Part shown: piece by piece, positions 1 through 64,000 of the stretch | Layout of the letters: each line of letters opens with the position of its first letter | Position numbering within the stretch: position 1 is the stretch's first letter | IMG/VR virus record: IMGVR_UViG_3300042302_000394 | Coordinates: 143,814-207,813 of that record | Reading direction: 5' to 3' (one strand) | Length of the DNA stretch: 64,000 nucleotides | Notes under the pieces: generated by a model | Database searches by the model: none | Told to the model about the DNA's origin: nothing | The model's input: only the letters and a program-made list of their open reading frames with translations | Made by a program: the position numbers and the translations under genes

Positions 1-1267
1 GGGCAAAACGGCTTTCACGCATTTCTCGACCTGTTGTGCCCATGCCTGCTGCTGCATCACTAGCACCAAACTCGTCACCGGCCGGTGCAGGTGCATTCAT
101 ATCGTCTGGTGCCGCAATATCCATGCTTGGATCATCTGTTGGCATACCTGCGTCCATGCCTGGCTCCATTCCCATATTGCCCATGTCTGGAGTAGCTTCG
201 CCTGCCAACACTGCAACTGCGCCGCTTACTGCTTCACGCTGTTGTGTCAATACTTCTAGTGTTGCGCTCAGTGCCGGGCCTACGGATGCCTTGAATGCTT
301 CTGCTTCTTGTGCTCCAAAGTCTGCCTTGATAGCATCAGCCAATTCAATCATTGTCTTTGTCTGATATTGACCAACACGTTGCATCCAACTTGTAAAGTC
401 ATTGACCATGTCGCCTGCGGCTGTGATAGCCTTGGCCTTGCCTTCTTCGTCTTCTTGCAATAAGAACTGTAGGCTCTCATTTACAAAGTGAACGTTGTGG
501 TTAAATTGGCTTTCTTTCATAGCCTTCTTAGCTTTCTTATCGCTGTCTGGTGCTTTAGGAGCATCCTTACCACCGTAGTTCTTGCCTGCTGTGTGCTTTA
601 GACCTGTAGCAGTTTTAGTAATCTCGCCACCTGTGCTTGACTTCTTCTTCTCGCCTGCTTTCATACTGGCTGTACCAGCGGCTGCTTTCTTAGCATCGTC
701 AACAGTTGGGAAACCTTCTTTGACTTTTTTGTCTTTAACGGCTTTCTTCATCGGTTCTTTTTTATTACCGTCTTTGTCCATGTCGAGGAAGTCTGGCTTA
801 GATCCTTTACCTTCTTCAAATGGCTTGCCTGACTTGGCAGCAGCTTTAGCACGACTACCCCAGACTTCGTCCTTAGGGCTTTCTTTCTTGCCATCGCCGT
901 CGTAGTCTTTAGCAGAGGTACCCTGTGAGTGAATCTTGTACTTAGGTGCTTTGACGCCCTTTTTAGCTTCACTTAGCTCTGTCATTTTGTCACGTAGTTT
1001 TTTGATGTCTTCACCTAGCATTTCTTTAATCCTTGTGTTGAGCAAGTCCAACATGGCCTTGTCTTTTTGGTATGTTTCGTTAGTTAGCAGATCGTTAATA
1101 CCTGCACGTCCTTCTTGTTGGAACACCCTTGTGCGTAGTTTGTTACGCATATCTTCTAGCTGCTCTCTGTCATATTTGTCAAGATGAACGTTAAGGCCAA
1201 ACATTTTATTCATGTTTTCCTTTAGTTTAAAACTAGTAATTGTAGCTGAAAAATCTGTTGTCTTCAT
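1..1267 (-). CDS. Putative head/internal virion protein, truncated by the window edge (absent from the ORF track)
   Basis: ATG at 1267 opens MKTTDFSATITSFKLKENMNKMFG..., containing DYDGDGKKE and KPDFLDMDKDGNKKEPMKKA (DxDxDG-type motifs seen in large-phage head proteins). TAAATA box upstream at about 1295-1300. Translated by hand for about the first 180 codons; appears to run to the edge. Confidence 0.75.
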   Translation of the reverse strand, partial: MKTTDFSATITSFKLKENMNKMFGLNVHLDKYDREQLEDMRNKLRTRVFQQEGRAGINDLLTNETYQKDKAMLDLLNTRIKEMLGEDIKKLRDKMTELSEAKKGVKAPKYKIHSQGTSAKDYDGDGKKESPKDEVWGSRAKAAAKSGKPFEEGKGSKPDFLDMDKDGNKKEPMKKAVKDKKVKEGFPTVDDAKKAAAGTASMKAGEKKKSSTGGEITKTATGLKHTAGKNYGGKDAPKAPDSDKKAKKAMKESQFNHNVHFVNESLQFLLQEDEEGKAKAITAAGDMVNDFTSWMQRVGQYQTKTMIELADAIKADFGAQEAEAFKASVGPALSATLEVLTQQREAVSGAVAVLAGEATPDMGNMGMEPGMDAGMPTDDPSMDIAAPDDMNAPAPAGDEFGASDAAAGMGTTGREMRESRFA

Positions 1268-1297
1268 AGTGGTTCCGAAAGAATTGGTTAAATTTAT

Positions 1298-1768
1298 TTA
1301 TCTAAACCGCATTAGTTTCTCGAAGACTTTCTTAACTTCAAACATGTGCTGATTCTTTTTGTGTCTTGCAATAATTGACTTTGTGTACATCATTTCGGCT
1401 TTGTCTAGGTCTTTTTTACCTAGGCTGCGCTCAGCTAAATGAGTATGCAATTCTTCATCGAAATGTGCATGGCCATATTTTGTATCTGCCTGCATTATAT
1501 TGTCATCTATATACTTGCCCAGTGCTAACCTGTTGGCCTGTATTGCTGCGGTTTGCGGTAAGTTTATACGATTAAGTATAACTTCATTTTTAAAATCCAG
1601 TATGGAGTAAAATCCAGACCCTTCTTTTTTGATGCTGTACGAACCTATTTGAATAGATCCATCACGTTTCTTTACAGGAACAACAATGCCCTGACGTTTA
1701 AGTGTTTCCTTAACATCAGTGCTGATTTGTTGAATCTTTAAATAAATTTCATCTGAAGTTATTTTCAT
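1298..1768 (-). CDS. Hypothetical protein
   Basis: 156-aa ORF in a tightly packed minus-strand operon. Confidence 0.75.
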   Translation of the reverse strand: MKITSDEIYLKIQQISTDVKETLKRQGIVVPVKKRDGSIQIGSYSIKKEGSGFYSILDFKNEVILNRINLPQTAAIQANRLALGKYIDDNIMQADTKYGHAHFDEELHTHLAERSLGKKDLDKAEMMYTKSIIARHKKNQHMFEVKKVFEKLMRFR

Positions 1769-1958
1769 CTAATTTCTTTATAATTGATCGGCTGTCATTA
1801 CTTAGTTCATAGATGCCCTTGCGTACAAGGTTCTGAGCAATCCATTTATCTCGCTCGTCTAGTGCGTTGATAGTGGCTTCAGGGAAACGCTTTACAAATT
1901 TTTGTTCTTCATTTGTAAGTGCAATTGAAACACCGTCTAAAAGTTGTGCAATTTTCAT
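1749..1958 (-). CDS. Hypothetical protein
   Basis: 69-aa ORF coupled to its neighbours; starts MKIAQLLD. Confidence 0.7.
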   Translation of the reverse strand: MKIAQLLDGVSIALTNEEQKFVKRFPEATINALDERDKWIAQNLVRKGIYELSNDSRSIIKKLDENNFR

Positions 1959-1959
1959 A

Positions 1960-2376
1960 TTACATTGTTCCCTGTGCAGGAGTTGTTTGGCCTGGCAGGG
2001 TAGCAGGCTTTTGTCCCATTGGCTGACCTGGCTTTTGTGCAGATAATTGTTTTAGAGCAGTTGCAAATCCTTGATTCTTCATCATAGGATTAACTAGTTT
2101 ACCTAACAGCTCTTGCTGATCAGGCCTTAATTGTTTAGGATTCTGCATGGCAACTTGCAGAGCGGATGTGGCATTGTTTAGATCTTCCGGGTTTGTAATA
2201 CCCTGTGGCATCAACAACTTGGCCATCTTTTCTTGATCGGGATTTGTGGTTGCCTTATTATCAGTATTGGTCGGTGCAGATGATTGACTAACTTGAGGAA
2301 CCTGACCAGGAGTGCCTGCAGTTGAGCCCACACTGCCAATTGGTTGAATCTGCTCTAGAAGTTCGAATATACGCAT
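1960..2376 (-). CDS. Q/P-rich hypothetical protein, putative capsid-internal protein
   Basis: 138 aa, low complexity; N-terminus MRIFELLE resembles a capsid-targeting sequence. Confidence 0.7.
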   Translation of the reverse strand: MRIFELLEQIQPIGSVGSTAGTPGQVPQVSQSSAPTNTDNKATTNPDQEKMAKLLMPQGITNPEDLNNATSALQVAMQNPKQLRPDQQELLGKLVNPMMKNQGFATALKQLSAQKPGQPMGQKPATLPGQTTPAQGTM

Positions 2377-2377
2377 G

Positions 2378-2683
2378 TTATTTTATAAATTTTAAGATAG
2401 TGTCAGCATGTGCTGTTGCCCAACCTAATACTATCATTCCGCCGGCAAACGTATACATCCACCTGTCTTTTAATCTTTCCATGGCAGATATTTTTTTAGC
2501 CAGTTCCTCGTGCTGCTGGCAACTGGCCTGATACATAGTATCAAGTTTAACTCCTAGTTCATCACGAGTTTTATCTAGACAATCGTGCATTTCTTTTACA
2601 TCGACTTTAAGATTGTCTAATTTTTCATCTAAGTTAGTGACCTTGGTCTCTACTATACCAAGTCGCTCTACTGTTGTTGCCAT
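2378..2683 (-). CDS. Coiled-coil protein with C-terminal TM helix (holin/XhlA-like architecture)
   Basis: Heptad-rich N-terminus, hydrophobic WMYTFAGGMIVLGW near the C-terminus, AAGGAG RBS. Confidence 0.6.
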   Translation of the reverse strand: MATTVERLGIVETKVTNLDEKLDNLKVDVKEMHDCLDKTRDELGVKLDTMYQASCQQHEELAKKISAMERLKDRWMYTFAGGMIVLGWATAHADTILKFIK

Positions 2684-2721
2684 TGAGGCTCTCCTTAATT
2701 TTTAAAACTGAAACTTACTAC

Positions 2722-3147
2722 TTAGTTATTGCCTTGGATTGCCTTGATGATGGTATTTTTAGTGGCGGCGTTTTTTAACTCAAACATGGCCGTATCCATA
2801 TTTATAGTTTCTGTCAATTTTTGGATAACGGGGACTCCGTTGACATCGTCGAGTAGTGCGCCAACTTCGTTGTTTCCTTCTATGTAAGCCCCACTACGAT
2901 CTGGATAGAATCGGAATGTCCATACCCTGTGTTTGCCCTTGTATTGTGATCCAAATCCTAGATCCTTGATGTCGACTGTTTCCACAGTTGGACTAGCGTC
3001 ATAGCTGATAATAGATCTAATCTCAACACATTGTCTCAGTGTTGTAAAGTTTCGATATTGATCGTGTGCTAGAACAGATCCTTGATTGGGTCTAGCGACT
3101 TTAGTGTCTGTAATGTCTACAAGTGTTTGAATTTCGATGGTTTGCAT
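2722..3147 (-). CDS. Hypothetical late protein
   Basis: 141-aa ORF with a TAAATA box upstream. Confidence 0.75.
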   Translation of the reverse strand: MQTIEIQTLVDITDTKVARPNQGSVLAHDQYRNFTTLRQCVEIRSIISYDASPTVETVDIKDLGFGSQYKGKHRVWTFRFYPDRSGAYIEGNNEVGALLDDVNGVPVIQKLTETINMDTAMFELKNAATKNTIIKAIQGNN

Positions 3148-3180
3148 AAAGTACCTATTTAATTACAGATATTTATGTCA

Positions 3181-3208
3181 AAGAAAAAGGACGCTAAAAA
3201 ACGTCCTT
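3181..3208 (-). terminator. Rho-independent terminator
   Basis: On the minus strand AAGGACG-loop-CGTCCTT followed by a T-rich tail, just after the 3229-3633 gene. Confidence 0.65.
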
Positions 3209-3228
3209 CTCTTATCTAAGTAATTAGA

Positions 3229-3633
3229 TTATAGTGCGTAAGCAACTACGGTAGCATTTGCAAGGTTAACACCCTGGTGTGTACCAGCGGCAATAACTAG
3301 GTCTTCTAGGTGAACAGCGAAAGCTTCGCTGTTTGTACCGTCATATGTGTCAGCACCGTATGCACCGCCGATTGCTGCAACAGCAATACGTAGGCCATTA
3401 CCAGCACCGCCAGTTGCATCACCTGCACCGATAATTTCGATGCTAGCAACTTGTGCAATTGCTTCTAGAGCAACAGCAACTGGGCTGCGTGGAGCATTTG
3501 GGAATCCAACTGGGTCAGAATCGAACATTGCAGATACGTCTGCGCCGAAGTCAATTTGGAAGAACTGTAGTGTTACGCCGTTCTTGTAAAAAGGTGCTAC
3601 TACCTTTTCGTTTTTGTTTGTTAATGTTGCCAT
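3229..3633 (-). CDS. Probable abundant virion structural protein
   Basis: 134 aa, Ala/Gly-rich; strong AAGGAG RBS, 5' hairpin (about 3659-3678), TAAATA box and its own terminator. Confidence 0.6.
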   Translation of the reverse strand: MATLTNKNEKVVAPFYKNGVTLQFFQIDFGADVSAMFDSDPVGFPNAPRSPVAVALEAIAQVASIEIIGAGDATGGAGNGLRIAVAAIGGAYGADTYDGTNSEAFAVHLEDLVIAAGTHQGVNLANATVVAYAL

Positions 3634-3726
3634 TTTAATGGTCTCCTTAATCGTTTTTGAACTCCCCTATGGAGCTCGTTATGTTTTTATTTAGTCTCTT
3701 TGAAAAAAATTTACTCAAATGACTGA

Positions 3727-4026
3727 TTAATCGTCATCTTTTAGGTCACCCTCGATAACTTTTAACCCTTTAGCAGTTTCTTTACTATCACGTAACTTAC
3801 GTATACCCCTAGTAAATTTAGTAGGATCACCTGCTTTGATGCTGTTTAAGAGGCGCCGCTCTAACTCATACGCCTGCTCAGGTGGGAAATTTTCCTTAAT
3901 GATTGCTAAAAGATTAATTGCGCTATTAATGACATGAGCAGCTCTACTTTCTACAATAGCTTCGCCGTCTTTCTTAAGCGTAATTGAATTTAGTTCTTCT
4001 AATAGGCTTTTTGTGGCTCTTTTCAA
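3727..4026 (-). CDS. Hypothetical protein (probable TTG start at 4026)
   Basis: AAAGGA RBS 7 nt before the TTG; TAAATA at 4044-4049. Confidence 0.7.
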   Translation of the reverse strand: MKRATKSLLEELNSITLKKDGEAIVESRAAHVINSAINLLAIIKENFPPEQAYELERRLLNSIKAGDPTKFTRGIRKLRDSKETAKGLKVIEGDLKDDD

Positions 4027-4176
4027 GTTAGTATCCTTTGCAATATTTAGTTTCAAATAAAGTATAATAGATATTTTGGTAAAATACTATCTTGTTTTAA
4101 CTCAGTAGAAACACTAATATATAAATACAGAGTCAGTAGAAACCATGAGTCTACCCACACTTACAGAGGAAAAAAT

Positions 4177-4353
4177 ATGAAAATTATATCAGAATTTATG
4201 CTAGGACTAATGGAACGTTTAAGTGAGATGTTTCCGGGATCTAGTTATCAAAGCCGCTTAGACGCATATCTAAGCACCAAAGGCATTACCGATGCCGCAC
4301 AGTTGGAAACTTACGTCCGACAATTTAATTCTCAAAAGGAAAACTATCTATGA
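4177..4353 (+). CDS. DUF3563-like small protein, 58 aa (absent from the ORF track)
   Basis: GAGGA RBS; MKIISEFMLGLMERLSEMFPGSSYQSRLDAYLSTKGITDAAQLETYVRQFNSQKENYL; the AYL..x..D...LE...R pattern recalls betaproteobacterial DUF3563. Confidence 0.6.
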   Translation: MKIISEFMLGLMERLSEMFPGSSYQSRLDAYLSTKGITDAAQLETYVRQFNSQKENYL

Positions 4354-4472
4354 AAAAATTACTAAACATTCTATACGAAATTGGCCTAAGCATTGGTCAA
4401 GCTCGTGCTGCTTCTGCTATGGTTCGTGCAGGCATGCACAAAGAAGCACAGACATTACTGGCTGGCAAGTAA
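4350..4472 (+). CDS. Small hypothetical protein, 40 aa (absent from the ORF track)
   Basis: ATGA overlap with the upstream stop; MKKLLNILYEIGLSIGQARAASAMVRAGMHKEAQTLLAGK. Confidence 0.65.
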   Translation: MKKLLNILYEIGLSIGQARAASAMVRAGMHKEAQTLLAGK

Positions 4473-4493
4473 TATCGTATTTTGTCAGATCGC

Positions 4494-4527
4494 TTTACAC
4501 AGCGTAACAAGATCTATATAATAAATA
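4494..4527 (+). promoter_or_regulatory. Overlapping sigma70-type and late-type promoter
   Basis: TTTACA-17nt-TATAAT, with TAAATA overlapping the -10 box (TATAATAAATA). Confidence 0.6.
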
Positions 4528-4578
4528 CTTAGGCAGTAATGATACTGCTTATACAAACATACACACAAGGAGAAAAAT

Positions 4579-4833
4579 ATGTTTTCAGCATTTGCACCAT
4601 ACTTTACGCTCGAGGCACAGATCGATGCGTTTCAAACTACCAAGCGTGGTTTAACAGATAAGATCATCACTGATCCTACATTGAACAAAGCGGCACACCA
4701 ATACATCGATGCTCAGACTACATTTGCCAAGATGTTGTCTAAGAACTTCGCTGATCTTGCCAAGTATTCCGTGGATTCTTTTGCCAACAAGGCATTTCCA
4801 CAGACTAAAGAAAAAGCCACTACTAAGGCTTAA
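4579..4833 (+). CDS. Phasin-like amphipathic helical protein
   Basis: 84 aa, AAGGAG RBS, Ala/Thr/Lys-rich helical pattern (IDAFQTTK...YIDAQTTFAK) recalling phasins. Confidence 0.45.
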   Translation: MFSAFAPYFTLEAQIDAFQTTKRGLTDKIITDPTLNKAAHQYIDAQTTFAKMLSKNFADLAKYSVDSFANKAFPQTKEKATTKA

Positions 4834-4855
4834 TACACACATACAGGAAAAAAAT

Positions 4856-5125
4856 ATGACAGACTTTAATACACCAAAGCTACCAGAAGTTAAATTTAAT
4901 AAGAACGGCTACGAAATCCGTACAGACATTCTAGGCATGGCAAAAAGCCTAGTACAAGAAGATTTCCATGCTAAATTTCAAGGCTGGGAAATGACTGCTA
5001 CTCGTGACGAGAAGACTGGTCAGATCGTCAGTACTGTTGCAATGCCGACTTTTCCAGGACTAGACAAAGTTCTTGAAACAGCAGAAAAAATGTACGCATT
5101 TGTCAACGCTGGCGCCAAGAAATAA
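4856..5125 (+). CDS. Conserved phage hypothetical protein, called gene X here (89 aa)
   Basis: AGGA RBS, ATG at 4856: [26 protein letters not shown]...; second copy at 9225-9485. Confidence 0.8.
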   Translation: MTDFNTPKLPEVKFNKNGYEIRTDILGMAKSLVQEDFHAKFQGWEMTATRDEKTGQIVSTVAMPTFPGLDKVLETAEKMYAFVNAGAKK

Positions 5126-5173
5126 TTTATAATAATATTAGGGCATAGCCCATAAAATAATATACTAGAAAAT

Positions 5174-5200
5174 AAAAAAGGACCTTCGGGTCCTTTTTTT
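5174..5200. terminator. Bidirectional terminator with UUCG loop
   Basis: AAAAAAGGACC-TTCG-GGTCCTTTTTTT between convergent genes. Confidence 0.9.
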
Positions 5201-5603
5201 ATAGTGGCTTGCTTCTTAGATAGTTAGGATATCGTTTATTGAAGTTACGCATAATAACTCCTGCTATCTCATGTGCTTGATTTTCATGCGGACTACCTGT
5301 TTCACCACTAGTATCCGTTAGCTCACCTTGCTGATCTTGTTTGTAATGAACCAGCTCGTGTGCCACTGTTCTCAGTATGTCAACAGGGTGACGGTTCTTT
5401 AAGGCAACTAACAGCATATTCTCACTCGGCACGTATGCACCAAAGCTGGGCTGCTCGCCTGTATTTAGATCCGGGGCAAACTGCATCTTAGGCAACTGAT
5501 CTATTTCAAGGATCTCCATAGCTAGAGGTAGAAACTTTTGAAACATTTCCACAACGTTGGCATTTTCCTCTGCGCCTTCAACAATAAACTGACGTGCTCT
5601 CAT
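5199..5603 (-). CDS. Zincin-like metallopeptidase (HExxH)
   Basis: RTVAHELVH followed by E..A.E (PHENQAHE); N-terminus MRARQFIVE. Confidence 0.7.
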   Translation of the reverse strand: MRARQFIVEGAEENANVVEMFQKFLPLAMEILEIDQLPKMQFAPDLNTGEQPSFGAYVPSENMLLVALKNRHPVDILRTVAHELVHYKQDQQGELTDTSGETGSPHENQAHEIAGVIMRNFNKRYPNYLRSKPL

Positions 5604-5611
5604 AGCAGTAT

Positions 5612-8600
5612 TTAGCGCCGAACAAAATGATAATCACCGTCGGGTCCGTTGTTGCTAAAGATACCCAAACAGTCGAACCCTTGTGTGTCCATATATGCTA
5701 TTACATCATCTTTTAACGGGGCACCTTTATTGTATTCTACAACCTGTAGTTCTAGAATAACATGTTTCACTGTGGATAATGTTTCTACAGCACCCTTTAG
5801 CACATCTAACTCTGCACCTTGTACATCCATTTTAATCATATCTGGGGGAGGAAAGTTTTTAAGGCGGCGTACAGCATCTAGGGTCACTGTCTTTAGCCTA
5901 CGACGATGTGTTTCGTTAAAGTAGTTGACTGTTTCGGGATTTACTTCTTCGTTTTCTTTGTAATAACTGTTGCCACCCGGATGTACATCATTTTGATAGA
6001 AGTCAACTTCTTTGCCACTCTGGTCACTTAGCACACCCATATGATATTGCAAATTACGTTCTTTATATAGGAACTCGCTACTGTCCATTGCTTCAAATAC
6101 AACATACTTTGCTCGATCCCAAATACGTTGTGCTTCGTTAGTCCAGTGCAGAACACATGCACCGATATCGTATATAACCTTTGGTTCAAACCCTTCATTC
6201 TTGAGTTTGGCAAGATAATCTACATGGTTACGAGGAATCAGTCGTTGACTTCCTAACTCCCGTAAACGATCCTGTATGTTAAACGGTGTTACATCTGGGG
6301 CAGCAGTAATGGCATTATCTACATTAAAAGTAAAGCTGCCAGTATGGCTGCATAACACACTGGGATCTGCCCAAATTTTAAATCCTTTGTCCCGGGCCTT
6401 GCGACAGAAATCTACATCTTCTGAAACAGTGTTCCTATGATCGATAGCACTATAATACTTAAATTGTGGATAACCTATTTCACACATAACTTCTGCTTTG
6501 ACTAGAGCACAACCAAATCCACAGCCGGCAATTTCAACTAAAGGTCTACCCTTTAGCTTTTCATACGGCATATTGCTTACTCCGCCATTCTGATTGTGTT
6601 CATATATTTCTAAAATATGTAATCCAGGTTTACGTTGTATGTATAAACCGCTGACAACATCCTTATCGTGCGATAGCAACTTTGACAGTGTGTTAGGAGG
6701 GAAGCTAATATCACTATCTACACTGAATAGATAATCAAATCCTTTTACTACCCAGTCGGCAATCAAGTTGCGTACCTGATCAATATTGTATCCGTAAAAA
6801 TATTGGAACGTTGCTTCGTAGCCCTCGGGGATGATTAAGTCATAGATACTTTTAAAAGTTTCCGGTTCAATATTACGAGCTGTTGGAATTGCTATGAGAA
6901 TCTTTTTTTTAGATGGATTCATTTTTTTAATAATAGATTTAGCTGCTACGTTTTGTTCAATAGCATTTACTTTGTAATCGTTGAGTGGATTAACATCATT
7001 GTAATTATATACAATATCTTGTAGACATTTAACTTTACTAGGATCAGCATTTTCGATTAGTGCATAGAAAATACTGCCGTCACCGCCTGCCTTATACCAT
7101 GCACCTGTGTCATCTTGGAATAGGCTATCGTCTAGACCGTCAATTAACTGTTGTTTAAATGTGCGTAGGTGTGTGTAAGGTAAGATCCAATTAAAGTGAT
7201 GATTCCTGTATTCTTTGCTGTTCTTTACGTGCTCGGGATAAGGCTGACTAATCAATGGAATATTATCAACCATTGACCAGCAACTACCGTAGGTAAATTC
7301 TGTTGTGCCGTCATACACATTGTTATAGTAGCTGAACACAGTGTTGTCATTAACTAGACTGTCGTCACCGTCGAGTATCATTACAATAGCATTGGGATCT
7401 TGTAGACTTCTAAATGTATCTATTTGATTTTTTACTGCGCCTACGTTATTTTGATTTTCAATAACTTCAAACTTGGCTCGAATGTGTGCAGGATAGGCTG
7501 ACAGTGCAGTGTACAATGCTTCCAGTGTATTATCAGTACTTGCATCGTCTACCAAAATACATCGATAGTTGTCGTAGTCTTGTGTAGCAATACTGTTGAT
7601 GCAACGTGCAATATAATTTTTGCAATTGTAGAATGTGCTAACAACCACAATAGGTTGCTCTGTTCCCGGCTTGTAATCTTCTAATTCAACTGTATTATGA
7701 AACTTGCGATTGTAAATCTTGTGCAGTCTGTGGTTGATTTTGCTAACAGCACGATAGTCACTGCTGCTTAGATAATGTCCTGTCTTTTTATAAAAATGCT
7801 GCTTCCATTGCAGTGCTACACTGTCCCAACCCGCAATGTCTTTAACAATGTTGCAATAGTATTGTTTCTGTTGATGTAGATACGGATTACGATATGCTTC
7901 TACCGTGGTCTTGACAAACTGTTCAACCTGTGTTGGTACACTGATATCCGGAAACAGTCCATTGGGTTCAATAGCATAGTCAATTAAGTAACAAGCACCT
8001 GCCACTGCAATTTCTTCTAATGCACCAAAGCGGCAAGTTATGATAGGAGTGTTGTAGCATAAACTCTCCATTGATGAAATGCCGTAGGTTTCCGGAAACG
8101 CTGCCGGATACAGCATGAAGTTAGCAGTAGTTAGTATATCGGCAATTTCTTTCTGCGGTATAACACCTGTAAATTCTATACCTTGTGCTGCTAGCTGCGG
8201 ATCAGCAGCCATCTCGCGCCAATCTTTTTCTTGTTGATCAGGTTCTGCATTTGTGCTAAATCTATAGTAGCCGCCTATGACTTTTAGTTTAGCTTCAGGT
8301 ATATGTCGCTTGACATGTGGCCAGATCATTTTAACCAGCGGAATCATTCCTTTGGTCACTGATGCATTATAAACAAACAAATTCTTATCTTTGGCTTTGA
8401 TATCCACTTCGCGATTATAGATGCGTACACCGTTACGTGTGATGAACATCTTACGCTTTAGTACTTCGAAGTTTCGTCTGCGGCCATGATGACAGTTAGT
8501 AACATAGGTTAGGTGGAAATCGCTTAGTGTAAAGATGTCTGTAATTCTATCTGCAACAGCAAGCTCTTCGATCAAGTTATCGCCTAGACAGAATGTGTCG

Positions 8601-8980
8601 TGCATCCACAATACTCGCATTTTAGCTTTACTGATAATCCTGTCGTATAGATTCATAGACATGAATGGTACACTGCGATTATCGTTTAATCTCGGATAAT
8701 CTTTCGGATCAGTGAATGGAATAATTGTGCGACTGCTTATAACAATATCAAACTCGTGATTGTTAGCTAGATCTGTAAGTGGCCTATAAGTTACTGTGTC
8801 GTACTTGCCAGGTACTGCATGATCAATGTTACAGTTATTGAACACTGTAACATCAAATCCAATTTGTGCGAGTTCCCTACTCATTAGGATAACAGCACTT
8901 TCGCTGCCTCCTAGTCCTTGTTTGAATACCGTAGTTCCGTCGTATGGGATGCCGATAATATCTATAATAGCTAGCTTCAT
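5612..8980 (-). CDS. Four-domain enzyme: GT4-like (GT-B), GT2, second GT-A domain and FkbM-family methyltransferase
   Basis: GLGGSE and PETYGISSMES (GT4); VVVSTFYN...LVDDASTD...LDGDD (GT2); IAIPT...VDSD...GCGFGC (GT-A); YDIGAC and IKMDVQGAE (FkbM). Confidence 0.9.
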   Translation of the reverse strand: MKLAIIDIIGIPYDGTTVFKQGLGGSESAVILMSRELAQIGFDVTVFNNCNIDHAVPGKYDTVTYRPLTDLANNHEFDIVISSRTIIPFTDPKDYPRLNDNRSVPFMSMNLYDRIISKAKMRVLWMHDTFCLGDNLIEELAVADRITDIFTLSDFHLTYVTNCHHGRRRNFEVLKRKMFITRNGVRIYNREVDIKAKDKNLFVYNASVTKGMIPLVKMIWPHVKRHIPEAKLKVIGGYYRFSTNAEPDQQEKDWREMAADPQLAAQGIEFTGVIPQKEIADILTTANFMLYPAAFPETYGISSMESLCYNTPIITCRFGALEEIAVAGACYLIDYAIEPNGLFPDISVPTQVEQFVKTTVEAYRNPYLHQQKQYYCNIVKDIAGWDSVALQWKQHFYKKTGHYLSSSDYRAVSKINHRLHKIYNRKFHNTVELEDYKPGTEQPIVVVSTFYNCKNYIARCINSIATQDYDNYRCILVDDASTDNTLEALYTALSAYPAHIRAKFEVIENQNNVGAVKNQIDTFRSLQDPNAIVMILDGDDSLVNDNTVFSYYNNVYDGTTEFTYGSCWSMVDNIPLISQPYPEHVKNSKEYRNHHFNWILPYTHLRTFKQQLIDGLDDSLFQDDTGAWYKAGGDGSIFYALIENADPSKVKCLQDIVYNYNDVNPLNDYKVNAIEQNVAAKSIIKKMNPSKKKILIAIPTARNIEPETFKSIYDLIIPEGYEATFQYFYGYNIDQVRNLIADWVVKGFDYLFSVDSDISFPPNTLSKLLSHDKDVVSGLYIQRKPGLHILEIYEHNQNGGVSNMPYEKLKGRPLVEIAGCGFGCALVKAEVMCEIGYPQFKYYSAIDHRNTVSEDVDFCRKARDKGFKIWADPSVLCSHTGSFTFNVDNAITAAPDVTPFNIQDRLRELGSQRLIPRNHVDYLAKLKNEGFEPKVIYDIGACVLHWTNEAQRIWDRAKYVVFEAMDSSEFLYKERNLQYHMGVLSDQSGKEVDFYQNDVHPGGNSYYKENEEVNPETVNYFNETHRRRLKTVTLDAVRRLKNFPPPDMIKMDVQGAELDVLKGAVETLSTVKHVILELQVVEYNKGAPLKDDVIAYMDTQGFDCLGIFSNNGPDGDYHFVRR

Positions 8981-9102
8981 GCTATTAATTATACAGTATA
9001 TCTTAGTAGGGTCAATGATATTGATTTTTACTCATTGATCGGATAATGCTCGTGAAATTAATCTTTTAATAATCTAGGTAAGACTCTGTCAGTGCTGTAA
9101 AG

Positions 9103-9237
9103 TTAAGAAGTTTGGAAAGGACCTGCAGGTGCCGTGAAGTTAGCAGTGTAACGTGCTACACCATTGGTAATTCTGAAGTCACTAATGTATCCGTTCAAAT
9201 AATCACCAGCCTGGCCTCCAAAGTTTTGAAACCCCAA
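9103..9237 (-). pseudogene. Orphaned C-terminal remnant of a LamG tail-fibre gene
   Basis: Reads [43 protein letters not shown], paralogous to the end of 9578-14158 ([30 protein letters not shown]). In-frame stop at 9250-9252; no ATG or RBS. Confidence 0.85.
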
Positions 9238-9485
9238 AATTGCCAGAAGTTAAATTCAACAAAAACGGATACGAAATCCGTACAGATATCCTAGATATGG
9301 CAAAGGGACTAGTAAGCGAAGAATTTCATTCCAAATTTCAAGGTTGGGAAATGACTGCTACTCGTGACGAGAAGACTGGTCAGATCGTTACCAAAGTTGG
9401 TATGCCAGAGTTTCCAGGACTTGAAAAAGTTCTTGAGACAGCGGAAAAAATGTATAGTTTTGTCAATGCTGGTGCTAAGAAATAA
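9225..9485 (+). pseudogene. 5'-truncated second allele of gene X
   Basis: [27 protein letters not shown]...VNAGAKK*. Lacks the first codons and RBS, with an in-frame stop at 9183. The 3' UTR and terminator are also duplicated. Confidence 0.8.
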
Positions 9486-9537
9486 TTTTATAATAATAAT
9501 ATTAGGGCATAGCCCAAACATAATATAGTAAGTAATG

Positions 9538-9561
9538 AAAAAGGACCCGAAGGTCCTTTTT
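9538..9561. terminator. Bidirectional terminator
   Basis: AAAAAGGACC-CGAA-GGTCCTTTTT; same hairpin as 5174-5200 with the loop in the opposite orientation. Confidence 0.9.
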
Positions 9562-9577
9562 CTATAGTATTTCGCTG

Positions 9578-12500
9578 TTACTGAGTCAGGGAAACACCTG
9601 TAGGTGGTGTAAAGTTAGCAGTGTAACGGGCAATACCTAGGGTGATTCTAAAGTCACTAATATAACCATTGACACTATGAGCAGCACTAAAGCTACTGCC
9701 ACCTATATATATAAGACCGGTAGCAGATGCAAAATTAGTTGAATTAGAAGTAGTGGAGCCAACTTGTGTTCCGTTAACAAATAATCTCAGTGATGTGCCT
9801 GATCTGGTAGCTGCTATATGAGTCCAAGTATTTGCTACTACTGCTGTGGTCGTCACATTTAATATAACCGCGTTTCTTGCGTCAAGCTTCAGTTGGGTGG
9901 TGCTCCAATCGTAACCAAATGACACTACCGATCCTCCATCGTCAGGTCGTAAAAACGAAGAAAATGTACTAGTGTTTGCCATGTTTACCCAAAGTTCTAT
10001 AGTAAAGTCGCCTGTACCAAAATTTATAGAGGCACCGCCTATATAAGTCAAACTATCCCCATTACCGTCAAACTTCACGCTTTCTGTGCCGGTGAATTTA
10101 ACTACTGTGGTGTCAATTTTAGCATCACCCACAGTTTCATAATTGTTCATTCCCGAACTGTCATAGACACCAGCACCGGTTCCGTTGATCAATAATACAG
10201 TGTTTCTAACTGCTGTTAATGGTGTGTTTTGTGGTACGAAATTTGAGGTGTAGAGTGCGGTACCTTTGACATATCTAAAATCGCTGATGTAACCAGTAAC
10301 ACCTACTGGGTTAAAAGCAGTCCAATTGGTTGAATTAACGCCTAACCATAATCCGTTAGGTCCAGCTAAATCATATCGACTACTCAATGGTTGTGCTGCA
10401 CCAGGTGCGCTGACCGCTGTTCCTCCTACTCCATTTACATACACTTTAATAAAATTACTCGAACGAACTAGCGCAATGTGGTTCCAGCTATTAGTTGATA
10501 AAGTAGCCGACGACGGAAATAGCGCGGTATATTGTACAGAGCTCGTATTACTGCCGCCGCTGATAAAGATACTTGCGCTTTTGTTAGTAATCCAAATAAC
10601 CCGCTCACTGTTATATGCTTCTTTGTAAGTGCCGTAGTTTGCTATTGTGTAATCTGCCAAACCGCTAGTTGAGTAAACCCATAACTCCATAGTGAAGTCT
10701 TGACCGGAAGCAAAATTCATTACGGATGTGGTATTGGTCTGAGCAGAACCAATCCAATCATTGGTACCATCAAAGCGTGAACTACCGCCAAACACTTGTG
10801 GTGTATAACGTTGTCTAGTAGTGTAAGCGACGTTGAATGGTGCGAATTGGGATGGTATCGTGTTACCAACCGCAGTTATTGCAAAATTGTTTGTACTGTT
10901 ATCTATGAAAGTATTAGATTGGCAAGTCAATAAACTTGTACCTGCGATAGCAGTTAGTGGTTCAGTAGGTACTGTTATCGTAGTAGATGTAGCAGCGTAG
11001 GGAGCAGAACCAGTAGCACCATTATAAATCCTAACGTTACTAATATACCCCACATGGCCTCCGCCCCCAGCAATGATGCCAAAACCAATATATAAAGCAC
11101 TGGCACTGGTTTTTGCAGCAGTGTTCAATCCGTTGAAAGATGTTGCCCTAGTGCCATTGATGAACAAAGCCCAGTCTGCATTTGTTTTGACCAATGCCAA
11201 GTGATACCACTGACCTGCAACAGGAACGGTACTAGAAGGAAGAACGCCGATCCCCGAGCTGCCAGGTGCACCAGAAGCTCCCCAATTTATAGCAATTTGA
11301 CTAGATGCATTTAAATATATTGCCCAGTTTGAAAAAGAGACAGTATCTAATCCGCCGTTGTCAATGATAGTTCGGTTGGCACTAACAGTAGCAAAGTTTA
11401 CCCAAAGCTCGCAACTAAAAGAATCTGTGCTACCCGAAGTGATATTAAATGCAGCATTTGATGGTACAGTTAAATAATCCCCAGTACCATCAAAGTAGTT
11501 GCTATAATAAGGTGTAGGTAATGAGGTTTCTGTAAAAGGACTGAACTTTTGCACACTGACATCACCCGCCTTGGTGACGGCAAAGTTGTTGGGGCTGGCA
11601 TCGACGAGTCGATTGCGAGCACAGGTCAACAAACTTGTTCCAGCTATGGGTTGCAGTGGGGCGGTGCTTGGTGTAAAGTTAGCGGTATAAAGTGCGGTGC
11701 CTTTGACTAACCTTAAATTACTAATATAACCGGTAACATATTCAGATGTTCCGTCTGAATATGCTCCAACAGTCACTTGGCTTGCACCGTCGGTTAGTGC
11801 TCCTATTGTGCCGGTAGTTGCATCTAATACTCCGTTCACAAACAATCTAACAGTACTGCTGGATCGTGTAATTGCAACGTGATTCCATTGGTTGATGACT
11901 ACCGCAGTGGTAGTTCCTGTTACATTGGTAGCAGCCCCTGAAAATTGTAGTCGACCAGCAGCAACATATCTAAAGATCCATGCATTACCGGTACCCCATT
12001 GTGCCAATATATTATTATTTCCTGAAGTAATAGAAGTTGGATACACCCAGCATTCAAAAGTAAAGTCATTAGTGCCCAATGTGAACGCAGCGTTGTCCGG
12101 AATACTTAAATAATCGCCAGTACCATCAAAGTAGTTGCTCCATCCACCACCGTAGGGACTGAATGTTCCTTGTGTAGTATTACCATTTCTTGTTATCAAG
12201 AAATTGTTAGTGCTGTTGTCAATGAACACATTGTTGTTGACTGGTTGATTGGTTTGGCAAGTCAATAAACTTGTACCTGCGATAGCAGTTAGTGGTTCAG
12301 TAGGTACAGTTAATGTAGTTTGTGTCGGATCGTAAACTGCTGTACCTATAACAACTCTAAAATTACTAATATAACCAAAAAACATCTGTGAAGCTGCACC
12401 GCCTATAGTTGCTGGTCCTGCTACATAATTTGTGCTGACTGTACCATTGACATTACGAACACCGTTAAAAAATATACTTGTTTGGTTTGCACCTGTTCCA

Positions 12501-14158
12501 CTTCTTACAGCCACAATATGTAACCATCTATTTGTAACAAACGGACTTCCCGATGTTGCTATAGTATTGCCTACGCCGTATGTACCAATATTTAAATTTC
12601 CACCGCTATCTGTTTGTAATTGTATACCTCCGTTTGTAGTGGTACCAAATATAATAGCGTTTGTTGGTATTGATGTAGGATAAGCCCAAAACTCTATAGT
12701 AAAGGCACTAGTTCCGAGCGTCATTGATTGTGCCGTTAAAAAGTCCCCAGTACCATCAAAGTAAGTACTGCCGTATCCACTATAACTAGTATTGGGTACA
12801 AACGGATCAAACCCTGATATAGCCAAATTTCCATTTACTGTTAGTGCAAAATTGTTTGTACTGTTATCAATAAATCTATTGCTCTGACAAGTTAATAAAG
12901 TAGTACCTGCAATAGCAGTTAGTGGTACCGTAGGCGGTGTAAAGTTAGCTGTATAAACAGCAGAACCTTTGACTATTCTTACATTAGAAATATATCCGTT
13001 GAAGTCCCATCCACTGCCTGCATCTGGATTTCTACCAATGTAAAATGTACTTGCATTATCGGAGCCCGGGACAAGTGCGCCAGTAGCTGTTTGCGCTACA
13101 CCGTTTAAGTACAGTATATTTGTTGTTCCGTCGTAACACATGGCAACATGATTCCACTGGTTCAAAGGAGCAGTATTGTTTGATAGTTGACTACTGCCAG
13201 TATTAAATAACCAAGTCACTTGTTGAGATGTGTTTACATCAAGTCGCCATCTTGCGGCGCCTGATGAAATTAATTGAACTTGTTTTGAGCTTGTTTGATA
13301 AAACCAACATTCAACAGTCCACGACCCGGAGCTTAGGTTAAATGCTACATTTCCCGGATTAGATATAAAATCACCAGTACCATCAAAGAAATTACTGTAA
13401 TATCCAGGTGTATATGGACCGAAGTTATTTGGTCTAGTATCGCCAAATATAGATACTGGGAAGTTGTTTGTACTTGCATCGTCGACAAATACACTAGTTG
13501 CAGGGGAATTTGCACTAATCAATGTAGTGACATTTTTAAAGAAAGGGTCAGCGATCGTTATAGTAACAGTAAAGGCTCTGGGGCTTTCTTGTAATTCCAC
13601 ATCAATTGCTTCTATAGTAAAATTATAAAGTGTTTCAACACCCACTGCAACTAATCCAGTAATTAATCCACTGCTGGACAATGAAACACCGCTCGGTAAA
13701 CTACTACCGGCTTGAACCGCATATGTTAGTGGTGAATCTCCGGTTGTTTCTAGTTGTATAGAGATGGCAGTATTTGCCGGTTGATCGGGCAATGTACTAC
13801 CTGTTACCCAAGTAGGGTTTCCACTATAGGTTAACCCATTAACTCGTATTGCGACTCCACCATCGGGATTGACTACATACACTACATATGTACCCGCAAC
13901 CTGTGCAGGAACCTGTACATTTAGGGTAGTACTATTTACAAATGTAACTGATGTTGCGTTTGCACTGCCTAAAATAACTTGACATCCTGAAACAAACTTA
14001 GTTCCTGTGAGTTTTATGTAACCACCGGATAGTAATACAGCGGTATCATCAATAATAGCATAACTGGCATCTGTTATTTGTACGTTGGTTAACGTAGGGC
14101 CGCCCAACGCGGCTAATGTTGCAGGTTGTATGTTGTCTTGACTAATTTGAGTAGGCAT
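9578..14158 (-). CDS. Tail fibre/adhesin with IPT/TIG and Ig-like N-terminus and multiple LamG (ConA-like) domains
   Basis: About six repeats of YFDGTGD...FT.E.W...W.H.A..R...GYISN.R...YTANFTP. Confidence 0.85.
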   Translation of the reverse strand: MPTQISQDNIQPATLAALGGPTLTNVQITDASYAIIDDTAVLLSGGYIKLTGTKFVSGCQVILGSANATSVTFVNSTTLNVQVPAQVAGTYVVYVVNPDGGVAIRVNGLTYSGNPTWVTGSTLPDQPANTAISIQLETTGDSPLTYAVQAGSSLPSGVSLSSSGLITGLVAVGVETLYNFTIEAIDVELQESPRAFTVTITIADPFFKNVTTLISANSPATSVFVDDASTNNFPVSIFGDTRPNNFGPYTPGYYSNFFDGTGDFISNPGNVAFNLSSGSWTVECWFYQTSSKQVQLISSGAARWRLDVNTSQQVTWLFNTGSSQLSNNTAPLNQWNHVAMCYDGTTNILYLNGVAQTATGALVPGSDNASTFYIGRNPDAGSGWDFNGYISNVRIVKGSAVYTANFTPPTVPLTAIAGTTLLTCQSNRFIDNSTNNFALTVNGNLAISGFDPFVPNTSYSGYGSTYFDGTGDFLTAQSMTLGTSAFTIEFWAYPTSIPTNAIIFGTTTNGGIQLQTDSGGNLNIGTYGVGNTIATSGSPFVTNRWLHIVAVRSGTGANQTSIFFNGVRNVNGTVSTNYVAGPATIGGAASQMFFGYISNFRVVIGTAVYDPTQTTLTVPTEPLTAIAGTSLLTCQTNQPVNNNVFIDNSTNNFLITRNGNTTQGTFSPYGGGWSNYFDGTGDYLSIPDNAAFTLGTNDFTFECWVYPTSITSGNNNILAQWGTGNAWIFRYVAAGRLQFSGAATNVTGTTTAVVINQWNHVAITRSSSTVRLFVNGVLDATTGTIGALTDGASQVTVGAYSDGTSEYVTGYISNLRLVKGTALYTANFTPSTAPLQPIAGTSLLTCARNRLVDASPNNFAVTKAGDVSVQKFSPFTETSLPTPYYSNYFDGTGDYLTVPSNAAFNITSGSTDSFSCELWVNFATVSANRTIIDNGGLDTVSFSNWAIYLNASSQIAINWGASGAPGSSGIGVLPSSTVPVAGQWYHLALVKTNADWALFINGTRATSFNGLNTAAKTSASALYIGFGIIAGGGGHVGYISNVRIYNGATGSAPYAATSTTITVPTEPLTAIAGTSLLTCQSNTFIDNSTNNFAITAVGNTIPSQFAPFNVAYTTRQRYTPQVFGGSSRFDGTNDWIGSAQTNTTSVMNFASGQDFTMELWVYSTSGLADYTIANYGTYKEAYNSERVIWITNKSASIFISGGSNTSSVQYTALFPSSATLSTNSWNHIALVRSSNFIKVYVNGVGGTAVSAPGAAQPLSSRYDLAGPNGLWLGVNSTNWTAFNPVGVTGYISDFRYVKGTALYTSNFVPQNTPLTAVRNTVLLINGTGAGVYDSSGMNNYETVGDAKIDTTVVKFTGTESVKFDGNGDSLTYIGGASINFGTGDFTIELWVNMANTSTFSSFLRPDDGGSVVSFGYDWSTTQLKLDARNAVILNVTTTAVVANTWTHIAATRSGTSLRLFVNGTQVGSTTSNSTNFASATGLIYIGGSSFSAAHSVNGYISDFRITLGIARYTANFTPPTGVSLTQ

Positions 14159-14160
14159 AG

Positions 14161-14508
14161 TTATACTATTGTTATTCCATTCGGTTTTACTGCAACTTTT
14201 CCATTGTCAGTGGTTGTGACATAAACAATGTAATTTCCCACAGCTAGTGCAGGTACTTGAATATTTATTCTAACAGAGCTTACAAATGTAACTGTGCTGG
14301 CCAGTGCTGTACCTATCACAACATTGATGTTACTTGAAAAATTAGATCCGTTGATGATTGCAAACCCACCTGTTGTGCCTATTGTGGTTCCGCCTGTTGC
14401 AATATAAGAACCATTAGCAACCTGCACGCTGGTAATTTTAGGGCCAGATATATATATAATATCCAATGTACTGGGCTGAATATTGTTCGATGATATTTGA
14501 GTAGTCAT
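14161..14508 (-). CDS. IPT/TIG-domain virion protein, paralogous to the N-terminus of the LamG protein
   Basis: MTTQISSNNIQPSTL...VTFVSS...VPAL compared with MPTQISQDNIQPATL...VTFVNS...VPAQ. Confidence 0.7.
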   Translation of the reverse strand: MTTQISSNNIQPSTLDIIYISGPKITSVQVANGSYIATGGTTIGTTGGFAIINGSNFSSNINVVIGTALASTVTFVSSVRINIQVPALAVGNYIVYVTTTDNGKVAVKPNGITIV

Positions 14509-14535
14509 TTATTTAAATTTTGATCAAATAACGTT

Positions 14536-14901
14536 TCAAGACAGCGTGAGTAGAATCCAAGATTGTGTATCTTCGTCCCATGTATATGTTTCACCGTCAG
14601 TTGGATACGGTACTGGAGCAGTCCATTGGCTGGTATCTGTGTCAAGAACCCAACTTGGATAGGGACTGGGAGGTATAAATGCGTCTAATTCTAGATCATA
14701 TGTATGGCCCGTGCCCGCATAATTTTTTCTAAAATTAGCATTGTAACTGGTTTGAACCCAATTTCCACCCAATAACTGTGTACAAAATTCTTGACCCAAT
14801 TGTTCACTTTCATTACCGTTAGCATCCAATAAAACATCGTTGTTTACTACGATTACTTGAATTACTGAATTATTTTCATCTAGTTGGGCAAAATGTGCCA
14901 T
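14536..14901 (-). CDS. Tail-fibre-associated protein (MAHFA family)
   Basis: MAHFAQLD...WVQTSYN..FRKNYAG.G..YD...DAFIPP.PYPSW...W.APVPYP. Confidence 0.7.
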   Translation of the reverse strand: MAHFAQLDENNSVIQVIVVNNDVLLDANGNESEQLGQEFCTQLLGGNWVQTSYNANFRKNYAGTGHTYDLELDAFIPPSPYPSWVLDTDTSQWTAPVPYPTDGETYTWDEDTQSWILLTLS

Positions 14902-14918
14902 ATCTTTTCCTTTAATAT

Positions 14919-15857
14919 TTAAAATGTAATAGAGCCTGAGCCAATGAAGGAGTAGATTCTAAAACCGTTCAATAATGTAATAGTTGGACCACCAGTAGTA
15001 GATGTGGCCGCCGGGTACGCACTTGAGTATCTAAGTACCACAACTCCGGACGAACCGGCGGTACCTGTCGAACCTGTGCCACCACCACCACCGCCACCAC
15101 CCGTGTTTGCATCGCCAGCAACTGGTCTATTACCTGCGGCGGTTGGAGCGCCTTGGCCACCTGGTGAATAAGTTACAGCAGAGCCCCTAATACCATTAGA
15201 TAACCCTGCACCTCCGGCGGCCAGCACTATACCAGCACCGTTTGCGCCCACGCCGCCAGCTCCACCACCACCTGCGCCGCCGCCGCCGCTGGTGCCAGTT
15301 TCTGCTGTAGATCCACCGTTTCTACCGTAAACTCCGCCTGCACCAGCAGCGCCACTGGAGTTGGCGCCACCGCCTCCAGACCCATTTCCGGAACTATTTC
15401 CGGCACGAGTTGCAGCATAACTAGAGCCAGTACCACCGGCAGTTCCACCAAAACCTCCTCCATTGGCTGTGACAGAATACGCAACTGCTCCTGCTGTTGT
15501 AATACTGCTATTACCTCCGTTGGTTTGAGTTCTACTGGCCACGCCTCCAATTGTGCCGCCGCCGCCTACTGTGATGATATAGGTTTGGCCAATCTCAAAA
15601 TTCTGAGAAGACAATGTTAAGTATGCGCCGCCGCCGCCACCTCCGCCGCCACGTGCATTATTTGCTCCGGCACCGCCCGCTCCACCCCCTCCGACTATAA
15701 GTATATCATCAACAGGTATACGAAACAGCGGCGGCCAGGTATTAGTTTGTCTAGCCTGCATTTGCTGAGTAACATTAAAAACTCCATTTATCGCCGCTAC
15801 TGCGCTAATAGTTGGGGGTGTAGCCGATATTATTCCGCCAAGGTACCGTTTTACCAT
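14919..15857 (-). CDS. Glycine-rich domain tail-fibre protein
   Basis: LIVGGGGAGG...GGGGG...GSSGVVVLRY...YSFIGSGSITF. Confidence 0.8.
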   Translation of the reverse strand: MVKRYLGGIISATPPTISAVAAINGVFNVTQQMQARQTNTWPPLFRIPVDDILIVGGGGAGGAGANNARGGGGGGGGAYLTLSSQNFEIGQTYIITVGGGGTIGGVASRTQTNGGNSSITTAGAVAYSVTANGGGFGGTAGGTGSSYAATRAGNSSGNGSGGGGANSSGAAGAGGVYGRNGGSTAETGTSGGGGAGGGGAGGVGANGAGIVLAAGGAGLSNGIRGSAVTYSPGGQGAPTAAGNRPVAGDANTGGGGGGGGTGSTGTAGSSGVVVLRYSSAYPAATSTTGGPTITLLNGFRIYSFIGSGSITF

Positions 15858-15858
15858 G

Positions 15859-16230
15859 TTAACTTATATCCTCATAACTACAAGTAACTATCAATGAATT
15901 TCCTGTCGCCGCCGCAGCGCCTAGACTATTGTTTTCTTCTAAATAGTACTGACTAGTTTTGTCAATAACGTTCAATGTTGCTCCCGCCGGCACCGCTGCA
16001 TTACTTATAATTGCAAACGCAGCACCTCCTATGCTTGCAGTATTATACCAACTTACAGTTACATTGGTTGCTGTGGCTCCATAATTTGCCACGTTCAATG
16101 TGTTGACTTTCAAACATTTTCCACTATCTGATGGATTATTCAACACTGTAGTAGTTGATGTTGTGGTAAGACTAGTTCCGGTGGTCTTACCTGTAATTGT
16201 TGTTGCGCCGATTAAGTTTGGTGCTGTCAT
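15859..16230 (-). CDS. Small virion adaptor-like protein (MTAPNL)
   Basis: GGAGGA RBS before ATG 16230; paralogue of 17652-18005. Confidence 0.75.
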   Translation of the reverse strand: MTAPNLIGATTITGKTTGTSLTTTSTTTVLNNPSDSGKCLKVNTLNVANYGATATNVTVSWYNTASIGGAAFAIISNAAVPAGATLNVIDKTSQYYLEENNSLGAAAATGNSLIVTCSYEDIS

Positions 16231-16231
16231 A

Positions 16232-16693
16232 TTATCCTCCAAAGACTAAATTGTATCCTGCTATTGCTGCGTTGCTAGTTCCGCCGGATCCACCAGAGCC
16301 ACCAGAGCCACTAATGATTATTTCTCTTATCTGTATGGCCATATTTGTTGTAGGTGCTGTGACAAATATTAAGTTTGTGCCACTAACAGTATAATCAGTT
16401 GTGGGAAACTGCATAATACCGTTTTCAAATACAAACACACTGTTTACAGTCAATCCGTTCGTAATGGTAAAGGTTGTATTACTACCATTACCTGTGTAAT
16501 TTCTAGTTACAAAATTTATTGATGCGCTGCTGCCTTGACTACCTGTATATCCAATATCACCCTTTGAACCAGTATATCCCAATTCTCCCTGGGGTGGAAC
16601 AACTTCCCAGCCCTCGCCATTAAACTTCCATGTTCTAGTTCCTAGAGTATAGAGAGCGTCGAGGGCCGGTGATGATGGAAAATTTAATGACAT
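16232..16693 (-). CDS. Short fibre protein with GYTGS repeats
   Basis: MSLNFPSSP...W.FNG..W, GYTGS repeats, a beta-rich domain, C-terminus LVFGG. Confidence 0.75.
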   Translation of the reverse strand: MSLNFPSSPALDALYTLGTRTWKFNGEGWEVVPPQGELGYTGSKGDIGYTGSQGSSASINFVTRNYTGNGSNTTFTITNGLTVNSVFVFENGIMQFPTTDYTVSGTNLIFVTAPTTNMAIQIREIIISGSGGSGGSGGTSNAAIAGYNLVFGG

Positions 16694-16737
16694 AATATTG
16701 TATACTTATCTGTTGTTTGATAACTGATTGTTACTTT

Positions 16738-17652
16738 TTAGAATGTTATGCTACCGGACCCGGTGAAGGTATAGATTCTAAATCCACCAACTGTGGTAAT
16801 TGTAGGGCTTCCTGTTGTGGCTGATGCTGCATTGAATCTGTCTGGATAGCGAATGATGACAATGCCAGATCCACCACCACCGCCAGCACTGGTAGTGTTG
16901 CCGGCGCCACCGCCGCCACCACCTGTATTAGAAGTTCCCGGGGCAAACCCGCCGCTAGCTCTACCACCTTGGCCACCACCGCCAGCGCCTCCTGCAGGAA
17001 AAAAGCCAGCCGTTCCAGCAAAATGTCCGCCGCCTCCGCCGCCTGCATAGGTTACGGCATTTCCTGAAATAGCCGATGATGTTCCTGCGCCGCCAGCGCC
17101 GCCGCCAGTAGTATTGCCGGCAAATCCAGTACCACCTGCTCCACCACCACCACCAGCTGAAAACTGTGGGCTACCGGGACCTCCTTGTCCACCATTACTA
17201 CCTTGAGACGGAGTTGTAGACGGGGTATTACCGTCGCCGGCAGCTCCACTAGTATAGGAGCCACCTCCTCCTGAACCACCCGCAGCACCTGCTCCGGCAT
17301 TGCTAACACCACCTCTACCTCCACCGGTAGAAGTTATAGAAGAAAACACAGAGTTCACTCCGCTTGCAGCAGTAGTGCCGCCACTACCTCCTGCACCTAC
17401 TGTTATTGTATAACTTACTTGACTTGCAATACTTAAAGTTCCGGTTCTAAATCCTCCTGCGCCACCACCACCATAATTGCTGCCGCCGCCGCCGCCAGCA
17501 ACAACTAGATATTCAACTTCAGATACGATAAACCCCGGTGGCCATCTATTAAAGTTTTGCTGTTGTTCACTAATAGACCATATACCTGAAGATCCTAGCA
17601 GAGGATCTGGTGTATTCAACGAACCTATAAGGCCGCCATTATTCCTGCCCAT
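16738..17652 (-). CDS. Glycine-rich domain tail-fibre protein
   Basis: VEYLVVAGGGGG...GGSGIVIIRY...YTFTGSGSITF; paralogue of 14919-15857. Confidence 0.8.
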   Translation of the reverse strand: MGRNNGGLIGSLNTPDPLLGSSGIWSISEQQQNFNRWPPGFIVSEVEYLVVAGGGGGSNYGGGGAGGFRTGTLSIASQVSYTITVGAGGSGGTTAASGVNSVFSSITSTGGGRGGVSNAGAGAAGGSGGGGSYTSGAAGDGNTPSTTPSQGSNGGQGGPGSPQFSAGGGGGAGGTGFAGNTTGGGAGGAGTSSAISGNAVTYAGGGGGGHFAGTAGFFPAGGAGGGGQGGRASGGFAPGTSNTGGGGGGAGNTTSAGGGGGSGIVIIRYPDRFNAASATTGSPTITTVGGFRIYTFTGSGSITF

Positions 17653-18005
17653 TACTGAATTTCCTCATATGAGCACACTGCCTGTAGACGAGAATTGACC
17701 CCAGCAGTCAATCTCAATGTATCACCTTCTTCTAGATAAATTGATTTATTAATTACATCTAGTGTTGCATCAGCAGGTACAACTACAGTTTTGGCAATGT
17801 GATATGCAACACTGCTTCTAAACACATCTACAGTGACGGATTCATTATTTGTACCATCCACATTACTAATGTATAATGCGCTGATTTTCAACACAGTGTT
17901 GCTGGCAGTGCTGTTGGTAACAATAGCAGTTGCGGCAGTTGTTATTGATTGAACTGCGGTTTTTGGTGTAATTGTTGTTAAACTTAATAAATTTGGTGTT
18001 GCCAT
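17652..18005 (-). CDS. Small virion adaptor-like protein (MATPNL)
   Basis: GGAGGA RBS before ATG 18005; ends YLEEGD.L...CSYEEI like 15859-16230. Confidence 0.75.
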   Translation of the reverse strand: MATPNLLSLTTITPKTAVQSITTAATAIVTNSTASNTVLKISALYISNVDGTNNESVTVDVFRSSVAYHIAKTVVVPADATLDVINKSIYLEEGDTLRLTAGVNSRLQAVCSYEEIQ

Positions 18006-18006
18006 G

Positions 18007-19986
18007 TTATCCTCCAAAACTAAACACTGTGCCTAGTCCATAAACTTGTGAAGCGGTTAAGCCGCCCCCGCTGCCTGTCCCTACACTTCCAGTAAATCCA
18101 AGAGTACCTGGATTACTGAACTCTACCCACTGAGTAGAATTGCCGTCATCTATATAAAAATATTGTATGCCCGTGTCAGTATCAATCCAAACATCACCTA
18201 ATGATGGTGTGACTGGTGGCGTCGCAGATATTGTTGCTACTACTGCTCCTCGACTACCAGTGAATCCGACTCCTTGACTACCAGTGAATCCAACTCCCTG
18301 ACTACCAGTGAATCCTTGACTACCCACAAATCCATTAATACCTTGACTACCAGTGAATCCAACTCCCTGACTACCAGTGAATCCTTGACTTCCGTCATAT
18401 CCATTAATACCTTGACTACCAGTGAATCCAACTCCCTGACTACCAGTGAATCCTTGACTTCCCACAAATCCAACACTGCCAGTAAATCCCTGACTACCGG
18501 TATAGCCAATATCCCCCTGCGGCCCAACAATGCTGCCAACTGCATTCCATGTTGAACCAGTCCAAACATTAAGATATCCATTGTCTGTTGTAATGTATCC
18601 GTCGCCTATATTGCCTGAATAAGGATCAGGTAACGCAGTGTAAGTAGAAGTAGACCCAACGATAGCCACAGAAGTTCCGTCATTTCCTTGACTACCAGTA
18701 TATCCTTGACTACCAGTATATCCAATAACAGTGCTTGCCGAACCAGTGAATCCGACTCCTTGTGATCCAGTATAGCCAATATCTCCTTGACTACCTGTAT
18801 AACCTTGACTGCCAGTAAATCCTTGACTTCCGGTATAGCCAATATCTCCTTGACTACCCACAAATCCAACACTGCCAGTAAATCCTTGACTCCCGGTATA
18901 GCCAATATCTCCTTGACTACCCACAAATCCAACACTGCCAGTAAATCCTTGACTTCCGGTATAGCCAATATCTCCTTGACTACCTGTATAACCTTGACTA
19001 CCAGTAAATCCTTGACTTCCGGTATAGCCAATATCTCCTTGACTACCTGTATAACCTTGACTACCAGTGAACCCCTGACTACCAGTAAATCCCTGACTAC
19101 CAGTAAATCCCTGACTACCAGTATAGCCAATATCTCCCTGACTGCCAGTATAACCATCAGCGCCATCTGAGCCATTAGTACCGTCTGTACCCGGGTCTCC
19201 TTGGCTACCTGTATATCCCGTATCGCCTTGACTACCAGTATACCCTTGTGATCCGTCATAGCCTCTAGATCCAGTATATCCGTAGCCTACACTGATTCCA
19301 TTTCTGAATATCTCTCCGGCAATTTGTAGATCCTTACCAATGCCCGCGCCACCGGCAACTACTAACGCACCAGTTTCTGTTGATACGGAGTTAGTATCAT
19401 TGTCCACTGTGAATACATCATCAGTGACAATAGATGTTGTAGTAATTGTAGTCAGCTGTATTGTTAACTTTTCAGCAACAATCTCACCACCTACATATAG
19501 GTTTCCGCCGATGCCCACTCCGCCTGCTACTACTAATGAGCCCGTAACAGTTGATGTTGACTGTGTTGCAGTTGTCAACACTATGCTGGCAGCAGTTATA
19601 GTAGAATTGGCATTTATTCCACTAGTGAATAACGTTCCATTCTGATATAGGTCACCGCCAAAGTATATATTGCCACCGACTCCTAGGCCGCCAGAAATAA
19701 CCAATGCACCCGTTGTAGTGCTAGTAGATTCTGTGTCATTGACTATTGATAGGATACCGCTTACAGTTCCTGTAGTTATTGTAACAAAATCTAAAGTTAG
19801 ATTAGTTAATGTTTGTGACCAATATCTTAAACCATCGATACTACCTAATAATACAGAATTGTCATCGTTGGGTAGACCCAAGTCAGGTTCCGCTTGACTT
19901 ACATCTAAATATTCGTAGCGATCAACGGAGAGTTGCCCTCCGCTTAACTTTTTTATCTTACCGCTGAAGAGTCTGCTCTTACTCAT
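18007..19986 (-). CDS. Collagen-like fibre protein with G[YF]TGSQ repeats
   Basis: STTTGALV..GG.G.G repeats followed by long Gly-X-Y tracts of GYT/GFT-GSQ. Confidence 0.85.
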   Translation of the reverse strand: MSKSRLFSGKIKKLSGGQLSVDRYEYLDVSQAEPDLGLPNDDNSVLLGSIDGLRYWSQTLTNLTLDFVTITTGTVSGILSIVNDTESTSTTTGALVISGGLGVGGNIYFGGDLYQNGTLFTSGINANSTITAASIVLTTATQSTSTVTGSLVVAGGVGIGGNLYVGGEIVAEKLTIQLTTITTTSIVTDDVFTVDNDTNSVSTETGALVVAGGAGIGKDLQIAGEIFRNGISVGYGYTGSRGYDGSQGYTGSQGDTGYTGSQGDPGTDGTNGSDGADGYTGSQGDIGYTGSQGFTGSQGFTGSQGFTGSQGYTGSQGDIGYTGSQGFTGSQGYTGSQGDIGYTGSQGFTGSVGFVGSQGDIGYTGSQGFTGSVGFVGSQGDIGYTGSQGFTGSQGYTGSQGDIGYTGSQGVGFTGSASTVIGYTGSQGYTGSQGNDGTSVAIVGSTSTYTALPDPYSGNIGDGYITTDNGYLNVWTGSTWNAVGSIVGPQGDIGYTGSQGFTGSVGFVGSQGFTGSQGVGFTGSQGINGYDGSQGFTGSQGVGFTGSQGINGFVGSQGFTGSQGVGFTGSQGVGFTGSRGAVVATISATPPVTPSLGDVWIDTDTGIQYFYIDDGNSTQWVEFSNPGTLGFTGSVGTGSGGGLTASQVYGLGTVFSFGG

Positions 19987-20314
19987 TGCTTGTTTCTAGA
20001 ATACTTAGAATTAAATTTACACTGTTATTGGCACCGGCGCTGGCAGTAACAGATGAACCTGTTTCGATTACCAATTTACCTGTAGTTACTTCAGCCGCAT
20101 CATTAACAGGGATTTCAAAATCTTTTAACATGACAAAATTTGTATCATTTTTAATCAAGGTAAATCTAACAGTAACTGGGTCATTACCTATGTTGTTTGC
20201 CTGAGCGCCTAGTACGATGGTAGTAATATCAGCCGGCGTTTCATATATTGTCTGCGTCGATGTTGTTAACTCGAATGCCATAGTTTTAAACGAATTTAAG
20301 GGTAGCGTTGCCAT
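19979..20314 (-). CDS. Small virion adaptor-like protein
   Basis: 111 aa, beta-rich, same general pattern as the MATPNL proteins. Confidence 0.65.
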   Translation of the reverse strand: MATLPLNSFKTMAFELTTSTQTIYETPADITTIVLGAQANNIGNDPVTVRFTLIKNDTNFVMLKDFEIPVNDAAEVTTGKLVIETGSSVTASAGANNSVNLILSILETSNE

Positions 20315-20317
20315 TTT

Positions 20318-22561
20318 TTAGGATCCTATTGCCAGTATATATGGCGTCATTACTGCGAACAGACTCTTGGTAAATGTTCTACCAGATATTGTTCCTATGC
20401 TGTTATTTATAACCAGGTCATTACCAATACGGAAATCTCCCTGCTGGTCTGTACCGGTATAGTAGACTTTCCCCCCATCTAATGCCACTGCTTGATTATC
20501 ACTGTTGGGTTCACCGCCTAGATAGGGCAAGGCCGAATTGATGTTTATACCTGCACCAATCCATTCAAAGTTGTGTGCCGAACTCTGTATTTGACTGTAT
20601 TGATGGAATGATACCACAGTGTTGTCCGCAACAGCCGGACTAACTGACGACTGTAAGGTAACTGTGCTCGAGTAAGCGTTTTCTAATATGTTAGATACGA
20701 TTGCTACTAATGCCTGTGCTCTTGCTGATTCAGTAGATGTTCCTGCTGTGGTACTAGTATTCTGCACTACACTAGACTGCAATGGAGTAACGGCTGTTGC
20801 TAATATACAATCATCTACAATTGTACTGATAAAATCATATGCTGCAATAGTAGCAGGTTTTTCTTCTAATGGTATTCTAAACACTGCTCCGTCGTAGTAG
20901 GAATCGGCAGCATCGGCAGTCTGACTATTGCCCCCGTATAATACATCGTAACTTACTGCATCTATAATATATCCTACATCTCTCTTGCAGGTGCCTGTAT
21001 TGTAGACAAGAGAAGGATATTCATCAGCAATATAGGCTATAGTTTCTTCTGCAATGAATGCTCTATTAGACTGAAGTAAAGTAACTGCATTAACAGTAGA
21101 AGTACTTGCACCTGTTGGTGTATTATAAGCCAGTGCAGGCGCTGCCGATTCGCCATTCTCTAATATGTTTAATAATATATCAAACAGATTAGATGTGCGT
21201 GTATAGGCAGTAGTTGCCGGAGTTAATAAAGCCAGTGTCTTGGTTTTTAAGAAACTGATAGCACTTAATGTTTCAGTTAATTGATCTTCTACGACTACTA
21301 AACTTGCTGCTCTATAATAACTCGTGCCTGCTTTCACAGTTTGATAGTTAGTGTTTAACACCATGTCGTATGCCACAGCATTTAAAATGTCACCTACGTC
21401 TCTACTGCACTTGAATTGATTAAAATCAAATCCTGGAAATGTTTCAAGAACATGATTAATAGTCATCACCTGTAATTTTGGCTTTTCGTTGAGTATAACT
21501 TGTCTAGAATTTCTTAAACCTGCATCTTCTGCTGTTAATATAGGATAGACAATGTCTGTGTTGCCCGTTTTAAATGCAGTTGCACTGACAATGGTATAGT
21601 ATGTACTAGTACCGAAACTGATAGCATCTCCCACGGATGGTTTAATACTTAAATTATCAATAGTAATTGTTCTACCACTAGATGTGCTGACTACCTTGCC
21701 TGTGTATTTTGCGGGACTTACTCCTACTGCTTTTAATGCATAGTTACCGAAACTGCTGTTACTGTTGGTAATAGAACAGAATCCGCCTGTTTCACACAAA
21801 AATCCCACATCGCAGCAAATGGTAAACACTGACACTAAAGATGCATATCCACTGTTTAACATATGTATGCCGATGCCGCCCTGGTTATACTGCGTGAACG
21901 CATCAACCATCATACTCTTTGTACCCAGTGCATGATCCCCGTCAACACGCATACCAGTACCGCTGCTGGTCATACTGGTGCAGTTTTGCACATATGGACT
22001 AGTAGATATAACACCTGCACTACCGTCCGGATCAAATGCCACTGCTGCGGAGGGGCTTACATGATCCTTAAATGTCATGTGTGCTAGGTAAGATCCATTG
22101 TTTACGTAGAATAAGTCGTTAGTGGGAGTTTGTGGACGAACTGTAACAGATCTTAAATTATCACCAATTACAGATACAAAATCTGGTACTGTGATAGGAT
22201 TTGCTTCAGTGTAGTCCCCGCTCTTGACAAAAACTGTAGTACCGCGAGTAGCAATAGCTAACGCTGCTTTGATAGTTCTTTTGCTTAAATTTAGTGCAGT
22301 TCCAGAATTTGCATCGTTGCCGCTTTCACTAACATACAGAACATTATCGACTGCAATGTTGCCCACGCTACCTGCATAACCTACACTACCTGTATAGCCG
22401 CGAATCCCGCCGTAGTCTAAATCTAGCCAGTTGTCCTGGCCGTTACCTATTTTAAACAGATCAGTATCTGTTTCTATACCCATTTCGGCTACAGCTAGGG
22501 CAGGGTTAACGCTAGCCCATTCCGCTGCTGTCCCCCTTTTAAATTGAATCTGTATTGCCAT
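20318..22561 (-). CDS. Tail fibre/spike: Mtd_N-like N-terminus, beta-helix region and two C..RDVG helical repeats
   Basis: IQFKRGTAAEW..NP.LA..E.G.ETDT..FKIGNG; YVSESGNDANSG; KCSRDVG and TCKRDVG repeats. Confidence 0.75.
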   Translation of the reverse strand: MAIQIQFKRGTAAEWASVNPALAVAEMGIETDTDLFKIGNGQDNWLDLDYGGIRGYTGSVGYAGSVGNIAVDNVLYVSESGNDANSGTALNLSKRTIKAALAIATRGTTVFVKSGDYTEANPITVPDFVSVIGDNLRSVTVRPQTPTNDLFYVNNGSYLAHMTFKDHVSPSAAVAFDPDGSAGVISTSPYVQNCTSMTSSGTGMRVDGDHALGTKSMMVDAFTQYNQGGIGIHMLNSGYASLVSVFTICCDVGFLCETGGFCSITNSNSSFGNYALKAVGVSPAKYTGKVVSTSSGRTITIDNLSIKPSVGDAISFGTSTYYTIVSATAFKTGNTDIVYPILTAEDAGLRNSRQVILNEKPKLQVMTINHVLETFPGFDFNQFKCSRDVGDILNAVAYDMVLNTNYQTVKAGTSYYRAASLVVVEDQLTETLSAISFLKTKTLALLTPATTAYTRTSNLFDILLNILENGESAAPALAYNTPTGASTSTVNAVTLLQSNRAFIAEETIAYIADEYPSLVYNTGTCKRDVGYIIDAVSYDVLYGGNSQTADAADSYYDGAVFRIPLEEKPATIAAYDFISTIVDDCILATAVTPLQSSVVQNTSTTAGTSTESARAQALVAIVSNILENAYSSTVTLQSSVSPAVADNTVVSFHQYSQIQSSAHNFEWIGAGININSALPYLGGEPNSDNQAVALDGGKVYYTGTDQQGDFRIGNDLVINNSIGTISGRTFTKSLFAVMTPYILAIGS

Positions 22562-22593
22562 TTTTATATATTCCAGTTGACAGGATATTTATT

Positions 22594-25500
22594 CTAAACA
22601 ATGTAGCCTGCATCTAAGGCAGTAATGCCCACATGATTTGAGTCCGGAGTCCCGCCATCGTAATTACCGGATGCGCCGCTGCCACCCGATATAGTAACTA
22701 CGACGGCTCCTGTGCCACTTGACACAGCAGACACTCCGTCCCCTAAGAATGTGATACTTGTAACGGTGTTAGTTATAGTAGTTGTTTGATCGACAATTTT
22801 AATAGAAGATCCTGATCCGGCGCTACCAGTGTAACCAACAGCAGCATATTCACCCGGGATACCTTGGCTACCAGTGTATCCTAGATCGCCCTTACTTCCG
22901 GTAAATCCAGTTTCACCTTGACTACCGGTAAATCCAGATCCTTGACTGCCGGTGTATCCAATACTGCCAATAAATCCAACTGATCCCACAAATCCAGTTT
23001 CACCTTGACTACCTGTGAATCCGGTTCCTTGACTGCCGGTGTATCCAACTGATCCCACAAATCCAGTTTCACCTTGACTACCTGTAAATCCAGCTCCTTG
23101 GCTACCAGTAAATCCAATACTGCCAGTGTATCCAACTGATCCCACAAATCCAGATTCGCCTCGACTACCTGTAAATCCAACTCCTTGACTACCTGTGTAA
23201 CCTAAATCGCCGGCAATACCCTGACTACCAGTGAAACCTGTAATGCCTTGACTACCTGTAAATCCAATACTGCCTGTATAACCTTTACTACCCGTAAAGC
23301 CCTTGCCGCCGGCAACAGGTGTAAACACAACAATTAAATTAAACGTTGCTGATGCTGTTTGTGGAACTGTGTCTTGCACTGTCACAGTAAAAGCAGCAGA
23401 ATTCGTCAGTACAGTAGGAATACCAGTGATAAATCCTGTAGCAGTGTTGAAACTTAGACCTGCAGGAAGATTAGGACTGATAGAATAAGTAACTGCACCA
23501 AAGCCCCCGGACACGATCACTGGCTGAAATTCTGTTTCAGCGTTTAATTCTAAAGCAACATCGCTGTTTTGCGGTGCAGCAACTAACGACGGAGGAACAG
23601 CATCATTTACTACTAAGTTAAAGTTAGCCGACGCAGTTATGCCCACACTGTCCAATGCAGTTACTGTATAAGTTGCTGAGGATTCAGTAGTAGGGGTTCC
23701 TGTAATTTGTCCGCTGGCGGTGTTAAATGTCAATCCGATAGGAAGCGAAGGACTAATGCTATATGTTTTAGATCCAGTGCCGCCTGTAGCAGTGACAGGG
23801 CTGACTGCTGTAATTTGAACATACTCTGTCAATACAATAGTTGGATTATTAACTACGGCAACTAACGGTTGTGCGATTACAGATAGACTAAAAGTGTTAC
23901 TGCTGGTTTGCGATAAACTATCAGTTACTGTAACAGTAAAATTAGTAGAAGTTAATAGTGCAACAGGTGTTCCTGTTATTCTTCCTGTGCTGCTGGCAAA
24001 TTGTAAACCAGTTGGCAAACTCGGGCTGATAGAAAATACTAGTGTACCATCGCCGCCTGTGGCAGTAACTGGAATAACGGGTGTGATCGTTTGACTTATA
24101 ACTAGCTCAACTGACGCAGTACTCAACACAGTGTTAACTGGCGGAGGATCTATTACAGTTAACAAGAATGTGGAAGAATTTGAAGACCCTACACTGTCAG
24201 ACACAATAACAGTAAAAGATGTAGCTGTCAACAAAGAATTAGGTTTACCGCCAACGAGTCCAGTGTTGACATTTAATGTCATTGTTGCAGGTAATGAAGG
24301 GCTTATGCTGTAAACCAAAGGAGCAATACCTCCAGCGCCGTTCACTGGTTTAAATGCTGTTGTTTCTTTTGTTCTTGTTGCAGTAGTTGAAGCAATCACC
24401 GTTGTTGCAGTAACAGGTGGATTGTTCAACGTTAAATTAAATTGTTTACTACTGACTTGTGCAATAGAATCATTTGCCGTAATAGTATAAGTTTGGTTAA
24501 CTAATACTGTGGCAACACCGCTGATTCTACCGTTGCCACTGTTAAAACTTAATCCTGCGGGCAAACTTGGGCTAATAGCAAAACTTATTGAACCAAAGCC
24601 GCCGGATGCGCTTACCGGGACTATGCTGATTGTGTCGGTTACTCTGTTAAATGTAGCAGACGATATAACCAAAGTGGTAGTTAATGGTGGCGGCTCATTT
24701 ACTGTTATTTTAAATGTGTTGCTGGCTGTTTGACTTAAACTGTCTGTAACAGTAACTGTATAAGTTGTTTCTGTTGATACAACTGTAGGGGTTCCAGTGA
24801 TCTGTCCAGTTGAAGTGCTAAATGCTAGCCCTGCAGACAAATTTGGTGCTACGCCGTAAGAATAAATTAAAGACCCGCCTGTAGCAGTCACTGGTGTAAA
24901 TGCTGAAATTGGTACAGTTCTAATCAGTGTCGAACCTGCAACAGATTGTTGTGCTTGTAATGGAGGCGTTTCAACTGTTAAACTAAAACTCTCGCTAGCA
25001 GACTGTGTAGCCTGATCTGAGACTGTTACAGTATGATTGGTAGCAGTACGGAAAATAGTAGCGGTGCCTGATACCTGTCCAGTTGCTGCGTTAAAATTTA
25101 AACCTGTAGGGAGTGCTGGATTAATTGCAAATGTCAGTGTACCAAATCCGCCAGTTGCAGTTATTGGAATAAAAGGAGTGTCTGCTAGATTTTGAACCAG
25201 TGTCTTAGTACCAATACTGGAAATTATCAATATAGGTGCAGGGTCTACTTTAAGACTAAATGTTTTGCTGCTAGTCTGTGGGGTACTATTACTGTCAGTT
25301 ACTGTAACAGTGTTGTTGGTGTTAGCACTTACAACTGTAGAAGATCCTGTTATTTGTCCAGTCGCAGTATTAAATGACAATCCTGAGGGCAAGCTAGGAC
25401 TAATTGCAAATGTCAGTGTACCTTCGCCACCACTTGCAGTTACCGGTGTAAAGGGAGCACTAACTTGCGAATTCTGAATCAATGTTCTAGAAGAAATCGC

Positions 25501-27216
25501 CAGTGTCGTTGATAATACAGGTGGGCCAACTAGAATAGTAAACTGTTTTGATGTAGTTTGTGTTGCTTGATCCGTTATGGTAACTGTATACTGCGTCTGA
25601 GTAGAAGTAACAGTAGGACGACCAGATATTTGACCAGTTGTAGTACTGAATGTTAATCCAGCAGGTAGTGCCGGACTAATTGCATAAGATAAAGTTAAAT
25701 ACCCACCGCTAGCAGATACTGGAGTAAATGCCGTAATGGTAGTATTTTTAATGAATGTACTAGTTGCAACTAGTAGTGTTGAATTAAGAGCAGGTAATGC
25801 TTCAACTGTTAAACTAAAAGTTTTGCTGCTAACTTGTGAAGGACTACTAGAGTCAGTAACTGATACAGTGTAAGTCGAAGCTGCAATGGCTTCAGTGGCC
25901 GTGCCCGATACTACCCCAGTTGATGTGTTAAAACTTAACCCAGCAGGCAATGCTGGACTAATTGAAAATGCTAAAGGCGTTATACCACCGCTAGCAGTTA
26001 CTGGAGTAAATGCTGTGAACGCAATAGTTCTAATTAGAGTTCTACTAGAAACATTTTGTACAGTAATTAGCGCCGGAGGAAGTATTTCTAAACTAAAAGT
26101 CTTACTGCTAGTAGCACCAGAACTGTCGCTAACAGTAATAACAAAATTATTCTGTGCAAAAGATACAGATGGTGTTCCTGAAATAAATCCTGTTGCAGTA
26201 TTAAATGTTAGTCCTGCAGGTAATGCAGGATTGATAGAATATGTTAAAGTTCCAATTCCGCCTGTACCATTAACTGGTTTAAATGCGGTAATAGATAAAT
26301 TTTGTGTAAGTGTTCTACTTGCCGTGTCTAGTGTAGAACCCAATTGGGTTGCTCCTGCGGCAACAGCTAATGTAAATGTTGCACTGCCTGTTTGACCGCT
26401 AGCATCTGTAAAAGTCATTACATATGAAGTAGATGGCGATGCTACTGTAGGAGTTCCGGCGATAACAATATCAAGATAGTTGTACCAGTAATTAACTGTG
26501 TCCGCTGCTGTTATCGATTTAACAGTAGCATCAGTGATACTAACAGTTGCACCTGTATTCCACGCAACCTGTCCTATCGGTGATGTTCCTCCGCTTAGAC
26601 TAGGATTAGCATTATATCTAAGCGTGATTGTGGATACTGTAACAGCAGTACATTCCCATATTCCGTTGTAGCTGGTTTTAGTTTGTCCTCTTACTGCGTA
26701 AAAACTTCCAGCAACAGGAGTTTGTCCGTTAGAAGTATATTGATATGTTACAGACCACGAAGTTCCAGATCCTGATATAGTAGGAGCAGTGCCAGAGACA
26801 TTTAGATCAACTCTAGTTTTTTTAATAGCAAGTCCAGCAGGCAGTGCAGGATTGATACTAACATTTAAAATTTCAGTTGGTATCGCACTTCCGCCGTACA
26901 CACTTACCGGATTAAAGGTGGCCAGTGTGCCTTGTGTAAAATTCAATGTAGGAACTAAGGTCGTTGCTACAATATTAGGCGGAGTAGGAGGTGAAGCTAG
27001 ACCGGGAAATCTAGAACCTGTTACGCCCAGGTAAGGTTTTGTTAAATCGTAGTTGCCCAGTGTAATCTTACCAGCAGACAACCCAGTACCTAATACGCCC
27101 GTTCTGGCAGCGCCGTTTTGGTTGATATAAGCGTCTTGAGCACCGAAGTAATTGTCACCTGCTACAGTAGCGGGTGCAGGTTGAGCTGTTGGATAGGGAA
27201 AGTAATAAATGGTCAC
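22594..27216 (-). CDS. Large virion protein with tandem putative-Ig (He_PIG-like) repeats and a collagen-like tail
   Basis: More than 10 repeats of [YF]SISP.LP.GL.FNT.TG.I.GTPT; GFTGSQ tract; GTG start 7 nt after TAAATA. Confidence 0.85.
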   Translation of the reverse strand: MTIYYFPYPTAQPAPATVAGDNYFGAQDAYINQNGAARTGVLGTGLSAGKITLGNYDLTKPYLGVTGSRFPGLASPPTPPNIVATTLVPTLNFTQGTLATFNPVSVYGGSAIPTEILNVSINPALPAGLAIKKTRVDLNVSGTAPTISGSGTSWSVTYQYTSNGQTPVAGSFYAVRGQTKTSYNGIWECTAVTVSTITLRYNANPSLSGGTSPIGQVAWNTGATVSITDATVKSITAADTVNYWYNYLDIVIAGTPTVASPSTSYVMTFTDASGQTGSATFTLAVAAGATQLGSTLDTASRTLTQNLSITAFKPVNGTGGIGTLTYSINPALPAGLTFNTATGFISGTPSVSFAQNNFVITVSDSSGATSSKTFSLEILPPALITVQNVSSRTLIRTIAFTAFTPVTASGGITPLAFSISPALPAGLSFNTSTGVVSGTATEAIAASTYTVSVTDSSSPSQVSSKTFSLTVEALPALNSTLLVATSTFIKNTTITAFTPVSASGGYLTLSYAISPALPAGLTFSTTTGQISGRPTVTSTQTQYTVTITDQATQTTSKQFTILVGPPVLSTTLAISSRTLIQNSQVSAPFTPVTASGGEGTLTFAISPSLPSGLSFNTATGQITGSSTVVSANTNNTVTVTDSNSTPQTSSKTFSLKVDPAPILIISSIGTKTLVQNLADTPFIPITATGGFGTLTFAINPALPTGLNFNAATGQVSGTATIFRTATNHTVTVSDQATQSASESFSLTVETPPLQAQQSVAGSTLIRTVPISAFTPVTATGGSLIYSYGVAPNLSAGLAFSTSTGQITGTPTVVSTETTYTVTVTDSLSQTASNTFKITVNEPPPLTTTLVISSATFNRVTDTISIVPVSASGGFGSISFAISPSLPAGLSFNSGNGRISGVATVLVNQTYTITANDSIAQVSSKQFNLTLNNPPVTATTVIASTTATRTKETTAFKPVNGAGGIAPLVYSISPSLPATMTLNVNTGLVGGKPNSLLTATSFTVIVSDSVGSSNSSTFLLTVIDPPPVNTVLSTASVELVISQTITPVIPVTATGGDGTLVFSISPSLPTGLQFASSTGRITGTPVALLTSTNFTVTVTDSLSQTSSNTFSLSVIAQPLVAVVNNPTIVLTEYVQITAVSPVTATGGTGSKTYSISPSLPIGLTFNTASGQITGTPTTESSATYTVTALDSVGITASANFNLVVNDAVPPSLVAAPQNSDVALELNAETEFQPVIVSGGFGAVTYSISPNLPAGLSFNTATGFITGIPTVLTNSAAFTVTVQDTVPQTASATFNLIVVFTPVAGGKGFTGSKGYTGSIGFTGSQGITGFTGSQGIAGDLGYTGSQGVGFTGSRGESGFVGSVGYTGSIGFTGSQGAGFTGSQGETGFVGSVGYTGSQGTGFTGSQGETGFVGSVGFIGSIGYTGSQGSGFTGSQGETGFTGSKGDLGYTGSQGIPGEYAAVGYTGSAGSGSSIKIVDQTTTITNTVTSITFLGDGVSAVSSGTGAVVVTISGGSGASGNYDGGTPDSNHVGITALDAGYIV

Positions 27217-27239
27217 AGTATTATATTTACCCTATTTTA

Positions 27240-28931
27240 TTATGCTCTCACTGTCAAGTCTAATATGTCAAAATATCCTAATCCAGTATCGTAACAAATG
27301 AATATAGCAGCATTGACATCATCATAGTAATAGTCACCGGGTTTAAGATCGCTTAGGCTTAATCCGTTTGCAGCATCTGCATTGGTATACATTCTAGGTG
27401 CAGCTGACAGTTGTCCCGAGCCATCTGGAAATACTAGGGTGTAACCCGATTGTATAGTAATAGAACCGATACCGTCTGAAACAAGACCTTCTACGGCACT
27501 ACCTGTATAGCCAATGTCCCCTTGACTACCTGTATAACCATCACGTCCTATTACACCGTCAACACCTGCACTACCTGTGAATCCAATACTACCTGTATAA
27601 CCTAGATCACCGGCGCTGCCTACATCACCTTTTTCTCCTTGCGAACCTACATAACCTACGTTGCCTCTCGAACCTACATAGCCCACATCGCCTTGTGAAC
27701 CTACATAGCCCACATCGCCTTTTTCTCCCTGCGAACCTACATAACCTACGTTGCCTCTCGAACCTACATAGCCCACATCGCCTTGTGAACCAGTATATCC
27801 ATCTATGCCTTGGCTACCAGTAAAACCAATACTTCCAGTATACCCTAACTCTCCCTGCGGTCCTACAATATTTCCAACATCTAACCAATCATCACCGACC
27901 CAAATGTTTAAGTGGCCATTATCAGATGTAATGTATCCATCACCGATATTTCCTAGATAGGACCCGGGGAGAGTTGCGTAGGTAGAAGTACTACCTAAAA
28001 TCTGTACACTAGTACCGTCAGTACCTCGACTACCCACATAGCCCACATTTCCCTGACTACCTGTAAATCCTAATTCTCCTTGTGAACCCGAGTATCCAAT
28101 GCTTCCAGTAAAACCTAGATCACCTTGACTACCTGTAAATCCTAATTCACCTTGTGATCCGGTAAAACCTTGTGATCCAGTATATCCACGACTTCCAGTA
28201 AATCCTATATCGCCTTGACTACCAGTAAATCCAGTATCACCAACTGATCCATCAACACCGGCACTTCCAGTAAATCCTATATCGCCTTGACTACCAGTAA
28301 ATCCAGTATCACCAACTGATCCATCAACACCGGCACTTCCAGTAAATCCAGTATTGCCTTGACTACCAGTAAATCCAGTATCACCAACTGATCCATCAAC
28401 ACCGGCACTTCCAGTAAATCCAGTATTGCCTTGACTACCAGTAAATCCAGTATCACCAACTGATCCAGTATAACCTACATTCCCTTGACTACCTGTAAAA
28501 CCTTGACTGCCTGTGTAGCCCGTATATCCGAGATTTCCCTGAGATCCAGTGTACCCGGTATCTCCACGCGAGCCTGTATAGCCAATATTACCCTGCGAAC
28601 CTGTATAGCCTGTAGGGCCTTGTATTTTTCCTACATCAACCCAAACTGTCCCGTCCCATACCCATAAATTTCCAGTGGCTTCTTCAATAAATCCATCACC
28701 GGAATCGCCTGCGTAACTAGTTTCCAATTGAGTACTATTAGATACGCTGCCTGTAATAGTAACGCCACTACCCGAACCATTAAATTGCAGTAATCTGCCG
28801 CCAGGGGTAACGCCGTCACCTATGCGTAGGTCCCCTAATGTCTCATCATACCAAATTGTGCCCTTGTCCCCTACCCAGTCGTAAGAATTGACAGTTATTA
28901 TTCTACCGGCTTGTATTTTATAGATTGGCAT
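27240..28931 (-). CDS. Collagen-like fibre protein with G[YF]TGSQ repeats
   Basis: [12 protein letters not shown]-terminus and long [17 protein letters not shown] tracts with exact DNA tandem duplications. Confidence 0.85.
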
Positions 28932-28952
28932 AACGATATTTATCGTATGCTG

Positions 28953-29243
28953 TTATCTTGACATTAATGCTTTTAGTTGTTGAATAATGTCGTTCTGCTC
29001 AGGGGGCTCTTCGCCCACTGTTTCCTGACCTGTTAGTTTGTCTATAACAGGGCTGTCTTTGCCTGCTGCGGCTTTAGCAAGTTCTAGTTCTTGCTGCTGT
29101 GGGCTGATCATCACAGGATTTTGCTGCAATTCTGTATCGGCTTCCTCGGGTGGGTTTTGACCAGCAGCATTAACCACAGGATCTTCATCACCATTAATTG
29201 TAATGGTAATAGGTACATTAATGGTGAATTCTTTTGCTCTCAT
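28953..29243 (-). CDS. Acidic hypothetical protein, putative capsid-internal protein
   Basis: Starts MRAKEF; TAAATA-4nt-ATG. Confidence 0.7.
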   Translation of the reverse strand: MRAKEFTINVPITITINGDEDPVVNAAGQNPPEEADTELQQNPVMISPQQQELELAKAAAGKDSPVIDKLTGQETVGEEPPEQNDIIQQLKALMSR

Positions 29244-29381
29244 GATGTATTTAGTTGCCGGTTACTTAATCCGGCGCCGAATTTTTTATGGCTCAGCAGT
29301 GTAATTACGCCGGCAATTTACGTTTGCTAGACGGACGCCTGCCCGGTGGGCTAACCGTTACGACAACGGACCTAAGGTGGT

Positions 29382-29822
29382 TTAGTTACACCAACTTTGT
29401 TTAGCATCGCCGTAATATTCGCGTGCTAGACCGTTGGCAATTAATCCTTGACGAATGCTCTGTCCATTGACTAAGATGTCTCCTAGAATGCGACCGCCAA
29501 ACTTGTCCCAACCGTAGATGATAACTTGATGTTTAGGGTGGGATTGAATCGCATGTGTGGTAAATTTGCTGGCCACTAATGCTCTCTCGTTTTCTTGCGG
29601 GCACTGTGCTCTGTGTCCTTTTTCCGGAGTATCAACACCAAATATACGAACTGCTAGTTCTGGCTTTAGTGGAGCAGGAAGGAATGGTGCTGCAATCACA
29701 ATAGTGTCACCGTCGCTTACACGTATAATCTGTGCGTCATAAGTTGCACCTTTAGGTGTCTTTTGTGCTAGAGCAGGAACTGCCGCCACTGCTAATAATA
29801 GGGTTAATAATAGTTTTTTCAT
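29382..29822 (-). CDS. Thermonuclease (SNase-like) with signal peptide
   Basis: MKKLLLTLLLAVAAVPALA signal; DGDT, RIFGVDTPE, DKFGGRILG motifs; start moved to ATG 29822. Confidence 0.9.
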   Translation of the reverse strand: MKKLLLTLLLAVAAVPALAQKTPKGATYDAQIIRVSDGDTIVIAAPFLPAPLKPELAVRIFGVDTPEKGHRAQCPQENERALVASKFTTHAIQSHPKHQVIIYGWDKFGGRILGDILVNGQSIRQGLIANGLAREYYGDAKQSWCN

Positions 29823-29829
29823 AATGTAT

Positions 29830-31542
29830 TTAAGTAATTTCTTGCCAGCCAATTTGTGCCAGCACGTCTGCGTTGTTTGATGTTGCTGCCATAGTTAGTG
29901 TCACAATATCGCTGACTCCTGCCAATGTTCTGCCTAACTGAAACGCAAACGCATCTGCTCCTAGTTCCGATAGTTCTCTACTGCTGACATAACCAGTTTG
30001 TAGTTCTATACCGCCCGAAACTCCTGTGGCGGCCGTGTCATATTCAACAGTTCCTGAAGTACTGGTTCCTGCCCAAGTAGCACCAGTTAGGGTAGGGTTT
30101 AGCACCAATCTCCAACGATAGTAATTCACTGTGGGACTCAGCACATCCACTTGTCTGGGCAACACAATAGCATCTAATCTTGTGCTGGCCAATCTAATGC
30201 TGACCAACGGATAGTATGTTCCGGCATTGACCAATCTCAACACACTGGTGCCACGTCCTGCTGATTCGCTGTAGGTAAATGCGTTGTAGCCACCTTCGCT
30301 GATTACAGTGGAGCATATCTGTCTCATCATACTGGATGAAGCAGTGGCTCCAGTATTGGTTATTTCATAACGCACTGGCAGTACAGCCGTGGTCATATAA
30401 GTGGTGGTATTATTCACAACATTGGCATGATGGAATGTGTGGCAAAGCACATAAGCACCGTTGACAACAAATCCACAGCGAACACTTCCCACGCCCAACC
30501 ACTCAATGTCTGTCCAAAATATCTGTGTCCTGTCTACATTTAATGCGGCGAATGGATTGTCCCAAGCGTCTTGTCTTATCCTATCTTCAACCAACGCACC
30601 TGTACTATAACTTCTTATTACCAAATAGTTATATGCGCCATCATTTTCAAAATAGACTCCGTTGTTGGTGGTAAAATATCCCACACGCTGACGCAGGTTG
30701 GCCTTGGGAGTGTTCATGGCAAAAGTGGCCAACACCAGCAGACTCTTGCCTGGCTGATAAGGAAAAACTCTTTTGGTTTCTCGTATGACACTGGATCCAT
30801 TACTTGTGCTCACTGCCAGTCTAAATGTAGAACTGTCTGTTTCGTAGACCACTGTGCCGCCAGTGCTGGTGCTACTGCTAAAATCATTGTGGTCGTAATA
30901 TCTTGCTCTACTGTCAAACAGTGTATAAGGCTCACTGACTCGCAGTCTACCAAACGCATCAGTAGATCCTGTGCCCAATGTAAATGTGTTAGTGCCAGTT
31001 AGTGTGGCAGTTACCGTACCACTGACGGGTATAGGATTACCTGAATCGTTTTTAATCTCTACTTCCGGAAGGCTTGAGATAGCAACTGTGCCAGTTATAG
31101 TCCACGGTATTGTACCTTGGTATACTGTGGAGGTGGTTGGAAAGTTAGTTACAGCAAAACTGGTGTTGCTGATTGTCAGTGTATTGCTTACAAATACAGT
31201 TGAAGTAAAATTACTTACTGTGACTGTTCCTGTGATAGCAGGTAGAGAAGAAATATTTACAGTTGATGTAAAATTGCTGACTACAACTTGTCCGTTGGTT
31301 CCTATGCTAACTGTCCAGGTGCCTTCTTGACGAACACTAATGCTTTCTAATGCAGCCAGTGTTGATGTACTTAAACTTACAGTGTCAACAATAACATCAC
31401 CTTCAAGATTGATACCATCAACATGTACACGAGCCACGGGTTGCCCCTGGCTGTTGTACTGCATAGTCTTATGAATATTTAGAAGATTGCTCTCCTGTGG
31501 ATGTTCATAGGCTGTGCTGTTCTGATAGCGATCAACCGCCAT
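29830..31542 (-). CDS. Virion structural protein
   Basis: S/T-rich VSNF repeats then a DAFGRLRVSEPYTLFD...YQPGKS...EWLGVG domain typical of phage virion proteins. Confidence 0.7.
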   Translation of the reverse strand: MAVDRYQNSTAYEHPQESNLLNIHKTMQYNSQGQPVARVHVDGINLEGDVIVDTVSLSTSTLAALESISVRQEGTWTVSIGTNGQVVVSNFTSTVNISSLPAITGTVTVSNFTSTVFVSNTLTISNTSFAVTNFPTTSTVYQGTIPWTITGTVAISSLPEVEIKNDSGNPIPVSGTVTATLTGTNTFTLGTGSTDAFGRLRVSEPYTLFDSRARYYDHNDFSSSTSTGGTVVYETDSSTFRLAVSTSNGSSVIRETKRVFPYQPGKSLLVLATFAMNTPKANLRQRVGYFTTNNGVYFENDGAYNYLVIRSYSTGALVEDRIRQDAWDNPFAALNVDRTQIFWTDIEWLGVGSVRCGFVVNGAYVLCHTFHHANVVNNTTTYMTTAVLPVRYEITNTGATASSSMMRQICSTVISEGGYNAFTYSESAGRGTSVLRLVNAGTYYPLVSIRLASTRLDAIVLPRQVDVLSPTVNYYRWRLVLNPTLTGATWAGTSTSGTVEYDTAATGVSGGIELQTGYVSSRELSELGADAFAFQLGRTLAGVSDIVTLTMAATSNNADVLAQIGWQEIT

Positions 31543-31544
31543 AA

Positions 31545-31835
31545 TTAATCAGCGTCGATAAGTGTAACGTAACCTAAACCCGTTGGACTGATAAACGCAA
31601 CGTGCGTTCCTGTAGTAACATTAAAATCCATCATAGAGTTTGCAGGAACTACACAGCTGGCAGTCGTTGCAGCAACAGTTCCTGTACCGAATGACATGAA
31701 CTGGCTAGTACCGTTGGTTACTACAGTAATACGTCTTGCGGTAATTGCTGTATTAACACTGGCTGCACCTGTTTGCAGTGTGGTGAATTTTGGAGTGGCG
31801 CTATTGCTAGCATAAAGGGTGTGATATCTACTCAT
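31545..31835 (-). CDS. Small beta-rich virion protein
   Basis: 96-aa ORF in the late operon. Confidence 0.65.
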   Translation of the reverse strand: MSRYHTLYASNSATPKFTTLQTGAASVNTAITARRITVVTNGTSQFMSFGTGTVAATTASCVVPANSMMDFNVTTGTHVAFISPTGLGYVTLIDAD

Positions 31836-31837
31836 TG

Positions 31838-32140
31838 TTATTCCTTGGTTTGAAAGTTTGGATACATGCTTACGCTGTCTGATCTAATGTCACTAGGGTT
31901 TTTAGGACCGTTTAGTCCGCCTAGCCCTGCGGCTGTGGTCACGCTGTCAATGCCTTGTACATGCACGTCTGGACTGTTGTCATACATGCCAGCAGATTTA
32001 ACTTCTACAGGTTCTGCTGATAATTGTGCAAACAGTTGTGCAAAGGCACCACCGATCGGATCTTGCTGTGTAGATTGTTGGGCGCACTCAACTTGATCAA
32101 TAAGATCCAGTACGCCACGAATAATTTCAGTTGCTCTCAT
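31838..32140 (-). CDS. Hypothetical protein, putative capsid-internal protein
   Basis: Starts MRATEII; TAAATA-6nt-ATG. Confidence 0.7.
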   Translation of the reverse strand: MRATEIIRGVLDLIDQVECAQQSTQQDPIGGAFAQLFAQLSAEPVEVKSAGMYDNSPDVHVQGIDSVTTAAGLGGLNGPKNPSDIRSDSVSMYPNFQTKE

Positions 32141-32170
32141 AATGTGTATTTACTCGTAAGTTAACACTGA

Positions 32171-34870
32171 TTAGACTATGTTGATAACATTACCCATTAC
32201 GCCATGGATAGTGCATTGATAATACAGTGTAGATGGTGCATTCATTGGCACAGTAAATGTCTGTGTGCCTGCTTGACTGCCTGAAACGCCGTCAGTATAA
32301 GCTGCGCCGCCGTCACTTACTCTAATAGCAAAGGGATGACTGCCACCCGTAGTGTTGATAAAAGTATAGGTAAATCCTCTGTATAGATATAGCACAGGAT
32401 CATTAGTGTTGCCTGCAACTACACCGGGTCCGCTGAATACGTAATCACTAGTTCCAGTAGATGATACTGACCACGTAATAGAAGCACTAGGGCCAGTTGG
32501 CCCTGTATCGCCTTGTGGTCCTTGTGGTCCAGTTACTCCTTGTGGACCAGTTGGACCTACGTTTCCTTGAACGCCTTGTGAACCACTTGGCCCAGTTGGC
32601 CCTGATGGTCCAATAAATCCTATGCCGTTTGCTCCACTAGGTCCTGATGGCCCGGTTGGCCCGGTGGGTCCTGTGGCCCCGTCGACTCCTGTGGGTCCCG
32701 ATGGCCCAGTAGGACCCGAAGGTCCTGCTACTGCGCTTGCCGGTCCTGCTGGTCCAGTGGCGCCTGATGGGCCAGTAGGTCCTGTATCACCAGATGGTCC
32801 TTGTGGACCAGTTGGGCCTGCACCTGTAGGTCCTGTATCGCCTGGAATTCCTTGAGCACCTGATGGTCCAGTTGGACCAGTTGGACCTACAGCTCCTTGA
32901 ACACCCTGTGGGCCAGTTGGACCCACGTCTCCTTGAACGCCTTGTGGACCTTGCGGGCCACCGGATGGGCCAGTTGGACCCACGTCTCCTTGAACGCCTT
33001 GTGGACCAGCAGGGCCAGTTGCACCAGTAGGCCCCTGTGGACCTACGTCTCCTTGAACGCCTTGTGGACCTTGCGGGCCACCGGATGGGCCAGTTGGACC
33101 CACGTCTCCTTGAACGCCTTGTGGACCAGCAGGGCCAGTTGCACCTACCGATCCTTGACCACCGGCAGGGCCAGTTGGACCCACGTCTCCTTGAACGCCT
33201 TGTGGACCAGCAGGACCAGTTGGACCTACAGCTCCTTGACCACCAGCAGGTCCTTGTGGGCCAGTTAGTCCTTGTGATCCGGTACTTGCAACTACAATAC
33301 CATTTACACTTATATCACCTTCGAGTGTAACTTGCAAAGGAATACCGCCAAAATATACGGTGCTAGTCCCAACATACAAACTACGCCATTGTTTATCAGC
33401 ACTACCTAAATCAAATCTTATATCATCTGTTGGAATTAAACTGTTTTGCACTTGTAAGTCTGTACCTGTTGCCAGTGACCCTATCTTTGTAAACTTAAAT
33501 GTTCCTGTTGATGAAAGCTCCGATGAAACTATGCTAGTAGTAGTAGTTCCGGAGTTAGTAAAAAACATAAACTTGGCAGTGGGGAAAGTCCCTGTGTTTT
33601 CAACTCGAACGTGTATTCTTGCGGGAGCCATGAATTGTGTTGGAGTTCGAGTTGAAAACACAAGCTCTGCAATATTATCATTTTCTAACAAAGGTGTTGG
33701 TGCAGTTGCTGTTCCTCTAGTTCTAACCCATCTAAAATCTAATGCATCTGGTTGATCAAAGTGTTGTGAAAATGACCAACCTGCGGCACCTGGTATAAAA
33801 AGTTCTCTAGACCAAGCAACACTTGTACCAGTATTAGAGGTAGCACCACCAATAAAAATTACCTGACTATCGAAATTGTAAGACATTGCTAAACTAGGAG
33901 AAATTTCTGTATTATTAGTTGTTCCGTAGAGTGCAAATCTTCCAAATTGACCAGGATTTACTCTTCCTTGTCTAATACCATCTATACTAATTCCGGTTGT
34001 TGGATCTACAGATACTTGGTAATTGTCAAAGTACATGGATGTAGATGCTACATGTATCGTTCCACTGTTTAGGTATAGATTGCCTTGTCCAGTTAGTTCT
34101 AACTTTTTAACCCAGGTAGTTTCCTGTCCGGTGGTAGGGACTGTATAGGTTTCAAATGAATTGTCAGCAACACCGATACCGAATAATGTCTGTGAATCAC
34201 CCGGTCCCGTATCCCCTAGAAATAAAACTTGATTTATGTTTGCATCTTCATTTACTAAAACTGTTGATTGCTCGTATGCCGAGGCGAATCCGTATGCTCG
34301 ATATTCACCTCCGGTAAATGGAGTTGATTCTAAGTGACGTATTCTACTATAATTGTCACTATCATAACCTCCAACAACAATAGCTTGACGAATGGTAAGT
34401 GTGTTAACATAGACGGTATTCCATCTACGTAGGTCAGATCCTAAGTTAAATTGGTTACTAGCATTGGGTAATACATTACCGGAAGTTACTAAGTTTCCAA
34501 AGCTATTTAGACTAGTAACAAAAGATCCGTTAACCAGAGACGACGTGGTTGAAAATCCGCCCCCGGTACCGGCAGGGCCAGTTGGGCCAGTCTCACCTTG
34601 TGGCCCAGCAGGGCCGGTAGGACCGGCAGCTACAGTAAATTGAACAATATTTAATGCATCATTATATACAGCAGTCATGCCACTATGACTACTATGAACT
34701 AATAGCGTAGCACCAGCGTCTGCTACTGCTTCTGTAAAATCAGTACCAGTTGTTCCTAGCAGTGTGGCAATTTCTGTAAAATTTTGATTTACTTTGATAA
34801 ATGCAGATCGTATGCTGTCACCGTCGCCTGAGTTTGCATTAGAACCTGTATTGATAACTTGAATGGTCAT
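32171..34870 (-). CDS. Tail fibre: baseplate-attachment N-terminus, GPT/GPQ collagen tract, C-terminal cupredoxin-like domain
   Basis: [26 protein letters not shown] (T4 gp9/gp10-like); long G-P-T/G-P-Q/G-P-S tract; HPF...[10 protein letters not shown]. Confidence 0.85.
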
Positions 34871-34872
34871 TT

Positions 34873-35160
34873 TTATAATCCTGCTAGTTTTCTAATTGAC
34901 TCTAACTGATCCGGTTTCTCTAGAATCTTGTCATAATCTTGCATAGTGAGTACACCCTTGTTCTTAATAGCCAAAATGTTAGTGATAACAAAGTGCAGGT
35001 CTGCATCCGATTTTACGTCCTCGCGGGCTAGTTCTAAAATTCGAGTAAGTAATGGAATATCCAATGTTACTGTATCAACAGCATCTGCGGACTCCTTTAC
35101 TGTAATATTTGGTTTGGCAGGGTTTACAATGCCGGAATGTATAAAAGTTGAGTGACTCAT
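34873..35160 (-). CDS. Hypothetical head-associated protein
   Basis: C-terminal [10 protein letters not shown] motif; TAAATA-5nt-ATG. Confidence 0.65.
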
Positions 35161-35236
35161 ATGACTATTTAGTTGCTCTTTATGGTAAATGACTGTATAA
35201 TAAATACTGGGTCACAACAACCTTTGAAAGTAGTAA

Positions 35237-35749
35237 ATGAGTTCGACATTATTGTTAAATGCAGACGGAGCCCCGATTTCTTGGCTACCGTTGAGCACAA
35301 TTTCCTGGGAAGAATCTATTAAGTTCATAGTGCTTGAAAAAGCCACTGTGTTAGATGTCTACGATAATTGGGTCGTGCATAGTGCAAACTGGGAAACACA
35401 GGTTCCTGCCGTTATGATTCTTCGCGAGTACGAAAAGCGCAAGACTGCAATTCGTTATTCCAAACATAATGTGTTCCTTCGTGATGGCTATACATGCCAG
35501 TACTGTGGGGATGATGTAAGCCGTAAAACAGCCACGTTAGACCACGTGCTGCCAGTTAGTCACGGTGGTAAGACTACCTTTGAAAACACTGTCTGCGCCT
35601 GCGCGAGCTGTAATGCAAACAAGGGTAACGACAAGAAGATTGTGCCAAAGCACAAGCCAGTTAAGCCCACCTACTATCAATTAGTAGACAAGCGTAGACA
35701 GCAAAAGTGGGATATACCACACCCATCGTGGGCCAACTACTTAGGATAA
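35237..35749 (+). CDS. HNH endonuclease (McrA-like)
   Basis: RDGYTCQYCG...TLDHVLP.SHGG...EN.V.AC..CN..K; upstream TTGCTC-17-TATAAT (35173-35201). Confidence 0.92.
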   Translation: MSSTLLLNADGAPISWLPLSTISWEESIKFIVLEKATVLDVYDNWVVHSANWETQVPAVMILREYEKRKTAIRYSKHNVFLRDGYTCQYCGDDVSRKTATLDHVLPVSHGGKTTFENTVCACASCNANKGNDKKIVPKHKPVKPTYYQLVDKRRQQKWDIPHPSWANYLG

Positions 35750-35752
35750 AAG

Positions 35753-35777
35753 AAAAGCACCGTAAGGTGCTTTTTTT
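35753..35777. terminator. Bidirectional terminator
   Basis: AAAAGCACC-GTAA-GGTGCTTTTTTT between convergent genes. Confidence 0.9.
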
Positions 35778-35789
35778 ATGACCCAAATT

Positions 35790-36008
35790 TTATTTTGAAC
35801 GATATACTATACGACATTTAGTTAAGTCGTATGGGCTCATTTCTACCCTAACTCTATCCCCTAACAGTATTTGAATTCTGTTCTGTCGCATCTTGCCCGA
35901 GATGAATCCCAGAACTGCGGAACCTTGTTCCAACCTTACCCGAAACATTGCGTTGGGTAGTACTTCTTCGATCCTGCCCTCAAGGCTGATCATATCTTCT
36001 TTAGCCAC
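35790..36008 (-). CDS. infA: Translation initiation factor IF-1
   Basis: [19 protein letters not shown]...[28 protein letters not shown]; 72 aa. Confidence 0.97.
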
Positions 36009-36010
36009 GA

Positions 36011-36253
36011 TTAAACACTTTCTCCTTTAAGTCCTTTAATGACCATTTCTTTAGCTCTCCTATCTAAATCAGCTACTTCAGCTTTGTGTATATTTACTGC
36101 CATTTGAATCATAAAGTCCGTTATGGCAATCTTGCCCCGATCAGTAAAATAACAGTATTCTGGACCTACGGCACTGCGGTGGTAGAATCGATCGTCCCTG
36201 GCCAACTCGCAGAAGCCTCCGAACATTAAATTTTTAACAGCTTCTTTATCCAT
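36011..36253 (-). CDS. Hypothetical protein
   Basis: ATG 36253 ([13 protein letters not shown]) lies immediately after the ligase stop. Confidence 0.7.
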
Positions 36254-36254
36254 A

Positions 36255-37547
36255 TTATAGTTTCTCACCTGCTTTAAAACCTCGGAATCGAAGAGCCCGT
36301 GGAAATCGGAGGCTGTATACGTCTTCACTATCTTGGCTCCGAGTAATTGCATCTGCTCGCACTTCCAAGACTTGACCAATAACCTCATCGTCAACTTCGG
36401 CTCTCTGATCATCTGTCCAGCCAGAGCCAACATTAACACGGATGAACTTGCCATCCTCTTCGCCTTCGCAGATAACTGCGCCCATTTTGCCTTCATTTTT
36501 ACCTGTTCCTGGCTCGATGCCCACAATGGTTAAACTTACTTCGATAAATGGCTTTTGTTTGAGCCACGCCACATGACGCTTACAGACATAAGGTGCATCA
36601 ATGTCTTTGATCATAATGCCTTCAAACCCTGCATCAATGGCATCTTTGTTATATTGTTTAAATTGCATTTCACCAACTGCTGTGTCTAGATCCACTTCAA
36701 GTTGAGGAATAATATCAATGTTCCCAATCTTATCCAGTACAGACTGCATACTGCGTAGGAGATTACTACGACGGCGTTGTCCCAGAATGCTTTTACCTTT
36801 TCGGAATTCACTAAGTGGAAGAACATCAAAGGCCATCAGTCGTGCATCGCTGGCATCTGCATCGCTTTTACGATGTACCTGTTTCATTAGTGCTTGGAAG
36901 CTAGAGCTAACCACTTCACCGTCAATGACAATACTGCGATCAAACAGTTCGATGTTATCTTCAATGCCTTTGGTAATGTGTCCAAAGTTTTCTAAAATTT
37001 TGCCATTGCGGCTGTAGACAGTTGCAGTCTTAGCATCGGCATCAACAATCAACACAGCACGAACACCGTCCAGTTTAGGCTCAAGCAGTTTCTTACCTGC
37101 GACTTTGCTTTCGTGGTTGGCGCCGTCGTGAGCCAACATGCACTCGAACAATGGTACAGCGTCTTTCTTAATCTTATTGATAGTCTTTTCACTAACACCG
37201 CAACGGAGATCCTTGATTAGGATACGACGATACCAATCATTCCATTGCTTCTGTGTGCTTGCACTCAATGCCAATTCGATTGCATCACGTGCGGCATCGC
37301 CTGTTAGTTGTCGAGTGCGTAGAAGTTCGCACAGTTCTTTAAATGCAACCCAAGGCAGACCCTGTCCGCTACCACCTGTGCTGGTAGGTACTTTCTTTAC
37401 ACCAAATGTAATAAATGGACTTAGAGCCAGTTGAAAGCCTTCAAACAACTCTACGTTGTCGATTTCTGCTTCTAGGATTGCTTCTTTGTTTAGTCGGCTG
37501 GAGTGTTCTTCCAGACTGCGGATTACTGCATCGCAAGGAGTTGTCAT
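36255..37547 (-). CDS. ATP-dependent DNA ligase
   Basis: Motif I EPKLDGVR, IDGEV, EGIMIK, WLKQKP, SLRFPR. Confidence 0.95.
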   Translation of the reverse strand: MTTPCDAVIRSLEEHSSRLNKEAILEAEIDNVELFEGFQLALSPFITFGVKKVPTSTGGSGQGLPWVAFKELCELLRTRQLTGDAARDAIELALSASTQKQWNDWYRRILIKDLRCGVSEKTINKIKKDAVPLFECMLAHDGANHESKVAGKKLLEPKLDGVRAVLIVDADAKTATVYSRNGKILENFGHITKGIEDNIELFDRSIVIDGEVVSSSFQALMKQVHRKSDADASDARLMAFDVLPLSEFRKGKSILGQRRRSNLLRSMQSVLDKIGNIDIIPQLEVDLDTAVGEMQFKQYNKDAIDAGFEGIMIKDIDAPYVCKRHVAWLKQKPFIEVSLTIVGIEPGTGKNEGKMGAVICEGEEDGKFIRVNVGSGWTDDQRAEVDDEVIGQVLEVRADAITRSQDSEDVYSLRFPRALRFRGFKAGEKL

Positions 37548-37578
37548 GTGTGTTTCATTAGTGTGTTACGATAAGACA

Positions 37579-37607
37579 ATTATACAACATTTTTGGAACA
37601 GTGTCAA
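37579..37607 (-). promoter_or_regulatory. Consensus sigma70 promoter for the ligase-infA operon
   Basis: TTGACA-17nt-TATAAT on the minus strand. Confidence 0.85.
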
Positions 37608-37625
37608 TGGACATTTTACCAAAAT

Positions 37626-37949
37626 TTAAATGGAGAAGCTACTGCCGCAGCCGCAAGTGGATTGAGCGTTTGGATTTTTTATTGAAAAGCTAGATCCGGA
37701 AAGATCTTCTTTGTAATCAATTTCGGCACCTTGTAGATACTGCATACTCATAGCATCTACTACGACTTTAAATTCACCAATTGGAAATTGGAAATCATCT
37801 TCGTTAAATTCTTCATCAAAGGTAAATCCGTAACTAAATCCAGAACAGCCGCCACCTTGTACAAAGGTTCTTAAGGCAAGTTTTGGATTATTTTCCTCCA
37901 TTAGGAGGTCTGTAATCTTTGTCTTAGCATTTGATGTTATGTTGATCAT
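37626..37949 (-). CDS. erpA: A-type Fe-S cluster carrier (ErpA/IscA, HesB family)
   Basis: [20 protein letters not shown]...VD..S..YL.G..IDY...[12 protein letters not shown]; start moved to ATG 37949. Confidence 0.9.
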
Positions 37950-37989
37950 ACTACTATTTACACTATAAATATCCAAGCAGGAGAAAAAC

Positions 37990-38154
37990 ATGGAACAATA
38001 CATGGATGACTTTCAAAACTACAAACGATTTACAGCTAAATGCAAATGCGGATGTCCTGCACACTGCAATCATAGTTGTACTGAATGCGAATACTGCCCG
38101 GACTGCGAATGTCCAGAGTGCATAGAATTAGATAATAGCAGAGGGTACAATTAA
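37990..38154 (+). CDS. Metallothionein-like Cys-rich peptide, 54 aa (absent from the ORF track)
   Basis: TATAAATA (37964-37971), [62 protein letters not shown]; stop overlaps the next ATG. Confidence 0.8.
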
Positions 38155-38507
38155 TGGCATACTGGTCTAGAGATGATACTAAAGAATGGATCATACAGTT
38201 AGAGCATCGTATTGACGACATCGACTACTATTTGAATAAAACTTTAGAATGGTGCGAAGAATACGGTATAGAAAATCAACGTGTGATTTTTATGTGCAGT
38301 TTCTTAACCTGTATTTGGGTTAGCCAGGTTCGGGGAGAGACTATAACGTTTACAGAACTAATGGAAATGTTAGGCGTTTCGGAATGGGAAACTAATTTTA
38401 ATAACGAAGAAAAAATATATGAACTCGACAAGTGTTTCGCCGAGTTAGATCATCACGAGTTGTTAGAAACGGCCGTGCTGAAACTCAATCAGAATGACGA
38501 GTGGTAA
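38154..38507 (+). CDS. Acidic hypothetical protein
   Basis: 117 aa, TAATG coupling to the Cys-rich peptide. Confidence 0.75.
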   Translation: MAYWSRDDTKEWIIQLEHRIDDIDYYLNKTLEWCEEYGIENQRVIFMCSFLTCIWVSQVRGETITFTELMEMLGVSEWETNFNNEEKIYELDKCFAELDHHELLETAVLKLNQNDEW

Positions 38508-38759
38508 TCATTTACTGTCGTAGTCTTTAACAGGGCCGCCGTGTAATTCACTCTTAGACTTTTTGCCTTTGAGTCTTACACCGCTGCCTGCCTTGCCCTG
38601 TGTACCCGTACCGTCAGTATGATTGCTATCATGTTTAAGCATGCCGCGGCTCACGCATTGTGAATAGCGCACATTACTCAATCTAGAACGCCCAATAGAG
38701 CATTGGCTAGCAGTAGGTGCGGCTATTTTCTTTTCGGCAAGTAGTTCTGTGATTCGCAT
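38508..38759 (-). CDS. Basic hypothetical protein, putative capsid-internal protein
   Basis: Starts MRITELLAE; TAAATA-5nt-ATG. Confidence 0.7.
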   Translation of the reverse strand: MRITELLAEKKIAAPTASQCSIGRSRLSNVRYSQCVSRGMLKHDSNHTDGTGTQGKAGSGVRLKGKKSKSELHGGPVKDYDSK

Positions 38760-38767
38760 AGATTTAT

Positions 38768-39088
38768 TTATTTGAATAGGATCAAACTCATAATTACTGT
38801 CTGTGCCGCAAAGCCCAAACAGATAGTAGCAATGTACAAGAAGTTACGTTCAATAAGAGCTTTAAAAAACAGCGTGATCAATGCACTCCAAACAAATACC
38901 ATTAAATCTACAGGAGGCAGCTTATCGCTCTGCGCCATCAATACTGCTACAAGAGTAGGAATACTAGACAGATGCAGTAGGATAATTGTAACCCAACCTA
39001 ATGTATGGGCACTTACATGCCCAAGGTGATCTTTAGCAAATTTAACAAGAAATAATACTGCGTCTTTAATTTGATCAATGATAAACAT
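38768..39088 (-). CDS. Small three-TM membrane protein
   Basis: Three hydrophobic segments; directly downstream of the cell-wall hydrolase. Confidence 0.7.
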   Translation of the reverse strand: MFIIDQIKDAVLFLVKFAKDHLGHVSAHTLGWVTIILLHLSSIPTLVAVLMAQSDKLPPVDLMVFVWSALITLFFKALIERNFLYIATICLGFAAQTVIMSLILFK

Positions 39089-39096
39089 ACTTGTCC

Positions 39097-39678
39097 TTAC
39101 TTGTAAAAAATGTGATTGCCGATTTTAGTGATACGTTCTCTCTTCCAGCCTGGATTGATATAATCACCGTGGAAGTACATGGCCTCTTTTAGGCTAGGAA
39201 GGCGAAATCCTTCTAGTAGAACTTTCTTAGCGACTTCTTCGCTTTCTTTAAAAGAAGCCTTGTTCACTGCCCTAGTTGGAACAGTCCTGTCACAGACCCA
39301 ACTAAATTGGCATAGGACCTTTTCATAGACAATGTTCTTTTGATAGATTGTCTTGCAGATATCGCTTGGATACTGCCCGCTTTCAGTTCTGTTTATTGTA
39401 ACTTGTGCAACTGCAACCTTGCCCTCAAACGGCTGATTGCCTGCTTCATAATAGATGTTCTTGGCGAGACAAGCTAATTGTCTTTCGCGAACTTCTGTTG
39501 TAATTTGGGAACTATCTGTTACTTGATAATTAGATTGCTTGTTAGCAATGGCCCATTGTAATAGAGATACAGATCCATAAGCAGCTACAATCATCAACAA
39601 TAATGTGATGATCTTCAACAAAGTCGAAGAAACTTGCACCTGTGTATCTTGATCCCTATCTAGCGTTAACTCAGTCAT
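39097..39678 (-). CDS. Cell wall hydrolase, SleB/CwlJ (Hydrolase_2) family, with N-terminal TM
   Basis: CLAKNIYYEA.NQ...GK.AVAQV..NR...CQFSW.C...YFH..YI.P.W...IGNHIFY. Confidence 0.92.
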   Translation of the reverse strand: MTELTLDRDQDTQVQVSSTLLKIITLLLMIVAAYGSVSLLQWAIANKQSNYQVTDSSQITTEVRERQLACLAKNIYYEAGNQPFEGKVAVAQVTINRTESGQYPSDICKTIYQKNIVYEKVLCQFSWVCDRTVPTRAVNKASFKESEEVAKKVLLEGFRLPSLKEAMYFHGDYINPGWKRERITKIGNHIFYK

Positions 39679-39777
39679 ATAGACCTCCTTTTTCGTTAGT
39701 GGTAAAATAATTATACAACAATGACTATTATACAGTCAAAGTTGGTAAAAAGCAACCGGTTTTGGTAAAATCTAGGA

Positions 39778-40329
39778 TTACTTAATGCCAATAAGCATAA
39801 ATCTTGAGAACTTCCAAGTGGGGTACTCAAAGTCTTTTTGGCCGCGGTACAGTAGGTTACTAACTGGATAAGTCCCGATGAACTCGTCTAAACTACTGCT
39901 GTGTATGTGGTGGTCTTCGTGCGGCATATTGTTGCCTTGAAGTACTACAGTGGTTCCTTTTGGGATACTGTTCCACCAATCCAAACTTTCGAAGTGTTCG
40001 GTGCTTGTATTTATAACCAAATCTGGGCCGTGCCAGTCCAGATCAAGTAGATTACAGTCCTGGGTTTTAGCTTTAAACTTCCAGTTATCTATAACCCAAT
40101 TCTCGTTGATCATGTCCGCCACAGCTTCGCATTTTGGATCAACGTCGTAACTGCGTATCTTTCCAATCTGTATATTGCCTCGACTGTTTAATAGGAACGC
40201 TGTTACTCCATACCATCCGCCGTAGATCCAAATACTATCGACAGAATCAAAAAGTTTTTCTAATTCTTCGCAGAGCCAAATCTTACTTCCTATTTGACCG
40301 CTACTAAATGCATCCTTATTCACTATCAT
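39778..40329 (-). CDS. Class I SAM-dependent methyltransferase-like protein
   Basis: SK.WL...IYGGWYG...SYDVDP...VINTSTEH. Confidence 0.7.
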   Translation of the reverse strand: MIVNKDAFSSGQIGSKIWLCEELEKLFDSVDSIWIYGGWYGVTAFLLNSRGNIQIGKIRSYDVDPKCEAVADMINENWVIDNWKFKAKTQDCNLLDLDWHGPDLVINTSTEHFESLDWWNSIPKGTTVVLQGNNMPHEDHHIHSSSLDEFIGTYPVSNLLYRGQKDFEYPTWKFSRFMLIGIK

Positions 40330-40438
40330 ACTTTAATTTCAATATTTTTTTCAAGACTAGGAACCCTAAATATAGCATCTATTTACTGAGAGATCAAATG
40401 TTGTTAATATAACAGTATTTTATTTAATAAATACCGCT

Positions 40439-42403
40439 ATGCCTGATAGATCTATACAATTACTAACTGATGTTTTTCCAAATTCAACTACAAATCATGG
40501 TAATTTGAACAATCCCGATATAATACTAGTCCAGGCACCTGGATGGGGAGTGCAAACAGCTCCGCTTTCTTTAGCATCACTTTCAGCCTATGTTCGGCAG
40601 AAAGGATACAAGATTTTACCATTAGATTTAAATGTTGAATTTTTTGCTATTAGACCTGAGAAATTTTCCATAATGTGGGACATAGATCAATCTCAGTGGT
40701 TTTGGGAATCTAAAGACTGCGTTAATGACCTGTTAACCGAATACAAAAAAGAAATTGATGACTTTGTCGAGTTAGTGGTGTCGACTAATACACCATTAGT
40801 TGGATTTAGTTTATACAACACTTCAATGCATACTTCGATGCATCTTATCAAACTGCTCAAAGCACGTAAGCCTGAGCTAAAGATTATTGTCGGTGGTCCT
40901 CATGCCCACCGATATCTAGCTGGTAATGTTTTGGCAAAAAATCCGTTAATAGATGCAGTCGCCCAGGCTGAGGGAGAAGAAACATTAGTAGACATAATTG
41001 AGCGTGTTCGAAAAAATCAATCATTGCTCGATTGCCCTGGATTGTTAGTGTTTAAAGACGGAGCAGTACATGCTACTCCAACAAGGCCAATGATTCCAAA
41101 AATCGACACTCTTCCGATACCCCACTACAGTGATTTTTCATTAGCTCCTTACCTATCCCCAACACGATTACCAATGGCGTCTAGTCGAGGGTGTCCTAAT
41201 AAATGTATATTCTGTAATGAGCAACCTTATTGGGAATCATATCGATTTCGGTCTGCAGAAAGCATGATTGAAGAAGTTAAGTACCAATTAAAATTATATC
41301 CTGAAATTGACTTTATTGACTTTCAAGATAGTTTATGTAACGGGAAGATAAGCGCAATTGAAAAGTTTGCCGAATACCTCATTGAAAATAAAATTAAAAT
41401 ACAATGGGCCGGACAGGCAGTTATTAGAAAAGAAATGACCGAAGAACTGATGATAAAATTAAAACAGTCCGGATGTGTGGTCATGGCCTACGGATTAGAA
41501 ACTCCAAACCCTACACTTATGAGGAGTGTAGGAAAGTTATTATCAAAAGGTGCCGATATTGATAAAATTGCTGAATCTCATGCAAGGACCGGACTTAATG
41601 CAGTTTACAATGTCATGTTTGGGTTACCGGGAGAAACTGAAGAAGATTCATTAATGGTCTTAGAGTTTTTAAGACGTAATTCAAAAAATAAATTATATGT
41701 AAATCCCAGTGCAGCATTTTGCGGATTTGCTAACGGAACTCCTGGATGGGAGAACGCAGAAAAATTCGGTATTGACAAAACACTCGGCGGAACTTTTTGG
41801 AAAAGTGTAGATGGTAATAACACATTCCTAGTTCGATTAAAAAGATTTGAAGATTTTTGTCGATTAGTTTCCGACTTAGGTATAAAAACCACTTATCCGT
41901 CGACATATCTTCTCAATAGAAATCAAGTCATTGCCCAATATTATATTGCAATAGGTCAACCAGAAAAAGCAATATACTATTACACAGAATGGGTTAAAGA
42001 TCATCCCGAAGATCAAATAGCTAAAAAGTTTTTATTCGAATATTCAGGTTTCTTAAAAAGTACCCCAAGTTCAAATGTTTATGCAATTAGCCGGCATTCG
42101 GATGAGAATTGGTTAAATGGTGTTGCTAGAAATTGGGGGCCTGCAATATTATTTTCACATGTTCCTTACATTTTAGAAGAATTAACAGTTGGTAAAATTG
42201 TACAGTTTTCAGATCTTCAAACAAGAAAAATAATTAGAGTTGAAGATAATTTTGAAAATGATTGTATTGTAATACACCTCGACGGCACTCATTTAGATGG
42301 AGATCAAGTTGGTTGGCCAAAACTAATAACTGTTTTAGAGGAGCCTAGCAAAGTTATCCCTATTAAGATAGTTAATTACACAGAAATAGATTTTAAAAAA
42401 TGA
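40439..42403 (+). CDS. Cobalamin-binding radical SAM enzyme (class B methyltransferase-like) with C-terminal extension
   Basis: PLSLASL...D.N, VGGPH, EGEE, SRGCPNKCIFC, YGLET, MFGLPGET. Confidence 0.9.
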   Translation: MPDRSIQLLTDVFPNSTTNHGNLNNPDIILVQAPGWGVQTAPLSLASLSAYVRQKGYKILPLDLNVEFFAIRPEKFSIMWDIDQSQWFWESKDCVNDLLTEYKKEIDDFVELVVSTNTPLVGFSLYNTSMHTSMHLIKLLKARKPELKIIVGGPHAHRYLAGNVLAKNPLIDAVAQAEGEETLVDIIERVRKNQSLLDCPGLLVFKDGAVHATPTRPMIPKIDTLPIPHYSDFSLAPYLSPTRLPMASSRGCPNKCIFCNEQPYWESYRFRSAESMIEEVKYQLKLYPEIDFIDFQDSLCNGKISAIEKFAEYLIENKIKIQWAGQAVIRKEMTEELMIKLKQSGCVVMAYGLETPNPTLMRSVGKLLSKGADIDKIAESHARTGLNAVYNVMFGLPGETEEDSLMVLEFLRRNSKNKLYVNPSAAFCGFANGTPGWENAEKFGIDKTLGGTFWKSVDGNNTFLVRLKRFEDFCRLVSDLGIKTTYPSTYLLNRNQVIAQYYIAIGQPEKAIYYYTEWVKDHPEDQIAKKFLFEYSGFLKSTPSSNVYAISRHSDENWLNGVARNWGPAILFSHVPYILEELTVGKIVQFSDLQTRKIIRVEDNFENDCIVIHLDGTHLDGDQVGWPKLITVLEEPSKVIPIKIVNYTEIDFKK

Positions 42404-43182
42404 AAAGTTTTTTAAATCAATATAATGTTATATCTGAAGATATACCAGGGTCCTTACAATTTCCCAGTGCATTAGTATGGGACTCGTTATTAGGTTATCA
42501 AACCGAAAATAAAGTTGTGCGTAATTTTTTAGAAATAGGTGTATTACATGGAAAGTCTGCAATGCTAAGTGGGCTATATGCACAGGCCAACAACACACAG
42601 CAGGTGATTGTAGATCCCGGTGAATGGATGGACACAACTTATTCAAATTTACTATCAAAGATTGAGGGATTAAATCTAAGATTAATAAATGATTATTCTA
42701 ACAGTTTGGTGCATTTTCATTATTCTATTTTTCAAGAACATTCTCGCGATTATTCATGGTTTCATATTGATGGCGATCATAGTTATGCACAATGCTATAA
42801 AGATTTAATTTTAGCTGATCATTTTTTGTCTGACTATGGAGTTGTTATTGTTGATGATTTCTTTTCAACCATGTTTCCTCAGGTTACAGCTAGCACTTTT
42901 TCATATTTAGAAAAACATCCATTAAATTTAAAAATGTTTTTAGTTGGTCAATGTAATAAAGCATATCTATGCAGACCGCCAGCATTTGATTTTTATAAAA
43001 CGTTTTGCATAGATGTATTATCTAAAGATATGAAAGACCGAAAATATCCTGTAACTATAACTAAAACAACTTATCCTCAGGATTTTGATTGTTACGGGTA
43101 TCAACCCATAGGATGGACTGATGACAGAATGGAGTTTCGTGGTCCGGACTGGGATAGAACTAATTTTATAAAATATACCTAA
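42400..43182 (+). CDS. Class I SAM methyltransferase (Methyltransf_24-like)
   Basis: LEIGVLHGKS...HIDGDHSY...D...L...GV..VDD. Confidence 0.85.
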   Translation: MKSFLNQYNVISEDIPGSLQFPSALVWDSLLGYQTENKVVRNFLEIGVLHGKSAMLSGLYAQANNTQQVIVDPGEWMDTTYSNLLSKIEGLNLRLINDYSNSLVHFHYSIFQEHSRDYSWFHIDGDHSYAQCYKDLILADHFLSDYGVVIVDDFFSTMFPQVTASTFSYLEKHPLNLKMFLVGQCNKAYLCRPPAFDFYKTFCIDVLSKDMKDRKYPVTITKTTYPQDFDCYGYQPIGWTDDRMEFRGPDWDRTNFIKYT

Positions 43183-43185
43183 CAG

Positions 43186-44421
43186 TTAATTTTTCCACCA
43201 CGGCAAATATTTTTCTGTATTGTGATTTCGATAAGCATCCATCTTTTTTATTATCGAAACACTGTTTTTAAAATTTATATCTGACTCAGGTGTTCCGATT
43301 AAAAATGTAATCATTGCACTCAATATGTTAGCCTTTTCTTTAACTGCATCTTTTTCAAGTAGTTCTCTATTGTTTTCAAACCAGGTTGCAATTTCTTGAT
43401 ACACTGTATTTTTATAAGCTGTTGGTAAATTACTCGGGGATGCATAGCTTGGATCGTAGATATAATTTATGTGAGGAAAGTTTAAAATATTCTTTCCTTC
43501 CAACCTCACAATATAATCTAACAATTCTGTAAATTTATGTGTATTAAAAATAGAAAACACAGTGTGAAACTCGATACCAATATTTTCGTTTTCATTCGAA
43601 TATTGAACTATGCTATCAATATTATCTTTAACAATGTTCCATTTTCCAGGATATCTAATATATTCGTACATATCAGCAACAGCATCAATACTTACTTTAA
43701 TAGTCATAGTCTTAAAATGGCTCCAGATGTCAAACCATTTTGACGGTGTCACAGTTAAATTTGTATGTATAGATAAGTCAACCTGTTTAGATAAACCTGA
43801 ACTAATTAGTTCTTTACAAAATGTATAAAAATCGTTGTTGATTAATGGTTCACCACCGGTTACTAATATCTGCACTAATCCGTCAGTCTTTACTAGGTCA
43901 AGGATATGTTTAATTTGATCATAGTTCCATTGAGCTTTATAATCACTTTCTTTTTCACCCCATGGTTTAATGTTGAGGAATTTAAATTCTTTTATTAGTT
44001 GATCGCTAGCTCCCGGGGTACACATCTTGCATTGTAGATTACACTTATTCGACCAACTTAAATCTAAGTAATTTACATCAACAGATTCTAACTTGCCCGT
44101 ATGCATTTCAGTGTTTGTTATAATATCTTCAATCGGCCATCTCTTTACAAACCAATTTCTAACACTTTCACCCCCATTGTCCTCAACATTATAACAATGC
44201 TGGCACTCGGCCACCCGCTCGCCGTCTATCATTTTCTTTCTTATATTTTTTAATTGATCAATATTGTAAAATTCAATCAAACTTGTTATCTCATTTATTT
44301 TTACAAACTTGCCATCTTTCTTTAATCTTCCTGCATTAGTAGAATTACAACAAAGACGCATATTGCCATCAGTGTGTGTAGAAAAATGATTCCATGCTAA
44401 CGGGCAATATGTCTTAGTCAT
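43186..44421 (-). CDS. Radical SAM protein with N-terminal SPASM/twitch-like Cys cluster
   Basis: CPLAW...CC...CQHCY; NKCNLQCKMC; TGGEP. Confidence 0.9.
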   Translation of the reverse strand: MTKTYCPLAWNHFSTHTDGNMRLCCNSTNAGRLKKDGKFVKINEITSLIEFYNIDQLKNIRKKMIDGERVAECQHCYNVEDNGGESVRNWFVKRWPIEDIITNTEMHTGKLESVDVNYLDLSWSNKCNLQCKMCTPGASDQLIKEFKFLNIKPWGEKESDYKAQWNYDQIKHILDLVKTDGLVQILVTGGEPLINNDFYTFCKELISSGLSKQVDLSIHTNLTVTPSKWFDIWSHFKTMTIKVSIDAVADMYEYIRYPGKWNIVKDNIDSIVQYSNENENIGIEFHTVFSIFNTHKFTELLDYIVRLEGKNILNFPHINYIYDPSYASPSNLPTAYKNTVYQEIATWFENNRELLEKDAVKEKANILSAMITFLIGTPESDINFKNSVSIIKKMDAYRNHNTEKYLPWWKN

Positions 44422-45763
44422 GTTTAAAAGCATCTTTCAAGTCTGGAATATAATCGCCGATTGAAATTCCTCTATGGTCATCAAGTATTTTAATTCTATG
44501 TTTGAATACCTTAAACAGTTTCGGATTGTCAGGCTTGGTTAATTCATTTAATAACAAGTGTATCTTTCCATCTAGTCCGGGAAAATCTTTAATGACTTGA
44601 CTATTTTCTAGATATGCTGTTAATCTCTGTGTAGCTAAATCTTTCAGAGACTGTGGTAACATTGATATTTGTTGTTCCATCGGAAACATAATTAAGTTGA
44701 TGTTATATGGCCACTCTTTAAAGTATGGATGCACTTTGGCCTGTTCTTCTATAAAATATAATAGGCTATCTAAGTTAACAATGTTCAATGAGCTAACGGT
44801 GATATTATTCAATATCTTAACATTGCTGTGTTTCATATAACTCTTTGCTTCAATGTAATTCTTTGATACCTGGCGCCATTTACTAGGATATCTAGCATAA
44901 TCGTTGACTTTATCAAACCCGTCAATACTGGCAATGAGTTCAAACTTTTTAAACTTAGGCATTAACTCTAAAAAGTTTTTATTTAGGTTTGTAAAGTTAC
45001 TGGACAAAAATACAGTAATATTTTTAGCATGATCATTGTCTACAACATATTGCAGTGCCTTTAACACAAATGGCATAATTGTAGGTTCACCACCGGCAAA
45101 ACTTAATACTTCTAGTCCAGGTGCTAATTTTGTAAAACTTTCCCATATTTCTTCATTATCAGACCAATCGGGATGTTCGACATCTTTCCATGTTTTATTA
45201 TGTTCAGTGATTCCAAACACACTGGAAATTTCAATAAATCTTCCATCTAATACTTTGATGCCACCAAATTTATTATTAAGTTCACCTAACTCTTTAGCAA
45301 TCTGACTACTGTCGTAACTGTTGCACATGACACATTTAAGGTTGCACAAATTACTAGGCTTTAATTCTAAATATGTTGGTTGGTGTAACACTTCGTAACT
45401 GTTGTTTATGCTGTTGGCAACTATCTCTAATGTTTTTCGATTATTTTTATAATCTTCAATTGACCGTGTACGCATACTAACGTCGCCGTCTCGAATGCAA
45501 CGCCTGCAAGCATCAGGAGTATCTCCTGTATGTAATTTTTTTCTTAAATCAACAAGGTGTTCGCTGTTCCACGCATCACTAAAATTATCCCCGGATAAAA
45601 TGCTAATGATATCTCCGTTCGGGTGTGTCATTGTTCCTACATAATTACAACACGGTTTAAGGTGGCCAGCGGGATTAGAACTTAGTTGTGTAAAAGGATA
45701 AAAACAAAATGTCTCACTTTCAATAATTTCTGTTCTTAATTGATCAATCTTGTCCATATTCAT
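44414..45763 (-). CDS. Radical SAM protein with N-terminal SPASM/twitch-like Cys cluster
   Basis: CFYPF...PCC...CRRC; NLCNLKCVMC; AGGEP. Confidence 0.9.
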   Translation of the reverse strand: MNMDKIDQLRTEIIESETFCFYPFTQLSSNPAGHLKPCCNYVGTMTHPNGDIISILSGDNFSDAWNSEHLVDLRKKLHTGDTPDACRRCIRDGDVSMRTRSIEDYKNNRKTLEIVANSINNSYEVLHQPTYLELKPSNLCNLKCVMCNSYDSSQIAKELGELNNKFGGIKVLDGRFIEISSVFGITEHNKTWKDVEHPDWSDNEEIWESFTKLAPGLEVLSFAGGEPTIMPFVLKALQYVVDNDHAKNITVFLSSNFTNLNKNFLELMPKFKKFELIASIDGFDKVNDYARYPSKWRQVSKNYIEAKSYMKHSNVKILNNITVSSLNIVNLDSLLYFIEEQAKVHPYFKEWPYNINLIMFPMEQQISMLPQSLKDLATQRLTAYLENSQVIKDFPGLDGKIHLLLNELTKPDNPKLFKVFKHRIKILDDHRGISIGDYIPDLKDAFKHD

Positions 45764-48689
45764 TATTCCTTGTTGCTTCTAACACTAATTTCATTTCTGG
45801 TATGATTTCATAAGTATTCTCACCTCTTAACTTATCCAATTGTTCCGTCACTGTTACAAATTTCTTTGCTGATGTTAAATCAAATGGTTTTTTTAATTCA
45901 TGTATGATATGTGTTAAAAGATGATCTATGCTTGTATTATATGTTTCGTTGTGCTCTTTGACAAAAGTTTCTAATTTAATTACAGTCTCTGCACGATAAT
46001 CATCGGGTAGAATACTAACATGATAATGTGAAGGATGTTCTAACAAATTGATGAAGAAATTATTGTAATTAATAAATTTGGTTTTAGGATGTTGACGTAT
46101 AACTCCTATTGAAATCAAATGTTTAATAATTTCAGGAAATCTGCCAACATTCCAAGCACCTACAGTAATACCCGGGCGTATGATAGCATTATCTAATGTC
46201 ATCAATTCTTTTAGATTTGACTCAACCTTAGACCATACAGTGCCGGCTCGAATGAGTTCTGCACGTTCTCCAACTTCATCGATACTGGGCCATATTTCTA
46301 ATTTGCCAAAGTTCCATCGCCGCCAGTAGTCAATAACATTTTTCTTATTATAAGATAACACTGATGCATTTGTGTTATATGATAGTTTAACATCAAATCG
46401 TTGTTTTTCTACCAACATTTCTAAAATTTGCCAGTGTTCAGGCATGAGTAGAGGTTCGCCTCCAGCAAAGTAAATTCTTTCCACATGGTTAATTTGATCT
46501 TTTAGAAAATCAAAGTTATTCTTATCATCTACTGATTCGATGCTCCATATTTTTTCTTGATCAGTGAGGCCTAATTTTTTAGCATCCGGCACCCATGCTG
46601 AACTGTAACGTGGTCCGCAACTACGACATTTAAAATTGCAAAGATTACTAAAACGGAAATCCCAATACTTCAACTCCATAGTAGTGCATGTTCCGTCTGC
46701 TAGTGTAATTTCTGGAATTTTTTTTACTACCTCTGGAAAGTCTCTATTGTGATAGAAACGACCACTTTCACCAGTGACCCGTTCTCTATCAAAACATTTA
46801 CGGCATATTTCGGGCTCTTTGCCCCCTATCATATCTTTTCTTAAAGATTTCATATTGCCGCTGTTCCAAATTTCTTCAATGCTCTGATGTGTTAGATCAC
46901 CAGCAAAATAATTATGTACAGAGGTTAGGCAACACGGAATTACTTTTCCACTAGGTTCAAATGCAAGATGCATCCAGGGCACTGCACATATTGTGGTTGT
47001 ATTTGTTGCAACTGCAACTACATCTTCTTTTTTGACAATTTTAATAGGTTTGTAATCGAAGGCAGTTATTTTTTTTGAGTTGAACATTGTGAGTAACCAG
47101 GACCTGTTATTTATTTGTTGTAATGTTGGTGTATTTTTATTTGCATCAAAGAACTCTTTAGCAGAATGTACAGCAGATAATGCATAATTACCGAACGGCC
47201 TATCTACTCCCAGAGTCTCCCATGCTGCCAATCTATCAATAGCTTCAGCATTATCGGGATCTTGTGCAATGGTATTGCATAACTTAATTGTTTCCCTAAA
47301 TGCACTTCGCCATGTGGCAAACTCGTCTGTGTTAAATGTTGTAATGTTACTGACTTTATCGAAGACTTTTAATTTAGGAACAATAGTCGTCAGTAGGTCT
47401 AATGTTTTCCAAACTTTGATTTTGCCAAATGCCCGCTTAGGGAATAATTTAACGCCACCGTAACCATATTCTAAATCATTAACAGGATTCTTACTGTGCC
47501 AGACGTATGTACAGTCTCTATCAAATATCTCTGGTTGGTAGTCGAACTGCCAGTCATCGACTAAGTAAGCATCACCGTCGACTACATAGAACATGTCAGT
47601 CTTGGATAACTTAGCCGCTGCCTTATGTGCCTCAAAGATACCAGTAACACCATCCACACGTTTGGCATGTGGTGCTTTTTCTAAAACACGCTGCCAATTC
47701 TCTTCTGCATTAGATTCATGGTAACTAATAAAGATTACATCCAGTGTTTCGGCAATCAGAGGAGTAACTGTTCCTATTTCTTTAACACCCACAATCTCTG
47801 CACTGGGAGTAATTTTCAAAGCCCAAATCTTCTCCCCGTTTATTTCTTTGTCTAGATACCATATATGTTCATAGGCTAGATCGTGCCAAGGAATGTCGTA
47901 ATCTAAATCAAAACGCATTTCTGGTAGGCTAGGATTTTGTTCAATTTTAAACTCAGGACTAACTGTGCCTAACCATTCCCATTTAGAAGTTTTTTTACGT
48001 TTAGGTTCAAACTTAATCAACCAAGTACCTGGTTTTGGACTGTAGTTAGGATCCAGCTCAAGTGCAGTAACGTAATCCAGAAACCAAAATGGCGGATAAC
48101 ATTCGTTGACATCGATGAGTAGTTTAGGAAGATCAGGATTCCATGTAACTCGCATTTCAGGCATAACGTATCCCATGTCTTTCTCGCCTTTAACGTTGGC
48201 GCCAGGCACCTCACAAGTAAATGCCCATATTTTATCTTCTAAAGGATTGACTCTAGGATCAATGTACCAAACTAACGTATAGTCAGCATCGTCTTGATTA
48301 TATACATAACTTTCTATAGGATTAAATTCAAATGTAATAGAACTTGCTATTGCAGAATTCTTTTTCCAGATAGGCGTTTTTGCCCACATGTGATTCTTTG
48401 GTACTTCTATTTCATGTGTTTCATATCCAGCATATGGGTGCCACCCATCTTTAAACAGTTTGGCTACCCACTCACCTTTGTATGTCCAAACTAGACATTT
48501 TCTTGTTTTAGGCACATCATTTACAAAGTTCAAGACACTAGAATGTCTTGCATAAGGATTTATCACTAAGAATTCAGTATCGCCTTCACCTAAGTTGTAT
48601 AATTGTTGGTCATAATAAAACTCATCCCCTCCCCAGGGGATTTCTTTGATTAGGTCTGTATTGATTTTGGGGTATTGATCTAGAAGCAT
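45744..48689 (-). CDS. Fusion of aromatic-rich repeats, a glycosyltransferase-like (DxD) domain and a twitch radical SAM domain
   Basis: DVIFISY.E..AEENW...AHKAAA...YVVDGD...YGYGGVKL; then CAVPW...PCC...CRKC, NLCNFKCRSC, AGGEP. Confidence 0.85.
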   Translation of the reverse strand: MLLDQYPKINTDLIKEIPWGGDEFYYDQQLYNLGEGDTEFLVINPYARHSSVLNFVNDVPKTRKCLVWTYKGEWVAKLFKDGWHPYAGYETHEIEVPKNHMWAKTPIWKKNSAIASSITFEFNPIESYVYNQDDADYTLVWYIDPRVNPLEDKIWAFTCEVPGANVKGEKDMGYVMPEMRVTWNPDLPKLLIDVNECYPPFWFLDYVTALELDPNYSPKPGTWLIKFEPKRKKTSKWEWLGTVSPEFKIEQNPSLPEMRFDLDYDIPWHDLAYEHIWYLDKEINGEKIWALKITPSAEIVGVKEIGTVTPLIAETLDVIFISYHESNAEENWQRVLEKAPHAKRVDGVTGIFEAHKAAAKLSKTDMFYVVDGDAYLVDDWQFDYQPEIFDRDCTYVWHSKNPVNDLEYGYGGVKLFPKRAFGKIKVWKTLDLLTTIVPKLKVFDKVSNITTFNTDEFATWRSAFRETIKLCNTIAQDPDNAEAIDRLAAWETLGVDRPFGNYALSAVHSAKEFFDANKNTPTLQQINNRSWLLTMFNSKKITAFDYKPIKIVKKEDVVAVATNTTTICAVPWMHLAFEPSGKVIPCCLTSVHNYFAGDLTHQSIEEIWNSGNMKSLRKDMIGGKEPEICRKCFDRERVTGESGRFYHNRDFPEVVKKIPEITLADGTCTTMELKYWDFRFSNLCNFKCRSCGPRYSSAWVPDAKKLGLTDQEKIWSIESVDDKNNFDFLKDQINHVERIYFAGGEPLLMPEHWQILEMLVEKQRFDVKLSYNTNASVLSYNKKNVIDYWRRWNFGKLEIWPSIDEVGERAELIRAGTVWSKVESNLKELMTLDNAIIRPGITVGAWNVGRFPEIIKHLISIGVIRQHPKTKFINYNNFFINLLEHPSHYHVSILPDDYRAETVIKLETFVKEHNETYNTSIDHLLTHIIHELKKPFDLTSAKKFVTVTEQLDKLRGENTYEIIPEMKLVLEATRNNEYGQD

Positions 48690-48728
48690 TACTACTAATT
48701 ATCTTAGTAGAGAATGCTTCCGAATCTT

Positions 48729-50258
48729 TTAGAAACTCTTAGGCAGCGACACAATGCTGGTCAGTACTGTACCCGAATTGTCAAATCCTATAAATTTACG
48801 TGTCACTGTTCCATCAAGTATAGCGCCGGAGTCTAACTGGTAATACCTAGGCGGAGTATCAACATTCGAATAATAATGGAATGCTCTAGTTAGATTTTTT
48901 AGTGTTGTATCAAAATCACTGTTAAGATCCGATATGTCCCTCAACTGATTTAATGAAACATTAACGTTTCCGTTGCCGTCGTCATTGACAATGAACATAG
49001 ATCCTACAGAAGATTCTAAACCAAAAGATGTTTCGTAGTCCAATCCTGGTGTACTCTTTACCTTATACAGTGGCAGGCCGTCACTATTTGTGGCGCTACT
49101 GAGATGCTGTACAGGTCCAGTAGACGATAACGGGAATCTATATACAGTGGCCCATCCACTATACGGATAGTCTGTAGCTGTGGCAAGATAGCCCAATGTG
49201 CTGGTTGCTGTAAAGACTTGACCACCAGCACCATATAAATCTGTGCCATCTCCACCTGTACCTACACCTATGGTAAGAACTTTAACTTGATCAATCTTGT
49301 CGTAACTCATTCCTATAACACTGTTATACGGTGCAGCAGGACTTACCCAATAACCCAAGGATTCAAATCTCGAAAGGTCAATAGCTACATTAACTATGTT
49401 AGTGACTGTGACTACAGAGTTAATTCCAACACCGCCTTCAGATGCAATAGTTACATTGTTAGTATAGGTTCCGGGTGTGTTGTTTAGCTCTAGCACACGC
49501 AATCTTACAGTAAAGGTATTGTTGGCTTTATCAACGATGCTCCATCCTGGGTTGTTGTTTCCAAACGATGTAGTAAAATCTAATAGTACATCTGGCTGAT
49601 CAATTAGATCATATACGGGCATAATTTCAAAACTTTGACGTACTTGTTCTCCTAGCTGTGTTGCCGTGGTAGTTGCAGTGATGGGACTTACACGCATACT
49701 AAAGGTACGTTCTACATTTTGAAATGTAGGTATCTTATAGTTTACAGCATCAAAATCAGAAACAATATTTAAGAAATTAGAATATTGACCTACTTCAGTT
49801 CCATAATAAGAGATAATAAAGTTTTGACTGCCGCCCGGAGGGATAACAAAGGAACTGGTAGTATGAAATATTGGAAAGACTCCGTTAGGAAAAGATCGTT
49901 TAATACCATTACCATCAGTGTCTCCTACGGTCAAAGGAGTATTTCCGTCATTATGTAGGGTAAGAGTCTGTCGTGTAGCAGTACTGTACCATTTTAACAA
50001 ATCTGCCCAGTTAGTTGGATTTTGCAAAACAAGATCTGTGGTACTGGTCGAAGCTGGTGGAAATACAAAGGTAGGAACGGGATTAGGTGTTACTCGTAAT
50101 ATCTTTGTTTGAGTAACAGCCGTAGGTGCCCTCTTAACTGGTTCCCATAGATATTTCAGTGTCTCTAATGTTGGAACTGGGCCTTTAACAGCGCCACCAG
50201 ATATTCTAAATCCGAGTGAACTGGTAATTCTTAGATTAGTATCAAAATTATTTGCCAT
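48729..50258 (-). CDS. Virion protein with Ig-like domains
   Basis: T/S/N-rich beta protein; LTLHNDGNTPLTV motif. Confidence 0.6.
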   Translation of the reverse strand: MANNFDTNLRITSSLGFRISGGAVKGPVPTLETLKYLWEPVKRAPTAVTQTKILRVTPNPVPTFVFPPASTSTTDLVLQNPTNWADLLKWYSTATRQTLTLHNDGNTPLTVGDTDGNGIKRSFPNGVFPIFHTTSSFVIPPGGSQNFIISYYGTEVGQYSNFLNIVSDFDAVNYKIPTFQNVERTFSMRVSPITATTTATQLGEQVRQSFEIMPVYDLIDQPDVLLDFTTSFGNNNPGWSIVDKANNTFTVRLRVLELNNTPGTYTNNVTIASEGGVGINSVVTVTNIVNVAIDLSRFESLGYWVSPAAPYNSVIGMSYDKIDQVKVLTIGVGTGGDGTDLYGAGGQVFTATSTLGYLATATDYPYSGWATVYRFPLSSTGPVQHLSSATNSDGLPLYKVKSTPGLDYETSFGLESSVGSMFIVNDDGNGNVNVSLNQLRDISDLNSDFDTTLKNLTRAFHYYSNVDTPPRYYQLDSGAILDGTVTRKFIGFDNSGTVLTSIVSLPKSF

Positions 50259-50261
50259 GAC

Positions 50262-51086
50262 TTATTTGTTTTTCCTATATAAGGATATCCACGATTTTCT
50301 TGCATATCTTTTACTTACAACAGCACCAGTTACAGTCATTGCCGCTAACCAAACAACACTATTTGGTATAGATAATTTATTAAATCTGTTACCGCGTAAC
50401 ATATTTGTAGCATTAGTAAATGACCATTCTACATATTTAGATGTCCACCTTGTTCCGTTTTTAAACAATAAAGGAAGAATGATTTTTGATCCAATAACCT
50501 GATAACCGCGTCGAAATGTTTCACCTAACATTGTATCATGTAAAGCATTTTCGCACCACTTTACTAATTCCATTTTTTCAGATAAAGACCAAGTGCCAGC
50601 GGTAGTCAACGCTGTTGCTACTACGCAAGCACCGGCGCTGCCGCTGCCGCTGCCGCTGGCCGAGCAACTACTACTGTTGCTGTCAGCACAAGAAACACCA
50701 CCGCCACCACCGCCGTCACCTGTAGGTGTGTAAGGAACTTCTGGGTCTGGCTGCGATGTTCCAGAAATACGCACTGTTGTGGTCTCTGATGTAGTAGTTG
50801 AACTAGCGTCCGGGTACTGACCAGACACTGTTAAAACACTGAGATAGTCACCTGTGACCAGTGTGGCCGAAGTATGGAATGTGGTAAATTCAGAACTGTA
50901 TGTACGTGGGGGCAACACCAACGGACTAGCCAGGGTAATGGGCGTTGTGGTAATGTCACTGCCCTCTCCAAATACTGTGAGATTCGCGTGTTGCAGTATC
51001 TTAGTGTTGTCAATTGTAAAAGAGAATGTGGTAACAGTGATGGTGTTTGCACTGTTGTTGTATAGTTTAAAGTTTCCCGCTGCCAT
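50262..51086 (-). CDS. Virion protein with Gly/Ser linker and a C-terminal Cys-initiated helical domain
   Basis: GDGGGGGGVSCADSNSSSCSASGSGSGSAGACVVATAL...RRGY; basic hydrophobic end. Confidence 0.6.
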   Translation of the reverse strand: MAAGNFKLYNNSANTITVTTFSFTIDNTKILQHANLTVFGEGSDITTTPITLASPLVLPPRTYSSEFTTFHTSATLVTGDYLSVLTVSGQYPDASSTTTSETTTVRISGTSQPDPEVPYTPTGDGGGGGGVSCADSNSSSCSASGSGSGSAGACVVATALTTAGTWSLSEKMELVKWCENALHDTMLGETFRRGYQVIGSKIILPLLFKNGTRWTSKYVEWSFTNATNMLRGNRFNKLSIPNSVVWLAAMTVTGAVVSKRYARKSWISLYRKNK

Positions 51087-51101
51087 ATATGTTGTTCTCT
51101 T

Positions 51102-51929
51102 TTATAGTACGATGTTCTCAAAATGGGTCTTGGGCGTGATGATAAAGCCAGGAGCCGTGGTATCTGTATAGGTTATGGTAAATTCCACACCCTTGCCGGT
51201 GTTAACGTCCTTTTGTGCTACCATGCTGATCTGCAGGGTACCACTGGTCCAGTAGGTACTGGTAGTGGGCCAGGCTGTGTCGCGCCACTGTGTTCTGGTA
51301 TATTTCCAGTTCTGGGTATCCTGTATATAGAGTATAAATGCAGCCCACTCCTGATCTAGATCGTTGACCCCCGTGGTGTCATCGTAGAAACTGCTCCAAA
51401 CAAACTCACCCCCAGTGTTAAAGAAATAGTGACCTAGCAGGCTAGTAGTCCAACTGGCCGTGACCACATGGCTGATTTCCCCAACCCATGATGTAGTTGT
51501 ACTGGTACTAACACCCCCTCTATAAGGGCTTGTGGTCACAGCGCCTGTGCGATCTATAGTATTACCACCATCTGAGAAGTACTGGCTAGGATGGCAAGTG
51601 TACCGACGCACATCGTCCAAGAGCCAAAGAGCTCTGTAGTGTAGATCATTATGTGTGGCTGTGGAGACCAGGGTAGTGCCTGTTGTGGGGCCCACTGTTG
51701 ATGTAGTGACGTTTAGTACGTGAAGATGTATTTGATTAATGTCAGCAATCAAGTTATGCCAACCCTGGGCTGTGACCCTGTTGCGATTGGTCACGGGCAC
51801 ACTGTTCAGCCAGGTCAACCCATAGCCATCTATGCCCGTGCCCAGAATTTCTTCCACATTGTTGTAGATGGTGTTGTAGTCGTCGATCTGGATTAGAGTC
51901 AATGGACTGGAATATAGTGGATAGGTCAT
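51102..51929 (-). CDS. Virion (tail/baseplate-associated) structural protein
   Basis: I...DYN.I...V..ILGTG..GYG...W..L..DI.....H and YFFNTGG motifs; TAAATA upstream. Confidence 0.6.
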   Translation of the reverse strand: MTYPLYSSPLTLIQIDDYNTIYNNVEEILGTGIDGYGLTWLNSVPVTNRNRVTAQGWHNLIADINQIHLHVLNVTTSTVGPTTGTTLVSTATHNDLHYRALWLLDDVRRYTCHPSQYFSDGGNTIDRTGAVTTSPYRGGVSTSTTTSWVGEISHVVTASWTTSLLGHYFFNTGGEFVWSSFYDDTTGVNDLDQEWAAFILYIQDTQNWKYTRTQWRDTAWPTTSTYWTSGTLQISMVAQKDVNTGKGVEFTITYTDTTAPGFIITPKTHFENIVL

Positions 51930-52004
51930 AATGATGTTACAATAGTGTGATATTTATCCTTGATCTCGACATTGACAAATCAGCTTAGATTAAATACTAA
52001 CATT

Positions 52005-52763
52005 ATGAAACGATACAAACATTCAGGTACCATGGGCGACATCATATATGCTCTGCCCATAATGCGTCACTTTGGCGGTGGAGAATTTTATCTACACCTC
52101 AATCAAGTTGACTGGATAGGTCAACACTACTACGGTAGCCCCCCAAACCCATTCCATCAGGGTCGCATGACCCCAAAAGATCTAGACTTCATGCAGAGCT
52201 TTTTCCTGGCCCAGGACTACATCACACGCTGTGATGCACTGGATCCCAAAGAGGAAATCACGCACAATTTGGATCTATTCAGACCCTTGTTCGTGGGTCA
52301 CCCGGGCAACTATGTGGACTGCTACGCAGAAGCATTCAAGATCCGAGAGCCGGGTCTGCGCACAATTTTACGCAATCAACCCTGGCTCACCGTGCCCAAG
52401 CCCACGCCCATTGCGGAAATAGTGGTCAACAGGTCCGCTCGTTGGAACAGTCCCGACAGTCTAACAGGTTGGACAGCCATTCGTGATCAAGCAGAAGATC
52501 GAGCTGTGTTTGTGGGTCTACCCGAAGAGCATCAAGAGTTCTGTAAGTTTGCCAACTGGGCCATACCCTATCATCCCACAGAGACCCTACTGGAGTTGGC
52601 TGAAGTCATTGCGGGTGCGGATCAGTTCGTGGGCAATCAAAGCCTAGGTTTGAGTCTGGCCATAGGACTGGGAGCGGACTGGGCCTGTGAACTACGCAGA
52701 GATCTACCACAGGAACGCAATGAATGCTGGTTCCCGGATCATCCCCGCGGCGAATACTTTTAA
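52005..52763 (+). CDS. GT9 (heptosyltransferase-like) glycosyltransferase
   Basis: HSGTMGDIIYALP...LLELAEVIAGADQFVGNQS...LAIGLG; start moved to ATG 52005. Confidence 0.75.
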   Translation: MKRYKHSGTMGDIIYALPIMRHFGGGEFYLHLNQVDWIGQHYYGSPPNPFHQGRMTPKDLDFMQSFFLAQDYITRCDALDPKEEITHNLDLFRPLFVGHPGNYVDCYAEAFKIREPGLRTILRNQPWLTVPKPTPIAEIVVNRSARWNSPDSLTGWTAIRDQAEDRAVFVGLPEEHQEFCKFANWAIPYHPTETLLELAEVIAGADQFVGNQSLGLSLAIGLGADWACELRRDLPQERNECWFPDHPRGEYF

Positions 52764-52771
52764 TCAACAAT

Positions 52772-53503
52772 ATGACAGCAAAATCTCCACGTAGACCCAA
52801 ACTGGGCATAGTACAATCAAGAGGTCTAGGCGACATAGTGATAGCTCTGCCCATAGCTAAATTTTATCACGATCAAGGCTGGGATATTCTGTGGCCCATA
52901 TGTACAGAATTCATCTCGCACTTTGAACACACAGTACCCTGGATCAAATGGATTCCAGTGCAGACAGACCCGGGCAGTTTCTTCTACGACCAACCCATGA
53001 AGGCCCTGAAGAACTTTCATTGTGACGAGATCATCCCCCTGTATCAAGCACTGACGGGCCATAAATTCCACGAAGAACTGTACTTTCAACAGACCAAGTT
53101 TGATCAATACAAGTACATCAAAGCGGGCGTACCATTCTTAAACAAGTGGAAACTTAGCGAGTGTATTCAGCGTGATGCACAAAGAGAACAACGTCTATAT
53201 GACAAGATCATTACCAATGAAAAATACGCAGTAGTACATCTAGAAGGCAGCGATCACACGGCCAACTTCGATCCCAGTATAATACCCAGCGACTGGCAAA
53301 CAGTGTATATCAAAGCGGAAACTGACAGCATCTTCGACTGGCTAAAGATCATAGAAGGCGCAGAAAGTCTAGTAATGGTCGACAGTGTGTATAGTAATCT
53401 AGTTGATCAATTAAAGATCAAAACGGACAAATACTTTATACCAAGAAGTCATGTGGGACTAACACCTGTACACGGTATGGACTGGACATGGATTAAGTTC
53501 TAA
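52772..53503 (+). CDS. GT9-like glycosyltransferase
   Basis: RGLGDIVIALPIA...IFDWLKIIEGA...MVDS; start moved to ATG 52772. Confidence 0.7.
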   Translation: MTAKSPRRPKLGIVQSRGLGDIVIALPIAKFYHDQGWDILWPICTEFISHFEHTVPWIKWIPVQTDPGSFFYDQPMKALKNFHCDEIIPLYQALTGHKFHEELYFQQTKFDQYKYIKAGVPFLNKWKLSECIQRDAQREQRLYDKIITNEKYAVVHLEGSDHTANFDPSIIPSDWQTVYIKAETDSIFDWLKIIEGAESLVMVDSVYSNLVDQLKIKTDKYFIPRSHVGLTPVHGMDWTWIKF

Positions 53504-53523
53504 ACACACAGTATATATACACT

Positions 53524-53664
53524 ACACTGTATACACCCAAATACCCCGCTACAGCCTAATACGTTATAGCGGGATTCTTATATATACACATAGTCAAATA
53601 CCCCGCTGTAGGTCTATTGGGGATTAGTCATACAGCGTATATACACATAGTCAAATACCCCGCT
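53524..53664 (+). repeat. Three direct repeats with a 57-bp period
   Basis: CAAATACCCCGCT at 53538, 53595 and 53652; exact 27-mer TATATACACATAGTCAAATACCCCGCT at 53581-53607 and 53638-53664. Confidence 0.9.
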
Positions 53665-53924
53665 ATAAGAGGCCCCTCACACAGTAAAGAGAACTCAAAC
53701 TTCTACAATGATTGGCGGTGGGAGAACCTGAGAGAACCTGAGGAAGAACGGTGAAAACCATTTTACGATAACCTCTCTTCACCATGGCCCCACCACAGCC
53801 CGCACCCTAGAAATCACGGTGAATCCACAGCCAAACCACAGCATCTTATGCTGGAAAAGTGGCATTTTCGCCACAGAAATGCTGGAAATACACCGGTTAT
53901 TAGCAGGGTTTTTCAGCCCCACAG

Positions 53925-53953
53925 TTGCCCAAACTAGCTAATGATGTTATACT
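53925..53953 (+). promoter_or_regulatory. Sigma70-type promoter with no downstream ORF
   Basis: TTGCCC-17nt-TATACT with extended -10 TG. Confidence 0.6.
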
Positions 53954-53959
53954 ATACGC

Positions 53960-54270
53960 ATACAGTAGAGAAAACCGTAACTGTATAGGTAGTGTATGAG
54001 CTTAACCACAGTCGCTTACCGGATGGGAGTGGGGACCAAGTACATGAGCAGAAGTCCTAGACCTGTGTACTATACAGTGAAAGACCGGCCGGAATGTGGT
54101 AAGCGGCAAAGTCTAGCTCATTGAGCAGGAACAAGGTCTGCGGGCCCGTATAATGACACTTGCGTATATACGGGATATATAATGACTATACTGGTATATT
54201 GGAGTATTATCTCACTATATACAGTATAGTCTATTATGTAGATAATCAATAACTGATTATCTGGATTATC
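53960..54270 (+). ncRNA. Candidate structured non-coding RNA A
   Basis: Promoter upstream, no ORF, nested stems ATGAGCT/AGCTCAT and GTCGCTTACC/GGTAAGCGGC, plus further hairpins. Confidence 0.5.
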
Positions 54271-54272
54271 TT

Positions 54273-54524
54273 TTAAACAAACTCAATATTATCTGTACGC
54301 ATAGTTTGTTTTGCAGTAGAGATAATACGCTCTTTATCTTTTTGTATAGTTTCCCAAACAAAATCTCCGCTAACAAAATCGCATTTAGCACGAGTGGGAA
54401 ACTTCCAAGCACCTTTATCTGTTTGTTCTGTAACATTAAAAGCGCAGATAATAGTATATACTTCTTTTTCTTTATTATATACAATTTTAGCTTTTGCAGT
54501 GTTTGCAGTGTATACTTTTGACAT
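54273..54524 (-). CDS. Hypothetical early protein in inverted orientation, AT-rich
   Basis: AAGGA RBS; TATAAT at 54551-54556 on the minus strand. Confidence 0.75.
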   Translation of the reverse strand: MSKVYTANTAKAKIVYNKEKEVYTIICAFNVTEQTDKGAWKFPTRAKCDFVSGDFVWETIQKDKERIISTAKQTMRTDNIEFV

Positions 54525-54651
54525 GTGCTTCCTTTGTTGTTTAAGTATGTATTATAGCATCTTTTGGAGTGCCTGTCTTGTTGTATTTTGAACACAGATC
54601 ATTTGGAGGGTCTTTGGTTGACTGATTGGTAAAACCTTGCTATAATACACT

Positions 54652-54990
54652 ATGACGACACAAACAGTAACCCGTAAGAAGCGTGTAGACCGCAATCATA
54701 TCATCTATGAGCTTGTGGTCAACGGCAAGAACTACATTGGCGTCACAGCTAAGACAGAGAGCACTGTGAACAAGAGTGTTTTGAGTCGTGCCGCTAAACA
54801 CTTCTATCGTGCCAAGACTGAGACTAAGAACTGGCTGCTCTGTGCTGAGTTGCGCACACTGAGCGACAAGAGCGAGATTGAAGTATACGTGCATGAAGTT
54901 ATACGAGGCAAGGCAGAAGCCCACAAGCGTGAAGTAGAGATCCGCAGAATGGTTAAGCCTGTTTTAAATACAGACGTTCGTGGGGACTAA
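54652..54990 (+). CDS. GIY-YIG nuclease-superfamily protein
   Basis: HIIY...NYIGVT...R...H...E...KPVLN; ATG only 5 nt after TATAAT. Confidence 0.7.
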   Translation: MTTQTVTRKKRVDRNHIIYELVVNGKNYIGVTAKTESTVNKSVLSRAAKHFYRAKTETKNWLLCAELRTLSDKSEIEVYVHEVIRGKAEAHKREVEIRRMVKPVLNTDVRGD

Positions 54991-55061
54991 GTGTCACTTC
55001 AAGTAACACTTGACAAGTTGGTAAAACCGTGTTATAATTGACACTTACACACTAAGGAGCA

Positions 55062-55340
55062 ATGATGAGTTATACACTATACATCTACAAAGCAGATCGT
55101 CGTACAAAGACCGGAGAGCGCTTGTTCTCTACTACAGTTTGGCCCGTAGCGGATGACAATGCCATGCGCCGCACTGTAGCGGACTTGTTCCATTTGTACA
55201 GGCCAGAAGACGGCTTCCGCTTCGACTGGACTCCCAGCATGAAGACTGTTAAGAACTTGATGACTGGGGCAATGGTTGAGATCGCACACGACACTCCCCG
55301 CAGTTGCGATCCGTCAAGCGAACTCTACTGGAGCATGTGA
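55062..55340 (+). CDS. Hypothetical early protein
   Basis: AAGGAG RBS; C-terminal TP.SCDPSSELYWSM. Confidence 0.8.
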   Translation: MMSYTLYIYKADRRTKTGERLFSTTVWPVADDNAMRRTVADLFHLYRPEDGFRFDWTPSMKTVKNLMTGAMVEIAHDTPRSCDPSSELYWSM

Positions 55341-55501
55341 TGAAGAACGAAATTGAACGTTTGAACTTTGTGATCTGGGCCAAGGATCGATTCCCGGGCT
55401 TTACCACCAATCACGAACAATGGACCAAGGCCAATCGGGCATGGCGGGCTGTGGCTCGCAAAAACCCAATGGTTGACAAGGTTATCGGTTTTACCGTATA
55501 A
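55340..55501 (+). CDS. Small hypothetical early protein
   Basis: TGATG coupling, GGAG RBS; its last codons run through the next promoter. Confidence 0.55.
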   Translation: MKNEIERLNFVIWAKDRFPGFTTNHEQWTKANRAWRAVARKNPMVDKVIGFTV

Positions 55502-55528
55502 TATACACTTACACACAAAGGAGCTGAT

Positions 55529-55801
55529 ATGTCCGTTCAATCTATCAACAATGAGATTCTTGCAGGCAACTTCACTAACGATCAACTGACCAGCATCATC
55601 GACGCTGTGAAATTTGCCCGAGCACGCCTTGCAGAGAAGACCAAACGCTCTGTCACGCTGGGCAGTGCTGTGAAGTTCACTAGCACTAAAACAGGCATCA
55701 CTATGCAGGGTGTCGTAGACAAGATCGCGATCAAATACGTAACAGTTCGTACTAACCAGGGCCTGTGGAGGGTGCCTGCAAATATGTTAGAAACCGCTTG
55801 A
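55529..55801 (+). CDS. Hypothetical early protein (SH3-like C-terminus)
   Basis: AAGGAG RBS; G..VKF...G.V.KI..K...V....WRVPA.ML. Confidence 0.8.
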   Translation: MSVQSINNEILAGNFTNDQLTSIIDAVKFARARLAEKTKRSVTLGSAVKFTSTKTGITMQGVVDKIAIKYVTVRTNQGLWRVPANMLETA

Positions 55802-55852
55802 CACTTTGGTAAAACCGTGTTATAATACATACTTGTTTAACAGGAGAAGACG

Positions 55853-56209
55853 ATGACTGTAGTGTATAAAGCAGGTGAGCAGACCTTTAAGGCCGTTGAG
55901 TTGTTGTTTGGCAAGCGCGAACTGGTCAATGCCGTTGTAGAGCAAGTACTGATCAGCCAGACAGAAGCTTTCATTGAGATGATCATGGACGGGCAAGAGG
56001 ACATGTCGCGCAATGGGATCAACGAAACCCTGCGTGGCGTTAAAGACAGCGCCACTGACTTCATTGGCGATATGATGGGCGACCTCGAAAGCATGATCAG
56101 AGAGCGTCTCAAGCAGGTCAACTACGGCGCGGCTGTGACGGGTATTAAGTACGATCTCGCTGGCGACGTTACAGATATTGAGGTCGATGTGTCTGTGGGC
56201 GTTGAATAA
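55853..56209 (+). CDS. Acidic hypothetical early protein
   Basis: AGGAG RBS, 118 aa. Confidence 0.8.
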   Translation: MTVVYKAGEQTFKAVELLFGKRELVNAVVEQVLISQTEAFIEMIMDGQEDMSRNGINETLRGVKDSATDFIGDMMGDLESMIRERLKQVNYGAAVTGIKYDLAGDVTDIEVDVSVGVE

Positions 56210-56271
56210 CCCTTCGGTTGACAGGGTTGGTAAAACCTGTTATAATACATACATCGCAACAAGGAGCTGAT

Positions 56272-56502
56272 ATGCGCAAGTACACTACGAAGCTGTTAGA
56301 GATGATGGATGAGGGTTTGATCTCAGCAGAAGCTGTGGCAGAGATGGCATTGGCCTACATGAGCGAGGACGATGTTAAAGACATGTGCCGTGCTAACGAC
56401 ATCCTGGACGAAGAGGATGAGGACACCATTGTTGAAGAAGACGAGGAGTGGACTCCCGACAATGCAGACTTCTGCGATCCCGGCTCACGTCACCACTATT
56501 GA
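56272..56502 (+). CDS. Acidic hypothetical early protein
   Basis: AAGGAG RBS before ATG 56272. Confidence 0.8.
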   Translation: MRKYTTKLLEMMDEGLISAEAVAEMALAYMSEDDVKDMCRANDILDEEDEDTIVEEDEEWTPDNADFCDPGSRHHY

Positions 56503-56511
56503 AAGGCAACT

Positions 56512-56892
56512 ATGCGATACTACGATGAACTGGCAACTTACGAGCGCGATGGCTTTACTGTGATCGTAGACAAGAGCTACGAAGACCTGAACCCACGTGA
56601 TTGCTTTGACTTTGATAGTGAAGAAGAAGTTAGCAAGATGTGTAAAGACATCGACAATGGCAACTTGGATTGGTTCATGTTGCGAGTGCGTGTAATGGTT
56701 GACAGCCTTGAGATGGGTTCGCACTACCTGGGCGGATGTCTGTACAAGGATGCTCGCGAAGTACTGACAGACGGCACCGCAGAGGACTGCATCGGCGAAG
56801 CACTGCACGAAGCCAAACGCGAAGTCTACAAGTACAAACAAAAATTCGCTGAGTTGAGCGACATGGTTGATCGTGAAGGTGTTGATGTTTAA
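56512..56892 (+). CDS. Hypothetical early protein
   Basis: 126 aa, YLGGCLY motif. Confidence 0.8.
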   Translation: MRYYDELATYERDGFTVIVDKSYEDLNPRDCFDFDSEEEVSKMCKDIDNGNLDWFMLRVRVMVDSLEMGSHYLGGCLYKDAREVLTDGTAEDCIGEALHEAKREVYKYKQKFAELSDMVDREGVDV

Positions 56893-57115
56893 TAAGAATG
56901 AAGTACTACAGTGGGTGGGTGCCGTGGCGATCATTGCCGGGCACGTACTCAACGCAATAGGTCCCAGTGTCTATCCTTACAATATTATCGCGTTCGCTGT
57001 GGGCACTGTAGCGTTCTTGGCATGGGCTATCCGTGTGGCAAATAAGCCACAGGCTGTGGTCAACGTTGTATCATTAGCCATAGGCATTGTAGGGTTATAC
57101 AAAGCATTTGGTTGA
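56885..57115 (+). CDS. Small three-TM membrane protein
   Basis: Hydrophobic 76 aa; stop is the TGA of the next TTGACA. Confidence 0.75.
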   Translation: MFNKNEVLQWVGAVAIIAGHVLNAIGPSVYPYNIIAFAVGTVAFLAWAIRVANKPQAVVNVVSLAIGIVGLYKAFG

Positions 57116-57146
57116 CAAGTTGGTAAAACCTTGCTATAATAAGGCA

Positions 57147-57348
57147 TAGTAAGAAATAAACAGGGTTACCTAGTCCGTTAGGGCCCACAGCAAGCGAAGA
57201 GTTCCGACGGGGACAGGTTGCTGTGGGGCATGAAGGCAGTTGTAAACGAAAGTTTACACGAGTTGCTGACGGGGAACTAGGGCGTAATGTTTGGCACACC
57301 GAACGTTAGAGACGGACTAACGGGTAGTTGACAATCCCCTGTTTTCTT
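57147..57348 (+). ncRNA. Candidate structured non-coding RNA B
   Basis: Perfect TTGACA-17-TATAAT upstream, no RBS or ORF, multi-stem junction (see findings). Confidence 0.75.
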
Positions 57349-57382
57349 GCTATAATACACACTTACACACTAAGGAGCAAAG

Positions 57383-57652
57383 ATGAAAGCACTAGAGAAG
57401 TTTATCGAGCAGAAGAATCACTGGAACAGTTTCTTCAAAGGCGAGCAATACGAGATCCAGAGTGCCAAGGGTCGCCAGCGTATCGCAGACATGATCGATG
57501 CCGCATTGAGTCCGGAGAACTTGACCTGTGATGGCGAACTGAGCCGCACAGAAGTCAATCGTCGCTACAAGGAACTGATGACTGCGGCAAAGCAGTTGAA
57601 GAAGTTGGACCCGGCTGTTTCTTTTTACGAGTGGGAAGAGGAGATCATCTAA
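57383..57652 (+). CDS. Hypothetical early protein
   Basis: AAGGAG RBS; LSPENLTCDGE motif. Confidence 0.85.
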   Translation: MKALEKFIEQKNHWNSFFKGEQYEIQSAKGRQRIADMIDAALSPENLTCDGELSRTEVNRRYKELMTAAKQLKKLDPAVSFYEWEEEII

Positions 57653-57864
57653 TGAAAGCAATGGTTACAACTGTTCTCCGTCAGGAGATTGAAGTGCCCG
57701 AGGGCACGGATCGTCAAAGTGTGCTGGAGTTTCTGGCAGAGAACCAAAGCTTCACAGATGCGTTCTGTGGTGTTAGCGATATGACACAACGGTTCCGCAT
57801 TGTTGATATCAGTGTGGTGGAAGAAGAGATTACTGAACTTGGCGAGGAGAGCTACGATGCCTAA
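57652..57864 (+). CDS. Hypothetical early protein
   Basis: TAATG coupling, GAGGAG RBS. Confidence 0.7.
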   Translation: MKAMVTTVLRQEIEVPEGTDRQSVLEFLAENQSFTDAFCGVSDMTQRFRIVDISVVEEEITELGEESYDA

Positions 57865-58405
57865 TTGGTGTTCAAACGGTATTACACTGCGTCACGCAGA
57901 CCCCCAAATGATCCAGCGGGCCGCCAAGGCTCTGCAAGAGGGCAAGTTCCTGCAGGAGTTCATTCCTTGCCCTGCCGAACTGCTGGACACTGTGGCTCAG
58001 ATGGGCACCAACGATGCTGAAAAAGCTAACCGAGAGAAGTACGGATACAGTTCCTGGTATGACTTCAATGTGGCCAACTGGGGCACCAAGTGGGATGTAG
58101 AGTCTAGCAATGTAGAGATCGAGGATGCTAACACTGTCACAGCTGGCTTCGACAGTGCCTGGGCACCACCCATCCGTGCATATGAGCAGTTGATGGACTT
58201 GGGCTTTGATCTAGTGGCCTTCTACTACGAGCCTGGCATGCAGTTTGTGGGCAAGTGGGACAACGGTAGTGACGACTGCTGTGAGTACGGTGGCGCAACT
58301 GCTGACACGGTGCGTGACATGATCGGCGAGGAGTTAGACGACTACTTCTGCATCAGCGAGAGTATGGCTGACTGGGAAGAAGAGAACCAAGAGGATCAAG
58401 AATAA
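57857..58405 (+). CDS. DUF1281/YubB-like ferredoxin-fold protein
   Basis: MPNWCSN...WY.....NWGTKWD...FDSAWAPP...YYEPGM.F.G. Confidence 0.8.
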   Translation: MPNWCSNGITLRHADPQMIQRAAKALQEGKFLQEFIPCPAELLDTVAQMGTNDAEKANREKYGYSSWYDFNVANWGTKWDVESSNVEIEDANTVTAGFDSAWAPPIRAYEQLMDLGFDLVAFYYEPGMQFVGKWDNGSDDCCEYGGATADTVRDMIGEELDDYFCISESMADWEEENQEDQE

Positions 58406-58488
58406 CCCTACAGCCCCCAGGGGCTTTGGTTGCTCGTTTTACAAAACAGTGTTATAATACACACATGTTAAAACAAACAGGAACCAAA

Positions 58489-58665
58489 ATGTTAAAAATG
58501 TATACACTGCAACGCAATAACACTTATCTAATTGCAGGAAAATTTGTGCCGCTAGCAGTAGCACAAAAAAATAAAGCAAGCATGTACAAATATAAAACTA
58601 TGCTCGCACATGCAACACAAAGCATTAAGCAAGCAGGAGACACTGTAGCAGTGTTTACTTTATAA
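58489..58665 (+). CDS. Small basic hypothetical protein, AT-rich
   Basis: AGGA RBS after promoter 58430. Confidence 0.6.
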   Translation: MLKMYTLQRNNTYLIAGKFVPLAVAQKNKASMYKYKTMLAHATQSIKQAGDTVAVFTL

Positions 58666-58748
58666 CCCTACAGCACATAGGGTCTTTGGTTGCCCTGTGT
58701 ACCTTTTTGCGTTATAATACACACATGTTAAACGAAAAGGAAATTAAA

Positions 58749-59135
58749 ATGCAAACATACACTACACTGCACACAAACGGACTCGGCTACTGGAGCCGCA
58801 CAGCTAAAGCTGTAGACGTTACGAAACTAGACTTGCAGTTCATTAACGACGAGAGAGACTTCGGCGAGCTGTGTGTGTACTTTACAGCAGACAGCTGGGA
58901 CGTTAACACAATGGGACTAATTTACACAGACAAGCAGTTTAAAGCAGAACTGCGTGAGTACTTGGTTACGTTGGGCTTTACGCAAGCAGAAGCAAACGAC
59001 GTGGAGTACAGCGAGCAGGGTATGCAGGGCGACAATTACGTGTCGTGCGATGTAGGAGATAAGTTTATTGCGGGCTTAATGCGTTTGGACCCCCAGCATG
59101 TTAACGCTGTGATTGCGGAGTGCGAGGGCATTTAA
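58749..59135 (+). CDS. Hypothetical early protein
   Basis: AAGGA RBS; G.GYWS...GLIYTD...YSEQGMQG..YVS.D. Confidence 0.8.
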   Translation: MQTYTTLHTNGLGYWSRTAKAVDVTKLDLQFINDERDFGELCVYFTADSWDVNTMGLIYTDKQFKAELREYLVTLGFTQAEANDVEYSEQGMQGDNYVSCDVGDKFIAGLMRLDPQHVNAVIAECEGI

Positions 59136-59217
59136 TAGTACAGTAAAGTGGAAGGGCATTGTTGACAGCAGTGCCCTTTTGCGTTATAATACACACATAC
59201 ACTAAACAGGAGCAGAC

Positions 59218-59373
59218 ATGAAGCGTACAGATGTTGAAGAGCTGTTGGGAAAGATGGAACAGTTTGCGGACTTCCTGTTTGCACAGGGCAAGAACTGTGC
59301 AGGCAATGAGCTGTTGGGCTTTATTGAGACCGCAGATGCTGTGTTAGAGGACTGCGAGTTGGAGGCGGAATGA
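59218..59373 (+). CDS. Small acidic protein, 51 aa (absent from the ORF track)
   Basis: AGGAG RBS; MKRTDVEELLGKMEQFADFLFAQGKNCAGNELLGFIETADAVLEDCELEAE; ATGA overlap with the next gene. Confidence 0.75.
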   Translation: MKRTDVEELLGKMEQFADFLFAQGKNCAGNELLGFIETADAVLEDCELEAE

Positions 59374-59594
59374 TTACAGCGGACAAACTCAAACTCCTCA
59401 CCAACATGCCAGCAGTTATGCTAGAGCAGGCACTGCCCGTCAAAGGCCGACCCAAACTCAAGACAGCCCGCTTCCTGGGCATCACCAACGGGCACGAGTT
59501 CTGCTACCTTGTGACAGACACTGATGACGGTGCGGGCAAACTGTTCCTCAAGTATGACCCTACAGCGGATAAGGTTTCTGCTACGCTGGCTTGA
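59370..59594 (+). CDS. Hypothetical early protein
   Basis: GGAGG RBS; stop lies inside the next TTGACA. Confidence 0.75.
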   Translation: MITADKLKLLTNMPAVMLEQALPVKGRPKLKTARFLGITNGHEFCYLVTDTDDGAGKLFLKYDPTADKVSATLA

Positions 59595-59644
59595 CAAGTT
59601 GGCAAAATCTTGTTATAATACATACATCGCAACAAGGAGTAGAC

Positions 59645-59908
59645 ATGCTTACAGTCAATCAAACTACCCGCTCTTACACTGGCAAGCCCGGCTGCATGTG
59701 CGGATGCAATGGCACTTACAACGAGGGCGAACGTGCTCGTAAGATGGCTATAACTGCTCTGCTTAAAAACCCTGCTGTGCGCTACGACAGCTGGAACGAT
59801 GGGCAAGAGGGCGCTGTGTTTGTTGTTACAGCTACCCGCAATCGTGTACTTTATCTTACAGCAGAGGGCGTGAAAGCTGTTGAAGCTATGGGCGTAAAGC
59901 CCGAGTAA
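59645..59908 (+). CDS. Hypothetical early protein with GCMCGC motif
   Basis: AAGGAG RBS; YTGKPGCMCGCNGTY. Confidence 0.8.
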   Translation: MLTVNQTTRSYTGKPGCMCGCNGTYNEGERARKMAITALLKNPAVRYDSWNDGQEGAVFVVTATRNRVLYLTAEGVKAVEAMGVKPE

Positions 59909-59980
59909 GCTGTAGGGTCTTTGGTTGACAGGGTAGCCAAACAGTGTTATAATACACACATACACAACAAAGGAGCTGAT

Positions 59981-60223
59981 ATGAATATGTCTTACTGCAT
60001 GTTTGAGAACACAATGAATGATCTGCGTCACTGCGTGGAAGCAATGGACAATGCGGACTCTATGAGCGAGCTGGACTTGAGCCGCACTGAGAAAGCAGCT
60101 TATGAGTATATGCGCGAGCTGTGCCAAAACTTCCTGGACTGTGCAGAGCGCCTGGAGCAAGAGGAAGCTGACGGACAGCCCGACGAAGCGCAAGAGTGGG
60201 CAGACTTTGATCCCGATTGCTGA
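59981..60223 (+). CDS. Acidic hypothetical early protein
   Basis: AAGGAG RBS; NMSYCMFENT..DL..C motif. Confidence 0.8.
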   Translation: MNMSYCMFENTMNDLRHCVEAMDNADSMSELDLSRTEKAAYEYMRELCQNFLDCAERLEQEEADGQPDEAQEWADFDPDC

Positions 60224-60336
60224 AATGTCAACCCCTGCCATTAGACCCTGCAACACGCCTGGGTACTTCGCAGGGGTTGACAGTTTGGTAAAACCTTGCT
60301 ATAATTAACACTTACACAAACACACTGGAGCACACA

Positions 60337-60750
60337 ATGGGTACACGAAGCACTATCGCACTTGAGTTTGCAGATGGCACAGTACAGCAAGTCTACTGTC
60401 ACTGGGACGGCTACCTGGCACACAACGGCCAGCTCTTGCTCAAGCACTACAGCGATCCGTTCAAACTGCGTGACTTGATTGACTTGGGCGGTTTCTCAAG
60501 CCTGTGCGACTCTGTTGAGGAAACTAAACAGGGTGCCTACACACAACGCGGTGAAGAGTTGTCGATTGAGAAATACAAAGACATTGAGGACTATTACAAA
60601 AATGTCAGCGGCGAGGAGTACGACTACATCCTCAGCATGAACTGGAAAGGCAAGGCTCAGTGGTATGTTCGTCACTACGGCACACAAGAGAATTGGATTC
60701 CGTTAGAACTGGCATTTGAACAAGAGAAGCAAGAGGAGGAAATGGAATGA
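60337..60750 (+). CDS. Hypothetical early protein (YCHWDGY family)
   Basis: MGTRS.I...VYCHWDGY...G..L..HY...EEYDY. Confidence 0.85.
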   Translation: MGTRSTIALEFADGTVQQVYCHWDGYLAHNGQLLLKHYSDPFKLRDLIDLGGFSSLCDSVEETKQGAYTQRGEELSIEKYKDIEDYYKNVSGEEYDYILSMNWKGKAQWYVRHYGTQENWIPLELAFEQEKQEEEME

Positions 60751-60926
60751 GCAAGATCGCTGAACTGGCATACGACATTGAGCAACTGTACATCGATGGC
60801 ATGAGTGCCAGAATGATTGCACTGACATTGGATTGCCCCGTGGAGATGGTCTACGGTTGGATTGAAGGCAACAGTGTTGCTGATACGCCACAAGAGGAGG
60901 AAGTCTATTCGCCATATTTTGGTTGA
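60747..60926 (+). CDS. Small helix-turn-helix protein, 59 aa (absent from the ORF track)
   Basis: GAGGAGG RBS, ATGA overlap; LYIDGMSARMIALTLDCPVEMVYGWI fits an HTH pattern. Confidence 0.7.
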   Translation: MSKIAELAYDIEQLYIDGMSARMIALTLDCPVEMVYGWIEGNSVADTPQEEEVYSPYFG

Positions 60927-61008
60927 CAGTTCCTCCAAAAGAGGTTATAATTAATACATGGACAGCGCGGTGCTGTTCGTACACACAGACAAACACAAAG
61001 GAAATTTT

Positions 61009-61428
61009 ATGTCTAAATCTTTTACCCATGCTGGCGTTTCTAAACAAGATGGCCAATTCAAAGTTCGTTTTGCCAATGACGCACTGCGTACCAAGGTGCT
61101 GATCAAGAACGGTCATACCGATATTGATATCATCGAGCTGAAACACGCTATGACCAAAGAGGACGCTGTTGCTTATCTCATGGAGATCGACTTTGCCACT
61201 ACCAACGGCAAGACCAATGCTGATGTGTTGGCTGCACTGGCTGCTGAGATCGACAAGCGTAGCGAAGTGCCTGCTAAAGAGGCTAAGGTTGCCAAAGCTG
61301 CAAAGGCCAAGCCTACTATGAAGGCTATCGAAGCCAAGGTGGCTGCTAAGAAGGCAGAAGCCAAACCCACTCCTACTAAAGCCCAAGTGATTGCCCAGCT
61401 GGCTGACATGGAAGACGCCCCTTACTAA
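61009..61428 (+). CDS. Hypothetical protein with Lys/Ala-rich tail
   Basis: AAGGA RBS; KVRFAND...KVL.KNGHTDI; AKEAKVAKAAKAKP tail. Confidence 0.8.
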   Translation: MSKSFTHAGVSKQDGQFKVRFANDALRTKVLIKNGHTDIDIIELKHAMTKEDAVAYLMEIDFATTNGKTNADVLAALAAEIDKRSEVPAKEAKVAKAAKAKPTMKAIEAKVAAKKAEAKPTPTKAQVIAQLADMEDAPY

Positions 61429-61512
61429 GAATAACCCCTGCAGTGTGCGTAGAGGCAATGTCAATAAGTCCTCTTCGATAACATGTATAACGGGGTATTC
61501 AGAGAGAACACT

Positions 61513-61731
61513 ATGAGTAGATTAGATTATATTGGTCGTCCTTGGACGGCATTCGATCCGGAGAACAAGCAACACCGCAAATGGTTTGCAGAGTTCCAAA
61601 GGTCCGGTACTTGGGGTCGTTGCCCTGTTCGATTCATTGTTTCGGATCAGCACGGGGATTTGATTACCCTTATCCAGCGTAAACTGATCGGACATTATGT
61701 CGATCGTGAATTTGGCAAAATTAGTGCTTGA
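61513..61731 (+). CDS. Hypothetical early protein
   Basis: RP...FDP.NK.HR.W...F.....WG.CPVRF. Confidence 0.75.
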   Translation: MSRLDYIGRPWTAFDPENKQHRKWFAEFQRSGTWGRCPVRFIVSDQHGDLITLIQRKLIGHYVDREFGKISA

Positions 61732-61796
61732 TTTACCAGTCAGTCTTCTCTATAATAGATAATAACTGCACAGCAGTATCTAACAAGGAAGACAAA

Positions 61797-62066
61797 ATGA
61801 AAACGATTAATCCAGAAACCAAAGCCGGGAAACTATTCACAGCATTGAAAGCAGGCGAGGCATTGACTCCTGCACAGGCTGCAAAGCGTTTCGGTATCAA
61901 GAATGTCACAGCTGAAGTCAGCCGTATTCGTCAAAGCGGTTTCGCAGTGTATGCAAACAACCGCAAAGCCGGTAACGGTGTTGAAGTGACCGAGTATGTT
62001 ATGGGTCAACCAAGCCGCAAGATCATTGCCGCAGGTTACAAGGCTATGGCTCTCGGCCTTGCGTAA
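61797..62066 (+). CDS. Winged helix-turn-helix DNA-binding protein
   Basis: L..GE.LT..QA..RFGI.N..A.VS.IR..GF.VY.N; AAGGA RBS. Confidence 0.75.
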   Translation: MKTINPETKAGKLFTALKAGEALTPAQAAKRFGIKNVTAEVSRIRQSGFAVYANNRKAGNGVEVTEYVMGQPSRKIIAAGYKAMALGLA

Positions 62067-62116
62067 GTAGAGAGTTCGCTCCGAAGTCCTGGGGGTAGTG
62101 TCCCAGGCAAACCCCC

Positions 62117-62158
62117 GAGCCCTGCCACGCTGTGAAGCTGTTGCGGGGCTCACCTTTT
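62117..62158 (+). terminator. Probable terminator hairpin
   Basis: GAGCCCTGC...GCGGGGCTC followed by ACCTTTT. Confidence 0.5.
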
Positions 62159-62220
62159 GTGGCAAAAATACAACACCAAAAGAGGTTGACAGAGTGGTAA
62201 AACCTTGCTATAATACATAC

Positions 62221-62493
62221 ATGAACTTAAACAATGTCGACGAAGAATGGTTCCGCAGAGATCGAAGCTTTCGTATCATAGGCAATGATCAAGTAGGCTA
62301 TCATGTCCGAGCCTGTGGAAACCATCGTGTTCTCAGCGATAGAGAAGAGCCCTTAAAGACCCTACAAGACGCAAGGAATTGGTTGACAGAATACTATCCC
62401 GGTGTTATAATACATACATCGCAACAAGGAGCAGTCAATGAGCTACATTGTTTTCAAACACAACAAGGAATACGGTCCACGCAAAGGACTTGA
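62221..62493 (+). CDS. Possible leaderless ORF that reads through the next promoter cassette
   Basis: ATG 6 nt after TATAAT; the C-terminal third overlaps promoter 62383 and the next gene. Confidence 0.35.
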   Translation: MNLNNVDEEWFRRDRSFRIIGNDQVGYHVRACGNHRVLSDREEPLKTLQDARNWLTEYYPGVIIHTSQQGAVNELHCFQTQQGIRSTQRT

Positions 62494-62641
62494 AGGACCC
62501 TTCCACTATCCCAATGGCCGTGTTGCCTACTACGATCCTAAGGAAGGCCGCTACTGGGATCCACGGACTGACTTCTACCTCGAGACTGAGGAAGCCGCTG
62601 AACTCCAGAACTCGATCTTCGGAGTGCTGAAACGTGCTTAA
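62438..62641 (+). CDS. Hypothetical early protein
   Basis: AAGGAG RBS; GLEGPF...G.V.YYDPKEG.Y.D...D.Y. Confidence 0.8.
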   Translation: MSYIVFKHNKEYGPRKGLEGPFHYPNGRVAYYDPKEGRYWDPRTDFYLETEEAAELQNSIFGVLKRA

Positions 62642-62819
62642 GATACATCCAGACCTTAACCCACTAGAGGTCATCCTAGTCGAAGAGGACATGGCCCGCA
62701 AGGGAATCACACACTACACAATGACTCCGGGCAATGACTGCATCTGGGTCTACTACGGTTCTATGAACCTTTACTACATCTTCAACGAGGGTAAGATACA
62801 TGACATCCAAATCGATTAA
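62634..62819 (+). CDS. Hypothetical early protein
   Basis: GTG start with GGAG RBS, overlaps both neighbours. Confidence 0.6.
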   Translation: MLKIHPDLNPLEVILVEEDMARKGITHYTMTPGNDCIWVYYGSMNLYYIFNEGKIHDIQID

Positions 62820-63009
62820 AGTCTATCAGGAAACCACACAGTGGACAGACAGCAACGCCGGTAACCATGTCTACATCTTCAACGAGCGGGTTACAGGTCG
62901 AAGTGCCACAGCTATTGCCTACATACCTGCGGGCACAGATCAGGTAAAGAAGTTCCGTACACCGCTCAAGCTGGATCTCAAAGGGCGAACATTTAAAGAG
63001 TTGACTTGA
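62800..63009 (+). CDS. Hypothetical early protein
   Basis: 69 aa; ETT.W...NH.Y...R.F pattern. Confidence 0.7.
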   Translation: MTSKSIKVYQETTQWTDSNAGNHVYIFNERVTGRSATAIAYIPAGTDQVKKFRTPLKLDLKGRTFKELT

Positions 63010-63035
63010 TAAATAATTGACTGTATAATAGAACT

Positions 63036-63323
63036 ATGAAACGAATCCTTACTTCAATCGCACTGATCGCATCCTTGGGCACTGCACAGGCAGCTGGTCC
63101 AGAGGATGTCTTGCTGGGTATCATCCTAGGCGGATTCATAGGCAATTCAATGGCTAAACAACAGCCCGTTCAGCCTCCTGTAATCGTTCAACAACCTCCT
63201 GTGATCTACCAACCACAACCGCAGATCATCTACCAACCCTTGCCCCCACAGCCGGTATGCTACCATACTCCGGTCTATAACGGCTATGGTCAGTTCTTTG
63301 GCTGGCGCACTCACTGTAGATAA
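63036..63323 (+). CDS. Exported or membrane Pro/Gln-rich protein
   Basis: Signal peptide, glycine-zipper-like LLGIILGGFIG, QPPVIYQP repeats; ATG 6 nt after TATAAT. Confidence 0.75.
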   Translation: MKRILTSIALIASLGTAQAAGPEDVLLGIILGGFIGNSMAKQQPVQPPVIVQQPPVIYQPQPQIIYQPLPPQPVCYHTPVYNGYGQFFGWRTHCR

Positions 63324-63329
63324 AGATTC

Positions 63330-63404
63330 CTGGCCATAGTTCAATGGACAGAACATCTGCCTTCTAAGCAGTCAATCCAGGTTCGATTCCTGGTGGCCGG
63401 ACCA
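63330..63404 (+). tRNA. tRNA-Arg (anticodon TCT)
   Basis: Acceptor CTGGCCA/TGGCCGG, D arm GTTC/GAAC, anticodon loop CTTCTAA, T loop TTCGATT, encoded CCA. Confidence 0.95.
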
Positions 63405-63472
63405 AATAACCCTGCACTTGACAGGGTTTCTTTTTGATGTTATAATACATACATCGCAACAAGGAGCACACA

Positions 63473-63790
63473 ATGGCTAAACTGTTAATCACTACACAAT
63501 ACTACGAGAACTACGGTGCCCATGATTGGGACGGCAAGAACGAGTGCCCACAGTACTGGAAAGCCAAGGGCGGTTCGGACTACGTGGTCAAGAAGTTCAA
63601 AGGTGGCTCTGCCGATGCTACCATGGCGGTCATGTGCCTGCGAGCACAGATTGAGTCAGACAACGATCACTTCCGTGAAACAGTGATCGACTTCCGCATT
63701 GTCAAGGACGACTACCTCACAGAGTTTGAGCAGAGCCAGTTGGACTACGAAGGTTCCATCCGTTACCCAGCAAAAGAGTTGGTTTGGTAA
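63473..63790 (+). CDS. Hypothetical early protein
   Basis: AAGGAG RBS; TQY.ENYGAHDWDG..ECPQYWK.KGG. Confidence 0.85.
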   Translation: MAKLLITTQYYENYGAHDWDGKNECPQYWKAKGGSDYVVKKFKGGSADATMAVMCLRAQIESDNDHFRETVIDFRIVKDDYLTEFEQSQLDYEGSIRYPAKELVW

Positions 63791-63857
63791 AGACCTTAGT
63801 GGTTGACAGGGCTTTGAATTCCTGTTACAATACACACATAGACACTAAGGAGCAAAG

Positions 63858-64000
63858 ATGATTAGAGAACACATCGAGATGGACACACGACACGGTGGTC
63901 CTTATGATCGCGGCATGGCAGACAGCTATTACCGCAGGGACTACAATCCCCACTACTACCTAGGTGACACCAAAGCCTCAGGGCGTGTCACTCTCAAGGA
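63858..64000 (+). CDS. Hypothetical early protein, truncated by the window edge
   Basis: AAGGAG RBS; RHGGPYDRG.ADSYY.R...PHYY. Confidence 0.75.
   Translation, partial: MIREHIEMDTRHGGPYDRGMADSYYRRDYNPHYYLGDTKASGRVTLK

What the first reader, a model, noticed from the sequence alone, without database searches (positions are those of the whole stretch)
53925..54270. Candidate ncRNA A: promoter-driven, ORF-free, nested stems with possible pseudoknot
Seen: after TTGCCC-17-TATACT come a 5' hairpin ATACAGT/ACTGTAT, an outer stem ATGAGCT(53996)/AGCTCAT(54115) and an inner stem GTCGCTTACC(54011)/GGTAAGCGGC(54098). Inside are GGGAC(54032)/GTCCT(54054) crossed by AGTACAT(54039)/GTGTACT(54065), and a further complement CTAGAC(54057)/GTCTAG(54111). 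Hairpins CCCGTATA/TATACGGG, GACTATACTG/CAGTATAGTC and AGATAATCA/TGATTATCT follow. Inference: the first transcript of the early region is a structured RNA that I cannot assign to a known class.
Basis: partly seen in the sequence, partly recalled or inferred. Interest (0 to 1): 0.65.

Follow-up and report, generated by a model that had tools for sequence, protein, structure and literature searches.

The report
New structured RNA beside phage tRNAs
The flagged stretch encodes a real, about 210-base, intricately folded non-coding RNA that a group of uncultured lake phages makes next to their tRNA-Met gene; it matches no described RNA family and its job is unknown.

Summary
Forty-five distinct homologues from viral and metagenome contigs define a new RNA family, with its core at window 53972-54179 on the + strand. 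The fold has two domains closed by a 4-bp P1. A 3-bp pseudoknot links the conserved loop of the 3' hairpin to a junction.

Covariation is very strong: 97.8% of cells paired against 66.6% when shuffled, and a score of 0.824 against 0.217 shuffled and 0.08-0.11 when partners are slid. G-U pairs fix the + strand, and every reading frame carries stops.

In 40 of 45 members a tRNA gene ends 4-71 nt upstream: tRNA-Met(CAT) in 38, tRNA-Leu(TAA) after tRNA-Met in 2. All members examined end in a hairpin plus U-tract. It is therefore a stable RNA made with the phage tRNAs, not a leader of the early genes, which have their own conserved promoter.

There is no match in Rfam 15, GenBank phages or 185,579 prokaryote species. 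Expression is unproven. The closest analogues by context only are ROOL and GOLLD. The function is inferred, not shown.

The parts
53925..53953 (+). Candidate sigma70-type promoter of the window's copy: TTGCCC, 17-nt spacer, TG-n-TATACT (extended -10).
   Evidence: One search gives 9/12 matches with TG before the -10. In L026 the hexamers, spacing and TG are identical while 7 of 17 spacer bases differ. Its use is inferred, not shown. Most homologues have a tRNA gene here instead.
53972..54179 (+). Conserved core of the new RNA family (208 nt in the window, 202-225 nt in relatives).
   Evidence: Covariance model R1 scores 167.4 bits, E 2e-48, over the full model 1-214. It is a single copy in the 207.8-kb record.
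53975..53978 (+). P1 5' strand (CCGU). It pairs with GCGG at 54140-54143 and closes both domains.
   Evidence: helix 1: 96% paired. Pair 6:262 is CG 22, GC 20, UA 2.
53980..53988 (+). P2 5' strand (ACUGUAUAG). It pairs with CUAUACAGU at 54070-54078.
   Evidence: It forms in the constrained MFE of nearly all members. Cognate duplexes average -8.3 kcal/mol against -4.5 for non-cognate ones, and the cognate partner is in the best 10% in 36/45 members. More than 12 different complementary sequence pairs occur.
53992..53997 (+). P4 5' strand (GUGUAU). It pairs with GUACAU at 54040-54045, at the base of the P4-P3 arm.
   Evidence: Cognate duplexes average -6.8 against -3.7 kcal/mol for non-cognate ones, and many complementary variants occur. 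It forms in the constrained MFE.
54006..54032 (+). P3 hairpin: CCAC/GUGG (54006-09 with 54029-32), GUC/GAU (54011-13 with 54022-24), loop L3 at 54014-21, and the conserved GGGA bulge at 54025-28.
   Evidence: helices 2 and 3: 98% and 100% paired, with changes on both sides.
54015..54021 (+). Kissing-loop strand in L3 (CUUACCG). It pairs with 54097-54103 in L7.
   Evidence: helix 4: 7 pairs, 100% paired, all with changes on both sides. The duplex is 8-9 bp in every member, at -11.8 kcal/mol cognate against -4.7 non-cognate.
54046..54048 (+). Junction J4/5 (GAG of the conserved UGAG).
   Evidence: Nearly invariant columns in A3 and A4.
54049..54065 (+). P5 arm: CAG/CUG (54049-51 with 54063-65) around GUC-CUA-GAC (54054-62), with U-A invariant in the loop.
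   Evidence: helix 5: 98.5% paired. Pair 145:151 is UA 24, AU 16. The outer three pairs were seen.
54079..54081 (+). GAA linker between domain I and domain II (the two A are invariant).
   Evidence: Invariant columns A109 and A110.
54082..54139 (+). Domain II. P6 is AGACC 54082-86 with GGUCU 54135-39. P7 is GCCG 54088-91 with CGGC 54104-07, with loop L7. J7/8 is 54108-15. P8 is GCUC 54116-19 with GAGC 54123-26. J8/6 is AGGAACAA at 54127-34 (AGGAA invariant).
   Evidence: helices 6, 7 and 9: 100%, 98% and 93% paired, and nearly every pair shows changes on both sides.
54109..54111 (+). Pseudoknot strand AAG in J7/8. It pairs with CUU at 54159-54161 in loop L9.
   Evidence: helix 8: 100% paired. 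Pair 207:282 is AU 23, GC 22. Pair 206:283 is AU 43, GC 2.
54145..54174 (+). P9 hairpin (10 bp with one bulge) carrying the conserved 9-nt loop GACACUUGC at 54155-63.
   Evidence: helix 10: 95% paired, with all 10 pairs changed on both sides. The loop consensus is G-A-n-A-C-Y-U-G-C.
54176..54240 (+). Long AT-rich hairpin at the place where the family's intrinsic terminator sits. In this copy its U-tract has decayed.
   Evidence: -24.9 kcal/mol, z -5.2. The stems are kept in L024 while the loop diverges. Relatives have a hairpin plus U-tract at this place.
54241..54275 (+). Second hairpin, AGAUAAUCA/UGAUUAUCU, followed by GGAUUAUCUUUU. This is the likely 3' end of the window's transcript.
   Evidence: -10.6 kcal/mol, z -3.95. 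The consensus scan did not call it a terminator because the stem has few G-C pairs.

Best explanation
Window 53972-54179 (+) encodes a member of a previously undescribed family of stable, highly structured non-coding RNAs. The family is carried by a clade of uncultured freshwater myoviruses; the baseplate and tail-fibre proteins in the window are T4-like.

Shown:
- The RNA folds into two multi-helix domains closed by P1. Domain I is P2, the P4-P3 arm and P5. Domain II is P6, P7 and P8.
- Loop L3 of domain I and loop L7 of domain II form an 8-9-bp kissing helix.
- A conserved 9-nt loop on the 3' hairpin P9 pairs with junction J7/8.
- About 30 junction and loop nucleotides are invariant.

Shown by gene order:
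- The RNA occupies the phage's 'tRNA slot' just upstream of the early-gene block.
- In most members it lies 4-71 nt behind tRNA-Met(CAT).
- It is always followed by a hairpin plus U-tract.

Inferred:
- It is transcribed together with the tRNA, freed by tRNA 3'-end processing, and ends at its own terminator. In the window's copy the tRNA is absent and an extended -10 promoter at 53925-53953 is the likely driver.
- It acts in trans as a self-contained folded RNA particle. That means it acts through its three-dimensional shape (binding a host or phage factor, a small ligand, or copies of itself), not by antisense pairing and not as a leader that controls the gene downstream.

Its actual target is unknown.
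For: - Family and structure. Iterative nhmmer and covariance model R1 recover 45 distinct members from viral and metagenome contigs.
- Covariation. On the model alignment, 47 pairs in 10 helices are 97.8% paired against 66.6% in shuffles. The covariation score is 0.824 against 0.217 shuffled (0/500 reach it) and 0.08-0.11 when partners are slid by 1-3 columns.
- P2, P4 and the kissing loop. Cognate-versus-non-cognate duplex energies support all three.
- Strand. There are 223 G-U/U-G cells against 69 A-C/C-A cells.
- Non-coding. Stops occur in all three + frames in 45/45 members, and indels break the window's 42-aa ORF in L026.
- tRNA linkage. In 40/45 members a same-strand tRNA ends 4-71 nt upstream, and in 13 the spacer is 10 nt or less, which leaves no room for a promoter.
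- Terminators. Their sequences are unrelated between members, but a hairpin plus U-tract always follows directly after the ACUGA tail.
- Not a leader. The next + gene has its own strongly conserved promoter downstream of that terminator, and in many members a gene on the opposite strand lies in between.
- Accessory nature. Relatives without the RNA carry tRNA-Leu(TAA) and tRNA-Arg(TCT) in the same slot.
Against: - No transcript has been seen. Only lake-water DNA metagenomes hold the sequence, and the two possible RNA runs gave contigs of relatives over genes as well, which proves nothing.
- The window's copy is atypical. It has no tRNA upstream, its tail reads AUAUA instead of ACUGA, and its terminator is weak. 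It could therefore be less active or differently expressed.
- No partner protein, ligand or target can be named. The neighbouring 83-aa gene is enriched beside the RNA but is not exclusive to it.
- The alignment used for counting was fitted to the model, which favours the structure. However, the unfitted MAFFT alignment also gives 0.613 against 0.199.
Confidence: 0.72

Rival explanations
1. A riboswitch-like or attenuator leader. The fold would be an aptamer whose state decides whether transcription from the upstream (tRNA) promoter stops at the terminator or reads on into the early genes.
For: - The architecture is aptamer-like: a closing P1, conserved junction nucleotides, a kissing loop and a pseudoknot, followed at once by an intrinsic terminator.
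- In some members (L031, L054, L071, L098) the RNA ends only about 110-190 nt before the 112-aa early gene, with nothing between.
Against: - The early gene has its own highly conserved TTGACA-N4-TGGTAAAACCtTGcTATAAT promoter after the terminator.
- In most RNA-bearing loci an opposite-strand 83-aa gene lies in between.
- Terminator stems differ completely between members (GGGAUAAUG.., AAACCCUA.., GGGGCUUCGGCCCC). I saw no conserved alternative pairing with P1 or P9 by eye, but this was not tested systematically.
- No Rfam riboswitch model matches at E up to 10.
Confidence: 0.1
2. A ribozyme, for instance one that cuts itself out of the tRNA-RNA precursor or acts on tRNAs.
For: - The RNA has a compact, pseudoknotted fold with invariant unpaired nucleotides (AAA, UGAG, GAA, AGGAA, GGG, ACUG), as in catalytic cores.
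- It is fused to a tRNA by as little as 4 nt, so some cleavage must define its 5' end.
Against: - Host RNase E, RNase Z or exonucleases can account for the processing.
- There is no similarity to any ribozyme family in Rfam, including RNase P, group I and II introns, glmS and the small self-cleavers.
- The helix order does not fit the RNase P or group I topology. That comparison rests on my own knowledge, not on a tool.
- The window's copy has no tRNA to be cut from.
Confidence: 0.1
3. A self-assembling RNA. The L3-L7 'kissing' helix would form between molecules, building dimers, rings or cages, as found for ROOL and GOLLD.
For: - Covariation cannot tell pairing within a molecule from pairing between copies.
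- In ROOL, a kissing loop first predicted as tertiary from covariation proved to be quaternary. ROOL and GOLLD are phage RNAs 'often near tRNA islands', and GOLLD env-38 lies downstream of a Met-tRNA (bioRxiv 10.1101/2024.12.08.627333).
- All 8 nucleotides of L3 are used in the helix.
Against: - The RNA is only about 210 nt, against 580-800 nt for ROOL and GOLLD.
- L3 and L7 sit in two domains joined by a 3-nt linker, a layout equally suited to docking within one molecule.
- No data bear on oligomeric state.
Confidence: 0.12
4. DNA-level sites (replication origin, operators, packaging signals) rather than an RNA. The palindromes would bind proteins or form cruciforms.
For: - The surrounding 770-nt intergenic region has 57-nt direct repeats and a run of six CCACAG words.
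- Homologous regions carry DnaA-box-like TTATCCACA arrays.
- The - strand folds at least as well as the + strand.
Against: - Compensatory changes keep long-range, non-palindromic pairings such as L3-L7, P1, P2 and P6.
- G-U pairs outnumber A-C by 223 to 69, so only the + strand transcript keeps the pairs.
- Helix sequences vary freely while pairing is kept, the opposite of a protein-binding word.
Confidence: 0.03
5. A small protein gene (the 42-aa ORF 53996-54124), or a decayed tRNA or tmRNA.
For: - An ATG-started 42-codon frame exists in the window.
- The slot holds tRNAs in relatives.
Against: - The ATG is absent in most members, indels shift the frame in L026, and all + frames carry stops in 45/45 members.
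- ARAGORN and the Rfam tRNA and tmRNA models find nothing in the RNA itself.
Confidence: 0.01

Closest known systems
ROOL (RF03087) and GOLLD (RF02032): ornate RNAs of phages and prophages
   Same: - The genomic setting is the same. They are phage-encoded, 'often near tRNA islands', and GOLLD env-38 lies downstream of a Met-tRNA.
- They also have elaborate covariation-supported folds with kissing loops and pseudoknots.
- They have no partner protein and no known function.
   Different: - Neither model matches the window or the whole 207.8-kb record at E up to 1.
- This RNA is about 210 nt, against about 580 and more than 800 nt.
- Its helix layout is its own.
- Multimer formation is untested here.
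Phage T4 stable RNAs C and D (rnaC, rnaD) in the T4 tRNA gene cluster (from my own knowledge; no paper retrieved)
   Same: They are small stable RNAs of unknown function, encoded among the tRNA genes of a T4-type phage and matured from tRNA-containing precursors.
   Different: No sequence comparison was possible with these tools. No GenBank phage, T4 included, matches the family by blastn. Homology is therefore neither shown nor likely.
Cobalamin riboswitch (RF00174 and variants)
   Same: - It also uses a kissing loop between a core hairpin and a 3' hairpin.
- The words AGGAA and GAGACCUGCC recall the B12 box. This is a resemblance recalled from memory.
   Different: - The order of the conserved words differs.
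- No Rfam cobalamin model matches at E up to 10 in a 1.3-kb search.
- There is no regulated downstream gene.
phi29 pRNA
   Same: It is a phage-encoded structured RNA that works through loop-loop pairing, in that case between copies.
   Different: It has a different size, fold and genomic position, and it comes from a podovirus with a packaging motor. It is in Rfam and did not match.

Membership tests
Any Rfam 15 family (4227 models) | The covariance-model score reaches the family's gathering threshold. | tested here: not met
   In the whole window at gathering thresholds, only tRNA 63330-63401 matches. In 53400-54700 at E up to 10 there are only sub-threshold miRNA and ROSE noise hits. In seven other family members, only the adjacent tRNAs match.
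GOLLD / ROOL | Match to RF02032 or RF03087. | tested here: not met
   There is no match at E up to 1 in the 207.8-kb record. The control genomes did not ring for ROOL, so that negative is weak on its own. The full Rfam scans agree with it.
GOLLD / ROOL | Phage-borne, next to tRNA genes. | tested here: met
   In 40/45 members a tRNA ends 4-71 nt upstream. The contigs are viral, with T4-like structural genes.
GOLLD / ROOL | RNA-only homo-oligomeric cage. | not testable with these tools
   This needs native gels or cryo-EM.
tRNA / tmRNA | Cloverleaf or tRNA-like domain recognised by ARAGORN or RF00005/RF00023. | tested here: not met
   ARAGORN finds only the neighbouring tRNAs. Rfam agrees.
Riboswitch (generic) | Sits in the leader of the gene it controls, with an expression platform that offers alternative pairings. 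| tested here: not met
   The downstream gene has its own promoter after the terminator. An opposite-strand gene often intervenes. I saw no conserved alternative pairing by eye.
Riboswitch (generic) | Binds a small ligand. | not testable with these tools
   This needs in-line probing or ITC.
Intrinsic (rho-independent) terminator | G+C-rich hairpin followed by a U-tract. | tested here: met
   It is met in the family (for example L030 at -19.4 kcal/mol followed by UAUUAUCUUU). In the window itself it is weak: the stems are AT-rich and the consensus scan finds none. The two hairpins fold at -24.9 and -10.6 kcal/mol, and the second is followed by UUAUCUUUU.
Sigma70-type promoter (for the window's copy) | -35 and -10 hexamers at 16-18 nt spacing, conserved in relatives. 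| tested here: inconclusive
   The match is 9/12 with an extended -10 TG. It is conserved in the one close relative that shares this arrangement. It differs from the phage's early-promoter word. No 5' end has been mapped.

The most novel reading that the evidence does not exclude
This may be a new class of functional RNA whose activity lies in the fold itself. It could be a natural ribozyme or ligand sensor released from a phage tRNA precursor. It could instead be a miniature self-assembling RNA particle held together by the L3-L7 loop pairing, a small cousin in kind (not in descent) of the ROOL and GOLLD cages.
Probability: 0.3. Interest if true: 0.85.

Novelty: new variant of a known kind. 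Interest (0 to 1): 0.68.

Why it matters
Ornate RNAs beside phage tRNA genes (GOLLD, ROOL) are a long-standing puzzle. They are widespread and beautifully folded, and cryo-EM has now shown that they form cages, yet they have no known function.

This family is a third, independent and much smaller example of the same genomic habit. At about 210 nt it has a fully specified secondary structure, a long kissing loop and a pseudoknot. That size is easy to synthesise, probe, crystallise or image, and easy to test for cleavage, ligand binding or multimerisation.

Related phages either carry it or carry extra tRNAs in the same slot. Natural presence/absence pairs therefore exist for comparison. If a function is found, it may show why phages place such RNAs in their tRNA operons.

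Tried and rejected
- Rfam at gathering and at permissive thresholds, on the window and on seven relatives: nothing.
- blastn of the region and of two divergent members against 50,697 GenBank phage records: no match.
- Pattern scan of one genome per prokaryote species: 101 pattern hits. The 80 returned as loci were rescored with the model and none is a member; the best is 19.7 bits in a Flagellimonas MAG, which is expected because the pattern itself gives part of the score.
- Expression. Sequencing-run search plus laying of contigs from two runs labelled RNA: inconclusive. The contigs belong to relatives and also cover genes, so this is no evidence for or against transcription.
- A partner protein. 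The opposite-strand 83-aa gene is enriched beside the RNA, at 45 of 65 loci against 5 of 30, but it is not exclusive and the loci are not independent. Pfam gives nothing for the four neighbouring proteins even at E 5.
- A phage-specific promoter word (GTGTATATAGAGT) between tRNA and RNA: not enriched in the window.
- A single-register alignment of P2: it failed because subfamilies carry bulges at different places. I replaced it with duplex-energy tests.
- RNase P, group I intron, T-box, cobalamin riboswitch and a pair of decayed tRNAs: each was rejected on helix order or lack of a model match. The topological comparisons rest on my own knowledge.
- A possible pairing of the conserved NUGAG with the CAU anticodon loop of the neighbouring tRNA: noticed, but left as untested speculation.
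- RF01998, searched in error, is a group II intron piece and not GOLLD.
- Literature searches found no description of this RNA.

Full report
**Setting**

The window is the last 64 kb of a 207.8-kb IMG/VR virus record that CheckV rates 58% complete. The left 51 kb carries - strand structural genes: T4-like baseplate-wedge and tail-fibre proteins, many with collagen repeats, plus a DNA ligase and three radical-SAM genes. The best cultured relatives of one virion protein are T4-like Synechococcus myoviruses, at 46% identity.

From 54618 onward the + strand carries small genes. Seven of them are preceded by an almost invariant promoter word, TTGACA-N4-TGGTAAAACCtTGcTATAAT. This is clearly the early block.

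The finding lies in the 770-nt gap (53504-54272) between a + ORF ending at 53503 and a - strand 83-aa ORF at 54273-54524.

**Checking the observation**

Energy alone is not persuasive:
- The 316-nt stretch folds better than shuffles on both strands, with z -3.6 and -5.65.
- The central 136 nt do not, with z -1.28.

The question therefore had to be settled by comparison with relatives.

**Homologues**

The downstream 112-aa protein is encoded on 273 viral contigs. Iterative nhmmer over the fetched loci found the region conserved on the + strand upstream of that gene. A DNA pattern taken from the most conserved 3' part then retrieved 34 viral loci. The same pattern, slightly widened, retrieved 80 metagenome loci, of which 30 are true members.

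A covariance model (R1) aligns 57 sequences, 45 of them distinct. It finds one copy in the whole virus record.

The nearest relative (L024/L026) is 77% identical over the whole intergenic region, but far more conserved across 53996-54270 than upstream. Indels there shift the window's 42-codon frame. All three + frames carry stops in 45/45 members. The element is not a protein gene.

**Structure**

RNAalifold on 19 sequences already gave 41 pairs, 32 of them with compensatory changes. My curated model, in window coordinates, is:

| Element | Coordinates and sequence |
|---|---|
| P1 | 53975-78 with 54140-43 |
| P2 | 53980-88 with 54070-78 |
| P4 | 53992-97 with 54040-45 |
| P3a | 54006-09 with 54029-32 |
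| P3b | 54011-13 with 54022-24, closing loop L3 |
| P5 | 54049-51 with 54063-65, and 54054-56 with 54060-62 |
| Linker | GAA 54079-81 |
| P6 | 54082-86 with 54135-39 |
| P7 | 54088-91 with 54104-07, closing loop L7 |
| P8 | 54116-19 with 54123-26 |
| P9 | 54145-54 with 54164-74, with loop GACACUUGC |
| Kissing helix (L3-L7) | 54015-21 with 54097-54103, extending to 8-9 bp |
| Pseudoknot | AAG 54109-11 in junction J7/8 with CUU 54159-61 in loop L9 |

The evidence for this model is as follows.
- On the unfitted MAFFT alignment of 27 sequences, the whole model scores 0.613 in covariation. Shuffles give 0.199 and slid partners give 0.09-0.14.
- On the 45-sequence model alignment, counting the ten helices that align in one register, 97.8% of cells are paired against 66.6% in shuffles. 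The score is 0.824 against 0.217, with 0/500 shuffles reaching it, and 0.08-0.11 when slid.
- The kissing helix, P6 and the pseudoknot are 100% paired. In the pseudoknot, one pair is A-U in 23 sequences and G-C in 22.
- P2 and P4 carry bulges at different places in different subfamilies, so they cannot be counted in one register. They nevertheless form in constrained minimum-energy folds of nearly all members.
- Each sequence's own two strands pair far better than strands taken from other members. The means are P2 -8.3 against -4.5, P4 -6.8 against -3.7, and the kissing loop -11.8 against -4.7 kcal/mol.
- G-U pairs outnumber A-C by 223 to 69, so the + strand is the RNA.

The 5' hairpin, the outer stem and the three crossing stems inside do not.

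**Context that changes the picture**

Printing the flanks of every member showed a tRNA gene directly upstream. ARAGORN finds a same-strand tRNA ending 4-71 nt before the RNA in 40 of 45 distinct members. In 38 it is tRNA-Met(CAT), and in 2 it is tRNA-Met followed by tRNA-Leu(TAA). In 13 members the spacer is 10 nt or less, so there the RNA cannot have a promoter of its own and must be cut from a tRNA-RNA precursor.

Each member examined is followed, right after a conserved ACUGA tail, by a hairpin plus U-tract whose sequence differs between subfamilies.

Relatives that lack the RNA carry tRNA-Met with tRNA-Leu(TAA) and tRNA-Arg(TCT) in the same slot, or tRNA-Met alone so close to the early gene that there is no room for the RNA. 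In two members (L054, L044) a copy of the early-promoter word sits just upstream of the tRNA-RNA unit.

The window's copy, like that of L024, is the exception:
- It has no tRNA upstream.
- Its tail reads AUAUA.
- The terminator hairpin has lost its U-tract and is followed by a second AT-rich hairpin with UUAUCUUUU.
- A candidate extended -10 promoter lies at 53925-53953. Its hexamers and spacing are conserved in L026 while the spacer diverges.

**What it is not**

- No Rfam 15 family matches the window or seven other members. GOLLD and ROOL are absent from the whole record.
- No GenBank phage matches.
- A pattern scan of one genome for each of 185,579 prokaryote species gave only chance hits among the 80 loci rescored.
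- It is not a leader of the early gene. That gene's own promoter follows the terminator, an opposite-strand gene often intervenes, and I saw no conserved alternative pairing between the fold and the very different terminators.
- It is not a DNA-level element. The pairings that are kept are long-range and non-palindromic, and they hold only in the + strand transcript.

**How it most likely works**

Shown: there is a conserved two-domain fold with a kissing loop, a pseudoknot and about 30 invariant unpaired nucleotides. It sits in the tRNA slot with its own terminator, and it is accessory, being present in some relatives and replaced by tRNAs in others.

Inferred: it is made with the tRNA, released by tRNA end-processing, and acts in trans through its shape. 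The helices vary freely in sequence, so antisense targeting through them is unlikely. Only the short conserved single strands could contact a partner.

I cannot say whether the partner is a protein, a small molecule, a tRNA or another copy of the RNA. My rough split of the trans-acting reading is:
- binding or decoy RNA: about 0.45;
- self-assembly through L3-L7: about 0.12;
- ribozyme: about 0.10.

The cis-regulator reading gets about 0.10. The precedent for the self-assembly reading is ROOL, where a covariation-predicted 'tertiary' kissing loop proved to join different chains. ROOL and GOLLD also share the tRNA-island setting, and GOLLD env-38 even lies downstream of a Met-tRNA.

**Limits**

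- No transcript evidence could be obtained. The only holders are lake-water DNA metagenomes, and the two runs labelled RNA were uninformative.
- The host is unknown.
- The model alignment is fitted to the structure, although the unfitted one agrees.
- Family members are related, so cell counts overstate the number of independent events. The number of distinct pair types per position (up to five) and the more than 12 different kissing-loop sequences argue for many events.
- 'No description' rests on Rfam 15 and four full-text searches.

**Verdict**

This is a real feature and a new RNA family. It is of the known kind 'ornate phage RNA beside tRNAs' but unrelated in sequence and fold to the known ones. 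Its function is open.

Noticed in passing
window 53524-53690: Three 57-nt direct repeats, each made of TATATACACATAGT, CAAATACCCCGCT and a small hairpin (CCCGCTA../..TAGCGGG). They look like iterons or tandem promoter-hairpin units. They are partly conserved in L008 and L026.
   Followed up: partly
window 53793-54011; L043, L098 and L235 just after the RNA terminator: Six CCACAG words, all on the + strand, lie within 220 nt. The last of them is inside the RNA. The homologous gaps of other phages carry arrays of TTATCCACA/TGTGGATAA, the DnaA-box word. The region may be a replication origin or an operator cluster.
   Followed up: partly
window 54618-54646, 55010, 55798, 57112, 59591, 60277, 62186 (+): Seven copies of a 29-nt early-promoter word, TTGACA-N4-TGGTAAAACCtTGcTATAAT (none expected by chance). 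It is also present many times in every related locus.
   Followed up: partly
window 54652-54990 (+): The first early gene encodes a 112-aa protein with a GIY-YIG-like motif (IIYELVVNGKNYIGVT; phrog_5123, E 7.7e-4, no Pfam hit). The 80 best of 273 matching viral contigs are 77-100% identical, while neighbouring proteins are only 45-65% identical. That is unusually strong conservation for a phage early gene.
   Followed up: partly
related loci L036, L042, L056, L058, L079, L089, L091 against L030 etc.: The slot upstream of the early block is a variable tRNA cassette. It holds tRNA-Met alone, tRNA-Met with tRNA-Leu(TAA) and tRNA-Arg(TCT) in any order, or tRNA-Met with the new RNA. In the window the only tRNA, Arg(TCT), sits 9 kb downstream at 63330-63404.
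   Followed up: yes
window 43186-48689 (-): Three consecutive radical-SAM proteins, one of 981 aa with a SPASM domain. This suggests a peptide- or nucleotide-modification cluster in the phage.
   Followed up: no
L236:108-325: One family member carries an insertion of about 33 nt inside loop L3, yet keeps the strand that pairs with L7.
   Followed up: no
L019:3060-3400: One relative has an inverted extra copy of the 112-aa gene with its promoter word, in place of the tRNA/RNA slot.
   Followed up: no
window 54045-54048 and family column 'NUGAG': The conserved junction UGAG, preceded by a variable base, is complementary to the CUCAU of the neighbouring tRNA-Met(CAT) anticodon loop. This may be chance and was not tested.
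   Followed up: no
window 54273-54524 (-): An 83-aa ORF converges on the RNA's 3' end. It occurs beside the RNA in 45 of 65 RNA-bearing loci, against 5 of 30 loci without the RNA. It has no family match.
   Followed up: partly

What the first reader, a model, noticed from the sequence alone, without database searches (positions are those of the whole stretch)
54600..64000. One-promoter-per-gene cassette array with stem-loops and stop codons embedded in the -35 box
Seen: 20 near-perfect sigma70 promoters in 9.3 kb, with recurring leaders (ATACATACATCGCAACAAGGAG x4; ACACTTACACAC.AAGGAGC x3) and upstream ACCCT...AGGG inverted repeats, including a perfect 13-bp TGTCAACCCCTGC/GCAGGGGTTGACA at 60226-60282. 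The upstream gene's stop is the TGA within the TTGA of the next -35 box at 55801, 57115, 59594, 60926 and 61731. Known: PeSL (promoter early stem-loop) elements of T4-type phages mediate modular shuffling of small ORFs. Inference: a recombinase-free, integron-like array of host-takeover and anti-defence genes exchanged by recombination between promoter repeats, which may also act as an RNA polymerase sink. AT-rich cassettes (54273-54524 inverted; 58430-59135) look recently acquired.
Basis: partly seen in the sequence, partly recalled or inferred. Interest (0 to 1): 0.7.

Follow-up and report, generated by a model that had tools for sequence, protein, structure and literature searches.

The report
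Early-promoter gene cassette array, jumbo phage
The region is the early-gene block of an uncultivated lake jumbo phage. Small genes of unknown function, and one new structured RNA, each sit behind a near-identical bacterial-type promoter and leader, and these repeated signals have sometimes served as crossover points for swapping genes between related phages.

Summary
Window 54.6-64 kb holds 14 perfect and about 6 near-perfect sigma70 consensus promoters, all on the + strand. They serve 29 small ORFs, one tRNA and one ORF-less structured RNA. The quoted leaders, the 13-bp inverted repeat and the five stops inside -35 boxes are all present.

The window is the last 64 kb of a 208-kb fragment of a roughly 350-kb lake-water jumbo myovirus. 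Sibling contigs carry the array about 4 kb further.

At least 37 related IMG/VR lineages have the same unidirectional array. The gene backbone is conserved, with many single-gene insertions, deletions, replacements, transpositions and one cassette inversion.

Four indels show chimeric promoters or leaders, with the crossover in the -35/spacer, in the -10/leader, or (one case) at the leader/SD. One exact 20-nt leader precedes unrelated genes in different lineages.

Promoter-less junctions break often too. Only a subset of elements has a significant hairpin. The ORF functions are unknown.

Verdict: this is a PeSL-like early or host-takeover hyperplastic region in a non-T4 jumbo phage family, so a new variant of a known kind. 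The claims of anti-defence content, an RNA polymerase sink and a recombinase-free mechanism are untested.

By-products: a new covariation-supported ncRNA, and a conserved leaderless gene with a GIY-YIG fold at the head of the array.

The parts
54273..54524 (-). AT-rich 83-aa ORF (GC 0.31) with its own array-type promoter and leader on the minus strand at 54579-54525. It is a cassette inverted relative to other lineages.
   Evidence: inverted repeats I1-I6. tblastn shows 61% aa identity to family x14, which in relatives points the same way as the array. GC.
54618..54990 (+). P54618 (11/12) plus g1 (54652-54990, 112 aa). The ATG lies 5 nt after the -10 box and there is no SD, so this is a candidate leaderless mRNA. 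The protein has a GIY-YIG fold.
   Evidence: The ATG lies 5-6 nt after the -10 box in all 25 lineages. Alignment A3 has 82% mean column identity with IIY...YIG and invariant R46, E94 and N106. The model has pLDDT 85.8. The I-TevI catalytic domain is the top hit, prob 0.96-0.97. PHROG GIY-YIG match E=7.7e-4.
55010..55501 (+). P55010 (12/12) plus g2 (55065-55340) and g3 (55340-55501). The stop of g3 lies in the -10 box of the next promoter.
55473..55801 (+). P55473 (12/12, 18-nt spacer, spacer motif inverted as GGTTTTACC) plus g4 (55529-55801). The stop of g4 is the TGA in the next -35 box.
55798..56209 (+). P55798 (12/12) plus g5 (55853-56209).
   Evidence: The cassette is absent in several lineages.
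56218..57115 (+). P56218 (12/12, type-A leader) plus g6 (56272-56502, acidic, paralogue of g17), g7 (56512-56892) and g8 (56885-57115, small membrane protein whose stop lies in the next -35 box).
57112..57356 (+). P57112 (12/12) driving an ORF-less structured RNA of about 210 nt (about 57146-57356). Its 3' part contains the next promoter, P57328.
   Evidence: MFE -83.1 against -57.2 +/- 4.5 in shuffles, z -5.8. No Rfam match. Alignment A2 has 11 compensatory pairs against 3.7 +/- 1.5. Model R1 finds 20 copies, only one of them in this genome. In A4, 58 of 72 pairs covary.
57328..58405 (+). P57328 (12/12, type-B leader) plus g9 (57383-57652), g10 (57652-57864) and g11 (57857-58405, Api92/YubB-like lead).
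   Evidence: g10 is precisely absent in the L040 lineage.
58405..58665 (+). GC hairpin plus T-run, weak promoter P58430 (TTGCTC/TATAAT) and AT-rich g12 (58489-58665, GC 0.35).
   Evidence: (D6, D8). The family occurs only in this lineage and the L040 lineage.
58665..59135 (+). Terminator-like hairpin 58665-58700, P58690 (10/12) and g13 (58749-59135).
   Evidence: terminator list; z -2.2. The family is in 19 lineages.
59154..59594 (+). Terminator hairpin 59154-59176 whose loop is the -35 hexamer of P59162 and whose T-run lies in the promoter spacer, followed by g14 (59218-59373) and g15 (59370-59594, stop in the next -35 box).
   Evidence: Sequence. RNAfold dG -28, z -3.8..
59591..59908 (+). 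P59591 (12/12, type-A leader) plus g16 (59645-59908).
59925..60223 (+). P59925 (12/12) plus g17 (59981-60223, paralogue of g6).
60226..60926 (+). Perfect 13-bp inverted repeat 60226-60282, whose 3' arm ends in the -35 box of P60277 (12/12), followed by g18 (60337-60750) and g19 (60747-60926, stop in the next -35 box).
   Evidence: (dG -36.2, z -6.3). A second copy of the 114-nt element lies beyond the window end, seen in sibling contig L035 (80.7% identity).
60923..61731 (+). P60923 (12/12), a 58-nt leader, g20 (61009-61428, with an Ala/Lys-rich tail) and g21 (61513-61731, no promoter of its own, stop in the next -35 box).
   Evidence: g21 belongs to family x8.
61728..62162 (+). P61728 (TTGATT, 10/12), g22 (61797-62066, winged HTH), then two hairpins, the second terminator-like (62117-62162).
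   Evidence: Pfam HTH_39 E=3.6e-7, above the curated cut-off. Sequence.
62186..62493 (+). P62186 (12/12) plus g23 (62221-62493). This is an uncertain leaderless ORF that overlaps the next promoter and gene. It has GC3 0.37 and is found in this lineage only.
62383..63009 (+). P62383 (12/12, type-A leader) plus g24 (62438-62641), g25 (62634-62819) and g26 (62800-63009).
63001..63404 (+). P63001 (11/12), g27 (63036-63323, ATG 6 nt after the -10 box, N-terminal signal-like segment) and tRNA-Arg(TCT) at 63330-63404.
63408..63790 (+). Intrinsic-terminator-like hairpin 63408-63428 that encloses the -35 box of P63418 (12/12, type-A leader), followed by g28 (63473-63790).
   Evidence: (both lists).
63803..64000 (+). 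P63803 (11/12) and the start of g29 (63858 onward). The array runs off the contig end.
   Evidence: It continues with promoters at positions equivalent to 64369, 64533, 65003, 65365, 65994, 66511 and 68238 in identical sibling contigs.

Best explanation
This is the early (probably host-takeover) hyperplastic gene block of an uncultivated freshwater jumbo myovirus of about 350 kb.

Each small ORF or two- to three-gene mini-operon, and one structured non-coding RNA, sits behind a standardised expression cassette. The cassette has these parts:
- an optional hairpin or terminator, often interleaved with the promoter (the -35 box in the hairpin loop or 3' arm, the T-run in the spacer);
- GG followed by a consensus TTGACA;
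- a 17-nt spacer that often carries GGTAAAACC and an extended -10 TG;
- TATAAT;
- a leader of about 20 nt, ACAyACAyAC..., with an AAGGAG Shine-Dalgarno.

Inferred function: host sigma70 holoenzyme fires all units as soon as the DNA enters the cell.

The cassettes also place 20-60 bp of near-identical sequence at gene boundaries. General homologous recombination within and between co-infecting relatives therefore sometimes crosses over inside them, adding, deleting or replacing promoter-plus-gene modules without breaking expression. This is the mechanism proposed for PeSLs in T4-type phages.

Shown here: the repeat structure, its conservation across lineages, the gene flux, and a few promoter-internal crossovers.

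Inferred only: promoter activity, early timing, the functions of the ORFs, and how much of the flux the promoters cause.
For: Promoter density and perfection. Repeat families.

Family-wide consensus over 402 non-redundant elements: GG at -2/-1 in 78-79%, TG before the -10 box in 67-76%, and a conserved initial transcribed region. The distance from the -10 box to the ATG peaks sharply at 26-27 nt, with a second class at 5-6 nt.

Genome setting:
- The window is the end of a 207,813-bp virus record that is 58% complete.
- Tail-fibre, baseplate and ligase genes lie upstream.
- A 99%-complete 353-kb relative has 53 perfect promoters against 1 in the control. About 30 of them lie in one dense cluster at 324-347 kb.

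Conservation and flux:
- More than 118 IMG/VR stretches carry the promoter/spacer motif.
- They resolve to 37 lineages.
- The backbone is conserved, with many indels and transpositions.

Promoter involvement:
- 100 of 277 indels are flanked by promoters on both sides.
- Chimeric promoters have the switch inside the shared core.
- An identical 20-nt leader precedes unrelated genes.
- Promoter-bearing junctions are less conserved in the pooled set (0.31 versus 0.50, p=1e-4).

Other support:
- Mosaic tracts of 98-100% identity sit among 46-85% flanks in the comparison with L040.
- The phage is present in at least 22 lake-water runs, and assembly contigs break exactly at the promoter repeats.
- Known analogues are PeSLs (PMC2839356, PMC4122927) and the SPO1 host-takeover module (PMC6873191).
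Against: - There are no transcription data for this phage, and the host is unknown.
- The only RNA runs hold relatives at low depth.
- With this window as the reference, promoter-bearing and promoter-less junctions do not differ significantly (86/140 versus 80/116, p=0.29).
- Thirty-four indels have no promoter on either side.
- Edges of the high-identity tracts also fall inside genes.
- Only 4 clean chimeras were found. Most events are too old to read (5 of 61 testable cases fit at >=0.85).
- The orthologous promoter is still the best match in 108 of 241 comparisons, and the promoter subclass (GGTAAAACC or not) is largely specific to the gene family. Much promoter identity is therefore inherited and constrained, not homogenised.
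- Hairpins are significant at only 4 of 20 sites.
- Terminator-like sites are not enriched overall: 14 against 8.2 +/- 3.4.
Confidence: 0.72

Rival explanations
1. The repeats are expression signals only. Near-identical promoters and leaders are kept by strong selection for maximal early expression. Gene flux comes from ordinary illegitimate or gene-internal homologous recombination. Breakpoints appear at gene boundaries only because other products are lost to selection.
For: - Promoter-less junctions break almost as often, and 34 indels are free of promoters.
- Precise operon-internal deletions and insertions occur, such as g10 and x34.
- The promoter subclass is stable within gene families.
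- The orthologous promoter is the best match in 45% of comparisons, far above chance.
Against: - Chimeric promoters switch parent inside an 18-nt or 13-nt stretch shared by all three sequences.
- An exact 20-nt leader is attached to unrelated genes while the coding DNA differs by 15-35%.
- Both-side promoter flanking is over-represented among indels at promoter junctions: 100 of 189.
Confidence: 0.22
2. The array works mainly as a regulatory or titration device. The conserved spacer motif GGTAAAACC (also found inverted) and the dyad-symmetric spacers would be operators for a phage protein, for example the wHTH protein g22, that switches early transcription off. Alternatively, the many perfect promoters would sequester host RNA polymerase.
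For: - GGTAAAACC occurs in 140 of 422 elements, and inverted in 15.
- Dyads with arms of at least 6 bp occur in 46 of 422 spacers against 5 of 422 shuffled spacers.
- A wHTH gene lies in the array.
- There are 27 or more strong sites per genome copy.
Against: - No binding or expression data exist.
- Two-thirds of the promoters lack the motif.
- The dyads can equally be embedded terminator hairpins.
- This reading does not explain the gene flux, and it is compatible with the main explanation.
Confidence: 0.1
3. The pattern is an assembly or metagenome-binning artefact: chimeric contigs joined at shared 31-mers.
For: Logan contigs break and tangle at the promoter repeats, and the listed joints are mostly from relatives or graph effects.
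Against: - The same sequence was recovered at 100% identity in five independent IMG/VR loci from other samples: L035+L114, L064, L104 and L045.
- Contigs of 0.7-1.6 kb with zero mismatches, found in several runs, tile the laid 54.6-60.5 kb part of the array, overlapping or abutting at the promoter repeats.
Confidence: 0.02

Closest known systems
PeSL (promoter-early stem-loop) cassettes of T4-type phages such as RB49, phi1, T4/PST and KVP40/nt-1 (Arbiol et al. 2010, PMC2839356; Comeau et al. 2014, PMC4122927)
   Same: - Repeated composite elements lie between the stop of one small ORFan and the ATG of the next.
- They combine a strong sigma70-like promoter, an SD and sometimes a stem-loop with G-run/C-run arms.
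- They are concentrated in a hyperplastic region.
- Indels and replacements between relatives cross over inside the element, between the -35 box and the SD.
   Different: - The host phage is an uncultivated jumbo myovirus of about 350 kb. Its only detectable cultured relatives are distant: ligase 32-34% and a ClpA-like ATPase 42% to PA5oct-type phages.
- No AT-rich upstream (UP-like) element is present. GG precedes the -35 box instead.
- The hairpin, where present, is interleaved with the promoter (the -35 box in the loop or arm, the T-run in the spacer) or lies inside the spacer, and most elements lack a significant one.
- In 7 cases the upstream ORF overlaps the next promoter; five of them end in the -35 box.
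- Mini-circles were not tested.
Host-takeover module of Bacillus phage SPO1 (26 small early genes in a 12.4-kb terminal region; PMC6873191, citing Stewart et al. 1998)
   Same: - A block of about 13-14 kb holds roughly 30-40 small genes in many short operons.
- Each operon has promoter and ribosome-binding signals typical of very highly expressed genes.
- The block is unidirectional, and here it lies at or near contig ends.
   Different: - No sequence homology was detected.
- Early timing, toxicity to the host and location in a terminal redundancy are not shown here.
- Depth data are ambiguous. Depth doubles in two runs from about 55.3 kb, but this is explained by a co-occurring strain.
Integron gene-cassette arrays
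   Same: Both are unidirectional arrays of small, exchangeable, mostly unknown-function genes separated by repeated boundary elements.
   Different: - There is no integrase, no attI or attC, and no single common promoter.
- Here every unit carries its own promoter, and exchange appears to use general homologous recombination.
- The resemblance is an analogy only.
GIY-YIG nuclease domain (I-TevI catalytic domain, UvrC N-terminal domain), for g1 only
   Same: - The IIY...YIG motifs are present, with invariant Arg, Glu and Asn.
- The predicted beta-beta-alpha-alpha-beta-alpha fold has the I-TevI catalytic domain as its best match.
   Different: - The protein is only 112 aa, with no DNA-binding domain.
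- The Foldseek E-value is only 0.07-0.1 and the PHROG match is E=7.7e-4.
- Activity and target are unknown.

Membership tests
PeSL cassettes (T4-type phages) | Strong sigma70-like early promoter close to consensus, in the intergenic space of small ORFs | tested here: met
   14 perfect and 6 near-perfect promoters on the coding strand. Activity itself was not assayed.
PeSL cassettes (T4-type phages) | Stable stem-loop (terminator or attenuator) adjacent to the promoter | tested here: inconclusive
   Hairpins are significant at 58690, 59162, 59925 and 60277, and the tool lists terminators at 58665/58675 and 63408. The other sites are at chance, and 7 promoters are overlapped by the upstream ORF.
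PeSL cassettes (T4-type phages) | [quoted passage not shown] | tested here: not met
   Positions -12 to -3 show only a weak preference (top base 0.32-0.50), and -2/-1 are GG in 78-79% of 402 elements.
PeSL cassettes (T4-type phages) | Concentrated in hyperplastic regions rich in ORFans | tested here: met
   Nearly all ORFs lack a Pfam or PHROG function, and gene content varies among 37 lineages.
PeSL cassettes (T4-type phages) | Indels and replacements between relatives with the crossover inside the element | tested here: met
   Four chimeric junctions: three switch within the -35/spacer or the -10/leader start and one at the leader/SD. 100 of 277 indels are flanked by promoters. Many other indels do not involve promoters.
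PeSL cassettes (T4-type phages) | Formation of mini-circles by recombination between flanking elements | not testable with these tools
   Only Logan contigs were available for the runs. The joints seen are from relatives or are graph effects.
PeSL cassettes (T4-type phages) | The genome is a T4-type (Straboviridae) phage | tested here: inconclusive
   T4-like tail, baseplate and fibre PHROG hits are present. The Gp23 Pfam search was uninformative because its control did not ring. The nearest cultured hits are SPO1-like and PA5oct-like at 32-42%.
Integron | Tyrosine-recombinase integrase with attI, attC sites bounding the cassettes, and a common promoter Pc | tested here: not met
   No integrase-like ORF lies in or next to the array. 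The boundary elements are promoters, one per unit.
SPO1-type host-takeover module | Cluster of small early genes with strong promoters and RBSs in the terminal region; products shut off host processes | tested here: inconclusive
   The architecture matches. Timing, terminal redundancy and toxicity could not be tested, and depth data are ambiguous.
GIY-YIG nuclease superfamily (g1) | GIY and YIG motifs about 10 residues apart, a conserved Arg, a catalytic Glu, an Asn, and the alpha/beta fold | tested here: met
   IIY17-19 and YIG28-30; R46, E94 and N106 invariant in 25 sequences. Model pLDDT 85.8. The I-TevI and UvrC GIY-YIG domains are among the top hits. E-values are weak, and residue equivalence is inferred.
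Any Rfam 15 family (RNA at 57146-57356) | Match to a curated covariance model | tested here: not met
   No hit for type 1 at E<=10 except a chance CRISPR-DR match. No hit for the type-2 loci at E<=0.1.

The most novel reading that the evidence does not exclude
The array is an active cassette-exchange system, not a passive one. In this reading, the invariant leaderless GIY-YIG protein at its head nicks or cuts at or near the standardised promoter cassettes and so stimulates gene conversion and cassette capture between co-infecting relatives. That would be a promoter-based, integrase-free functional analogue of an integron. The conserved structured RNA, expressed from its own consensus promoter, would be a further dedicated component of takeover or exchange.
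Probability: 0.07. Interest if true: 0.85.

Novelty: new variant of a known kind. Interest (0 to 1): 0.55.

Why it matters
The result extends promoter-mediated modular shuffling, so far documented only in T4-type phages, to a large and abundant family of freshwater jumbo phages. It comes with a ready-made comparative data set of 37 lineages and 277 indels.

It shows a compact design in which terminator, promoter, stop codon and leader overlap.

It also provides three concrete targets: about 40 unknown early genes per genome as candidates for host-takeover or counter-defence functions, a conserved leaderless GIY-YIG gene, and a new covariation-supported ncRNA family.

The standardised perfect promoters and leaders may be useful as synthetic-biology parts.

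Tried and rejected
- Megablast and blastn against 50,697 phage records found no cultured relative and no similar cassette. The only hit, Phage C48C1, shares one ORF fragment.
- The Pfam Gp23 search of the phage's own genome was uninformative because the control was silent.
- Read-laying for mini-circles or deletion joints was limited to assembler contigs. All the joints found are at promoters, but each rests on a short 22-52-nt side and most are seen in a single contig at a 90% likeness threshold, so I took them to come from relatives or collapsed k-mers and did not count them as evidence.
- I tested whether the array lies in a terminal repeat by looking at depth. Depth doubles in two runs from about 55.3 kb but not in two others, and a co-occurring strain with an insertion at the g2/g3 junction explains the doubling.
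- RNA runs hold only relatives at low depth and give no support for or against expression of the ncRNA.
- Pfam and PHROG searches covered nearly all the ORFs, and three Atlas searches were added. They gave only a wHTH (g22), a sub-threshold DUF6552 match (g8), Api92/YubB-like leads (g11) and a 'T4-like GC 66' hypothetical (g18).
- PADLOC was not run, because it models defence systems, not counter-defence.
- Systematic chimera scoring mostly failed because the events are old: only 5 of 61 fit at >=0.85.

Full report
WHAT THE WINDOW IS. The window is bases 143814-207813, the last 64 kb, of a 207,813-bp IMG/VR virus record rated 58% complete. Upstream ORFs hit tail-fibre, baseplate-wedge and ATP-dependent DNA ligase PHROGs, plus a ClpA-like ATPase. 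The nearest cultured phages are distant: the ligase is 32-34% identical to SPO1-like and PA5oct-like phages, and the ATPase is 42% identical to PA5oct. No close relative exists among 50,697 phage records. The same sequence occurs in at least 22 lake-water and freshwater metagenome runs. A related record of 353,233 bp is rated 99% complete. The source is therefore an uncultivated freshwater jumbo myovirus of about 350 kb.

CHECK OF THE OBSERVATION. The consensus scan of 54000-64000 finds 35 sigma70-like sites against 12.3 +/- 3.5 in shuffles. Fourteen are perfect 12/12 matches and three score 11/12, all on the + strand. Adding the 10/12 sites at 58690 and 61728 and a weaker one at 58430 gives 20 promoters. 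The repeat finder groups them into families of 15 x 47 nt, 9 x 56 nt and 8 x 58 nt. The two quoted leaders occur 4 and 3 times, and the 13-bp inverted repeat lies at 60226-60238 and 60270-60282. Each is expected zero times in shuffles. Five ORFs end on the TGA inside the next TTGACA, at 55801, 57115, 59594, 60926 and 61731. One more ORF ends in a -10 box, and another ends just behind a -35 box.

Three corrections apply. First, there are 20 promoters for 29 ORFs, one tRNA-Arg(TCT) and one ORF-less RNA, so 8 units are two- or three-gene mini-operons. Second, upstream hairpins are significantly stable only at 58690, 59162, 59925 and 60277, and terminator-like sites are not enriched overall (14 against 8.2 +/- 3.4). 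Third, of the 'AT-rich cassettes' only g12 (GC 0.35) and the minus-strand gene 54273-54524 (GC 0.31) are AT-rich, while g13 has GC 0.49.

ANATOMY OF A CASSETTE. I aligned 402 non-redundant elements from this and related phages. Their consensus is GG (78-79%), then TTGACA, then a 17-nt spacer that often reads nnnT-GGTAAAACC-n with TG (67-76%) before TATAAT, then a conserved initial transcribed region ACAyACATACACA and an AAGGAG Shine-Dalgarno. The distance from the -10 box to the ATG peaks at 26-27 nt.

Where hairpins exist, they are interleaved with the promoter.
- At 59154-59176 an 8-bp stem has the -35 hexamer as its loop and its T-run in the promoter spacer.
- At 63408-63428 the tool's own terminator call encloses the -35 box of P63418.
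- At 60226-60282 the 3' arm of a 13-bp stem ends in TTGACA.
- In relatives, dyads with arms of at least 6 bp lie inside the spacer in 46 of 422 elements, against 5 of 422 after shuffling.

The motif GGTAAAACC is present in 140 of 422 elements and inverted in 15, including P55473. It is largely specific to certain gene families: g1 has it in 21 of 25 lineages, while g20, g13 and g22 never do. This points to a constrained promoter subclass, not to homogenisation.

EXTENT. Perfect promoters occur throughout the genome, on the minus strand outside the array at roughly one per 3-6 kb. The array is the one dense cluster, and it lies on the + strand. It begins at a divergent promoter pair at about 54550-54650. 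It runs off the contig end, and identical sibling contigs (L035, L024) continue it for about 4.3 kb, with promoters at positions equivalent to 64369-68238. In the 99%-complete relative, about 30 of the 53 perfect promoters lie at 324-347 kb, and the reversed-pattern control gives 1 match.

COMPARATIVE TEST OF THE SHUFFLING IDEA. blastn and stitching gave contigs from 37 lineages at 97% identity or above, all with unidirectional promoter-dense arrays. After simple gene calling and clustering, the arrays share a backbone order. They differ by many single-gene insertions, deletions, replacements and transpositions, so gene order is not fixed.

I counted 277 distinct A-B versus A-X-B events.
- 100 have a promoter at the junction in the short form and on both sides of the insert in the long form.
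- 84 more have a promoter in the short form and on only one side of the insert; 54 have none in the short form but at least one in the long form; 5 have one only in the short form.
- 34 have no promoter at all.

Four events can be read at the nucleotide level. In three the short-form promoter is a chimera of the two long-form promoters. In one the switch lies inside a shared TTGACAGAATGGTAAAAC, and a second event switches at the same promoter. In a third it lies inside the shared TATAATACATACA. A fourth switches at the leader/SD. A further, weaker case fits the chimera model at 0.87.

The exact 20-nt leader ACATACATCGCAACAAGGAG precedes at least eight unrelated gene families in different lineages, although coding DNA there differs by 15-35%. 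Against the closest distinct relative (L040), identity is a mosaic: tracts of 98-100% (56449-57601, 58389-58657, 60204-60431) lie among flanks of 46-85%. The minus-strand gene 54273-54524, with its own array-type promoter, is 61% identical in protein to a gene that in other lineages points the same way as the array. This is a cassette inversion.

LIMITS OF THAT SUPPORT. With this window as the reference, adjacency is kept in 86 of 140 comparisons across promoter-bearing junctions and in 80 of 116 across promoter-less ones (Mann-Whitney p=0.29). Over all junction types seen in any lineage the means are 0.31 (88 promoter-bearing) against 0.50 (43 promoter-less), p=1e-4, and these data are phylogenetically non-independent. 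Operon-internal genes are also gained and lost precisely: g10 is missing in L040, and a strain with an insertion at the g2/g3 junction co-occurs in the lake samples. Edges of the high-identity tracts fall inside genes as well as near promoters. The orthologous promoter is still the best match in 108 of 241 comparisons. Only 5 of 61 testable events fit a chimera model well, because most are old. Promoter cassettes are therefore one demonstrable crossover substrate. They are not the only route of gene flux.

READS. Both read-laying runs could use only Logan contigs. These break and tangle exactly at the promoter repeats (54626, 56238/56266, 57106/57112, 58643/58672, 59640). This shows that identical 31-mers are shared within and between co-occurring relatives. 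The listed joints rest on short 22-52-nt sides at 90% likeness and look like relatives' contigs or graph effects, so I cannot count them as mini-circles. Depth gives no clear sign of a terminal repeat.

GENE CONTENT. Pfam and PHROGs give almost nothing. g22 is a winged HTH (HTH_39, E=3.6e-7). g8 is a small membrane protein that falls below the cut-off for DUF6552. g11 resembles Api92/YubB ferredoxin-like proteins. g18 belongs to a phage-only family of hypothetical proteins. g6 and g17 are acidic paralogues. The host-takeover or anti-defence reading rests only on analogy with T4 hyperplastic regions and the SPO1 host-takeover module, which has 26 small early genes in a 12.4-kb terminal region with signals of highly expressed genes (PMC6873191).

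FIRST EXTRA FINDING: g1. In all 25 lineages examined, the g1 ATG lies 5-6 nt after the -10 box with no SD, which makes it a candidate leaderless mRNA. The protein is far more conserved than its neighbours (82% mean column identity). It carries IIY...YIG motifs and invariant R46, E94 and N106. The AlphaFold model (pLDDT 85.8) has the I-TevI GIY-YIG catalytic domain as its best match (prob 0.96-0.97, TM 0.5-0.6, but E 0.07-0.1), and UvrC, Slx1 and Hpy188I are also listed. A nuclease-fold gene at the head of the array makes the label 'recombinase-free' premature. A role for it in exchange is speculation.

SECOND EXTRA FINDING: AN ORF-LESS RNA. P57112 is followed by no ORF. Instead there is a highly structured segment at about 57146-57356 (MFE -83.1 against -57.2 +/- 4.5, z -5.8). 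It is absent from Rfam 15. It is conserved between the g8 and g9 families in many lineages, in a roughly 212-nt form and a 250-295-nt form. Six close sequences already show 11 compensatory pairs against 3.7 +/- 1.5 in shuffles and at most 2 in slid controls. A covariance model built from them finds 20 full-length copies, only one of them in this genome, and the hits include the long form. On that model-fitted alignment, 58 of 72 pairs show double changes and 93.5% of cells pair, against 69% in shuffles and at most 48% when slid. The next promoter is embedded in the RNA's 3' helices. Its function is unknown.

COMPARISON AND VERDICT. The closest known system is the PeSL of T4-type phages. The shared features are a composite promoter (with or without a stem-loop) plus SD repeated between ORFans in a hyperplastic region, and crossovers inside the element. 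The differences are these: the phage family differs; there is no AT-rich upstream element; the hairpin is optional and is interleaved with the promoter instead of preceding it; ORFs frequently terminate inside the next promoter; mini-circles were not tested. The block works like an SPO1-type host-takeover module and resembles an integron only by analogy, since it has no integrase, attC or common promoter. I rate it a new variant of a known kind.

Noticed in passing
window 57112-57356 (+): A perfect promoter drives an ORF-less, strongly structured RNA of about 210 nt. It is absent from Rfam 15 and conserved as a short form (~212 nt) and a long form (250-295 nt) in 20 related loci, with only one copy in this genome and extensive covariation. 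It looks like a new phage ncRNA family of unknown function.
   Followed up: yes
window 54641-54990 (+); also 63024-63323 and 62209-62493: The ATG of g1 lies 5-6 nt after the -10 box with no Shine-Dalgarno in all 25 lineages, so it is a candidate leaderless mRNA. The protein has a GIY-YIG fold and is the most conserved gene of the array. g27 and the doubtful g23 have the same spacing in this genome.
   Followed up: yes
window 59154-59180 and 63408-63435 (+): These are terminator-type hairpins whose loop or 3' arm is the -35 hexamer of the next promoter and whose T-run is that promoter's spacer. A terminator and a promoter are superimposed within about 30 nt.
   Followed up: partly
promoter spacers, e.g. 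window 55020-55028, 57122-57130, 60287-60295; inverted at 55487-55495: The spacer motif GGTAAAACC occurs in a third of 422 family-wide promoters, sometimes inverted, and is tied to particular gene families. It may be a protein-binding or DNA-bending element that defines a promoter subclass.
   Followed up: partly
window 54273-54579 (-): An AT-rich promoter-plus-gene cassette is inverted in this lineage relative to its homologue (family x14) in other lineages. This creates a divergent promoter pair at the start of the array.
   Followed up: yes
window 63315-63467 (+): The tRNA-Arg(TCT) and the adjoining promoter are 97% identical to the L026 and L081 lineages, while neighbouring DNA is 67-78% identical. 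The tRNA sits inside the early array as its own module.
   Followed up: no
window 55340 junction; runs X3, X6: Contig depth doubles from about 55.3 kb in two lake runs, and a contig diverges right after 55343. A co-occurring strain appears to carry an extra gene between g2 and g3, which is a promoter-less junction.
   Followed up: partly
window 54600-64000 versus the rest of the window: The array has GC 0.48 (GC3 often 0.55-0.66) against 0.42 for the whole window. The region 42-46 kb falls to GC 0.31-0.34.
   Followed up: no
window 61009-61428 (+): g20, conserved in 23 contigs, has an Ala/Lys/Pro-rich C-terminal tail reminiscent of histone H1-like DNA-binding tails. It has no family match.
   Followed up: no

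What the first reader, a model, noticed from the sequence alone, without database searches (positions are those of the whole stretch)
54624..62208. Conserved operator-like GGTAAAACC motif inside promoter spacers, once in reverse orientation
Seen: TGGTAAAACC lies between -35 and -10 in the promoters at 54618, 55010, 55798, 56218, 57112, 60277 and 62186, with variant TGGCAAAATC at 59591, and appears reversed (GGTTTTACC) at 55473. TTGGTAAAA also occurs in distant intergenic regions at 4076, 37614 (reverse), 39742 and 39762. Spacers are normally unconstrained. Inference: binding site of a phage regulator that shuts off or times early transcription. Local candidates are the unannotated HTH (60747-60926) and the winged HTH (61797-62066).
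Basis: partly seen in the sequence, partly recalled or inferred. Interest (0 to 1): 0.6.

Follow-up and report, generated by a model that had tools for sequence, protein, structure and literature searches.

The report
Conserved regulatory box in phage promoters
A short DNA word (TGGTAAAA, usually TGGTAAAACC) sits at a fixed place inside about a third of the very strong host-type promoters of one lineage of uncultured lake phages and next to two other promoters, and is kept by selection, so it is most likely the landing site of a still unidentified regulator that times phage gene expression.

Summary
GGTAAAACC occurs 9 times in the window (0.54 expected). Eight copies lie in the spacers of perfect TTGACA-17-TATAAT promoters of a same-strand early-gene array.

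It is not private to this genome and not a recent duplication. More than 118 IMG/VR contigs carry the same promoter-plus-box, against 23 scattered hits in 596 Gb of bacterial genomes. In relatives chosen by an early protein alone, about 98% of all copies lie in promoter spacers, almost always at -25 to -17. Neighbouring spacer bases vary freely.

The trait splits the phage group once. One clade has the box in 25-60% of its promoters. The sister clade has the same promoter design and no box.

The 8-base core TGGTAAAA is also conserved outside spacers: 6 bases upstream of the -35 of the DNA-ligase promoter, and in three reversed copies around the endolysin promoter. It works in either orientation. 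This favours a separate sequence-specific DNA-binding factor over an RNA-polymerase-intrinsic element.

Both occur in the box-free clade with no clade-specific residue. The protein that binds the box is unknown, and repression of early promoters is inferred.

The parts
54618..54646 (+). Early promoter with a forward box (box at 54627-54636). It drives the leaderless first early gene 54652-54990.
55010..55038 (+). Perfect promoter with a forward box (55019-55028).
55473..55502 (+). Perfect promoter with an 18-bp spacer and a reversed box (55487-55495). The reversed form is conserved in 6 distinct orthologous promoters.
55798..55826 (+). Perfect promoter with a forward box (55807-55816).
56218..56246 (+). 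Perfect promoter with a forward box shifted by one base (56228-56237).
57112..57140 (+). Perfect promoter with a forward box (57121-57130). It drives a structured non-coding RNA at 57141-57327.
59591..59619 (+). Perfect promoter with a degenerate box (TGGCAAAATC, 2 mismatches).
60277..60305 (+). Perfect promoter with a forward box (60286-60295).
62186..62214 (+). Perfect promoter with a forward box (62195-62204).
37579..37621 (-). DNA-ligase promoter (37579-37607) with a TGGTAAAA box 6 bases upstream of its -35 (37614-37621). The box is conserved at -49 to -42 in 17 of 21 distinct orthologous promoters.
39700..39770 (-). Intergenic region upstream of the SleB-like cell-wall hydrolase gene 39097-39678. 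Three box cores (39700-39707, 39743-39750, 39763-39770) are reversed relative to the minus-strand promoter 39710-39739. They lie about at the start site, just upstream of the -35, and about 20 bases further upstream.
4077..4084 (+). Isolated intergenic box core next to a TATAAT-like hexamer. Conservation was not checked.
61797..62066 (+). It is also present in the box-free clade.
60747..60926 (+). It is also present in the box-free clade.

Best explanation
TGGTAAAA, which appears as T-GGTAAAACC in spacers, is the recognition site of a sequence-specific DNA-binding factor that is separate from RNA polymerase. The factor is used by one clade of uncultured lake phages and is most likely phage-encoded.

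In about a third of the host sigma-70-type early promoters the site occupies -26 to -17, between perfect -35 and extended -10 elements. A bound protein there would compete with or trap RNA polymerase, so that this subset of early genes is shut off or timed. The same site next to the ligase and endolysin promoters lets the same factor modulate later genes.

Shown: the element exists, it is under purifying selection, it is clade-specific, and it is used in several positions and in both orientations. Inferred: that a protein binds it, that the protein is phage-encoded, and that the effect at spacers is repression.
For: 1. Enrichment and exclusivity.
- 9 hits against 0.54 expected in the window.
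- In 80 relatives fetched through an early protein, 200 of 220 copies lie in perfect promoters. Of the 14 distinct remaining contexts, 12 are near-perfect promoters.

2. Selection rather than duplication.
- In orthologous promoters down to about 45-65% protein identity the box is kept while the upstream DNA diverges.
- Positions -29 to -27, -16 and -13 carry only 0.1-0.4 bits.
- The mismatch distribution is bimodal: 78 promoters with 0 mismatches and 22 with 1, against a background peak at 5-8.

3. Clade specificity.
- One change on the anchor-protein tree (SH-aLRT 94).
- 41 loci carry the box in 25-60% of their promoters. 36 sister loci have 4-15 perfect promoters each and no box.
- No 9-mer dominates in the sister clade.

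4. Independence from promoter geometry.
- A reversed copy is conserved in 6 orthologous promoters.
- The core is conserved at -49 to -42 of the ligase promoter in 17 of 21 distinct orthologues, while that promoter's spacer varies.
- Three reversed copies flank the endolysin promoter and are conserved to about 60% identity.
- The ligase orthologues of the box-free clade lack the site, and the 8-mer is not enriched in those records.

5. TGGTAAAA ranks first among all 420 permutations of its letters, both in total and in intergenic count in the genome.

6. The box is not a host promoter feature: 23 single hits in 596 Gb of bacterial genomes against more than 118 viral contigs.
Against: - No binding protein is identified.
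- The only Pfam-supported DNA-binding domain in the 208-kb record (HTH_39) is shared with the box-free clade and shows no clade-specific residue.
- No GntR, HTH_3 or sigma-70 region 2 domain was found, but the record is only about 58% complete.
- The register in the spacer is almost invariant: 80 of 88 distinct box promoters. Simple steric repression does not require this. It could instead reflect a fixed geometry with RNA polymerase, or common descent of promoter cassettes.
- The box is short and asymmetric. The centre is AAA in 80 of 80 cases, and the right-hand CC is the least conserved part. This is unlike a classical dimeric operator.
- At most genes the box or no-box state flips among orthologues, about 40-50% box, so it does not define a fixed regulon. 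The first gene is the exception, with 25 of 28.
- Only one gain or loss event is sampled, so co-occurrence arguments are weak.
Confidence: 0.5

Rival explanations
1. The box is an RNA-polymerase-intrinsic promoter element. It would be a spacer sequence or A-tract shape read by the host holoenzyme (sigma region 3, the beta-prime zipper) that raises promoter strength or escape, with no separate factor.
For: The register and orientation in the spacer are almost fixed (80 of 88). Box promoters carry the extended -10 TG more often than other promoters (1.0-1.1 bits against 0.4-0.5). All promoters of the group weakly prefer A/T at -21 to -19. Spacer sequence is known to affect sigma-70 promoters through R451 near -18 (PMC3130263).
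Against: The sister clade has the same perfect promoters and 5'UTRs with free spacers. The most conserved part is -26 to -19, not -18. Reversed copies in other registers are conserved. The same 8-mer is conserved upstream of a -35 and around a start site, where no single polymerase part could read it.
Confidence: 0.15
2. The box is read by a host transcription factor, for example a FadR-subfamily GntR regulator such as PdhR or LldR. Phage early transcription would then be gated by host physiology.
For: The core GGT-N3-ACC equals the 9-bp core of the E. coli PdhR box. Real PdhR sites include the same centre, for example the grcA and wzc sites in Table 1 of PMC7660256. No GntR or FCD domain is encoded in the phage record. 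Bacterial hits to the pattern are palindromic sites centred on the same word inside promoter spacers. The two clades could differ in host.
Against: The flanks expected for a PdhR-type palindrome are not conserved: -27 carries 0.1 bit, and the right flank is taken by TGn. The centre is invariant and conservation is asymmetric. The host is unknown. Repression of a phage's own early promoters by a host factor is costly unless it is conditional.
Confidence: 0.1
3. The box has no function of its own. It hitch-hikes in a promoter cassette that spreads by recombination or gene conversion, as in PeSL-like modular shuffling.
For: The array is built of terminator-plus-promoter cassettes with shared 5'UTRs. 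The box or no-box state flips between orthologues. Assembly unitigs break at the promoters, and variant joints connect different promoters. PeSLs with near-perfect sigma-70 promoters are known (PMC4122927).
Against: The three bases between the -35 and the box, and the bases flanking the TG, are unconstrained although they lie inside the same 29-bp unit. Conversion would homogenise them too. The core is also conserved outside any cassette, at the ligase and endolysin promoters.
Confidence: 0.07
4. The spacer acts as a hairpin or cruciform, with GGT-AAA-ACC as stem and loop. The structure rather than the sequence would be selected, at the DNA or read-through RNA level.
For: Spacers of the whole group are more self-complementary than column-shuffled controls: mean MFE -2.51 against -1.31 +/- 0.04. 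The effect persists after thinning (z -4 to -9). Perfect inverted repeats of 5 bp or more occur in 12.1% against 4.6%. There are families with compensatory arm changes. The box is sometimes the centre of a 7-bp palindrome.
Against: The box is conserved as sequence, with arms and loop invariant. Its own stem is only 3 bp, and the flanks of most box promoters do not pair. Sites outside spacers lack the CC arm.
Confidence: 0.05

Closest known systems
Bacillus phage phi29 protein p4 switch (from my own knowledge, not tested here)
   Same: One small phage protein binds sites placed differently relative to host sigma-A/sigma-70-type promoters. It represses early promoters and activates a later one. 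This is the logic proposed here for spacer sites versus sites upstream of the -35.
   Different: p4 sites are inverted repeats upstream of or overlapping the -35, not in spacers. No p4 homologue was found, and no binding was shown here.
T4 MotA box of middle promoters and lambda Q binding element in the PR' spacer (from my own knowledge)
   Same: A short phage-specific DNA word inside the core promoter region is read by a phage factor together with host RNA polymerase at a fixed register.
   Different: The MotA box replaces the -35 and needs AsiA. The Q element serves one late promoter and antitermination. Here the -35 and -10 are perfect, and dozens of early promoters carry the box.
E. coli PdhR box, the FadR-subfamily GntR operator type (PMC7660256)
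   Same: The same 9-bp core GGT-N3-ACC. Some genuine PdhR sites even share the AAA centre.
   Different: The PdhR box is a 15-17 bp palindrome with a free centre. Here the centre is invariant, the flanks are free and conservation is asymmetric. No GntR gene is present in the phage record.
PeSL composite terminator-promoter cassettes of T4-like phages (PMC2839356, PMC4122927)
   Same: Repeated near-perfect TTGACA-N17-TATAAT early promoters are preceded by a stem-loop at gene boundaries in ORFan-rich regions. They show signs of modular shuffling.
   Different: PeSLs are not described there as carrying a conserved spacer word. This phage shows no T4 gp23 match (inconclusive) and no DNA similarity to any isolate.
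Repressor operators placed in promoter spacers, such as P22 Arc at Pant and synthetic lac-operator T5 promoters (from my own knowledge)
   Same: A protein site lies between the -35 and -10 of a strong promoter and gives tight repression.
   Different: Those operators are dyad-symmetric and 17-21 bp long. This one has a 10-bp asymmetric core.

Membership tests
sigma-70-type (housekeeping) promoter | -35 TTGACA, 17 +/- 1 bp spacer, -10 TATAAT, optional TGn | tested here: met
   12 of 12 hexamer matches at 14 sites and 11 of 12 at 3 more within 9.4 kb. Most carry TG.
Protein operator or transcription-factor binding site | Conserved beyond its neighbours in orthologous regulatory regions | tested here: met
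Protein operator or transcription-factor binding site | Works at different positions and orientations relative to promoters | tested here: met
   Spacer forward and reversed, -49 to -42 at the ligase promoter, and three reversed copies at the endolysin promoter.
Protein operator or transcription-factor binding site | A cognate protein binds it | not testable with these tools
   No DNA-protein assay or DNA-protein modelling was available. The candidate HTH proteins are not clade-specific.
PdhR/FadR-type GntR box | Core GGT-N3-ACC | tested here: met
PdhR/FadR-type GntR box | Extended palindrome AATTGGT...ACCAATT with a free centre | tested here: not met
   -27 carries 0.1 bit. The right flank is TGn. 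The centre is AAA in 80 of 80.
PdhR/FadR-type GntR box | A GntR-family regulator is available | tested here: inconclusive
   None in the 208-kb phage record. The host is unknown.
sigma-54 promoter (-24 GG / -12 GC) | TGGCAC-N5-TTGC spacing | tested here: not met
   TGGTAA-N4-TTGC is one base short. TTGC, GTGC or ATGC follows the box in only 27 of 80 box promoters.
MerR-type spacer-binding activator site | Over-long 19-20 bp spacer | tested here: not met
   718 of 760 promoters have exactly 17 bp.
PeSL-like mobile promoter cassette | Stem-loop terminator joined to a near-perfect early promoter, repeated at gene boundaries | tested here: met
   This describes the cassette, not the box.

The most novel reading that the evidence does not exclude
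The box is an operator for a host metabolite-sensing GntR-type repressor (PdhR- or LldR-like) that this phage clade has copied into its early, ligase and lysis promoters. The infection programme would then be gated by the host's carbon or energy state, as a built-in hibernation switch.
Probability: 0.07. Interest if true: 0.8.

Novelty: new member of a known kind. Interest (0 to 1): 0.5.

Why it matters
It defines a testable regulatory circuit in a large, abundant and entirely uncultured group of lake phages. At least 310 IMG/VR contigs encode the anchor early protein. The circuit consists of a discrete 8-10 bp word that marks a subset of exceptionally strong host-type promoters and two later promoters. 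A natural control exists in a sister clade with the same promoter design but no box.

The box gives a handle for finding the regulator, by DNA affinity or one-hybrid screening. It also helps to dissect early shut-off in phages without cultured hosts, and supplies compact, possibly switchable, consensus promoters for synthetic biology.

Tried and rejected
- DNA similarity to 50,697 phage records, in near and distant modes, gave no match. The early protein also gave none. The ligase gave only distant hits of about 34%.
- The sigma-54 reading was rejected on spacing.
- Reading the core as an extended -10 (TGnTAAAAT) was rejected. The base after the core is C in spacers and mostly A at the ligase site.
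- The endolysin leader block as a repeated late-promoter consensus was rejected. It is unique in the genome.
- A phylogenetic profile of early genes first pointed to the 90-aa protein 55529-55801, found in 36 of 37 box loci and 0 of 33 box-free loci. A search of whole box-free records then found the family in G003 and G004 (E 1e-45 to 1e-49), and in G004 the match lies beyond the end of the fetched locus. The 'absence' was therefore a flank artefact and the candidate is withdrawn.
- The fold of that protein (pLDDT 80) is two helices plus a Tudor/KOW/SH3-like barrel (Z 8-9). This is uninformative about DNA binding. The Atlas shows only viral clusters of unknown function.
- Pfam scans of 40 proteins, the early ORFs among them, gave only the HTH_39 hit above cut-off for an early ORF.
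- Rfam gave only the tRNA.
- The bacterial hits are unrelated single sites.
- Complex prediction, the search for homologous proteins and the search of protein representatives were not used. No claim here rests on them.
Full report
**Setting.**
The window is the last 64 kb of a 207,813-bp linear IMG/VR virus record. The record has 40.8% GC and CheckV estimates it as 58% complete. The same DNA is held by many lake-water metagenomes. No isolate phage resembles it at the DNA level. From 54.6 kb to the end of the record the + strand carries an array of small ORFan genes. This array holds 17 perfect or near-perfect sigma-70-type promoters in 9.4 kb. Most have the extended -10 TG, many are preceded by a terminator-like hairpin ending in TTTGG, and they are followed by a conserved CA-rich leader with a strong ribosome-binding site.

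**Observation.**
GGTAAAACC occurs 9 times in the window against 0.54 expected.
- The variant at 59591 and the four distant TTGGTAAAA copies are also there.
- With the -35 at -35 to -30 and the -10 at -12 to -7, the box T-GGTAAAACC occupies -26 to -17.

**Not private, not host-derived.**
These hold 259 box promoters among 760 perfect promoters in 1.03 Mb, and 718 of the 760 have exactly 17 bp of spacer.
- The same scan of 596 Gb of bacterial and archaeal genomes gave 23 single, scattered hits. These are mostly different palindromic sites in Firmicutes.
- Thirty to 37 of the viral loci encode homologues of the window's early proteins.

**Unbiased sample.**
To remove ascertainment bias I fetched relatives through the first early protein (54652-54990). 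310 contigs encode it, and the best 80 were kept.
- These loci hold 778 perfect promoters in 959 kb, 96% of them on the gene strand.
- 186 carry the forward box and 14 the reversed box.
- That accounts for 200 of the 220 copies of the 9-mer. Of the 14 distinct remaining contexts, 12 are promoters with one hexamer mismatch.
- 80 of 88 distinct box promoters use the same register.
- Mismatch counts to the 10-mer are bimodal: 78, 22, 15 and 16 promoters at 0, 1, 2 and 3 mismatches, then a background peak at 5-8. Box promoters are therefore a discrete class.

**Selection.**
- Upstream of orthologous genes the box persists down to about 45-65% protein identity, while the DNA upstream of the -35 diverges.
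- Within box promoters, positions -29 to -27, -16 and -13 carry 0.1-0.4 bit although they lie inside the same 29-bp unit. The box is far better conserved than adjacent spacer bases, so recent duplication or gene conversion alone does not explain it.
- At the canonical register the centre is AAA in 80 of 80 cases.
- Variants lose mainly the right-hand CC and the first T.
- The core is therefore the asymmetric word TGGTAAAA.

**Clade structure.**
- Per-locus counts are bimodal.
- On a tree of the anchor protein the trait needs a single change, on a branch with SH-aLRT 94. One side has 41 loci with the box in 25-60% of promoters. The other has 36 loci with 4-15 perfect promoters each and none with the box.
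- The box-free clade keeps the same promoter and leader design, but no 9-mer exceeds 6 of its 146 distinct promoters, against 88 of 285 in the box clade.
- Free spacers in a sister clade argue that the host polymerase does not need the box.

**Outside the spacers.**
In the whole record TGGTAAAA ranks first among all 420 permutations of its letters. It has 27 copies in total and at least 11 intergenic copies, against means of 10.5 and 1.1. Two non-early sites are conserved in relatives.
- *Ligase promoter.* The core lies six bases upstream of the -35 of the DNA-ligase promoter (37614-37621, minus strand). It is present in 17 of 21 distinct orthologous promoters, at -49 in 14 of them, from 100% down to 69% protein identity. 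That promoter's own spacer varies.
- *Endolysin promoter.* Three copies, reversed relative to transcription, surround the promoter of a SleB-like cell-wall hydrolase gene (39097-39678; Pfam Hydrolase_2, 82 bits). They lie about at the start site, just upstream of the -35, and about 20 bases further upstream. They are conserved to about 60% identity.
- *Box-free clade.* In five box-free records the 8-mer is no more frequent than its reversed control. The seven copies I inspected lie in coding-like DNA. The two ligase orthologues I could inspect (59-63% identity) lack it.

Spacer sites and non-spacer sites therefore appear together in one clade.

**Interpretation.**
Several properties point to a separate sequence-specific DNA-binding factor:
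- the word works in both orientations;
- it works at four kinds of position relative to promoters;
- it is confined to promoter neighbourhoods;
- it is gained or lost as a set.

Inside a 17-bp spacer between consensus hexamers, such a factor should interfere with polymerase. Upstream of a -35 it could help or hinder. This is the logic of phage temporal switches such as phi29 p4 (my knowledge, not tested). I put 0.9 on 'selected functional cis-element', about 0.65 on 'read by a protein other than polymerase', and about 0.5 on the full statement that the factor is phage-encoded and provides early shut-off or timing.

**Who reads it.**
The winged HTH passes Pfam's cut-off and the 59-aa ORF does not.
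- Both are present in the box-free clade, in 30 of 33 and 16 of 33 loci.
- Alignments show conserved helices and no column that separates the clades. This makes them poor candidates for a clade-specific site.
- A profile of early genes pointed to the 90-aa protein 55529-55801, whose own promoter has the reversed box. A search of whole box-free records found that family in two of them, and in at least one the match lies beyond the fetched flank, so I withdraw it. Its Tudor/KOW-like fold says nothing decisive.
- The record has no GntR, HTH_3 or sigma-70 region 2 domain, but 42% of the genome may be missing.

**A lead from sequence.**
GGT-N3-ACC is the core of the E. coli PdhR box, and genuine PdhR sites share the AAA centre (PMC7660256). 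The palindromic flanks and free centre that define that operator type are not met here. I therefore keep a host GntR-type reader only as a low-probability rival, though an interesting one.

**Other rivals.**
- *Polymerase-intrinsic element.* This fits the rigid register and the known sensitivity of sigma-70 to spacer sequence (PMC3130263). It does not fit the box-free sister clade, the reversed copies or the non-spacer sites.
- *Neutral hitch-hiking in PeSL-like cassettes.* This fits the cassette design, the frequent box or no-box flips at a given gene and the assembly joints between promoters. It does not fit the free bases inside the unit or the sites outside cassettes.
- *Hairpin reading.* This rests on a real but modest excess of self-complementarity in the spacers of the whole group. 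The box, however, is conserved as letters and its own stem is three pairs.
- *Sigma-54 and MerR-type readings.* Both fail on spacing.

**Novelty.**
I found no description of this box in the held literature. It is a new member of a known kind: a phage promoter-embedded regulatory site. Its unusually clean natural contrast, two sister clades, makes it readily testable.

**Limits.**
- The host is unknown.
- Only one gain or loss of the box is sampled.
- Only the best 80 loci per protein search were retrieved.
- There is no expression or binding evidence.

Noticed in passing
window 57141-57327 (+): The box promoter at 57112 is followed by about 180 nt without an ORF. This stretch folds very stably (MFE -65.3 kcal/mol, z -5.6). 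Six distinct relatives show 8 base pairs with compensatory changes. There is no Rfam match. It is a candidate new phage early non-coding RNA.
   Followed up: partly
window 54652-54990 (+): The first early gene is leaderless: TATAAT, six bases, then ATG, in 56 of 71 orthologues. Its 112-aa product is very conserved (310 IMG/VR contigs) and carries GIY-YIG-like motifs, but has no Pfam hit.
   Followed up: partly
window 54600-64000 and loci L001-L225: The promoter spacers of the whole phage group are more self-complementary than column-shuffled controls. Some families have GNRA-like loops and compensatory arm changes. No explanation so far.
   Followed up: partly
window 54600-64000 (+): The early array is built of PeSL-like cassettes: a terminator hairpin ending in TTTGG, a perfect promoter, and a CA-rich leader with AAGGAG. 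There is one perfect promoter per about 1.2 kb in relatives. In a lake DNA run, assembly unitigs break at the promoters and variant joints link different promoters.
   Followed up: partly
window 56272-56502 (+) and L154, L207, L211, L214: The acidic 79-aa early protein ends in a tail (..DFCDPGSRHHY). In some relatives the same tail, or a close variant of it, is fused to the C-terminus of the 55529-55801 family. It is possibly a shared docking peptide.
   Followed up: no
window 36255-48689: A cluster of four radical-SAM genes, one of which (40439-42403) also has a B12-binding domain, lies at 40439-48689. An Fe-S assembly protein (37626-38003) and an ATP-dependent DNA ligase are next to it. This suggests a phage-encoded modification or metabolite pathway.
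   Followed up: no
window 9578-34870 (-): Very large fibre-like genes with collagen repeats, He_PIG Ig domains, six Laminin_G_3 domains and an Mtd_N domain (the major tropism determinant N-terminus).
   Followed up: no
genome C1:131123 (minus), outside the window: Another TGGTAAAA lies directly after a terminator-like hairpin and seven bases before a TTGCAA hexamer. This is the same layout as at the ligase promoter.
   Followed up: no
loci L123-L145 (bacterial genomes): The bacterial hits of the pattern are palindromes centred on the same word (CGGTAAAACCG with paired flanks) inside perfect promoters of Streptococcus, Floricoccus, Ruminococcus and others. They are probably operators of an unidentified regulator and unrelated to the phage.
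   Followed up: no
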